DNA from: Promethearchaeota archaeon
Lineage (GTDB): Archaea; Asgardarchaeota; Lokiarchaeia; Sigyniarchaeales; SOKP01
Direction: 5' to 3'
Assembly: GCA_013375475.1 (NCBI GenBank)
Contig: JABXKD010000049.1
Coordinates: 1 to 27,906, forward strand
Length of the DNA: 27,906 bases
Position numbers and translations under genes: made by a program. This document shows, piece after piece, positions 1-27,906 of the stretch (position 1 is the stretch's first letter; each line of letters begins with the position of its first letter). The notes beneath the pieces are model-generated. The model was given only the letters and a program-made list of their open reading frames with translations. It did no database searches and was not told the origin of the DNA.

Positions 1-526
1 CTCTATCCCAATCAATACTAAATGGTTAGAAAACGGTTTAAACAATTTTAAGAGTGAAAAGGTTGCAGGAGTTTATGGCTATCCACTTACGCACTACGGA
101 GTATCTTTGTTTGAAAATATTATATATTCTATTAGCAGAGACCCCGGAAAAAGAAGATTCATAATAAGTAATGTTAAAAATATGAAAATAGGAAGATTTG
201 GTCCTTATTTTCATATTTTCCTATTTCTATGGTTTCCTATTACCGTCGCTAAAAAAATGAAAATAGGAGCTCTTGGCTTCACAAATGCAATTATCCGTAG
301 AGATTTATGGGAGAAATATAATATAAATGAAAAATTTGCTGGTGGGGGAGAAGATCATGATTGGGCGAGACATTGGGTAGCAAAAGGATTTGTTATAGTT
401 CATGAACCAAATTTTAAAGTTTATCATTCACATCATTATGGATCAATAGGTTGGATAAGACATTTTATTGGTTGGACCAAAATGACAAAAGAAATAGAAT
501 TTAAACCGCAAAAAAGAAATTTTTAA
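1..526 (+). CDS. Family 2 glycosyltransferase, 5'-partial (paralog of 11101..12015)
   Basis: Frame is open from base 2 (SIPINTKWLENGL...), so the track start at 107 is internal. Colinear with the C-terminal 174 codons of 11101..12015. Contains FTNAIIRR and GGEDHDW motifs. Confidence 0.9.
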   Translation, partial: SIPINTKWLENGLNNFKSEKVAGVYGYPLTHYGVSLFENIIYSISRDPGKRRFIISNVKNMKIGRFGPYFHIFLFLWFPITVAKKMKIGALGFTNAIIRRDLWEKYNINEKFAGGGEDHDWARHWVAKGFVIVHEPNFKVYHSHHYGSIGWIRHFIGWTKMTKEIEFKPQKRNF

Positions 527-549
527 AACAACATAAAAACAAATTAAAA
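1..549 (+). repeat. Long direct repeat, copy 1 (GT2 3' part plus ~23 bp downstream)
   Basis: Gap-free match to 11490..12038 (offset 11489); identity continues past the stop (aacaacataaaaacaaattaaaa). Confidence 0.95.
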
Positions 550-557
550 TAAAAATT

Positions 558-1045
558 ATGATTCAAAAAAAATACTAAAATATTTAGAAGAATCAGAAAA
601 AGCATTTGAAGCGGTAGAGCATCGTACGGTTTATACAGCTTATGATGCAGCAGCTACAATGCAAGTAGAATTAAATTCAATTGCTAAAAGTTTATTAGTT
701 AAAACAAACAAACCTCTTCAGCATGGGCTTAAACCCTATGCAGTAGTTATTATTCCGGCAGATAAAAATCTTGATTTAAAAAAACTTGCTAAAGCAATGA
801 GCACTAAAGATTTGAAAATTACAAAGGTTTCAATTCCGAAAGAAAATGTAATGAAAACAGTTTTTAAAGTTAAGCCAGGCTCAATGGCAGCTTTTGCATC
901 ACTTTATAAAATCCCAGTTGTGGTTGATAAAGCTTTAAAAGGCACTGTTGTATTCTCAGCTGGTAGTTTTACAGATAGTATAAAAATGAAAGTAACCGAT
1001 TTTGTTAAATTAGAAGAAACTATTCTTGGTGAATTTTCAGTCGCA
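558..1045 (+). pseudogene. YbaK/EbsC-family aminoacyl-tRNA deacylase-like gene, frameshifted at the 5' end and lacking a normal stop
   Basis: Frame of ORF 659 extends upstream as KKILKYLEESEKAFEAVEHRTVYTAYDAAATM, followed by IAKSLLVK, PGSMAAF and FSAGSFTDSIKM, typical of YbaK. ATG at 558 is out of frame by one base across an A8 tract (565-572). After ...LGEFSV the ORF runs through the next promoter and gene to 1246. Confidence 0.75.
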
Positions 1046-1050
1046 TTGAC

Positions 1051-1068
1051 CACGAATATTTTTAAATA
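1051..1068 (+). promoter_or_regulatory. Putative archaeal BRE/TATA promoter of the 1098..5455 operon
   Basis: cacgaatatt-TTTAAATA ending ~30 bp before ATG 1098. Confidence 0.5.
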
Positions 1069-1097
1069 CAAATTTATAATTAATATTAGTCGAGGAA

Positions 1098-2570
1098 ATG
1101 AATATAAAGAAAATGAAACCCATAAAAAAGTCTATTACAAAAATAGGCTTATTGACGGTAAAGTTATTTGGTTTGATGGAAATCTTTATACTTTTTGGAA
1201 TTCAATTTTTCTGGATTATATACAAGGGAGATCTGGCACCTACTGAGAATATTTGGGATTTATTAGCAGTTTTATTCCCATTTTTAATAGCTTGCATGGT
1301 AGGGATATCCTGCCGAATTGAGAAGTATAGGAGATTGTTTCGCAAGATGGAATGGCTCATTCATTTATTACTTAGTATTAGTTTCTTAATTCTTTTTATT
1401 CTTTTACAGACACGAGATGAGTTTTTTCCTTACATTCCATTTACATGGCTGTATTATTTTTGGATCATTATAATTGGTTTAATGCTCATCTCTGCGATCA
1501 TAATGAACTTGGACAAGCCTTCACTCCTTACAAATCTTAAAGATAAACGTAAATTTAGCGTGTTTATGGGAATTCTTGCCGTCTCATGGTTAGCAACTCT
1601 CGGAATGATTGTACTTTCACGACATCCGGTATATTTTTGGATAGTTTCTTCAATTTTTCACTCAATCATGATTCCATTATCTATCAGCAATCATGAAAAA
1701 CATCCGGAAACACGCGATTCCCATGTTGTTTACCGGAATTTCAAGCAAATAATATTGAGAAAAACAGGTGAGATTCAAATAGAAAAGAAGGAATCCGTTC
1801 CAAAATTGCGTTCACGTCATTTAAACTTGTTTTTCTTGAACATGTTGATCGTTTTTTCAATAATAATGCAATGGGACCCTAATTATATGGCCACCACCGG
1901 CGCCATACAATATAATTATCACTTAATAGTTGAGCTATTTTTATCTCCTTTATTTTATTTAGGATTCGGAATTGCATTATTAAATACAAGGTTTAAATTT
2001 CCTGTTATAGGAGACGGCATGGTATTGCCCTTCATGGCGCTGTCAATCATGGATATTTATTCATTCGCCCCGCTTACTCTCGGCTATGCTATAATGAGGC
2101 TTTTTTTGCATGGGAGCAATCAAACATCCAATAGTTATTTTTCGACAATTATGGGTGTTACCCTTACTTGGACTCTCGGATTGTACCTATTCGCTTATTA
2201 TGATTTTTTAGATTTTGTCATCTTTTTGGTTTTTGGAGGAAAAAGTTGGTCGGGAGAGTTTTCAATTAAATTATTTATAGTTTTGATTCTAACTTTTACT
2301 TTTTGTATTAATCTGGGATTTTTTTCTCTTGAAAAACATGTATCAAGACGTAAGAAGGAGAAAAAGTCCATGGATGATGAGGGTAGCGAAAAAGCGGTTG
2401 AAGGATTCAAGCAAATGAAGGGATTTTTTGACCTCCTGAATGATCACGTCATGGATTTGAATAAAGAGGGTAGAAAATTAATTGAACTCGAAGATTTTTT
2501 TGAATTATTGGACAAGTCCGGGTTAGACGCGAAAAAAATTAAAACTATAGAGGAAGTGTTAAATGAGTAG
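1098..2570 (+). CDS. Polytopic membrane protein of unknown function with a charged C-terminal cytoplasmic domain
   Basis: About a dozen hydrophobic segments in two blocks separated by a charged loop; overlaps the next gene by 8 bp. Confidence 0.85.
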   Translation: MNIKKMKPIKKSITKIGLLTVKLFGLMEIFILFGIQFFWIIYKGDLAPTENIWDLLAVLFPFLIACMVGISCRIEKYRRLFRKMEWLIHLLLSISFLILFILLQTRDEFFPYIPFTWLYYFWIIIIGLMLISAIIMNLDKPSLLTNLKDKRKFSVFMGILAVSWLATLGMIVLSRHPVYFWIVSSIFHSIMIPLSISNHEKHPETRDSHVVYRNFKQIILRKTGEIQIEKKESVPKLRSRHLNLFFLNMLIVFSIIMQWDPNYMATTGAIQYNYHLIVELFLSPLFYLGFGIALLNTRFKFPVIGDGMVLPFMALSIMDIYSFAPLTLGYAIMRLFLHGSNQTSNSYFSTIMGVTLTWTLGLYLFAYYDFLDFVIFLVFGGKSWSGEFSIKLFIVLILTFTFCINLGFFSLEKHVSRRKKEKKSMDDEGSEKAVEGFKQMKGFFDLLNDHVMDLNKEGRKLIELEDFFELLDKSGLDAKKIKTIEEVLNE

Positions 2571-2589
2571 TTTTGAAGAATTAAAAAAA
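2281..2589 (+). repeat. ~310 bp direct repeat, copy 1 (last TM + cytoplasmic tail + start of next gene)
   Basis: Matches 3638..3946 at offset 1357; both encode GFFDLLNDHVMD...FFELLDKSGLDAKKIK and the next gene's M(S/G)SFEEL. Confidence 0.9.
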
Positions 2590-3927
2590 GGCAAATATCT
2601 CATATTGGTATTAGGACTACTTTTCGCCATTTCATGCATTAGCATCTATTTCTTCGGTAATGTTCTATTAGGTAATAATAGCAGCATTGAAATTCCGGGC
2701 GAAAAAATATCGCGTCCTCCTAAAGCTTCAGGATCGTGGTTTTTGGATAACATTACCATTGATCCTACCGGGGCAACATCGGGATCCCTGACCTGGGCTG
2801 AAGCAGTAGCCTTACCTGCCGGATGGTGTTCAGGAGCAGGAACTTGGGACGATCCCTACGTTATTGAAAATATCACTATTAACGCGAGCACGTCACCTAC
2901 GGGAAACGGTATATTTATAAATAATTCCAAGAACGATTATTTTGTAATCAATAACGTCACGGTTTACAACGCAGCTTCGGGCGGAATCACGTTGGAAAAT
3001 ACCAATAACGGAAGCCTAACAAATAATGATTGTTCAAATAACCATGAGGGCATTTTTTTGAATGAATGTGTTAATAACACGATTTCGGGAAACCACTTAT
3101 CGGGGAGCACGGATTGCGGGATATTACTATTTAATTGCGAAAACAATACGCTATTAAGAAATGTTGCAATAAATAATGATAAGGATGGAATGGGGTTAGC
3201 TTATAGTAATAATAATACATTATTCGGAAATATTGCAAGTAATAATCCGGATCTCGGAATATGGTTATGGTATTGCAATTACACTAATTTATCCGGAAAT
3301 TTAGCAAGTAATAATCTATATGTCGGTTTTTGGATTTATCATTCCGATCAAAATACTTTTTTTAATAATACAGTAAATTATAATGGTTATCATGGAATGG
3401 AGTTCATAGGTTCGGAGAATAACAGCATAATCAAGAACACCTTTCAAAACAACGAGGCATATGGAATTGTATTAAATACCGATTCAAACTTTAATCGCAT
3501 TTTTAAAAATACTCTTATAAATAATGTTCAAGGATGCATCATGGATTCCAGCACGGGAAATATATATTACAATAATAAATGTAGTGATGATCCTGGTCTT
3601 GATTTAGCAGGAATCATGCTTTTATTTATTAGCATGTTTTTGATTCTTACTATCATTTTTTACGTTTATTTGGGATTTTCTTCTCTTGAAAAATATTTAT
3701 CAAGACGAAAGAAGGACAAAAAATCCATGGATAAAAAGGATACTGGAAAAGCAGTTGAAGGATTAAAGCAATTGATGGGATTTTTTGACCTCCTGAATGA
3801 TCACGTAATGGACTCATATAAAGAGGGTAGAAAATCAATTGAACGCGAATATTTTTTTGAATTATTGGACAAGTCCGGGTTGGACGCGAAAAAAATTAAA
3901 TTATTAGAGGGAGAGTTAAATGGGTAG
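2563..3927 (+). CDS. Membrane-anchored right-handed parallel beta-helix (NosD/CASH-type) protein
   Basis: N-terminal TM, WCSGAGTWDDPYVIENITI cap, ~10 Asn-rich GIxLxxxxNNTxxxN repeats, C-terminal TM and tail. Confidence 0.88.
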   Translation: MSSFEELKKGKYLILVLGLLFAISCISIYFFGNVLLGNNSSIEIPGEKISRPPKASGSWFLDNITIDPTGATSGSLTWAEAVALPAGWCSGAGTWDDPYVIENITINASTSPTGNGIFINNSKNDYFVINNVTVYNAASGGITLENTNNGSLTNNDCSNNHEGIFLNECVNNTISGNHLSGSTDCGILLFNCENNTLLRNVAINNDKDGMGLAYSNNNTLFGNIASNNPDLGIWLWYCNYTNLSGNLASNNLYVGFWIYHSDQNTFFNNTVNYNGYHGMEFIGSENNSIIKNTFQNNEAYGIVLNTDSNFNRIFKNTLINNVQGCIMDSSTGNIYYNNKCSDDPGLDLAGIMLLFISMFLILTIIFYVYLGFSSLEKYLSRRKKDKKSMDKKDTGKAVEGLKQLMGFFDLLNDHVMDSYKEGRKSIEREYFFELLDKSGLDAKKIKLLEGELNG

Positions 3928-3946
3928 TTTTGAAGAATTAATAAAG
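3638..3946 (+). repeat. ~310 bp direct repeat, copy 2
   Basis: See 2281..2589; stop and start positions map exactly (2570/3927, 2563/3920). Confidence 0.9.
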
Positions 3947-5455
3947 TTGAGGGACGCAACGAAGAAATCCATGGCTACAGAAAGTTTACCAAGGAAAGAA
4001 CTGCAAGTAAAAAAAAGCGGGGTTGCAATCCTTGCAATTATTTTAGTAGGTTTAATTTCACCATTTATAATCTTGAACCTCACGGTAAAAGGACCGCCAT
4101 TAGTTTTTCCTGAAAAAGAAAGACATGTGCTCGAAGATTTCTGCGGAGCAGGGGTCGTAAACATTGTTGAAGATGAACGGGAATTCAATAATTTGACGAA
4201 GCTCGGCGTACATTGGGTGCGCACCAGTTTTCCTTGGATAAGTATTGAATGGAATAATGATCAATATGATTATTCTGTTTATGACGATTACGTGGCAAAT
4301 TGCACTAAATACAACATGAAAATAATCGCTCTATTGCTTTGTTCTCCGACATGGTTAAATTTAAGCGGGTGGAATTACCTTCCGCCGAAATATATCGATC
4401 ATTGGCTAGAGTTTGTAAATAAAACCGTCAGACGATATAAGGATACGGTCGCAGCTTGGGATATTTGGAATGAACCCGAGACCAAACGATACTGGGACGG
4501 ACCAATTGAAGATTACTACTATCTTTTCGGCCGAACTGTCAATTTAATTCATGATATTGACCCCAACCTTTATGTTATGGGGCCGTCACTTGCATCTGCC
4601 GGCTCGGGCTGGTTCCCCCCTAATTTAGAAGACATGTTTAAGCTAGGAATCCTGCAACACTTAGACGCAATTGACATGCATATTTATAACTACGATCCTG
4701 ACATGACGTATCAAGCAATTAAGCAGTATGTTACTCTAGGGAACAAGTATGGATTCAAGGGAGATTATGTAATTTCTGAAATGGGAAACCCTACCCAAGG
4801 AGCATATCCATTCGTGGTATCCATGGAAAAATTGGCCGAGAACGTGATAAAAAACCTGGTTATTGCTTCAGCGCTTCAAATTAAAACCTGTGTTTGGTTC
4901 TGTTCAAGAGATTTGAAAGCGTATGAAACCGAGTACTATCTACCTGACTCCGAATTGTGGTTTGGTTTATCTTATAATAATCTTACCTGGAAAAAAGGAG
5001 CTCACGCCTTCAGTTTATTCAGCAAGTTTTGCTCAAATAGCACGTATTGTCCGGATCTCATTATTAAAGAAGGAGGAATTTCAGCAACTGATCTCATGGC
5101 ATCCTTATATCGACAAGAGGATGGTACTTCAACCTTGATAATGTGGTACGCTCCAACGCTTTATGAAAGTGGAACAGTAAAGGTTAATCTTGACCTTTCC
5201 GCAATAGGGGGAAGCATTTTAATACATGATATTTACACGGGCACTAATAGGACTTTAGACGAAAATTTCGTGGTAGTTGGTGATGCACCGATATTTTTAA
5301 CCTTTCAACCAAAACAAATTAATGACTCCATCACATTACAAGTTCAAGAATCGATATTAGCAGTTGTACTATATATAAGCATGATCGGAATGTTCATCGC
5401 CTCAATTAGTCTCGTAGTGGTAATCCGTAAACCTAACAAAGCTTCAAAGATATAA
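3920..5455 (+). CDS. Membrane-anchored clan GH-A glycoside hydrolase (GH39/GH5-like)
   Basis: LGVHWVR..FPW..IE, WDIWNEP (acid/base), IDMHIY and VISEMG (nucleophile) motifs; N- and C-terminal TM helices. Confidence 0.88.
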   Translation: MGSFEELIKLRDATKKSMATESLPRKELQVKKSGVAILAIILVGLISPFIILNLTVKGPPLVFPEKERHVLEDFCGAGVVNIVEDEREFNNLTKLGVHWVRTSFPWISIEWNNDQYDYSVYDDYVANCTKYNMKIIALLLCSPTWLNLSGWNYLPPKYIDHWLEFVNKTVRRYKDTVAAWDIWNEPETKRYWDGPIEDYYYLFGRTVNLIHDIDPNLYVMGPSLASAGSGWFPPNLEDMFKLGILQHLDAIDMHIYNYDPDMTYQAIKQYVTLGNKYGFKGDYVISEMGNPTQGAYPFVVSMEKLAENVIKNLVIASALQIKTCVWFCSRDLKAYETEYYLPDSELWFGLSYNNLTWKKGAHAFSLFSKFCSNSTYCPDLIIKEGGISATDLMASLYRQEDGTSTLIMWYAPTLYESGTVKVNLDLSAIGGSILIHDIYTGTNRTLDENFVVVGDAPIFLTFQPKQINDSITLQVQESILAVVLYISMIGMFIASISLVVVIRKPNKASKI

Positions 5456-5473
5456 TCTCAATTTACTAGTAGT
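5431..5473 (+). repeat. Short direct repeat, left copy (att/target-duplication-like), covering the GH gene stop
   Basis: acctaacaaagcttcaaagatataatctcaattt (34 bp) is identical at 10710..10743 and extends to 43 bp with 2 mismatches. Confidence 0.9.
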
Positions 5474-5506
5474 TTAAGAAGATAATTACGAGTAAATTTA
5501 TTTCTC

Positions 5507-6496
5507 TTAAATGTTTCGATTAAATAATTTTTTAGTGTTATCTGGTAGATAGTTATACAATAAATTCTTCATTTTTTCATAAATTATACTTATACCACTT
5601 TGAATCCATTCTGCATCATAAGGATCCACTTCACTAATTGCTTTTCTAAATAGAGGAATATCATACATATTCATAGGGCAATTGCAAAACTTAAACGGAC
5701 ACCTTGTTAATTTATCATTAAATTTAATTCCTTCATATATGTTTCCAAGAGACTTATTAATTTGATAACAATAATGGATATCTCCATTTGGATAAATTGC
5801 ACCAACATTAAACCCTGCATTACATAATTTTCCATATTGGTGAAATATGTTAATATCCTTTTTTGTTAGACCAAAAATCTTAAGTTCTTTTTCACTATAG
5901 GAATCAGGGTAAAATTTTCCTTTGTACTTTCCCATATAAGGACAAAATGTTAAATCAATTCCCTGTTCTAAAAATTTTTTTTTATATTTTTCGACATCTT
6001 TCAAAAGTGGGGGATATCCAACCTCAACAGCAAAAATAGGAAATCCTCTGTTTTTTAATAAAAAAAAATTATGAATGTATCTACTTAATAAATTCTTTCT
6101 TTCTAATTCTTTAATGTGACATGAAGCTGTAATAAATAAGACCCTTTCAGGATCAATTTTTTCAGCAAATTCTTCTACTTTTTTAGGTGTCAAGTTAGAA
6201 TTAAAAGCAATGAAGTGTTTTCTTGTTAATTCAATACAGGCTTCAACTATATTTGGAGTTAAAAAAGGTTCTCCACCCGTAAAACTAATTCTATAAATCT
6301 TATTTGAATCGTTAAGAGTCTTATTTAAAGCAGAAATATTAATGGGATCAATTTTTGTATTTAATTCTGATGGCTCATCACAAATCACCAGGTTGCGCGC
6401 AAATCCCGCAATACAATAATCACACTCTAAATTACAATCATATGAAGTAACCAAGTTCAAACAAGCGTCATATTGTGGATTTCGCAAATTAGACAT
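5507..6496 (-). CDS. Radical SAM protein with SPASM/twitch-like C-terminal domain (paralog D)
   Basis: CNLECDYC, FTGGEP, LCNAG...YPNGDIHYC...LGNIY...CPxxxCNCP. Start moved to the ATG homologous to that of 8728..9759. Confidence 0.9.
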   Translation of the reverse strand: MSNLRNPQYDACLNLVTSYDCNLECDYCIAGFARNLVICDEPSELNTKIDPINISALNKTLNDSNKIYRISFTGGEPFLTPNIVEACIELTRKHFIAFNSNLTPKKVEEFAEKIDPERVLFITASCHIKELERKNLLSRYIHNFFLLKNRGFPIFAVEVGYPPLLKDVEKYKKKFLEQGIDLTFCPYMGKYKGKFYPDSYSEKELKIFGLTKKDINIFHQYGKLCNAGFNVGAIYPNGDIHYCYQINKSLGNIYEGIKFNDKLTRCPFKFCNCPMNMYDIPLFRKAISEVDPYDAEWIQSGISIIYEKMKNLLYNYLPDNTKKLFNRNI

Positions 6497-6522
6497 TATA
6501 AAAAATACCAAATTACGTATGG

Positions 6523-6540
6523 TAATAAATTATATCAAAT
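6523..6540 (-). promoter_or_regulatory. Putative TATA box for a leaderless transcript, repeated at 7608-7614 and 8696-8702
   Basis: Minus-strand TTTATTA lies 26 nt before the ATG of paralogs D, C and B; no Shine-Dalgarno. Confidence 0.45.
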
Positions 6541-6555
6541 CTATCCATAATACTA

Positions 6556-7581
6556 TTAAATCCAATATTTAAAAAGATATTTACGTAAAAATTTATTGCT
6601 CATAACTTTTTCGATGATTAATTTTCTAGTGTTATCTGTTAGATAGTTTTGCTTCCCATCAAAAATAAAATTTTTCACAAATTGGCTAATTCTATATTTA
6701 GAAGGTTGAATCCATTCTGCATCATAAGAGCCAACTTCACTCATTGCTTTTCTAAAGAGGTAAGGATCATAAATATTCATAGGGCAATTGCATAACTTAA
6801 ATGGACACCTTACTAATTTATCCTTAAATTTAATTCCTTCATAGACGTTTCCAAAAGATTCATTAATTAATACACAATAACGGGTATCTCCATTTGGATG
6901 AATTATACCAACATTATACCCTGCATTACATAATTTTCCATATTGGTGAAACCAGTCAATAATATCCTTTTTTGTTAGGCCCAAAATCTTAAGTTCTTTT
7001 TCACTATAGGAATCAGGGTAAGATTTTCCTTTATAGCTTCCAAAATAAGGGCTATATGTTAAATCAATTCCCTGTTCTAAAAAAATTTTTATATATTTAT
7101 CACTCTCTTCCAAAAGTGGAGGATATCCTACTTCAATAGCCCTAATATTAAATCCTCTGTTTTTACATAATAAAAAATTATCAATGTACCTACTTAATAA
7201 ATTCCTTCTTTCTAATTCTTTAATGTGACATGCAGCATCAATACATAAAACCCTTTCAGGATCGATTTTTTCAGCAAATTCTTTCACACTTTTGGGTGTC
7301 AAGTTAGTATTAAAACTAATAAAGTGTTTTTTTGTTAATTCAATACAAGCTTCAACTATATTTGGAGCTAAAAAAGGTTCTCCCCCCGTAAGAGTAATCT
7401 TGTAAATCTTATTTGAATCGTTAAGAATTTTATTTAAAGCAAAAAGATTAAGAAAAGTTTTTGTCAATATTTTTGATACGTATCTTATTCCAGCAATACA
7501 GTAATTGCACTCTAAATTACAATGATATGAAGTAGCCAAGTGCAACCAAGCATCATATTGAGGATTTCGCAAATTAGACAT
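6556..7581 (-). CDS. Radical SAM protein with SPASM/twitch-like domain (paralog C)
   Basis: CNLECNYC, LTGGEP, same auxiliary Cys pattern. Confidence 0.9.
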   Translation of the reverse strand: MSNLRNPQYDAWLHLATSYHCNLECNYCIAGIRYVSKILTKTFLNLFALNKILNDSNKIYKITLTGGEPFLAPNIVEACIELTKKHFISFNTNLTPKSVKEFAEKIDPERVLCIDAACHIKELERRNLLSRYIDNFLLCKNRGFNIRAIEVGYPPLLEESDKYIKIFLEQGIDLTYSPYFGSYKGKSYPDSYSEKELKILGLTKKDIIDWFHQYGKLCNAGYNVGIIHPNGDTRYCVLINESFGNVYEGIKFKDKLVRCPFKLCNCPMNIYDPYLFRKAMSEVGSYDAEWIQPSKYRISQFVKNFIFDGKQNYLTDNTRKLIIEKVMSNKFLRKYLFKYWI

Positions 7582-7640
7582 TATAAAAAATACCAAATTA
7601 CGTATGGTAATAAATTATATCAAATCTATCCATAATACTA

Positions 7641-8669
7641 TTAAATCCAATGTTTAAAAAGATATTTACGTAAAAATTTATTGCTCATAACTTTTTCGAT
7701 GATTAATTTTCTAGTGTTATCTATTAGATAGTTTTGTTTCCTTTCAAAAAATAAATTTTTCATATATTCTTTAATTCTATTTTTAAAAGGTTGAATCCAT
7801 TCTGCATCATAAGGGCCAACTTCACTTATTGCTTTTCTAAAAAGGTAAGGATCATAAATATTCACAGGGCAATTGCATAACTTAACTGGACACCTTATTA
7901 ATTTATCATTAAATTTAATTCCTTCATAGATGTTTCCAAGAGATTTATTAATGAAAAAACAATAACGGATATCTCCATCTGGATAAATTATACAAACATT
8001 ATACCCTGCATTACATAATTTTCCATATTGGTGAAACCAGTCAATAATATCCTTTTCTGTTAGGCCCAAAATCTTAAGTTCTTTTTCACTATAGGAATCA
8101 GGGTAAAATTTTCCTTTATAGCTTCCCAAATAAGGGCTAAATGTTAAATCAATTCCCTTTTCTAAAAAAATTTTTATATATTTATCGCTCTCTTTCAAAA
8201 GTGGAGGATATCCAACTTCAATAGCCCTAATATTAAATCCTCTGTTTTTACATAATAAAAAATTATGAATGTATCTACTTAATAAATTCCTTCTTTCTAA
8301 TTCTTTAATGTGACAGGAAGCATCAATAGATAAAACCCTTTCAGGATTAATTTTTTCAGCAAATTCTTCTACTTTTTTAGGTGTCAAGTTAGAATTAAAA
8401 GCAATGAAGTGTTTTTTTGTTAATTCAATACAAGCTTCAACTATATTTGGAGTTAAAAAAGGTTCTCCACCAGTAAAATTAATCCTGTAAATCTTATTTG
8501 AATTGTTAAGAGTCTTTTTTAAAGCAGAAATATTAATGGGATCAGCTTTTGTAAATATATCTGATACGTATCTTATTCCAGCAATACAGTAATTACACTC
8601 TAAATTACATTGATATGAAGTAGCCAAGTGCAAACAAGCATCATATTGAGGATTTCGCAAATTAGACAT
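7641..8669 (-). CDS. Radical SAM protein with SPASM/twitch-like domain (paralog B)
   Basis: CNLECNYC, FTGGEP, same auxiliary Cys pattern. Confidence 0.9.
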   Translation of the reverse strand: MSNLRNPQYDACLHLATSYQCNLECNYCIAGIRYVSDIFTKADPINISALKKTLNNSNKIYRINFTGGEPFLTPNIVEACIELTKKHFIAFNSNLTPKKVEEFAEKINPERVLSIDASCHIKELERRNLLSRYIHNFLLCKNRGFNIRAIEVGYPPLLKESDKYIKIFLEKGIDLTFSPYLGSYKGKFYPDSYSEKELKILGLTEKDIIDWFHQYGKLCNAGYNVCIIYPDGDIRYCFFINKSLGNIYEGIKFNDKLIRCPVKLCNCPVNIYDPYLFRKAISEVGPYDAEWIQPFKNRIKEYMKNLFFERKQNYLIDNTRKLIIEKVMSNKFLRKYLFKHWI

Positions 8670-8727
8670 TATAAAAAATACCAAATTACGTATGGTAATA
8701 AATTATTTTAAATCATCCATAATAATA

Positions 8728-9759
8728 TTAAATCCAATGTTTTAAAAGATATTTACGAGAAAATTTATTTCTCATGATTTTTTCGATGATTAATTTTCTA
8801 GTGTTGTCTATTAGATAGTTTTGTTTCCTTTCAAGAAATAAATTTTTCATATTTTCTTTAATTCTATTTTTAAAAGGTTGAATCCATTCTGCATCATAAG
8901 GGCCAACTTCACTTATTGCTTTTCTAAAGAGAGGAAGATCATACATATTCATAGGGCAATTGCAAAACTTAACTGGACACCTTATTAATTTATCCTTAAA
9001 TTTAATTCCTTCATAGATGTTTCCAAGAGATTTATTAATTGCAAAACAATAACTGATATCTCCATTTGGATGAATTATACCAACATTATACCCTACATTA
9101 CATAATTTTCCATATTGGTGAAACCAGTCAATATACTTTTTTGTTAGACCCAAAATCTTACGTTCTTTTTTACTATAGGAATCAGGGTAAAATTTTCCTT
9201 TATATGGTCCAACATAAACCCAAAATGTTAAATCAATTCCCTTTTCTAAAAAATATTTTTTATATTTATCGCTCTCTTTCAAAAGTGGGGGATATCCAAC
9301 TTCAATAGCCCCAATATTAAATCCTCTGTTTTTACATAATAAAAAATTATGAATGTATCTACTTAATAAATTCTTTCTTTCTAATTCTTTAATGTGACAT
9401 GAAGCGTTAATAAATAAGACCCTTTCAGGATTAATTTTTTCAGCAAATTCTTTTACTTTTTTAGAGGTCAAGTTAGTATTAAAACTAATGAAGTGTTCTT
9501 TTGTTAATTCAATACAAGCTTCAACTATATTTGGAACTAAAAAAGGTTCTCCACCTGTAAAATTAATTCTGTAAATCTTATTTGAATTGTTAAGAGTCTT
9601 TTTTAAAGCAGAAATATTAATGGGATAAGTTTTTGTATATAATACTGATGGATTTGCTCCATATTGTGTTGCTTCACAATAATTACACTCCAAATTACAT
9701 TGATATGAAGTAATCAAGTGCAAATAAGCATCATATTGTGGATTTCGTATATTAGACAT
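8728..9759 (-). CDS. Radical SAM protein with SPASM/twitch-like domain (paralog A)
   Basis: CNLECNYC, FTGGEP, same auxiliary Cys pattern. Confidence 0.9.
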   Translation of the reverse strand: MSNIRNPQYDAYLHLITSYQCNLECNYCEATQYGANPSVLYTKTYPINISALKKTLNNSNKIYRINFTGGEPFLVPNIVEACIELTKEHFISFNTNLTSKKVKEFAEKINPERVLFINASCHIKELERKNLLSRYIHNFLLCKNRGFNIGAIEVGYPPLLKESDKYKKYFLEKGIDLTFWVYVGPYKGKFYPDSYSKKERKILGLTKKYIDWFHQYGKLCNVGYNVGIIHPNGDISYCFAINKSLGNIYEGIKFKDKLIRCPVKFCNCPMNMYDLPLFRKAISEVGPYDAEWIQPFKNRIKENMKNLFLERKQNYLIDNTRKLIIEKIMRNKFSRKYLLKHWI

Positions 9760-9859
9760 TATAAAAAATACTAAATTATGTCTAGTAGAAAATTGATATA
9801 AATAAATTAAAGAATTAGGTATTATTAAATTTTCGTTAGCTAAGGCAGAAGGACTAAAA

Positions 9860-10105
9860 TTGAGACCCCGATTTTTAAAAACTCTAATATCTCTAGATCG
9901 GGTATGCGGTTATTGTGGATATAAATTCAATCATGAGATAATAGAAATACTAAAAATAAATAAAAAAACAAGATTAGGAGTGAATCAAATAAGAAAAGGT
10001 TATAATATTTTCTGTCCGATGTGTTGCTCTTTTTCAAAATTCTTAGATCGTTTTTATGACCTAATTATTTATGAAAATTTAAATTTCATAGATTGTACTA
10101 ACTGA
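9860..10105 (+). CDS. Small putative zinc-ribbon protein
   Basis: Two CxxC pairs (CGYC, CPMC); TTG start; no family recognised. Confidence 0.45.
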   Translation: MRPRFLKTLISLDRVCGYCGYKFNHEIIEILKINKKTRLGVNQIRKGYNIFCPMCCSFSKFLDRFYDLIIYENLNFIDCTN

Positions 10106-10279
10106 AGATGGGAAACATTATAAATTTGGAATTGATATGATTAAAATCATATTAATTGCGTTAAATTTAAAGGAGTTAGAATAAATCTCCAAAACCAAGA
10201 GAAATAAATTCTGTGAAATATAAAAGATAAAATTTGCTTATAAGTTATAGGAACAAGAAAAATAATATAATCCAAAGAA

Positions 10280-10576
10280 ATGGGTAAGTTCAGTAATTTT
10301 TTCTCTGAATTCAAGGTCAACGATTATCTTATTCTTAGATTAGAAACCAACAGGACTAACATATATATCAAGGGTAAAATGTTTAGGCTGTGTAAATTTT
10401 TGCTATTAAGTATCCCTAAAGCGAAAGTCAAGGAGTATGATGATATAGAATCCATTGATGAGGCAGCAGAGAGAATAGATTCAACACCAGAGGGAAGAAA
10501 ATTAAGAAGATATCATATATCCGCTCAAACGGAATTTTTTGGACATTGTTCTAATCTCCAAGCGTGGTATGAAAAC
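10280..10576 (+). pseudogene. Truncated N-terminal module of the expanded Lokiarchaeal LRR-associated protein family
   Basis: EFKVNDYLILRLE..TNIYIKG..F..CKFLLL.IP...IESIDEAAE...TEFFGHCSNLQAWYEN matches my recollection of this family. After codon 10574-76 the ORF becomes unrelated sequence up to the stop at 10780. Confidence 0.65.
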
Positions 10577-10709
10577 ATTTCTATAACAATACTAATTTGC
10601 AGAATTAGTATTATATCCATAATAAGTAGGCTAAATGAGATAATGGTTTTAATAATAACTAATCCCGTTAAAAGATTAAAACGCTGTCTAATGAGCATCA
10701 GTCTACTAC

Positions 10710-10752
10710 ACCTAACAAAGCTTCAAAGATATAATCTCAATTTCTTAGTAGT
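10710..10752 (+). repeat. Short direct repeat, right copy
   Basis: See 5431..5473. Confidence 0.9.
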
Positions 10753-10818
10753 AAATACACTCTATCACTTCCTACAATAAAAATAAATGATATTATATAA
10801 AATCCTAATCTATAATAA

Positions 10819-10880
10819 GTAGAAGGGTCAAACTCCTAATATTCTTCCTTACTCTGTTTTTAGCCCTCTGACCCTTCTAC
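10819..10880. repeat. Perfect 12 bp inverted repeat followed by a T-rich tract (hairpin/terminator-like)
   Basis: gtagaagggtca (10819-30) / tgacccttctac (10869-80), 38 nt spacer, T-runs at 10884-10896. Confidence 0.75.
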
Positions 10881-10904
10881 ACCTTTTTATTTTTTTCTTA
10901 ATTT

Positions 10905-10985
10905 TTCAATACTTCCAGTTCCCTAAATACCTTCTATAAAACCGGTAAAACAACCGCTTCTATAGGGGGTAGGGGCGGTATTGAA
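10905..10985 (+). ncRNA. Candidate structured RNA hairpin upstream of the GT2 gene
   Basis: Nested stems 10905-13/10977-85, 10928-38/10961-71 and 10943-46/10953-56, with several G.U pairs that work only on the + strand. Confidence 0.35.
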
Positions 10986-11100
10986 CTTTTCAATAAAAAT
11001 TTTTATATTAATGTAACTTAGATAGATTTGTTTTATTTTAGTTTTTAAAAAAAGAGAATTCCAATTAAGTAATTGAAAAATACATTTAAAGCGAATTTTC

Positions 11101-12015
11101 ATGTTAGTAAATGAAGTTTTATGCAATAAATGTGGACAATTTTATAAAAAAACTAGTAGATATTGTATTAATTGCGAAGCTAAAGACATTGAATTAATAA
11201 AGCAGCATAAAAATTATGGAAAAAAAAATCTTGAAACTTCAATAATTATTAGAACAAAGAATGAAGAAAGATATTTAGAACATGTTTTGTTAATGCTAAA
11301 AAAACAAACTTATAAAAATTTTGAGATTGTAATTGTTGATGATACTTCAACTGATAAAACATTAGAAATTGCTAAAAAATATAATTGTAAAATTGTTAAA
11401 ATACCAGAAGGAAAATTTACCTATCCATATGCTTGTAATTTTGGTATTAGAGAAAGTATCGGTGAAAATATTGTGTTTTTAAGTGGGCACTCTATCCCAA
11501 TCAATACTAAATGGTTAGAAAACGGTTTAAACAATTTTAAGAGTGAAAAGGTTGCAGGAGTTTATGCGTATCCACTTAGTCACTATGGAGTAACTACGTT
11601 TCAAAGAATTTTATATTTTTTTAGCCAAGACTTCGGAAATAGAAGATTCATAATAAGTAATGTTAATAATATGAAAATAGGAAGACTTGATCCTTATTTT
11701 CATATTTTCCTATTTCAATGGTTTCCTATTACCGTCGCTAAAAAAATGAAAATAGGATCACTTGGCTTCACAAATGCAATTATTCGTAGAGATTTATGGG
11801 AGAAATATAATATAAATGAAAAATTTGCTGGTGGGGGAGAAGATCATGATTGGGCGAGACATTGGGTAGGAAAAGGATTTGTTATAGTTCAGGATCCAAA
11901 GTTTAAAGTTTATCATTCACATCATCATAAATTTATAGGTTGGATAAAACAATTTATTGGTTGGACCAAAATGACAAAAGAAATAGAATTTAAACCGCAA
12001 AAAAGAAATTTTTAA
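11101..12015 (+). CDS. Family 2 glycosyltransferase with N-terminal zinc-ribbon
   Basis: SIIIRTKNEE, IVIVDDTSTDKT, CNFGI, FLSGH and GGED motifs; N-terminal CNKC...CINC. Confidence 0.92.
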   Translation: MLVNEVLCNKCGQFYKKTSRYCINCEAKDIELIKQHKNYGKKNLETSIIIRTKNEERYLEHVLLMLKKQTYKNFEIVIVDDTSTDKTLEIAKKYNCKIVKIPEGKFTYPYACNFGIRESIGENIVFLSGHSIPINTKWLENGLNNFKSEKVAGVYAYPLSHYGVTTFQRILYFFSQDFGNRRFIISNVNNMKIGRLDPYFHIFLFQWFPITVAKKMKIGSLGFTNAIIRRDLWEKYNINEKFAGGGEDHDWARHWVGKGFVIVQDPKFKVYHSHHHKFIGWIKQFIGWTKMTKEIEFKPQKRNF

Positions 12016-12038
12016 AACAACATAAAAACAAATTAAAA
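11490..12038 (+). repeat. Long direct repeat, copy 2 (may extend further 5'; copy 1 is cut by the window edge)
   Basis: See 1..549. Confidence 0.95.
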
Positions 12039-12084
12039 AATTTTTTAACTTTTTTTAACTTCCTTCTATATAAAATTCGAAAGC

Positions 12085-12240
12085 TCAACCTCCATATCCG
12101 CTGTCACAAGGCTCTGGGTTAAGTATGAAATACATTACGACAAATAAAATAATCACTATTCCAATAATGCTTAATAATTAAAATAACAGATTTGTTATGA
12201 GTCCTTGGTTGGTAAAATGCAAAAAATTTGTTCTGTGTTG
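12085..12240 (-). pseudogene. Possible decayed 3' end of a membrane protein gene
   Basis: Reads NQGLITNLLF*LLSIIGIVIILFVVMYFILNPEPCDSGYGG*, with an in-frame TAA at 12178-80. Confidence 0.3.
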
Positions 12241-12319
12241 ATTAAGAAAATTTTTAAATTATTCTTACAATTTTAGAAGTGTCTCTTTATAGAAATTCGA
12301 AAATTGAAGGGTAATAAAA

Positions 12320-13414
12320 ATGTCAATATCCAATAAATCTAAACTTACTCCACAAGTGAATGCACTTATGGAGGAATTTCAGAAACTACAAATGCAAGCT
12401 ATTTCTGGGTTTCTTAAAATTAAAGAAAATCAAAAAATCAATTTTCTTAATCTTTGGAATAAGATGATGGAAGCAAATGCTCGGTGGGTTAACACTAAAG
12501 GAGAGGGTTTAACACTTGATGAACTATATGATCTTACGACTCATGAAGAAAGACTCTATCTTTCAAGATTATTACAATTCGTATTCAAGACTATGTCAGA
12601 TCAACAAGAACGTGAAAATCCGCTCCCAGAAGAGATAAAAATAGAGCAAATTAAAGTAGATGGGGTCCCAGCTGAATGGCAAATCGTACCAGGTGCAGAT
12701 GAACATCGAGTGTTATTATACTTTCATGGAGGAGGTATGGTTGTAGGCTCTCCTAGAGATTCGCGATACTTTACAGTTTCTTTGGGGCAAGCTACAAAGA
12801 TGCGCGTTTTGAGTGTAGATTATCGCCTTGCACCAGAATATCCTCATCCCGCAGGTCAAGAAGATTGTGTGAAGGCATATAATTGGCTTCTTTCGTCAGG
12901 AATAAAACCTAAAAACATAATTATTGGCGGTCTTTCAGCAGGAGGTTATTATACCCTCACAACCCTTTTGAGATTGCGGGAAGAAGGAATTTCTTTACCT
13001 TTGGGAGCGATTTGTATTTCACCAGGCACAGATTTAAGATTAGAAGAAGCTGATGACTCACTTTTTGAAAACGCTGAAACTGATCCGATCTTAGCAGATG
13101 GTGGACTATTATTGTTTTGTATTCCCGCTTACTTAGCAAGTAAAAATCCCAATGATCCATTAATTTCTCCAGTAACTGCTGATTTAAAAGGGTTTCCACC
13201 ATTACTAATACAGGCAAGCACGTGCGAAATGCTATATAATGGTTGCGAACGTCTTTTTGAGAAAGCCAAGGATGATGGAGTTGATGTAACCTTTGAGACC
13301 TGGAACGATGTACCTCACGGATTCCAAGTTTTTGGATTGAATATACTTCCTGAATCCGAAGATGCTATCAACCACATCAAAAGTTATATTCAAAAGTTAT
13401 TTAAGGAAGAATAA
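12320..13414 (+). CDS. Alpha/beta hydrolase, hormone-sensitive lipase family (family IV esterase)
   Basis: YFHGGG oxyanion motif, VDYRLAPE, GLSAGG nucleophile elbow, PPLLIQ..E, HGF. Confidence 0.92.
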   Translation: MSISNKSKLTPQVNALMEEFQKLQMQAISGFLKIKENQKINFLNLWNKMMEANARWVNTKGEGLTLDELYDLTTHEERLYLSRLLQFVFKTMSDQQERENPLPEEIKIEQIKVDGVPAEWQIVPGADEHRVLLYFHGGGMVVGSPRDSRYFTVSLGQATKMRVLSVDYRLAPEYPHPAGQEDCVKAYNWLLSSGIKPKNIIIGGLSAGGYYTLTTLLRLREEGISLPLGAICISPGTDLRLEEADDSLFENAETDPILADGGLLLFCIPAYLASKNPNDPLISPVTADLKGFPPLLIQASTCEMLYNGCERLFEKAKDDGVDVTFETWNDVPHGFQVFGLNILPESEDAINHIKSYIQKLFKEE

Positions 13415-13489
13415 GCACTTGAAATTCAACATTAATTAATTTCCTTTTTTTTATTAGAAATTATGAATTCCATTTTCTTTTAAATTTCT

Positions 13490-13663
13490 TTATTTTCTCC
13501 ATTTTTTTCGGTTTGGAGACCGTAAAACAATGCTGTCGAACCAAAAATGATAACTTCCAACAGCCGCCACTACCTCAGACTCGCATATCTTCTGCACTAT
13601 TTGAAGCAGAGAATCTCTTGATTCAACTACATCGTAACTAGTTAGTTCAAAATCGAAGTCCAT
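13490..13663 (-). CDS. Small hypothetical protein (57 aa) not in the ORF track
   Basis: MDFDFELTSYDVVESRDSLLQIVQKICESEVVAAVGSYHFWFDSIVLRSPNRKKWRK; visibly GC-richer than flanking intergenic DNA. Confidence 0.35.
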   Translation of the reverse strand: MDFDFELTSYDVVESRDSLLQIVQKICESEVVAAVGSYHFWFDSIVLRSPNRKKWRK

Positions 13664-13793
13664 TTTTAATTTATTAAACAGAATTTGTTATTGTCTTGTG
13701 ATTTAATAAGGTAGAACGCGTAATTAAATCTTTGGGGTGCTAAAATTTCCTTATTATTTGAAATTCGGCTTTTTACAGCGATTTTCGATTTTG

Positions 13794-13847
13794 GATGTGA
13801 TTCAAAATCCACATCAGTGTGTATCGAATACACAAAACATTTAAATA
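13794..13847 (+). promoter_or_regulatory. Palindromic operator candidates plus TATA box
   Basis: gatgtg-N10-cacatc (13794-13815), TGTGTAT-cga-ATACACA (13818-34), then TTTAAATA (13840-47). Confidence 0.55.
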
Positions 13848-13920
13848 CTAGAAAAATAATATACTAATTAGAAACAAAAAAATAAAATTAAAAAACTTAA
13901 AAAACAAATTGGAGGAAAAT

Positions 13921-14013
13921 ATGATGACTTATAACAAAAAAATGACTTTAAATGAAATAAAGATGAAGGTTTACTCCCAAGATTTAACAAGAACCTTTGT
14001 TAACAACTTTTAA
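13921..14013 (+). CDS. Small protein / leader peptide (30 aa) MMTYNKKMTLNEIKMKVYSQDLTRTFVNNF
   Basis: GGAGG at 13911-15, like the GGAGG before 14193 and 14910; upstream TATA; T10 after the stop. Confidence 0.55.
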   Translation: MMTYNKKMTLNEIKMKVYSQDLTRTFVNNF

Positions 14014-14020
14014 TAAAACA

Positions 14021-14030
14021 TTTTTTTTTT
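14021..14030 (+). terminator. Oligo-T terminator candidate
   Basis: T10 run 7 nt after the small ORF stop. Confidence 0.45.
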
Positions 14031-14192
14031 AATTTTTATAAAGATATAGATACACAAAAATAATACACAACAAAAAGTCAAGATTACGAGAAATAGTAAA
14101 AATACCCAAAATAAAATAATTAAAAATTCTAATCTACAAAAAATAAAAAAATACAAAAACAGAAAAAAGCTAAATTAAATGGAGGAAAAAAA

Positions 14193-14888
14193 ATGAAAAT
14201 ATCAGGATCAGGAACACTCTCTAAGATGAATCTTAACGACACAATATCAAGTTCGGGTTCAGTTAGAATAACTGGAGAAGTCGAATGTTTAGGTTTCAGA
14301 TCTTCAGGTTCCGCGAAAGGGGATGGAAATTTAATTGTTCATGGTGATTTTAAAAGCTCTGGTTCTTTTAATTTACGCGGGGCTCTAAATACAGATGGAA
14401 GTGCCAGATCATCGGGGTCCGCTACTATAGAAAAGGAACTTTTTGTTAAAGGAAAATTGGAAAGCTCTGGCTCACTACGCGTGGGAAATGGAGTTGAAGC
14501 ACTCGAAGGTATTAGATTTTCAGGCTCTTCTAGAGTGGATGGGGGTATAATCTCAGAAAAGGTCATTGAAATTGACGGATCAACTACCATTAGGGGAGAT
14601 ATAAAAGCAAACGATGTGCTTTTTGGGACTAATGCCCCATTTAGCGGAAAAAGAGGAGTGAAGCATCCGTACAAAGTTTTTGGTAAAATTTTTGCTGAGA
14701 ACGAACTAGAGTTAATAAATACCTTTGTTGATGGAGATGTTCGAGGTCGAGAGGTAAAAATTGGAAGAAAAACAGAGGTTACGGGAAAAGTTTATTATAT
14801 CGATTCTATAGAAGTTGACCCAAAAACTACCCTAGCCCATCAGCCAATTCAAATCTCCGAAATCACGGAAGATAAAATAACGAAATAA
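14193..14888 (+). CDS. Bactofilin-like polymer-forming beta-helix protein (resembles Bacillus YhbE/YhbF type)
   Basis: ~17 aa (S/I)SGSxxxxGxxxx repeats; MKISGSG start, GEVEC, and ELELINTFVDGDVRGREVKIG...V.Y end; GGAGG RBS. Confidence 0.78.
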   Translation: MKISGSGTLSKMNLNDTISSSGSVRITGEVECLGFRSSGSAKGDGNLIVHGDFKSSGSFNLRGALNTDGSARSSGSATIEKELFVKGKLESSGSLRVGNGVEALEGIRFSGSSRVDGGIISEKVIEIDGSTTIRGDIKANDVLFGTNAPFSGKRGVKHPYKVFGKIFAENELELINTFVDGDVRGREVKIGRKTEVTGKVYYIDSIEVDPKTTLAHQPIQISEITEDKITK

Positions 14889-14909
14889 TGAAAATAGTGG
14901 AGGATTATT

Positions 14910-15827
14910 ATGTCAGAAGAACCAAATAGAGAAAATGATAATTTTAAGGAGAGGAAAGAGTTTGATCGGAACAAAAGGGTTATAAACTACGAACTGGAAT
15001 GTCTAAGGGAAGATTTTTTAGAAGCTATTGAGGAATTACAGGATGATTTTAAGGAGCATGTTGATGATTTAAAAGAGAGAAAGGAAGAAATAACCGTTGA
15101 ATTAAAAGAAGAACTTCAAGATTTAGTAGATGAGAAAGAATATTTATTGCGAGATATTGATGATGTAAGAGACCAATTGGAAAATTTTGAAGAAGGTGCT
15201 ACAGAAAAAATTGAAGATGCGTATGAAAAATTACTAAAATTAAAAACTAAGAAGGAAAAATCCTTAGAAAAACATCTAGAAAAGTTAGAAAAAATACTTG
15301 AAAAAGCAAAAAAAAAGGCGGCAAAACGAATTAACATATCCGTTGACGAGGATACGAGCGAAGAGTGGAGGGATTGGTCGGACGAGTTAGGTTCTTCTGT
15401 TTCAGAGCTGATTCGAAAATCGATGAGATTCGTAAAAGACAACATTGGAGACCTTTCAAAACTTGACGAAATGGGGGAAACTATCGAACGCGCAGTCAGG
15501 GAATCTGGAATAGAAGATTTAGGAGAAAAATTAGAGCGTGAGTTCAAAGGGAAAAAAATCAAACCGAAGATAAAAATCAATCTCGAGGCTTCAGACGATA
15601 AAGACAGAATTAAAAAGAGGGTCAGGGGACTAATCAAGCTACAAAATAGTTTACCGATTGATAAACTCGCTCAAGCCCTTAACCGTGCAATCGAAGACGC
15701 AGAAAACCTTATATACGAATTAGTCGACGAGGGAATTGAAGGATCGTTGGAAGAGAATGTGTTTAAATTTACGAGTGCTCCTGAGGAAGTGATTGTAAAG
15801 ATTAACGAACTGATTGACAGAATGTAA
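14910..15827 (+). CDS. Coiled-coil protein with central ribbon-helix-helix motif and C-terminal winged-helix-like domain
   Basis: E/K-rich heptads over ~aa 25-135; KRINISVDEDTSEEW...SSVSELIRKSM (CopG-like RHH); LPIDKLAQAL...AENLIYELVDEGIEGSL (wHTH/PCI-like). Confidence 0.75.
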   Translation: MSEEPNRENDNFKERKEFDRNKRVINYELECLREDFLEAIEELQDDFKEHVDDLKERKEEITVELKEELQDLVDEKEYLLRDIDDVRDQLENFEEGATEKIEDAYEKLLKLKTKKEKSLEKHLEKLEKILEKAKKKAAKRINISVDEDTSEEWRDWSDELGSSVSELIRKSMRFVKDNIGDLSKLDEMGETIERAVRESGIEDLGEKLEREFKGKKIKPKIKINLEASDDKDRIKKRVRGLIKLQNSLPIDKLAQALNRAIEDAENLIYELVDEGIEGSLEENVFKFTSAPEEVIVKINELIDRM

Positions 15828-15830
15828 ATT

Positions 15831-15925
15831 TGGCTCTTTCTAGGGATACACGCCGAAAGGGTTAAGAAATAATATCTCGAACCGGGGGATATTGGAACAG
15901 TAAATTAAAAAATCAGAGAGTGTCA
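15831..15925 (+). ncRNA. Candidate multi-stem RNA structure in the 3' UTR
   Basis: Closing stem 15831-41/15915-25, ccGAAAgg at 15853-60, and stem 15870-78/15886-94; T-tract ~20 nt downstream. Confidence 0.35.
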
Positions 15926-15970
15926 TCAACGAAGAATTAATTTAGATTTTTTTTAAAAAGTATTACCAAA

Positions 15971-15988
15971 CGAAAGAAAATTTATAAT
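15971..15988 (+). promoter_or_regulatory. Putative BRE/TATA promoter of the MFS gene
   Basis: cgaaagaaaa-TTTATAAT ending ~57 bp before ATG 16046. Confidence 0.5.
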
Positions 15989-16045
15989 TGGAAATAATCA
16001 AAATTGAAAATATAAAAAAAACGAAAAGAAAGATGTGAAAACGAA

Positions 16046-17344
16046 ATGGAAGAACTAGCAAATAATCAGACATTTAAACGCTACATATTTTTGTGGTCGG
16101 CGCAGTTATTTTCGATAATGGGATCAGCCGTAGTTAATTTTGCTATTACATGGTGGATTACTGTTCTGACTGGCAGTGCTACTCTATTATCAATTAGCGT
16201 TTTTATTTATGTCCTCCCAATGGCGTTTTTGACGCCTGTAGCGGGAGTACTTGCTGACAGGTGGAGCAGAAAGAAATTAGTTGCGATAGCAGATTCATTA
16301 CAAGCTTTAACCACGGTATGGGTTATTATACTATTCGCTTTTGGAGTTGCAGATCCCCTAGCAGTCATGTTAATTACAGGTCTACGGGGTATTTGCCAGG
16401 CGTTCCATGTTCCCACGATAAACGCAATAACGCCTACGATGGTTCCAAAGGATAAGATAAGTCGAATGAATGGTTTTAATTACCTTTTTTCGAGTTTAAT
16501 CAGTATCGTCGGTCCTGTTCTAGGAGCGTTGTTGTACGAATTGTTTCAAGGCGATATCTCTTTGATACTTTGGATAGATATAATTACATTTATTATAGCT
16601 TTCATACCGCTTTTGTTCACAAAAATTCCTGAAGTGGAAAGATCACCTATTGAAGAGAAGAAAGATTCTTTTCTGTTTGAATTCAAGACGGGTATAAAAA
16701 CGATAAGACTAATCCCAGGCCTTTTGACACTACTGTTACTTTCAATGTTGCTGAACTTTTTACTCATGCCTTTTAATGTTCTACTGCCTTATTATGTGGA
16801 AGTTATTCACGATGGTTCAGCTGCAGATTTTGCGTTCATAATGGTATTTTTTCAAATTGGTATGGTATTAGGAGCGTTATTGACTAGTGTAAAAAAGGAG
16901 TGGAAACGAAAGGTTTTCACCTACTTTGGTTCATTGATGGTGATATGTGTGATGCTATCGGGATATACATTTGCACCGAATGGGTCATTCCTTTTCTTAG
17001 CGATTGGGAACTTTGTAGTAGGATTCTTGTTACCCATTGGAAACACGATCTACATGACCATTATACAAACAACCGTTCCCAACGATAAAATGGGAAGAGT
17101 AATTTCCATCGATCAATCAATATCGTCACTGATAGCTCCGTTTGGTGCATTGATTTCAGGGCCATTAGCGGATGTGATCGGAGCTAGAATTGTATTTTTC
17201 CTAAGCTCGATAATAGGAATTCTTGCAACCTCTTATACATGGAGTAGATTGAAAGCGAGAAAAGTAAATTACAACGATAAGGCTGCTCTTATTGAAGTTG
17301 CTGAAAAAATAAACAATGTTAATGGAAATTACAGTGAAAATTAA
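16046..17344 (+). CDS. MFS transporter, DHA3/MefA-like efflux family
   Basis: ~12 TM segments; LWSAQLFSIMGS, motif A GVLADRWSRKK, PTMVPKDKISRMNG, QTTVP...GRV. Confidence 0.92.
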   Translation: MEELANNQTFKRYIFLWSAQLFSIMGSAVVNFAITWWITVLTGSATLLSISVFIYVLPMAFLTPVAGVLADRWSRKKLVAIADSLQALTTVWVIILFAFGVADPLAVMLITGLRGICQAFHVPTINAITPTMVPKDKISRMNGFNYLFSSLISIVGPVLGALLYELFQGDISLILWIDIITFIIAFIPLLFTKIPEVERSPIEEKKDSFLFEFKTGIKTIRLIPGLLTLLLLSMLLNFLLMPFNVLLPYYVEVIHDGSAADFAFIMVFFQIGMVLGALLTSVKKEWKRKVFTYFGSLMVICVMLSGYTFAPNGSFLFLAIGNFVVGFLLPIGNTIYMTIIQTTVPNDKMGRVISIDQSISSLIAPFGALISGPLADVIGARIVFFLSSIIGILATSYTWSRLKARKVNYNDKAALIEVAEKINNVNGNYSEN

Positions 17345-17380
17345 ATTTTTTTAAATTTTTTTAAATTTCTTTTTTTTTAA
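17341..17380 (+). terminator. T-rich terminator region between convergent genes
   Basis: (ttaaattttt)x~3 followed by a T9 run. Confidence 0.5.
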
Positions 17381-17406
17381 AAAGTAGAAAGAATAGAACT
17401 ATTAAT

Positions 17407-19392
17407 TTAAACATTAATCTTTTTTCTCCAAAAGGTAATCTTTTTGCGAATATCTTCAATTTCCATTGAAGACAATAAATCAGGAACCGATCTGAGAGTA
17501 GCAATAGTTATACTCATAGGATTTAATATAGAAGCATATCCAATATCTTCCGTTATTCTTGCCTTTAGGTATTCTAAGTCGTCTGAAATTTCAGAGCTTA
17601 GCTTTTTATCTAAATTATTAAGTACAGCATCAAATAATTCTGAAACAGAACCCTCCATCTCTGCTGTTGGACCCGGTGTGGCTGTAGGTTTTGGTATTTC
17701 AACAGGAGGTTGTGTTGGAAATTCTGGTTGAATTGGAACACTAGGTTTTTGTTCAAAAGATTCGGGCTGAATTTTAGGTTTATGTTCGAAAGATTCGGGT
17801 TGAATTATAGGTTTTCGTTCGAAAGATTCGGGCTGACGAGTTGCTGGCATTTGAAATGTAGATTGCTGAATGGGTTGTTGAGGCGATGTTATTCCAGGAG
17901 ACACTCCGATTGAGTATCGTATTTCGTCGTCGCTAATTTTCTTGCTTTGAATCCACACATCTTCTATTAAGGGGGCAAAAAGTTTGACATGTTCGGAAAG
18001 AACGGACCCCATCCCAGCGATCTCAATACCTCCAAATTCTGATTTTGAGGCAGCGCATATTACTGTTTCTTCAAAATCTCTATTTAATGAATATAGATTT
18101 TCTTTATTGTATAGTCGTACTTGAACATTAGGATACTTCAATATTTCAGCTAACTTTGCCTGATCTTTAGGATTATTCGAATCGAAATTAGTTGAAATTC
18201 TAACATTCACGAATTTTTTAACCTTAGAAACAGCTACTATATCAACATCCTCTAATTTTGGTGCGATTATAATAAATTTTGCTTTAACCCTAGTAAGTGC
18301 TTCGTTGATCTGCGCTTTCATACCCTCAATGCTTCTTACAAACCATACATCCTTAAAACTCAGCATCGATGCCTCTTTTGAGCGCTCCCAGAACTCGGTC
18401 ATGGTTTTTTCAGATAAATCGAGTTGTAATAAGATATTCGTCATTATATCTGTTTCAAGCGTTTTATATATCTCTCTTTGAAACATACTTTTTAATTCTT
18501 CAATTCCTTTATCGACATCTTCGTATACTGTTGCAATTCTGCCATCTAGATCTTCCATGGTTTCTTCCAAACCCGAAACAATATCATCTAAAAATTTACT
18601 GAGATCTACACTCATTTCACCCGCTACATCGGAGATTGACGCTAGTTGTTCAGTAACTTGATCTAAGGTTCCATGGATAGATTTGACGAATTTTTCTCGA
18701 AAGTAATCAGTAAGGTCACTAAATTGTTCTGTAATAATTTTGGAAACAATTTTTTCAGCCATATTTTTTAACGCGCCAATGCGAAATTGCTTTTCAAAAG
18801 CAATTGAAATCTCTGATTTGATCTTTTCTAATCGTGTTTCAACTACATCAAATTCTTTTATTACCTCATCAGGCGCGATTTCTCTCAAATTAAGGATGAA
18901 TGCTCTTATTTCTTGAAATCTCTTTACATTTTCAAGCTCTTTTTCCACTTTACTAAACTGGGCTTTTACTTGCGCTGGCAGGTTAGTTTTCATGACATTG
19001 ATATAATTTCTGTATTCGTTAAATTTGCCTAATTTTGCTGAATGCTCTTCAATTTCCTTAAATTTTAATTGTAAAGCTTTTGGGGTAGATTCTTGAATTT
19101 TTTTTACTATTTCTTTAAAATTTTGTATTTGATTCAGCAAAGCAGAATATGGTGGTAAAGCGATATAAAATGGATTTGCTCCAGGAATTTCACGAACTAA
19201 ACCTTTTTCAAGTAAGTTTTTAGCAACCACAACTGCCCTTTCTTCAGGAATATTAATAAGAAGTGCAATTTCACCTGCCATTACTGGACCTCTTCCTGTT
19301 AGTTGAAAATATGTATCAATTTCGTCTTGAGCCAATCCAATTAACTCAAGAACCTCCTTAGTTGATTCAAATTCCTTGTTTTTCTCAGCCAA
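17407..19392 (-). CDS. TrmB-like winged-helix / long coiled-coil / PLD-fold protein with Pro-Gln linker and C-terminal helical domain
   Basis: IGLAQDEIDTYFQL..RGP.MAGEIA...LLEKGLVREIPG...YIALPP wHTH; ~270 aa helical region; VWFVRSIEGMKAQI...IIAP...VRIST...RDFEE PLD-like fold; TTG start. Confidence 0.75.
   Translation of the reverse strand: MAEKNKEFESTKEVLELIGLAQDEIDTYFQLTGRGPVMAGEIALLINIPEERAVVVAKNLLEKGLVREIPGANPFYIALPPYSALLNQIQNFKEIVKKIQESTPKALQLKFKEIEEHSAKLGKFNEYRNYINVMKTNLPAQVKAQFSKVEKELENVKRFQEIRAFILNLREIAPDEVIKEFDVVETRLEKIKSEISIAFEKQFRIGALKNMAEKIVSKIITEQFSDLTDYFREKFVKSIHGTLDQVTEQLASISDVAGEMSVDLSKFLDDIVSGLEETMEDLDGRIATVYEDVDKGIEELKSMFQREIYKTLETDIMTNILLQLDLSEKTMTEFWERSKEASMLSFKDVWFVRSIEGMKAQINEALTRVKAKFIIIAPKLEDVDIVAVSKVKKFVNVRISTNFDSNNPKDQAKLAEILKYPNVQVRLYNKENLYSLNRDFEETVICAASKSEFGGIEIAGMGSVLSEHVKLFAPLIEDVWIQSKKISDDEIRYSIGVSPGITSPQQPIQQSTFQMPATRQPESFERKPIIQPESFEHKPKIQPESFEQKPSVPIQPEFPTQPPVEIPKPTATPGPTAEMEGSVSELFDAVLNNLDKKLSSEISDDLEYLKARITEDIGYASILNPMSITIATLRSVPDLLSSMEIEDIRKKITFWRKKINV
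17742..17836 (-). repeat. In-frame 33 bp tandem repeat x3 (QPESFExKPxx)
   Basis: Units begin at 17742, 17775 and 17808. Confidence 0.9.
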
Positions 19393-19413
19393 TTCTAACC
19401 ATCACTTTTATAT

Positions 19414-20550
19414 TTATTTCTTATAGGAGCTTTCAAGAAGTTCTAAGTGTTTAACCGCAGATTCTTTATTTAAAATATTTTCAGACACAGATTTTCTTAT
19501 ATTTTCAATTAGGTACTCTGGGTAGAATTTAAGAGATATAATATCAGTTAATAAAAATATCCATTCTGTATCACTTTCGTCCTTTATAATCTTAACGATA
19601 TGATCAGCTTCTAAAGTAGCTAAAAAACTCCTAATTTGTTCAAAATTTTGTCCTGGCCCTCTTGGTACTTTATTTATGGGATAGGATCTTTCTCTGAAAA
19701 GAACAATATAATCGAATATATCTGGATTTATCATGTGAGAGGCTATTTTTAAATTATCTGTTTTTGAGGGTTTATAGTATGAGAAATAACCCATAGCTAA
19801 TTCAAGGTATTTCTTGGCCACATATGGATTTGGTAGCCCTTTTTTTGCTTCCTCTATTAACTTACTTACTGGACTTCTAAGAATAATGAAATCTGAAAGC
19901 AAGAATAGAGAAATGTCTGAATCACCCTCAATCCAATCTTGTCTAACCAGATCTGTCTTAACAAAATGGCTTAACAAGATATCAATATTAGGGATGAATT
20001 TTCCTGTCTTCTCCTCTAGTAGGCTATGTAAATCTTTTTTAGTGTATGGTCTTTCTTGTAATATTTCTAATATCATTCTTCCTTTTTCGCTATTATATAT
20101 TTGTGCCATTACTTGCTCTTTCGTTAAATTCTTTAAGCGCTCTAAGTACGTAAGAGAATTTTTTAAGTATTCTGTCAATTCACTCGTGATATCTAGTCGA
20201 TTTGCGGGATTTTGTTCCATACTTTTAAGGTAAAATATAATATTTTGATTGATATCTGAAAGTACAGCCTCTCCGAAAATTTCTGGATCTTCACCTAATT
20301 CCATGATGAAATTAATCATAAATTGATTTTCAGATTCCATTCCCGTAAAGTAGCTGGAAACATTTGAACGTGCTTTTTCTAATCGTACCAATACATTTCC
20401 GGCTTCTCCAGCACCCGTGATGTGAGCGTAAAAAATTCTCATCATGTCATCAAGATCTACAACTAAATCCCCAGGATAACTCAATTGAACTCCAAGGCCT
20501 TGATCTTCTGTCCAGTTAGTAATAACATACCCTTTTGTCATAATTTTCAC
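19414..20550 (-). CDS. Asgard-type protein with predicted N-terminal longin/uDENN-like domain and C-terminal winged helices
   Basis: GYVITNWTEDQG..VQLSYP beta-beta-alpha-beta-beta-beta-alpha pattern; ILEILQERPYTKKDL...FVKTDLVRQ and a second wHTH-like segment. Start may be ATG 20541. Domain call is by eye. Confidence 0.65.
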   Translation of the reverse strand: MKIMTKGYVITNWTEDQGLGVQLSYPGDLVVDLDDMMRIFYAHITGAGEAGNVLVRLEKARSNVSSYFTGMESENQFMINFIMELGEDPEIFGEAVLSDINQNIIFYLKSMEQNPANRLDITSELTEYLKNSLTYLERLKNLTKEQVMAQIYNSEKGRMILEILQERPYTKKDLHSLLEEKTGKFIPNIDILLSHFVKTDLVRQDWIEGDSDISLFLLSDFIILRSPVSKLIEEAKKGLPNPYVAKKYLELAMGYFSYYKPSKTDNLKIASHMINPDIFDYIVLFRERSYPINKVPRGPGQNFEQIRSFLATLEADHIVKIIKDESDTEWIFLLTDIISLKFYPEYLIENIRKSVSENILNKESAVKHLELLESSYKK

Positions 20551-20575
20551 ATTTTATAGTATTAATTTTTAGATT

Positions 20576-23500
20576 TTATTTTTCTTTTATTCCATTTTCG
20601 GTTTTTTTTTCATATTGAATAGTTTCGACATTACTTTCGAACTGTTCTTTAACTAAATCTTCTCGAGATGCAATGTCTTTTATTGGTTTTGTCTTTTTAC
20701 CTTTTTTAATCTTCTTTCTTAGTTTTCTCGATTTTCTTACTATAGCAGGATATTTAAAGCGAACTTCATACAAGGTAAAAGCAACGACCAAAGCACCAAA
20801 TACTCCAGCTATTAGAATAACTAGCATAGTGAAATCAGGTGGTGTAACTGATACAACATTTAATGTAATTTTATAAATCTCAAAATTGTATTCATCTCCC
20901 GCGGAAGCAGTAATGGTTATTGTATAAGTCCCTGTTGGTATATTCTCTAATTCATCTTCGTAAGTACCATCATCTTCTGGATCTAATAGAGTACCTTGAC
21001 CATACGCCCATCTATAGGTTACATTGGCATTAGTAATTGGTCCTCCAAAATCAAAATCAGTTAATTCTAGTGATAATAGAAAATGGTCACTAGGTTTGAT
21101 GTTGAAGTAGGAATTTCCAGAAGTAGTGCTAATTATCGTAGCTATTTTATTTAAAGTAATCCTTAGGCTTAAAGATTTAACTTGGAAGTTGTTAGCGTGA
21201 GCGATAATCGTGAATAAATTCACTCCAACTTTTAAGTTAGTTGTATCTAATAATAATGTGTATTGGTTCATAGCTATAATTTCAGGGAGAATATCAGAAT
21301 AAGCCCCACCTATTAATTGAATAATGCCTCCACTAATATGAGTTTTAGTCTGGTTATCTGAATATTTAACTGTAATATTTAAAATACTACTAAAAGGAAG
21401 TTCATATACGGGATCGATCGTTTTTTCTTCCGAATTTAAAAATAATGATATTTCAGAAGCTCTTTCAGATACTTTAACATAAAATTGAAAAGATCGGGGT
21501 TGGTAATTTTCTAAATACGCTAAAACCGATAGTATTGTAATTCCTTGTTTTAAATCATTAGTATTTAATAAGTAATAGTATTGACCACCAATATCACTAA
21601 AATAGTGGGTAACATTACCCGCTCCTAAGAGAGATATTGTCGCTCCGCTTAAATGTTGTATTGTTATATTATCTTGATAAAAGACTGTTAAGTTTAAGAA
21701 TTGATTTACTTCAACACTCAAAGTATCTGTTTCATTTATTTGAGTGCCTTCGTATAATAATCGAAAATCACTGGATCGTTCAATTACTTTAACATAAAAT
21801 TGAACACTTAGCGTTAAATAATTAGTATAATGAGCGTTTATTGTAAGGACTGTTATTCCCTGTTCTAAATCATTTGTATTAATGGTAAAATTATATTGAG
21901 CCCCAATTTCACTAAAATTACCCCATCCAATTAATTCTACATTTGCGTTATTCAAAAACTGCTTTGTTGAGTTGGTTCGATAAAAAAATGTGATATTTAT
22001 AAACTCGTTTACTTCCACTTCTAATGTATATTTATCATCTCGTGTATAATCATTTAAAACCAGCTCCAATTCTGTGGGAATTTCGTATACATCTACATAT
22101 ATCTGGATAATTTGGGATTGGAAATCATCTAATTGAGCTGTAATTGTTATGACATTAAATCCTAATCCAATATCACTTGAGTTTAGATTGTAATAGTATT
22201 GAGTTCCAATATCGTTGAAATTTCCTATTCCTATAAAAGTTATGTTAGCTCCGCTTAAATGTGTTTTTGATAAATTATCTTGATAAAAGATAGTTAAATT
22301 TAATAACTGATTGAATTCAACTTGGATTGTGTCTTTCTCAACCTTCTCTTCATCTTCCACATATAATTTCAATTCCGTTGCTTTCTCTACTACTTCAATA
22401 AAAATTTGTATATTTTGGAATTGGTAATTATTTAGTTGAGCAGAAATTGTTATAGCATTAAATCCTAGTCCTAGATCGCTCGTGTTTAAACTATAATAAT
22501 ATTGAGTTGCTAATTCGGTGAAGGGCCCCAAACCAATGAAATCTACAATAGCTCCACTTAAGTGTAATTTGGTTAAATTATCTTGATAGAAGACGGTTAC
22601 GTTTAATAATTGATTAATATTTACTCGAATTGTATCTTTCTCAACCTTCTCGTCACCCTCAACATGTAGTTTTAATTCTGTTGCCCTTTCAACTACTTCG
22701 AAATAAATTTGGATCGTTTGAGATTGATAAGTACTAAATTGTGCTTCTATAGTGACTATTGTTATTCCTTGATCTAAATCATTCGTGTTTAAATTATAAT
22801 AATACTGAGATCCGGTTTCAGTAAAATTATCCCAACCCAATGATACAGTTGCTCCTGAGATGTGTAATTTAGTTACATTATCGCTGTAAAACACGGTAAG
22901 ATTAATAAATTGATTAACTTCAACTTTTATTGTCTCAAGTGCGATTGTCGGTGTATCATCTACTAATAATAGTAGTTCAGACGCAATGTCGTAAACTTCG
23001 ACATATATTTGAATACTTTGAGATTCGTAATTACCTATTTGAGCGATTATTGATAATACATTGAATCCTAAACTTAGATTATTTGAGTTTAAGGTATAGT
23101 TATATTGATTACCAATTTCACTGAAATTACCAACGGTTAGAAGGGTAACTTCTGCTCCATTAAGATGAGCTTTCGTTACATCATCTCGGTAAAACACAGT
23201 TAAATTTAAAATTTGATTTACTTCGATTTGAATAATATCATTATTTGCTTTTTGAGCGTCATTTACATATAATTCAAATTCGGTGGCTCTTTTAAAAACT
23301 TCAACATAGAGCTGAATCAATTGTGATGTATAATTTTCAGATTGGGCATTTATAGTTAACACATTAAAACCTAAGTTTAATGCATCTGAATTTATGGTGA
23401 TACTATATTGCTCATTAACCTCAGTTAAATCTCCAAAACTCGTTATTGTTACGTTAGCCCCACTTAGATGTTGACTAGTAAGATCGTCTCGGTAAAAAAC

Positions 23501-25294
23501 GGTAATATTCATAGGCTCATTATATTTTATATTCACTGTATTATTGACTGTTTTAATAATATCATTTACATATAATTGAAGATCGGTTGGTCGTTCAACT
23601 ACCTCAACAAAGAATGGAATTATTTGAGTCTTGTAATTTGATTTCTGAGCAGTCACAGTCATTGACCATATTCCTATTTCAAGATCAGTGCTATCTATGA
23701 CTGTTGAGTATTGCTCTAAAGGACCATTTTCAGTTAATTGGACTGATACTTTTCCACTAAGTTGAATGGTAGCACCTGAGATGTGGCTTCCAGTTTGATT
23801 ATCTAAATATTTTATCGTGATATTTACAGTATTTCCTAATGGGATTTGAATAAATGGATCTGAAGTTTTATTCGCAGTCTCTAAAAACAGTTGAGACTCA
23901 GTTCCGTAATCTTCAAATGATTCTACATAAGTAATATTTAGGTAGACATCGTCTATAGAGATGCTGATGTTGTTACTCAAACTGAAAGTATTTGCAATAA
24001 ATATCTGCAAGCAGACAGAAATATTTATATCCTTTAAGATCAAATTGGTTACATCAAATCCTCCTACTTTTGCCTCTTGCCATGAGGTGGTAGCAGAACT
24101 TAATCGAACTGTTTGTGGATGCTGGTTATTGTTGATTATAATTCTAATTTCTGAGAAAGGAGATAAAGATGTAGGCCAACCTTGATCTATGGTATAATTA
24201 AATTTCAGATTAGCAGCTGAAACATGAATATTACTTCCAGAAATCCTATTTCCAATCTGATTCCAAGATACTGAAGAAAATTTATCAACCTTTCTTTGAT
24301 ATGCAATTGTTAAATTGCACGATTTAATTATGAGTGCATCCCATTTATCTTTATCTCCAACATTCGAATTATCTTCACAATAAATATCAATACCTATTGT
24401 TATAGTAAAATCTGAATGGTTTGCATCTTTTTCTAGTGCTAAATTCAATGCGGTAATTAAATCTTCTTCACTAACAGTTTCTAGAAGTCTATCAGTAATA
24501 GTTAATATTGAAGGGTAAGCTGCTGACGAATTCCACTGTCCTAAATACTTAGTTTTGTTTTCTGCAACTCGGAAAGAGTAAGTTCGCGCTAGATCTGAGA
24601 TTTCAACATAAAATGTTGCAGAATCACCAATTCCAAATCCAGGATAGGGTTGGGTGATTTCTGCTGGATTATGGACATCTAGTGGAGTATCAACGGTATA
24701 ATCAACTGATGCATTATAAATTACATCAAGAGAAGCAGAGGCAATCTCAAAATTAGACATATCATTTGGTAATGATACATTTTTTCGGAAGTGTGCACTG
24801 GGAAAGTTGTGTACTTGACCAGCTCCTCCGTCTTCATTCTCATCTAAGAAATGATATATATATAATCCCGTAGAATTAATATCCCGTCCATCAGGGAGCA
24901 GAAAATCACCATTATTATAGATACCCCATCCATACCAGCTGGATGAATTAGCTTCACCAGCCGTTAATGAGAAGCTTGAATCTTCTCCAACAACGATATA
25001 ATTAGCACTACCACCGCTAATGTTAGCATCTGTTGTGGAGTTATCTCCTTGAGCCCCCTTGTTATAAAACCATTCATCTTGAGTAGAAAATCCATTATTA
25101 TCAAGCCATTCCTGATTATATATCGTCTCACCAGAACTATGAATAAATTCTGATTGATTGGTTGGTTGTTCATAATCATAATTTAAAAAGTTAGGACTTA
25201 AAGGTATTAGAAAGAATGAAATTGCGATAACAAAAATTAAACAGAAAGCTCCTGCTCTTTTATTTCTATTCATTTTATCACCCTTTAGTATCAT
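20576..25294 (-). CDS. Giant cell-surface glycoprotein: signal/TM, N-terminal head, ~10 Ig-like beta-sandwich repeats, TM, basic cytoplasmic tail
   Basis: ~100 aa repeats (TELxLxV...NxTVFYxD...HLSGA...QYxYxLNxxDL..G..V.TI.AQ..NYQ); C-terminal TM then RFKYP. Alternative start ATG 25273 follows GGTGAT. Confidence 0.9.
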   Translation of the reverse strand: MILKGDKMNRNKRAGAFCLIFVIAISFFLIPLSPNFLNYDYEQPTNQSEFIHSSGETIYNQEWLDNNGFSTQDEWFYNKGAQGDNSTTDANISGGSANYIVVGEDSSFSLTAGEANSSSWYGWGIYNNGDFLLPDGRDINSTGLYIYHFLDENEDGGAGQVHNFPSAHFRKNVSLPNDMSNFEIASASLDVIYNASVDYTVDTPLDVHNPAEITQPYPGFGIGDSATFYVEISDLARTYSFRVAENKTKYLGQWNSSAAYPSILTITDRLLETVSEEDLITALNLALEKDANHSDFTITIGIDIYCEDNSNVGDKDKWDALIIKSCNLTIAYQRKVDKFSSVSWNQIGNRISGSNIHVSAANLKFNYTIDQGWPTSLSPFSEIRIIINNNQHPQTVRLSSATTSWQEAKVGGFDVTNLILKDINISVCLQIFIANTFSLSNNISISIDDVYLNITYVESFEDYGTESQLFLETANKTSDPFIQIPLGNTVNITIKYLDNQTGSHISGATIQLSGKVSVQLTENGPLEQYSTVIDSTDLEIGIWSMTVTAQKSNYKTQIIPFFVEVVERPTDLQLYVNDIIKTVNNTVNIKYNEPMNITVFYRDDLTSQHLSGANVTITSFGDLTEVNEQYSITINSDALNLGFNVLTINAQSENYTSQLIQLYVEVFKRATEFELYVNDAQKANNDIIQIEVNQILNLTVFYRDDVTKAHLNGAEVTLLTVGNFSEIGNQYNYTLNSNNLSLGFNVLSIIAQIGNYESQSIQIYVEVYDIASELLLLVDDTPTIALETIKVEVNQFINLTVFYSDNVTKLHISGATVSLGWDNFTETGSQYYYNLNTNDLDQGITIVTIEAQFSTYQSQTIQIYFEVVERATELKLHVEGDEKVEKDTIRVNINQLLNVTVFYQDNLTKLHLSGAIVDFIGLGPFTELATQYYYSLNTSDLGLGFNAITISAQLNNYQFQNIQIFIEVVEKATELKLYVEDEEKVEKDTIQVEFNQLLNLTIFYQDNLSKTHLSGANITFIGIGNFNDIGTQYYYNLNSSDIGLGFNVITITAQLDDFQSQIIQIYVDVYEIPTELELVLNDYTRDDKYTLEVEVNEFINITFFYRTNSTKQFLNNANVELIGWGNFSEIGAQYNFTINTNDLEQGITVLTINAHYTNYLTLSVQFYVKVIERSSDFRLLYEGTQINETDTLSVEVNQFLNLTVFYQDNITIQHLSGATISLLGAGNVTHYFSDIGGQYYYLLNTNDLKQGITILSVLAYLENYQPRSFQFYVKVSERASEISLFLNSEEKTIDPVYELPFSSILNITVKYSDNQTKTHISGGIIQLIGGAYSDILPEIIAMNQYTLLLDTTNLKVGVNLFTIIAHANNFQVKSLSLRITLNKIATIISTTSGNSYFNIKPSDHFLLSLELTDFDFGGPITNANVTYRWAYGQGTLLDPEDDGTYEDELENIPTGTYTITITASAGDEYNFEIYKITLNVVSVTPPDFTMLVILIAGVFGALVVAFTLYEVRFKYPAIVRKSRKLRKKIKKGKKTKPIKDIASREDLVKEQFESNVETIQYEKKTENGIKEK

Positions 25295-27906
25295 TCTAGA
25301 GAATCTCCTCCTGTTGATTTATTTATTTTATCTTCAATCTCTTTTTGTATTCTCAATATTTCTTTACTACGCTCTATTTCACTTGTTATGATATTACTAC
25401 GAGTGTCAACTGTCAATGGTTTCAACTTCTTCCCTTTGCCAATTTTTTTTCTTATTTTTCGCATCATCCTTACTTCTGCTGGATATTTAAAACGTTTTTG
25501 ATATAGAACGAAAGCTACGGTTACTCCTACCACGCCAGCTGCCAAAGATATTATTATTATGGTAATATCGGGACCAGGTGGTGCAATTACATTCAAAACT
25601 ATCTCGAAATCATCACGAAAATCGTAATTTTCCCCTGCATACGCATTAATACTTATAAGATATGATCCTGTGGGTACATTATTTAATGTAGCTTCATATA
25701 TTCCATCGTTGTTCGAATCACTTAAAATTCCTTGTCCATTTCCCCACCTATAAGTGACCGTTGCATTCTTGATCGTCCCTCCGAAATCAGTATTGTTAAG
25801 AACAATTTGAATAAGGAAATTTTCATTAGGATTTATATCAACAAAAATAAGACCAGATACAGTATTTATTGATGTACTCACTCTATTTACTTTGATTCTT
25901 AAATCAATCGTATTAATTTGATAATTTGGCGCTGATGCGACGATAGTAAATAATTTTACCCCAATTAATAGAATTGAACTATTAAATATTAAAGAATATT
26001 GATTAAGAAGTAAACTTTCTGTTAAGTTTTGATCTAAATCCTCCCCTATAAATTGTAATAGAGCACTTGGAATTCCTATTCCAGTTTGATTGTCTAAATA
26101 TTTTACTGTTACATTCAGTAAATTTCCTATTGTTATTTCGAAAACGGGATCTGAAGTTACATCATCCCCATTCAATAATAATTGAAGTTGAGTTGCCCTA
26201 TCAATCACATCAATAATGAACTGTACTGACATTGCTTGATAATTTGGTAATTGAGCAAATAATGTTAATACATTAACACCTTTCTCTAAGTCATTAGAGT
26301 TTATCGTGATATTATAATACATGCCTGTTTGATTTAATATCCCAAATCCTAATAATTCGATATTAGCCAAATTGAGGGAATTATTTGTAAGATCATCTAT
26401 ATAATAAACTGTAATGTTAATCAGTTCGTTTGCCTCAAACTTGATAGATTCACCTTGACTTTTTGGAAGGCTGTTTACATAAAGGGATAATCTTGTATTT
26501 CTTTCCTCGACATTTATGAAAAATTGAATTCTCTTAGGTTTGTACCCTTCAAATTGAGCAAAAACGGTTAAAATGTTGACACCACTGACTAGAGTATTGG
26601 TATTTATTGTATAGTTAAATTGAGAACCGAATTCCGTAAAATTTCCAATACCAAGTAAATCAACTTTAGCACCAGTAAGATGGGTATCTCTAATACTATC
26701 ACGATATAAAATAGTAATATTCAATGATTCATCAAATTGAGTATCAATAGTATCAAGATCGAAATTCTCGTCTTCTTCAACGAATAATCGCAAGTAAGTG
26801 GCTCTTTCTTGGACATCAATGAAAAATTGAACTGTTCTCGACTGATAGTTATCTTTAATTGATATAATAGTTAATGCATTAATCCCTTCAGCTAAATTGT
26901 TGGTATTAAGGCTAAAGTTAAATTGAGTTCCACTTTCAAAAAAGTTTCCAACACCAAGCAAATCAACATTCGCTCCAGTAAGATGAGCATCTGTTGTACT
27001 GTCCCGGTATAAAATAGTGATATTCAACGATTCATCAAATTGGGAAAGATATGTATCGCTATCAAAAATTTCTAATCCTTCAATAAATAATCTTATATAC
27101 GTAACTCTCTCTTGAATATTAATGACAAATTGAATTGTTTGAGATTGATAATTATCCTTGGTACACAAAATCGTCAAAACATTTATTCCTTGATTTAAAT
27201 CGTTGGTAATTAAAGTATAATTATATTGATTGAGCAACTCATCTAACGCTCCCAATCCTAATAAACTGACTATAGAACTATATATATGTTGCTTAGTAAT
27301 ATTGTCTCTATAAAGAATTGTAATGTTGAGCGATTCATAATACTGAGAATTAATAGTTTCTGAGTCGTATCTCTGAATACTATTAATAAATAATAATAAT
27401 TCTGTTTCGCGATCGTATATATCTAAAATTATCTGAAATGTTTGATCTTGAAATCCATTTAATTGAGCAAATATCGTTAAAATGTTTAATCCATTTTCGA
27501 AATTATCAGTATTAATTGTATAATTAAATTGTGTTCCTATTTCGCTAAAACCTCCTATACCAACTATATTAACAATAGCTCCAGCTAGATGCGCGTTAGT
27601 TACATTATCTCGATAAAAAATTGTTATATTTAATTGCTCGCCAAATTGAGTATTAATTGTGTCACTATTATTTCTTTCGACACTTTCTACAAATACTTTT
27701 AAATAAGTAGTTCTAACTTGAACATTTACAAGAAGTTGTATAGTCTGGTATTGGTAATTATCTTTTTGAGCCAAAATGGTTAAAACATTTACACCCTGAA
27801 CTAAATCGTTAGTGTTTAATGTAAAGTTATATTGATTTAGACTCTCATCCATGCTTCCGAATCCTAACAAATCGACTGAAGCTCCACTTACATGTAATGA
27901 TGTATT
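25291..27906 (-). CDS. Paralogous giant surface glycoprotein, 5'-partial
   Basis: Frame is open to the window edge (NTSLHVSGASVDLLGFGS...); at least 7 repeats of the same type, TM and RFKYP tail; 4 bp overlap with the next gene. Confidence 0.9.
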   Translation of the reverse strand, partial: NTSLHVSGASVDLLGFGSMDESLNQYNFTLNTNDLVQGVNVLTILAQKDNYQYQTIQLLVNVQVRTTYLKVFVESVERNNSDTINTQFGEQLNITIFYRDNVTNAHLAGAIVNIVGIGGFSEIGTQFNYTINTDNFENGLNILTIFAQLNGFQDQTFQIILDIYDRETELLLFINSIQRYDSETINSQYYESLNITILYRDNITKQHIYSSIVSLLGLGALDELLNQYNYTLITNDLNQGINVLTILCTKDNYQSQTIQFVINIQERVTYIRLFIEGLEIFDSDTYLSQFDESLNITILYRDSTTDAHLTGANVDLLGVGNFFESGTQFNFSLNTNNLAEGINALTIISIKDNYQSRTVQFFIDVQERATYLRLFVEEDENFDLDTIDTQFDESLNITILYRDSIRDTHLTGAKVDLLGIGNFTEFGSQFNYTINTNTLVSGVNILTVFAQFEGYKPKRIQFFINVEERNTRLSLYVNSLPKSQGESIKFEANELINITVYYIDDLTNNSLNLANIELLGFGILNQTGMYYNITINSNDLEKGVNVLTLFAQLPNYQAMSVQFIIDVIDRATQLQLLLNGDDVTSDPVFEITIGNLLNVTVKYLDNQTGIGIPSALLQFIGEDLDQNLTESLLLNQYSLIFNSSILLIGVKLFTIVASAPNYQINTIDLRIKVNRVSTSINTVSGLIFVDINPNENFLIQIVLNNTDFGGTIKNATVTYRWGNGQGILSDSNNDGIYEATLNNVPTGSYLISINAYAGENYDFRDDFEIVLNVIAPPGPDITIIIISLAAGVVGVTVAFVLYQKRFKYPAEVRMMRKIRKKIGKGKKLKPLTVDTRSNIITSEIERSKEILRIQKEIEDKINKSTGGDSLE

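Follow-up and report, generated by a model that had tools for sequence, protein, structure and literature searches.

A repeat-rich accessory island, probably exchanged between lineages, with candidate envelope-glycan genes in an Asgard archaeon

Gene content, boundaries and repeats

The window (the whole stretch analysed, 27,906 nucleotides) is the complete contig C232 of a metagenome-assembled genome (MAG) with 288 contigs and 6.41% contamination. Its left part belongs to an island encoding two Zn-ribbon GT2 glycosyltransferases, an MFS-fold membrane protein, a beta-helix protein, a PslG-like GH39 hydrolase and four radical SAM paralogs (Table 1). In the related genome G014, synteny comparison shows genes of another contig of the MAG, C225, directly adjoining window position 12196, and a Rieske-oxygenase gene and an esterase gene are adjacent; the ~16 kb lying between these two genes here are therefore an insertion, made up of C225 27817-31593, an unassembled repeat core and window 1-12195.

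Table 1. Features of the island within the window
Feature	Position	Strand	Remarks
Left GT2 repeat unit, 3' part	1..549	+	93% identical to 11490-12038; ORF open from contig start, stop at 526
ybaK-like (tRNA_edit) gene	558..1246	+	PF04073 60.9 bits; frameshift at A8 run 565-572
490-aa polytopic membrane protein	1098..2570	+	MFS fold (predicted), ~80-aa cytoplasmic helical tail
Connector/tail duplication, first copy	2281..2588	+	Membrane-helix end, basic connector, tail, start of next gene
454-aa beta-helix (NosD/CASH) protein	2563..3927	+	PF05048 137.9 bits, PF13229 97.1 bits
Connector/tail duplication, second copy	3638..3945	+	Connector, tail, gene start; 86-88% identical to first
511-aa putative clan GH-A hydrolase, GH39/PslG-like	3920..5455	+	PF02449 25.3 bits; membrane helix at both ends
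43-nt direct repeat, left copy	5431..5473	+	Covers the end of the GH39 gene (8 codons, stop) and 18 nt beyond
Tandem array, four radical SAM genes	5472..9836	-	Genes 5507-6511, 6556-7596, 7641-8684, 8728-9759
81-aa Cys-rich small ORF	9860..10105	+	Upstream of radical SAM array; no family match
LRR-family gene, 5' fragment	10280..10576	+	ORF (orf166) continues to 10780 in repeat-unit sequence
Right GT2 repeat unit	10577..12038	+	Contains 43-nt repeat copy 10710-10752 and Zn-ribbon GT2 gene 11101-12015
Island-specific spacer	12039..12195	+	G014 synteny resumes at 12196, upstream of esterase gene 12320-13414

No integrase or recombinase family was matched by window ORFs of 80 aa or longer (including the 81-aa ORF) or by the four ORFs that were scanned from the last 5 kb of C225, in agreement with the first-pass annotation, which had seen no recombinase. 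A tRNA search of the island found none, and comparison of the island ends gave matches of 8 nt only and no att-like repeats. An integrative mobile element (provirus, ICE or integron), which was considered, was rejected, as these scans gave no integrase or recombinase, no tRNA target and no att direct repeats. The locus instead has the marks of a flexible genomic island, namely insertion between syntenic core genes, patchy presence and divergence out of step with the core. The small ORFs and most of C225 27817-29718 gave no family match.

All four layers of repeats described in the first-pass annotation are present, each far above chance. The GT2 pair is spaced 11489 nt apart (~11.5 kb had been claimed), with the first 77 nt identical, and forms direct repeats whose full unit (1.46 kb) is longer than the window alone reveals. 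The left copy is truncated because the contig starts within it, leaving only the C-terminal 174 aa of the enzyme; the 5' part of this copy lies at the end of C225, the last 336 nt of which are 95.5% identical to window 10577-10911. Membership in the GT2 family is clear (PF00535, 83.3 bits against a cut-off of 23.3, residues 47-196). The junction duplication of 310 bp was recovered at 86% identity (2281-2580 and 3638-3937), or 88% by BLAST (2314-2584 and 3671-3941), with dN 0.14 and dS 0.28 between copies. No local repeat was found near 5.2 kb, and the 34-43 bp direct repeat placed there must therefore have meant a pair bracketing 5.3 kb: 5431-5473 and 10710-10752 match over 43 nt (95% identity, spacing 5279, BLAST E 7e-13), and both copies read PNKASKI-stop. 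The tandem radical SAM array was likewise as described, with a period of ~1085 nt and spacers of 44-45 nt.

The two-copy state of the GT2 unit comes from one assembly, and the pair might be an assembly or strain chimera in which the alleles of two strains were threaded together, each real genome carrying a single unit. The contig begins inside the repeat, at the 77 identical bases, in a fragmented MAG with the contamination given above. Elsewhere L-type and R-type alleles occur singly (G044, L031 and L037 mostly L-type, L041 R-type), window 1..549 and the one GT2 of G044 sharing 96.7% identity, and run X1 has only C225-type letters at 10729-11082, at a single-copy depth of 17.5. Against this, C225 lies immediately to the left of C232 by synteny with G014, L041 joins C225-like sequence, GT2 unit and island on the left side, and X1 contigs span 520-2523 and 9597-10624 without a difference, so that both inner junctions occur in one run, the first with only 30 nt to its left. 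In addition, the X1 contig covering 11188-11566 has a depth of 28.5 compared with ~17.5 for its neighbours. We regard a chimera as unlikely.

Two genes had been described as broken at junctions, and both are. In the ybaK-like gene the first ~33 codons (from ATG 558) are out of frame after the A8 run, TIGR00011 is matched only from profile position 37, an ORF starting at 659 continues into the downstream gene, and homology to other loci begins only at 956 or 1047. In the second, orf166 (10280-10780), ~99 codons from the start of an LRR-family gene run at 10576/10577 into repeat-unit sequence; over residues 10-99 it shares 59% identity with a 351-aa LRR protein encoded on contig C37, and residues 100-166 match the end of C225.

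Radical SAM paralogs and membrane-anchored enzymes

Copies 2-4 of the radical SAM array share 73-79% protein identity with copy 1 (mean column identity 85%). All four belong to the superfamily (PF04055, 33.7-38.7 bits; cut-off 29.5), with the CX3CX2C motif (C26, C30, C33) invariant in 22/22 aligned sequences, and carry five conserved C-terminal cysteines (224, 242, 265, 270, 272) that include a CX12GX4C element. Among the Pfam and NCBIfam subfamily models, no copy reaches a curated cut-off; PF13186 is unmatched and Fer4_12 scores 20.4-21.4 bits, under its cut-off of 22. The structural model (pLDDT 81) matches anSME, BlsE, CteB, MoaA and BtrN with probability 1.0 (TM 0.34-0.50, identity 13-22%). 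Judged by this model the paralogs may be twitch/SPASM-like, with a possible C-terminal auxiliary-cluster domain. BtrN, singled out in the first-pass annotation, is no nearer than the peptide maturases (4m7t, rank 39, TMq 0.34, 15% identity). The best full-length NCBIfam alignment was to NF038073, the STM4011-family radical SAM model (residues 25-280 on profile 11-255 of 278), of which the paralogs are not members (41-42 bits, cut-off 200); for STM4011, the literature yielded a title on a Salmonella regulator. Prokaryotic viperins (pVip) were also rejected, PADLOC matching only profile positions 3-103 of 257 and the NCBIfam viperin model giving 30.7-37.1 bits against a cut-off of 180.

Asgard members of the family bear a basic C-terminal helix that is missing from most bacterial homologs. 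The paralogs differ at 87/288 columns, mostly positions that vary family-wide (entropy 1.96 vs 1.21 bits), and no contact residue is definable; the claim that both duplicated enzyme families differ mainly at substrate-contact residues is not supported. The family counts 193 protein clusters at E <=1e-5, and its genes lie in glycosyltransferase-rich clusters in phyla that include Omnitrophota, Nitrospirota and DPANN archaea. The proposed association with glycan genes held in part: by raw count, 15/41 loci of distant homologs have a glycosyltransferase within 4 ORFs, often several per locus, and 26/41 have none, including all of those in Ignavibacteria/Melioribacteraceae-type genomes (0/14 with one). 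A GH gene directly adjoins the homolog in 4 of these 41 loci, and in L092 a GT2-radical SAM fusion ORF sits beside it.

Alternatively, the four enzymes could be maturases that crosslink or modify a peptide or the co-encoded secreted enzymes, in the manner of anSME, CteB, SuiB and SkfB, a reading we consider very unlikely. These four proteins are among the top fold matches (anSME: E 1.6e-9, TM 0.50), but TM reaches only ~0.5 and the sugar-acting BlsE and BtrN are listed too. NCBIfam matches to RiPP maturases are weak (30-38 bits), all far under cut-offs of 200-855 bits. The Cys-rich 81-aa ORF upstream of the array might suggest a precursor and is found in L033 at 97%, yet it is absent beside the array in G044, L043 and L040. 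Neighbouring genes in other phyla encode glycosyltransferases, methyltransferases and B12 radical SAM enzymes; among the ORFs of at least 90 aa scanned there, none is recognisable as a precursor.

The 490-aa membrane protein matched no Pfam family and no NCBIfam MFS family. Its model (pLDDT 82) nevertheless has a 12-helix MFS fold as predicted: all 50 of the best VIA matches listed are MFS proteins (Z 12.9-18.2, 305-369 residues aligned), and Foldseek gave TM 0.33-0.48. All 9 long homologs carry a GH39-like domain, and in G044 the MFS and GH39 parts form one fused 941-aa ORF without the beta-helix protein. This fusion in relatives explains the 310-bp duplication: an inserted beta-helix cassette split it, duplicating connector and tail, and the beta-helix protein accordingly has its own tail copy as well as a membrane helix anchor at both ends. 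Few sequences have this fusion (30 representatives in 1.84 billion), and literature searches, which were not aimed at the fusion, returned no description of an MFS-fold protein arranged with a PslG-like hydrolase. For the hydrolase, the best solved relative is PslG (E 4.6e-9, residues 86-240), followed by GH39 beta-xylosidases (E 2.7e-8 and weaker), and the Pfam GH42 match (25.3 bits, cut-off 21) spans only 58 residues. WNEPE in its sequence matches the acid/base motif known for clan GH-A; no nucleophile Glu could be assigned.

Glycan uptake would be another fit for an MFS-fold protein accompanied by two ectoenzymes. The GH39-like and beta-helix proteins, both predicted from their membrane helices to face outward, would cut external polysaccharide and the MFS-fold protein import the products, leaving the GT2s and radical SAM enzymes as bystanders or sugar processors. 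The transporter fold (Z up to 18.2 over 337 residues), its fusion to a GH domain in every long homolog and the beta-xylosidases next in line after PslG would agree with foraging. The best match, however, remains PslG, which takes its name from an exopolysaccharide system; the membrane domain fits no MFS sequence family; family searches found no sugar kinase, isomerase or binding protein in the island; and the locus has GT2 genes, accompanied in G044 by genes for a GT4, for a methyltransferase and for polysaccharide deacetylase. Foraging appears unlikely.

Variation and probable exchange among related genomes

The locus comparison that the first-pass annotation had proposed proved informative, the island being absent at the syntenic site of G014 and variable in copy number and order elsewhere. 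The radical SAM family is present in 2/42 genus genomes and the GT2 in 2/41. Across related assemblies the radical SAM copy number is 1, 2, at least 3 or 4, and the copies fall into no fewer than 7 types. The order of G000 is independently reproduced, since L036 is 98.6% identical to window 999-7145 and the arrangement of L041 is again GT2 unit, MFS, NosD, GH39 and four radical SAM genes; other orders occur in G044, L031, L037, L040, L043 and L035. A junction common to G044 and L031 is identical in the two, and one junction coincides with 5-nt microhomology.

Synonymous divergence of the island is 0.08-0.35 to L041/G058 and 0.03-0.33 to G044, far under that of rpoB (saturated, pS 0.76, and dS 1.37, respectively), which points to recent lateral exchange between lineages. 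As for the accordion-like behaviour that had been suggested, copy number and order do differ between relatives, but a fast accordion is not supported, because G058, despite its synonymously saturated rpoB, has a four-copy array too, including orthologs of copies 1, 2 and 4. Values of dN/dS, by Nei-Gojobori and thus rough in a 30% GC genome, were 0.26-0.58 for MFS, NosD and GH39 and 0.45-1.35 for radical SAM and GT2 genes, compared with 0.07-0.21 for flanking genes; the high values may stem from relaxed constraint.

Interpretation and closest known systems

Overall, we consider it probable that this is an accessory island prone to recombination and passed laterally between lineages, most likely making or tailoring an envelope glycan or glycoconjugate. 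Of the diversifying surface-glycan island first proposed, the variable island with glycan genes is supported; the fast accordion, the viral or symbiont pressure and the substrate-contact differences gained no support. No substrate or product is visible from the island genes, from which we infer the glycan role, and the best structural matches of the modelled radical SAM enzymes include protein- and peptide-modifying enzymes, which speaks against it. The island comprises three modules: the cytosolic GT2 in its duplicated unit, the MFS-fold protein and PslG-like GH39 ectoenzyme (split here by the beta-helix cassette), and the four diverged radical SAM enzymes. GT2s would add sugars; each radical SAM paralog, with its basic C-terminal helix, would alter one sugar within a membrane-associated glycan precursor; the MFS-fold domain would carry precursor or product across the membrane; and outside the cell the polymer would be trimmed by the GH39 and beta-helix proteins. 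Variants of the surface chemistry could then arise as the repeats recombine, by unequal homologous and illegitimate events, and as genes flow between lineages.

More tentatively, the tandem genes might represent a new glycan-editing family, a combinatorial toolkit in which every type alters a membrane-bound sugar precursor in its own way by radical chemistry. Unequal and illegitimate recombination would build arrays of 1-4 types, and their passage between Asgard lineages would switch the surface 'glycotype', plausibly for virus escape or partner recognition. Very little is known of the Asgard archaeal cell covering, or of surface variation and gene exchange in these relatives of the eukaryotic ancestor. 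The island offers a concrete gene set apparently traded between lineages with synonymously saturated core genes, draws attention to an uncharacterised radical SAM family, and includes, split into two genes, the parts of a fusion that in relatives joins a transporter fold to a PslG-like hydrolase.

Several known systems resemble parts of the locus. Twitch/SPASM enzymes such as anSME (4k37), BlsE (7vob), MoaA and BtrN share the CX3CX2C motif, the conserved C-terminal cysteines and the modelled fold, but similarity is low, as given above, and the basic helix sets the Asgard members apart. Like the PslG-type GH39 hydrolases of exopolysaccharide loci (PDB 4zn2, 5bx9), the island hydrolase is membrane anchored and carries WNEPE; unlike PslG, with which only ~155/511 residues align, it has a second, C-terminal membrane helix and relatives fused to a 12-helix MFS-fold domain. 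A further parallel is with the flexible ('replacement') genomic islands that encode surface glycans, among them O-antigen, capsule and glycosylation islands of marine bacteria and haloarchaea. Similarly, the present island sits between core genes at a fixed place in the chromosome, and some close relatives have it whereas others lack it. In G044, by contrast, its neighbours are not the same, a ribosomal protein L5 gene being close by. It is also rich in glycosyltransferases and sugar-modifying enzymes (the latter by prediction), has no integrase, and shows raised dN/dS and divergence out of step with the core. What distinguishes it from those islands is its Asgard archaeal host, its nested direct repeats, a tandem array of 1-4 copies of an uncharacterised radical SAM family and an MFS-GH39 protein that is either split or fused.

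Repeat layers and insertion site

The structure of the region is real, and its best interpretation is that of a flexible glycan island, subject to lateral exchange, in an Asgard archaeon. The window is the entire 27,906-nt contig C232 (GC 26-40%) of a metagenome-assembled genome, G000, which comprises 288 contigs and 3.92 Mb (completeness 100, contamination 6.41). Among named organisms, its proteins and loci have their closest relatives in Asgard archaea (Candidatus Hermodarchaeota and Promethearchaeota records). In the related genome G014, homologs of genes on C225, a second G000 contig, run to about C225 position 27816 and are followed directly by the equivalent of window 12196 onward, with the esterase gene. 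This synteny makes C225 and C232 neighbours and the intervening ~16 kb an insertion. When the island ends were compared, nothing was shared beyond 8-nt matches, and a search for tRNAs found none.

Coordinates of features in the window and in associated contigs
Feature	Sequence	Position	Strand	Remarks
GT2, left copy	window	1-549		truncated by contig start
GT2, right copy	window	11490-12038		
GT2 repeat unit	window	10577-12038		1.46 kb
Junction duplication	window	2281-2588 and 3638-3945		~310 bp, 86-88% identical
Beta-helix cassette	window	2382-3921		
Short direct repeat	window	5431-5473 and 10710-10752		43 nt, 95% identical
Radical SAM copies 1-4	window	5507-9759	minus	four intact genes, period ~1085 nt
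orf166 fusion point	window	10576/10577		
Bactofilin-domain protein (231 aa), then 305-aa helical protein	window	14193-15827		weak matches of the 305-aa protein: apolipoprotein-like, ZorA-like
661-aa protein	window	17407-19392	minus	TrmB-type HTH at N-terminus
Three 33-nt tandem repeats	window	17742-17840		inside the 661-aa protein
Very large ORF, 1572 aa	window	20576-25294	minus	~101-aa (303-nt) repeats throughout, without Pfam family
Very large ORF, at least 871 aa	window	25291-27906	minus	as preceding; open at contig end
Region resembling small contig C86	window	23922-24316		67%
137-aa ORF	C225 (L095)	29253-29666 (11660-12073)	minus	
361-aa protein	C225 (L095)	29824-30909 (12231-13316)	minus	without family match
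GT2-radical SAM ORF	L092	9030-10841		one 604-aa ORF, Woesearchaeota record

All four repeat layers described in the first-pass annotation proved real, as did its two broken genes at junctions, and family searches likewise returned no recombinase family. The two GT2 copies, spaced 11,489 nt apart, are 93% identical and represent alleles that occur singly elsewhere; the initial 77 nt of the left copy equal the right copy exactly, and 19 of the 37 differences fall within a 74-nt patch. The last 336 nt of C225 are 95.5% identical to window 10577-10911, which extends the repeat unit beyond GT2 itself. Judging from these matches, the left copy of the unit would run from the end of C225 through an unassembled core into the first 549 nt of the window. 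The short direct repeat, detected by self-BLAST, brackets 5.3 kb; a local repeat search restricted to 4600-5700 did not find a 34-43-bp repeat. Within the radical SAM array, copies 2-4 share 73-79% protein identity with copy 1. Of the broken genes, the ybaK-like gene carries a frameshift following an A8 run, while in orf166 the opening ~99 codons of an LRR-protein gene are fused to repeat sequence. A third gene fragment lies beside the island, a 137-aa ORF in which just the C-terminal end of an ABC ATPase domain is left (82-137 of the 137 profile positions).

Several independent sequences bear on the assembly. Metagenome contig L036 matches window 999-7145 at 98.6% identity, while L033 covers 8724-10129 at 97% and L034 covers 6175-7937 at 95%. 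L041, a contig of the related genome G058, follows the G000 order: C225-like sequence, GT2 unit, MFS, NosD, GH39 and four radical SAM genes. Read evidence came from Logan contigs, from which linkage, copy number and strand are not readable. Those of run X1 cover 520-2523 and 9597-10624 with no difference, and one bears C225-type letters on to 11082. The outer GT2 repeat may be a chimera: at 10729-11082, X1 shows only C225-type letters at single-copy depth, which speaks against a clean two-copy state. We nevertheless regard the GT2 unit as very probably a true duplication. In run X4, a contig with a depth of 11.1 runs from 12192 into 546 across 12 other letters. It indicates either that the left GT2 copy in that run retains the 154-nt spacer or that 546-12192 exists as a tandem or circular form. 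Contigs from runs X5 and X7 agree up to 652 and then continue with ~255 unlike letters, which suggests that the start of ybaK is arranged differently there. The absence of cover at 12587-13000 in X4, X5 and X7 is not evidence of absence.

Glycan genes and variation among related genomes

The GT2 protein (304 aa) carries an N-terminal Cys4 ribbon and lacks a membrane helix. For the 490-aa membrane protein no sequence family was matched, yet its model adopts an MFS transporter fold (50/50 of the VIA matches listed were MFS, Z 12.9-18.2). Of 1.84 billion cluster representatives, just 30 match it. In a domain scan of 13 proteins, all 9 long homologs (832-1040 aa) placed a GH39/GH5/GH42-like domain behind the membrane domain, and in the related genome G044 the MFS and GH39 parts form a single 941-aa ORF. 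Among solved proteins, the nearest to the 511-aa hydrolase is PslG (E 4.6e-9). Glycan uptake may be an alternative function for the island; we consider surface glycan biosynthesis or tailoring the most probable one, with moderate confidence.

Relative to G044, G000 contains an extra inserted segment. This cassette encodes a beta-helix (NosD/CASH) ectoenzyme and brings along a membrane helix, a basic connector and a ~60-aa helical tail of its own; its insertion accounts for the 310-bp duplication. The duplicated copies differ at a dS of 0.28 and the split MFS/GH39 form is common to G000 and L041, which together indicate an old event and not a recent junction artefact.

The island is sparsely distributed. 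The radical SAM family was found in 2/42 genus genomes and in none of 16 further genomes of the same order, and GT2 in 2/41 genus genomes. Four radical SAM copies downstream of GH39 are present in G000, L036 and L041. In G044, GT2 is joined to a 5' fragment of a radical SAM gene; two complete copies come next, and after them the fused MFS-GH39, a methyltransferase and a GT4. Locus L031 shares the same GT2-fragment junction, at a TAAAA microhomology, with at least three copies, and loci L043 and L035 hold one copy each. The accordion-like behaviour proposed earlier exists between lineages, which carry one to four copies, although two divergent genomes share a stable array of four. A tree of 22 radical SAM copies resolved at least seven types, and L041 has orthologs of copies 1, 2 and 4 but not of copy 3. 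The neighbours of the island in G044, which include a nearby ribosomal protein L5 gene, differ from those in G000.

Selection and gene flow

Nei-Gojobori dN/dS was 0.07-0.21 for nine flanking genes between G000 and G014. MFS, NosD and GH39 gave 0.26-0.58, the radical SAM orthologs 0.45-1.35, and GT2 0.71-1.38. Differences within the duplicated families had been placed mainly at putative substrate contacts; radical SAM paralog differences lie mostly at family-wide variable positions and do not demonstrate contact-residue targeting. They would fit relaxed constraint or changes in specificity.

As core marker we used rpoB, discarding two methyltransferase-like C225 genes as multi-copy accessory families. 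Island dS between G000 and L041/G058 was 0.08-0.35 while rpoB was saturated (pS 0.76), and against G044 island dS was 0.03-0.33 with an rpoB dS of 1.37. The island-free G014 differed from G000 at an rpoB dS of 0.10. Low island dS against high or saturated rpoB dS indicates recent movement of the island between lineages. Compared with L041, radical SAM dS (0.08-0.11) was approximately threefold below that of the adjacent MFS, NosD and GH39 (0.31-0.35), a hint that the array underwent exchange or gene conversion of its own at a later time. The 361-aa C225 protein, part of the shared island, showed a dN of 0.046 and a dS of 0.017 between G000 and G044 (ratio 2.7).

The radical SAM family and its neighbourhoods

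No further family member was found in the rest of G000. Relatives comprised 193 clusters at E <=1e-5 out of 2205 candidates. Most came from bacteria (Omnitrophota, Melioribacteraceae, Nitrospira) and some from DPANN archaea; outside Asgard loci, the family was single-copy in 48/51 loci. Neighbourhoods of up to 4 ORFs on each side were analyzed in 41 of these 51 distant loci (309 ORFs), with family matches at E 1e-5 in one batch and 1e-8 in two others. Seven loci were excluded because they were short or truncated (L060, L065, L066, L073, L082, L088, L090) and three because no ORF was called where the match lies (L048, L057, L063), and ORF L055:1-3315 was dropped by the size limit. By raw count, 15/41 loci had one or more glycosyltransferase families, and many of these had three or more. 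Of the Ignavibacteria/Melioribacteraceae-type loci, 0/14 had a glycosyltransferase, against 15/27 elsewhere. Another radical SAM gene, often B12-type, lay nearby in 15/41 loci, and a glycoside hydrolase was the immediate neighbour in 4/41. In L092, a GT2-radical SAM fusion ORF adjoins the family member.

No curated family reached its cut-off, the best being the STM4011 family (41-42 bits vs 200), and an Atlas search returned generic 'radical SAM' clusters only. A viperin or defence identity was ruled out, with matches confined to the N-terminal core. Archaeal lipid-tailoring enzymes (Tes, Gms) were also rejected, given NCBIfam Tes scores of 19-22 bits vs a cut-off of 450 and the mostly bacterial distribution. 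The radical SAM proteins may act in protein or peptide maturation as an alternative to the favoured glycan tailoring. Their conserved residues comprise the CX3CX2C motif and, towards the C terminus, five Cys of which some form CX12GX4C; their model (pLDDT 81) resembles anSME, BlsE, CteB, MoaA, SuiB, SkfB, viperin, EpeE, PqqE and BtrN, at TM 0.34-0.50.

Follow-up and report, generated by a model that had tools for sequence, protein, structure and literature searches.

The window, by which we mean the whole 27,906-nucleotide stretch of Promethearchaeota archaeon DNA analyzed here (GCA_013375475.1 JABXKD010000049.1:1-27906), carries four tandem radical SAM genes on the minus strand between positions 5507 and 9759. 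ORF calls on the window showed all four to be intact, in agreement with the initial annotation of this DNA, which had recognized them as tandem paralogues. The encoded proteins, designated A to D, share 72-85% identity with one another. The genes of the array and of its surroundings are as follows.

8728..9759, minus strand: radical SAM paralogue A, an ORF of 343 aa, transcribed first in the array
7641..8684, minus strand: radical SAM paralogue B, 347 aa as a TTG ORF, 342 aa from the likely ATG at 8669
6556..7596, minus strand: radical SAM paralogue C, 346 aa, with the ATG at 7581 as its likely start
5507..6511, minus strand: radical SAM paralogue D, 334 aa, with the ATG at 6496 as its likely start
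6512..6555, 7597-7640 and 8685-8727, minus strand: three inter-copy spacers, ~59 nt from stop to ATG start
1..538, plus strand: second, partial copy of the family 2 glycosyltransferase (GT2) at the contig start, ~92% nucleotide identity to 11389-12027
1098..2570, plus strand: polytopic membrane protein, 490 aa, with many hydrophobic segments in its translation
2563..3927, plus strand: NosD-type parallel beta-helix protein, 454 aa (PF05048, E 4e-40; PF13229)
3920..5455, plus strand: membrane-anchored glycosidase-like protein, 511 aa (PF02449, GH42, 25.3 bits against a cut-off of 21)
10280..10780, plus strand: 166-aa ORF, whose 10577-10772 segment relatives have conserved next to GT2
11101..12015, plus strand: GT2, 304 aa (PF00535, E 2e-23)

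The glycosidase-like gene is convergent with the array, and an NEP motif is present in its product. The membrane protein had no match in Pfam or NCBIfam, and the 166-aa ORF none in Pfam, NCBIfam or PADLOC. The window also has a tRNA-editing-domain gene at 659-1246.

Translation of D, C, and B likely begins at ATG codons lying five codons inside the respective TTG ORFs. MSN[L/I]RNP is the start of copy A and of 18 out of 19 further copies, full or partial, in related loci, these 19 having been collected by the N-terminal motif itself; variants of it are MSNLQNP in L019_945 and MANLRNP in L021_842. Residues are numbered here by copy B, counted from MSNLRNP. The spacers are nearly identical between copies, and over the 90 nt upstream C differs from D by one base and B by a few. 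The G+C content of the array, 0.26-0.29, is lower than that of most of the window. Copy-specific unitigs had flank-like depth in three runs from one study, and all four copies co-reside.

Each of the four proteins matched PF04055, with scores of 33.7-38.7 bits (36.1 bits for copy A) against a gathering cut-off of 29.5, and beyond this superfamily no Pfam or NCBIfam family scored above its own cut-off. The C21-X3-C25-X2-C28 motif is unchanged throughout the four copies and the 81 aligned relatives, G68-E69-P70 is likewise invariant in the alignment, and the GGE motif, which follows strand 2, is kept in all four ORFs. All eight cluster Cys residues (C21, C25, C28, C219, C237, C260, C265, and C267) are invariant across the copies; the 81 relatives all have C219, C237, C260, and C265, and nearly all have C267. 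The C-terminal region has C219-X17-C237, with G232-X4-C237, followed by C260-X4-C265-X-C267. AlphaFold2 modeled copy B with a pLDDT of 89.1 as a partial (beta/alpha)6 barrel, its six core strands alternating with helices; between C219 and C237 lies a hairpin with strands at 225-228 and 233-235. PMC6231123 defines the twitch domain by a C-terminal beta-hairpin flanked by Cys, with a conserved Gly, in the arrangement CX9-15GX4C, which is found in the window proteins. Twitch domains are truncated SPASM domains with a single auxiliary cluster, and in the window proteins one such site is predicted on the SkfB-like set of five C-terminal Cys (219, 237, 260, 265, and 267), a number sufficient for one cluster. 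Judged by these sequence features, the four genes are paralogues of an uncharacterized SkfB-like twitch radical SAM family, which is single-copy outside the Asgard archaea.

PF13186 (SPASM) did not match any of the four copies at E up to 0.01, and the seven-Cys SPASM class (CX9-15GX4C-gap-CX2CX5CX3C-gap-C) was set aside because the second part of the motif is here CX4CXC, for a total of five Cys. Membership in the STM4011 family, NF038073, was likewise rejected, the scores of 25.6-42.2 bits being set against a curated cut-off of 200. Many radical SAM structures match the fold, with Z values of 8-16.5, including BlsE (16.5), SkfB (16.3), anSME (15.1), viperin (14.0), DesII (12.4), BtrN (11.2), and SpeY (8.8), and the peptide-modifying enzymes SkfB, anSME, SuiB, and EpeE are equal in rank among these neighbors. 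Neither curated families nor solved structures provided a substrate assignment.

The sequence strings from which the initial annotation had proposed hypervariability at alternating barrel-strand residues are all present. In the order D/C/B/A, and with the span of each strand in the copy B model, they are ACLNL/AWLHL/ACLHL/AYLHL in b1 (11-16), ISF/ITL/INF/INF in b2 (61-66), FITAS/CIDAA/SIDAS/FINAS in b4 (112-118), IFAV/IRAI/IRAI/IGAI in b5 (147-153), and FCPYM/YSPYF/FSPYL/FWVYV in b6 (175-179), with HYCYQ/RYCVL/RYCFF/SYCFA in the auxiliary Cys region. Differences among the copies are concentrated in three places: a single face of the six core strands, the loop that follows CxxxCxxC, and the residues beside the second auxiliary Cys. 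Of the 18 positions on the strand face that varies in the wider family, 12 are not the same in all four copies; on the conserved hydrophobic face this is so for 4 of 19 (Fisher p 0.008). The proposed alternation holds when compared by faces, and is marginal in a periodicity test made without pre-assigned faces (p 0.06). The post-cluster loop differs at 15 of 20 positions and, as had been noted, in length, D having seven more residues than B and C, and A two more. The accompanying statement that helices and Cys ligands are nearly invariant was borne out for the Cys residues but overstated for the helices, where 34 of 106 positions vary (strands, 25 of 62; loops, 32 of 122), although dN in the helices is low when set against gene-wide dS (ratio 0.45-0.66). 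The C-terminal tail (291-342), which the annotation had missed, is as variable as the post-cluster loop, with 37 of 52 positions differing.

The same ratio of dN to gene-wide dS was 1.8-2.5 for the interior strand face, 0-0.9 for the outward face, and 2.0-5.0 for the post-cluster loop, with interior-face dN approximately two-fold above gene-wide dS in all six pairs. Two or three nucleotide changes were found in 153 of the 420 codons that differ. The variable strand face is predicted to be the barrel interior because the opposite face, conserved and hydrophobic, packs on the helices, a placement that draws on strand alternation and textbook partial-barrel geometry rather than on measured distances. 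[quoted passage not shown]

In Asgard relatives the array consists of 2-4 copies plus truncated remnants of 73-78 aa, the latter in L007, L012, and L020. Types A, C, and D each have orthologues in at least two other assemblies, and the order C then D is conserved. Copy A groups with L010_371 and L019_945, and copy C with L009_357 and L019_3174, each with 100% bootstrap; in the codon tree, B is the sister of the C group. Copy D has the longest post-cluster loop of the four and a stop that shortens its C-terminal tail; its orthologue L013_650 retains a 345-aa form, and L019_4259 is also short, at 332 aa. The array stays beside genes for GT2, the glycosidase-like protein, the beta-helix protein, and the membrane protein, and in L016, L019, and L020 these are conserved beside the arrays despite rearrangement. 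Individually, the GT2 orthologue is the immediate neighbor of the array in L007, L012, and L020 and lies close by in L019; the glycosidase-like gene adjoins the array in L016, L019, and L020, the beta-helix gene in L019, and the membrane-protein gene in L016, L019, L020, and L021. The distribution is patchy, the gene being present in none of the 40 related genomes searched.

Gene-wide ML omega over 20 copies was 0.75. Whole-gene omega was above 1 in several paralogue pairs, reaching 1.9, and was 0.46-0.65 in most orthologue pairs. In site models run with the topology fixed and branch lengths scaled in proportion, M2a was preferred over M1a (2ΔlnL 92.5), with omega2 of 3.8 for ~10% of sites, omega0 of 0.11 for 53%, and 37% of codons in the omega = 1 class. 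Site posteriors exceeded 0.95 at 14, 32, 34, 35, 44, 116, 127, 148, 211, 239, and 310, and the class with omega above 1 takes in b1-14, b4-116, b5-148, the post-cluster loop at 32-35, and residue 239, which adjoins auxiliary Cys237. With a robust subset of 10 sequences having a well-supported tree, 2ΔlnL was 22.9, and only sites 33, 167, 183, and 239 kept a posterior above 0.9. Gene conversion, which inflates site-model selection tests, is evident from mosaic copies and the near-identical spacers, and the selection signal may be inflated by it.

These data bear on whether the four genes are instead redundant duplicates drifting at weakly constrained positions, such that the pattern would reflect tolerance of the fold and not selection for specificities. 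Variability among the paralogues follows that of the whole family (Spearman 0.55), an overlap that fits weak constraint equally well, and the sizeable omega = 1 class, the orthologue omega values, and the raised omega of neighboring genes (0.26-0.58; 0.71-1.22 for GT2) point the same way. The remnants and the shortened D tail show that decay and turnover continue. However, every cluster Cys and the GGE motif persist in all four ORFs, over half of the codons fall at omega 0.11, and distinct A, C, and D orthologues have been retained elsewhere in conserved C-then-D order. The preference for M2a over the nearly neutral M1a with the full set and the subset alike, the excess of interior-face dN in six of six pairs, and the many codons with multiple changes also argue against drift, which we consider unlikely as the explanation of the array.

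Outside the Asgard archaea, glycosyltransferases were found within ~4 kb in 10 of 26 loci, including those of the closest relatives in Nitrospira and Pacearchaeota. No glycosyltransferase was nearby in the other 16, including all seven Ignavibacteria and Melioribacteraceae loci. Family members are also fused to GT2, GT8, GT4, or an AGE epimerase domain, and one such GT2 fusion, P0124, was the best match among 1.84 billion representatives. Given this recurrent glycosyltransferase neighborhood and fusion, we place the proteins in a working class of glycan-associated radical SAM enzymes. The family probably works with glycosyltransferases, and catalysis on sugars is predicted from the context and the fusions, in keeping with the earlier suggestion of nucleotide sugars or lipids as substrates.

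The structural neighbors would allow another substrate class, with each copy a peptide or protein maturase like SkfB, anSME, or EpeE, tuned to a different peptide or to a nearby secreted protein such as the beta-helix or glycosidase-like product. The top Foldseek matches are anSME (E 1.6e-9) and SuiB, the best PDB profile match is the peptide epimerase EpeE/YydG (E 5e-9), SkfB is close to the top by Z, and the CX4CXC motif is one that PMC6231123 describes for SkfB. Sequence matches to peptide maturases are nonetheless far under family cut-offs (PapB, for example, at 32-38 bits against 340), and there is no N-terminal RiPP recognition element, b1 starting from residue 11 and the cluster motif from residue 21. 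The ~59-nt spacers are too small for precursor genes, and no precursor-like gene was recognized among ORFs of at least 30 aa in 9700-11150, though a short or distant precursor may exist. The context and fusions in other lineages involve glycosyltransferases and not peptide-processing genes, and we regard the maturase reading as quite improbable. A viperin-like antiviral set making modified nucleotides and diversified by an arms race, to which the patchy distribution, low array G+C, positive-selection signal, viperin Z of 14.0, and weak matches to prokaryotic viperin models (NCBIfam, 31-37 bits; PADLOC pVip, E 7e-12 to 3e-10) might point, is hardly credible, given that the PADLOC match is confined to the N-terminal part that binds the cluster (positions 3-103 of a 257-position profile), NF038283 scores 30.7-37.1 bits against a cut-off of 180, the matched viperin models do not include the five-Cys twitch domain, the five neighboring proteins scanned matched no PADLOC family (the tRNA-editing-domain gene lying outside the scan), and the conserved partners are glycan genes.

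We therefore favor, with some confidence, the reading that the copies are pocket-diversified glycan-modifying enzymes of an uncharacterized twitch-type family, encoded in a surface-glycan cluster, and that they probably decorate cell-surface sugars in different ways. The initial proposal of a specificity-diversified set in an uncharacterized pathway gains support from the interior-face variation, the sites with omega above 1, the retention of orthologues, the lack of an assigned substrate, and the glycosyltransferase context and fusions. In the mechanism we envisage, the [4Fe-4S] cluster on C21, C25, and C28 would cleave SAM, and the 5'-deoxyadenosyl radical would take H from a sugar C-H. The sugar unit, in a nucleotide-, lipid-, or polymer-linked glycan, would sit in the cavity inside the partial barrel. 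Electron handling would fall to the auxiliary cluster, as it does in BtrN and SpeY, both sugar dehydrogenases, and the sugar would be oxidized, epimerized, or deoxygenated. This Asgard lineage would have expanded the gene to a tandem array inside the surface-glycan cluster of GT2, glycosidase-like, beta-helix, and polytopic membrane proteins. There, divergence of the copies would have been driven, or maintained in the face of gene conversion, at the interior strand face, the post-cluster loop, and the flanks of auxiliary Cys237. With their pocket residues apart, the copies would differ in the sugar or position that they accept. Copies are gained and lost between strains, and this would vary the surface glycan.

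More tentatively, and with a good deal of doubt, the array might be a glycan-diversifying device in which each paralogue adds its own kind of radical-mediated modification to a sugar of the surface glycan. Strain-level surface variation would then arise as copies are duplicated, lost, and converted while selection keeps their pocket residues different, most plausibly under virus pressure. No earlier radical SAM family is known to us in which the substrate pocket is under diversifying selection.

Among known systems, NF038073 is the only curated model that aligns near full length (profile 11-255 of 278) and is the best NCBIfam match for copies A, B, and D; judging by the model name, the STM4011 family is itself uncharacterized. 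The anSME structures (4k36-4k39), the best Foldseek match at 21% identity over ~296 columns, have the same GX4C hairpin arrangement, but anSME carries the complete SPASM motif of seven Cys, with two auxiliary clusters, and its target is a protein Cys or Ser, whereas the window proteins have five Cys. SkfB, the Bacillus subtilis sactisynthase (6efn), resembles the window proteins in its partial (beta/alpha)6 barrel and C-terminal twitch domain (VIA Z 16.3 over 254 residues), at an identity of only 15%. Its five C-terminal Cys, one before the hairpin, one in GX4C after it, and the others in a CX4CXC motif, are arranged as in the window proteins according to PMC6231123. SkfB has an N-terminal RiPP recognition element and a peptide substrate, while the window proteins are without that element and lie in a glycan-gene context. 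BlsE (7vob), the top VIA match, BtrN (4m7t), SpeY (7wzv), and DesII (8hzy) are of the same fold class, BtrN and SpeY being reached also in profile or phmmer sequence searches (E 1e-7 to 2e-3), and these four act on carbohydrate-type substrates, as proposed for the window proteins. Identity to them is only 10-18%, no reaction is transferable by homology, and they are encoded by single genes in antibiotic pathways, whereas the window proteins form a tandem array in a surface-glycan cluster.

The four radical SAM (rSAM) paralogues lie head to tail on the minus strand of the window, as open reading frames of a single array:

5507-6511, minus strand, rSAM D
6556-7596, minus strand, rSAM C
7641-8684, minus strand, rSAM B
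8728-9759, minus strand, rSAM A

The copies share 72-85% protein and 83-93% DNA identity (B and C are 83% identical), with a repeat unit of ~1085 bp. The three inter-copy spacers are nearly identical, with ~59 nt from stop to ATG. Tandem Repeats Finder was silent on the array because the ~1085-bp unit exceeds its 500-bp period limit. The ORF listing begins D, C, and B at a TTG five codons upstream of an ATG. Copy A starts at an ATG with MSN[L/I]RNP, as do 18 of the 19 further copies, full or partial, that this N-terminal motif picked out in related loci, and therefore the true starts of D, C, and B are probably at 6496, 7581, and 8669. Variant N-termini are MSNLQNP in L019_945 and MANLRNP in L021_842. 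Copy D stops early, and leftovers of the usual tail are readable past its stop; its orthologue on contig L013 has 345 residues.

No further copy of the array gene was found when the genome was searched. Copy-specific unitigs with 100% identity to the window copies were recovered from the three best metagenome runs, all from one study that is possibly the window's own source, and a search of four runs gave such unitigs only, with no contig spanning the array. Unitig depth was 12-19.7 for the copies versus 17.2-17.9 for the flanks in run X1, and 43-56 versus 44-53 in run X2. The copies are thus covered like their flanks, and therefore all four belong to one genome rather than being strain variants collapsed together.

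Related Asgard contigs carry two to four full copies, often followed by an N-terminal remnant of 73-78 residues. In the codon tree of 20 full-length copies, the A, C, and D orthologue groups each had 100% bootstrap support and each included members from two other assemblies, with copy B as the sister of the C group. Loci L009 and L019 keep C followed by D, and paralogue types missing from the window's genome occur in relatives. The gene was absent from all 40 related genomes searched (24 of the same genus and 16 of the same order) and is therefore accessory; it was found in three other species-representative assemblies, which were reached via the loci. Against the near-identical contig L013, flanking genes had a dS of 0.003-0.007, versus 0.042 for copy D. 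The remnants (L007 3402-3638; L012 970-1206; L020 ~9275-9487; contig C176 of related genome G041, 1224-1445) are 61-62% identical to B, nearly identical between assemblies, and adjoin a convergent GT2 gene; they represent either a truncated gene that has been conserved or a scar that became fixed. A diversity-generating retroelement was set aside, as the variation is gene-wide and a Pfam scan of the window's 19 ORFs revealed no reverse transcriptase family.

Despite changed order and orientation, the window and its Asgard relatives keep the same array partners. Alongside a GT2 glycosyltransferase and a 166-aa ORF, these are a polytopic membrane protein of 490 aa, a NosD-type beta-helix protein, and a glycosidase-like protein carrying a membrane anchor. 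The contig begins inside a second GT2 copy (1-538) with ~92% DNA identity to the 3' part of the GT2 gene at 11101-12015, and therefore two direct GT2 copies bracket an ~11-kb array block; the match runs from 1-538 to 11389-12027, and the downstream sequence is the same too. An ORF with a tRNA-editing domain (PF04073, 659-1246) runs 149 nt into the ORF listed for the 490-aa membrane protein (1098-2570), whose real start is probably further downstream; the tRNA-editing ORF had no tblastx match at the corresponding place in L019. Elsewhere in the window, 14193-15827 encodes a bactofilin-domain protein (PF04519) and then a 305-aa protein with weak apolipoprotein-like and helical-repeat matches, which may form a cytoskeletal pair. 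Two very large overlapping minus-strand ORFs, 20576-25294 (1572 aa) and 25291-27870 (859 aa), adjoin a 378-aa ORF without a match. Neither large ORF matched Pfam or NCBIfam, and their sole PADLOC match, to a type IV Cas11 model (E 2e-4), was weak.

All four copies passed the PF04055 cut-off of 29.5 bits (33.7-38.7 bits), and the Pfam scan placed none in a more specific family. The best curated model was the STM4011 family, with a near full-length alignment and 25.6-42.2 bits versus a cut-off of 200. Fifteen residues are invariant in 81 relatives (C21, C25, C28, G68, E69, P70, P155, G182, P190, C219, N224, C237, G245, C260, and C265; numbering of copy B from MSNLRNP), and C267 is nearly so. The C-terminal pattern, C219 ... 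G232-X4-C237 ... C260-X4-C265-X-C267, holds five cysteines versus the seven of a SPASM domain, and PF13186 (SPASM) matched none of the four copies in the Pfam scan. In an excerpt from PMC6231123, the twitch domain is described as a shortened form of the SPASM domain that holds a single auxiliary cluster, and the CX4CXC motif of SkfB given there is common to the array enzymes.

An AlphaFold2 model of copy B, built from the alignment of 81 relatives, had a pLDDT of 89.1 and a pTM of 0.83. Its top Foldseek match was anSME (E 1.6e-9, TM ~0.5), and an all-against-representatives structure search gave Z scores of 16.5 for BlsE, 16.3 for SkfB, 15.1 for anSME, 14.0 for viperin, 13.8 for MoaA, 12.4 for DesII, 11.2 for BtrN, and 8.8 for SpeY. 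The searches with this predicted structure agree with a twitch-type placement. The best sequence match to any solved structure (E 5e-9) covered the N-terminal third only. The family is uncharacterised and of modest size (261 representative clusters at E <=1e-30 among 1.84 billion), and its protein atlas clusters bear only the generic name 'radical SAM'. The literature listings on this family and on Asgard rSAM, with supplementary files outside their scope, held no paper on either the family or such arrays, and no report of the family's recurrent glycosyltransferase fusions or of a tandem array whose signal of diversifying selection centres on the pocket.

The motif strings reported in the initial annotation were all found in the four copies and map to core barrel strands b1 (11-16), b2 (61-66), b4 (112-118), b5 (147-153), and b6 (175-179) of the copy B model. 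The annotation had claimed hypervariability at alternating strand residues. When variability was mapped by DSSP strands and residue alternation rather than 3D distances, one face of each strand proved conserved and hydrophobic family-wide (L13, L15, I63, F65, I115, A117, I147, A149, L175, F177); the opposite face in the wider family is highly variable in its lower part and grows conserved upwards, where the SAM-binding motifs lie close by. Copies A-D differ at 12 of 18 variable-face positions and at 4 of 19 hydrophobic-face positions (Fisher p 0.008); a periodicity test without pre-assigned faces reached only p 0.06. In SkfB, according to the same excerpt, the active site lies in the inner cavity that six parallel strands enclose, and SAM sits with its cluster at the top (PMC6231123).

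The loop after the CxxxCxxC motif (29-48) varies in length and at 15 of 20 positions, as had been proposed, and residues 235, 238, and 239 around auxiliary Cys237 have three or four variants among the four copies. The helices had been called nearly invariant, but the four copies vary at 34 of 106 helix positions. Hypervariability extends to the C-terminal tail (291-342), with 37 of 52 positions differing; the tail is specific to Asgard copies and mostly missing in distant relatives. This tail (DNA ~7644-7799 in B) is helical and basic, ends ...KFLRKYLFKHWI, and has lower model confidence, at pLDDT 63-80. Both D and copy L019_4259 have it in truncated form, and it may serve in docking or in membrane association.

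Selection was analyzed by pairwise counts and marginal-likelihood site models. Nei-Gojobori omega was 0.67-1.01 for pairs among A-D, up to 1.9 between paralogue types in the clade, and 0.46-0.74 within orthologue groups, with two within-group outliers above 1 resting on fewer than 8 synonymous changes. The maximum-likelihood omega for 20 copies was 0.75 (GY+F3X4+G4). Neighbouring genes compared with the same relatives gave 0.26-0.58, and GT2 0.71-1.22, so the whole cluster evolves fast. In self-written site-class models with a fixed ML tree and a single branch-length scaling factor, log-likelihoods for the 20 copies were -5825.4 (M0), -5635.8 (M1a), and -5589.6 (M2a; 2ΔlnL 92.5), and the M2a classes were omega0 0.11 (53% of sites), omega 1 (37%), and omega2 3.8 (10%). 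Posteriors exceeded 0.95 at 14 (b1), 32, 34, and 35 (loop), 44, 116 (b4), 127, 148 (b5), 211, 239, and 310; a threshold of 0.8 added 30, 33, 90 (b3), 161, 178, 181, and 183 (b6 and just after), 210, 269, 316, and 333. All five selected sites within strands fall on the variable face (p 0.02). Residue sets were fixed beforehand from the AlphaFold2 model and from conservation across the family; for these, dN over gene-wide dS in all six pairs was 1.8-2.5 on the predicted interior face, 0-0.9 on the outward face, 2.0-5.0 in the loop, and 0.45-0.66 in helices.

Gene conversion inflates single-tree site tests, and the mosaic copies and homogenised spacers indicate that it occurs. A 10-sequence subset with a strongly supported tree still favoured M2a (2ΔlnL 22.9, omega2 3.8, 7% of sites), with posteriors above 0.9 for sites 33, 167, 183, and 239 only. 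Codons with synonymous differences are slightly more frequent close to amino-acid differences (8.3-8.5% at distance 1-2 versus 5.6-6.1% at 3-10), which would fit old differences protected from conversion. The copies might instead be redundant duplicates drifting under weak constraint, and the positions that vary among paralogues are indeed the family's most variable ones too (Spearman 0.55). This correlation, gene conversion, the synonymous clustering, and the mapping of faces without 3D distances keep weak constraint a live rival. The motifs are intact in all four copies, however, orthologue types are retained, and M2a is preferred, and we regard drift as rather unlikely. These caveats leave the descriptive result unchanged.

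Outside Asgard archaea, the gene was single-copy in 28 of 28 loci (31 loci fetched). A Pfam scan of neighbours, covering 26 of these 28, found glycosyltransferases within ~4 kb in ten (L022, L023, L024, L025, L026, L029, L030, L039, L044, and L049). The ten include the closest non-Asgard relatives, from Nitrospiraceae (~50% identity; three GT2, a GH30-like gene, a GT4, a methyltransferase, and a B12 radical SAM gene nearby) and Pacearchaeota (51%; a GT17, a GT2, and an ABC-2 exporter pair). A test for a glycosidase orthologue shared by the window and the Nitrospiraceae locus was negative (BLASTP E 1.7, with only the NEP region alike), as was one for the membrane protein. No glycosyltransferase was found nearby in the other 16 of 26, including all seven Ignavibacteria and Melioribacteraceae loci; three of the 16 are radical-SAM-rich clusters. 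Two single-copy loci from Ignavibacteriales and Melioribacteraceae (L027 and L028) have a different conserved neighbourhood, with GBBH-like_N, an HD_assoc phosphohydrolase, DUF192, and an EVE domain and without a glycosyltransferase nearby; these relatives may be a separate subfamily with another role.

Fusions are stronger evidence of the glycosyltransferase link than neighbourhoods. A word-index search gave only two longer relatives, and an exhaustive search revealed more fused forms. Its best match, P0124 (51% identity), is an rSAM-GT2 fusion; others are GT8-rSAM (P0183, L039), GT4-rSAM (P0264), rSAM-AGE epimerase (P0122, L044), DUF6625-rSAM (P0184), and a borderline rSAM-GT2 form (P0236). 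A single protein such as P0124 or P0183 likely couples donor and acceptor. Ten relatives have an N-terminal extension of 110-130 residues without a Pfam match, and multi-rSAM proteins of ~600 to 1300 residues also occur. A Binatia MAG and other bacteria encode proteins in which one chain holds four radical SAM stretches, including one of the array family (L042 7845-11732; P0195, 1260 aa; P0121, 1313 aa), within clusters of at least five radical SAM genes.

The array enzymes thus have a radical SAM core, a twitch-type auxiliary site, glycosyltransferase partners, and diversification at the predicted interior face and loops. By analogy with BtrN, SpeY, DesII, and BlsE, which carry out such chemistry on other carbohydrates, we propose that they would take hydrogen from a sugar in a glycan unit linked to a nucleotide, lipid, or polymer, and that this sugar would be oxidised, epimerised, or deoxygenated with the auxiliary cluster. 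Each paralogue would act on a different sugar or position, and array turnover could make the surface glycan vary between strains. The equal structural rank of peptide or protein maturases would also allow such a role; this appears distinctly improbable, given the glycan context, the lack of a recognition element, and the lack of a recognisable precursor gene among the ORFs of at least 30 aa in 9700-11150 or in the ~59-nt spacers. A viperin-like defence set is very improbable, as the viperin matches are limited to the N-terminal cluster region.

Asgard cell envelopes and virus interactions are poorly known, and a correct glycan reading would make the arrays a sign that the surface varies at strain level in these archaea; if the reading is wrong, they are a fast-evolving duplicate set of an unknown enzyme, of modest interest. 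Close paralogues with one scaffold differ at ~20-30 candidate pocket positions, and the Asgard arrays are thus a natural experiment and a convenient start for mapping the specificity determinants of a twitch-type enzyme. Twitch radical SAM enzymes acting on carbohydrates are already known; to our knowledge, radical SAM enzymes that tailor sugars come almost only from antibiotic pathways. The family described here would extend sugar-type radical chemistry to surface-glycan clusters of the ordinary kind in many anaerobes, both bacterial and archaeal.
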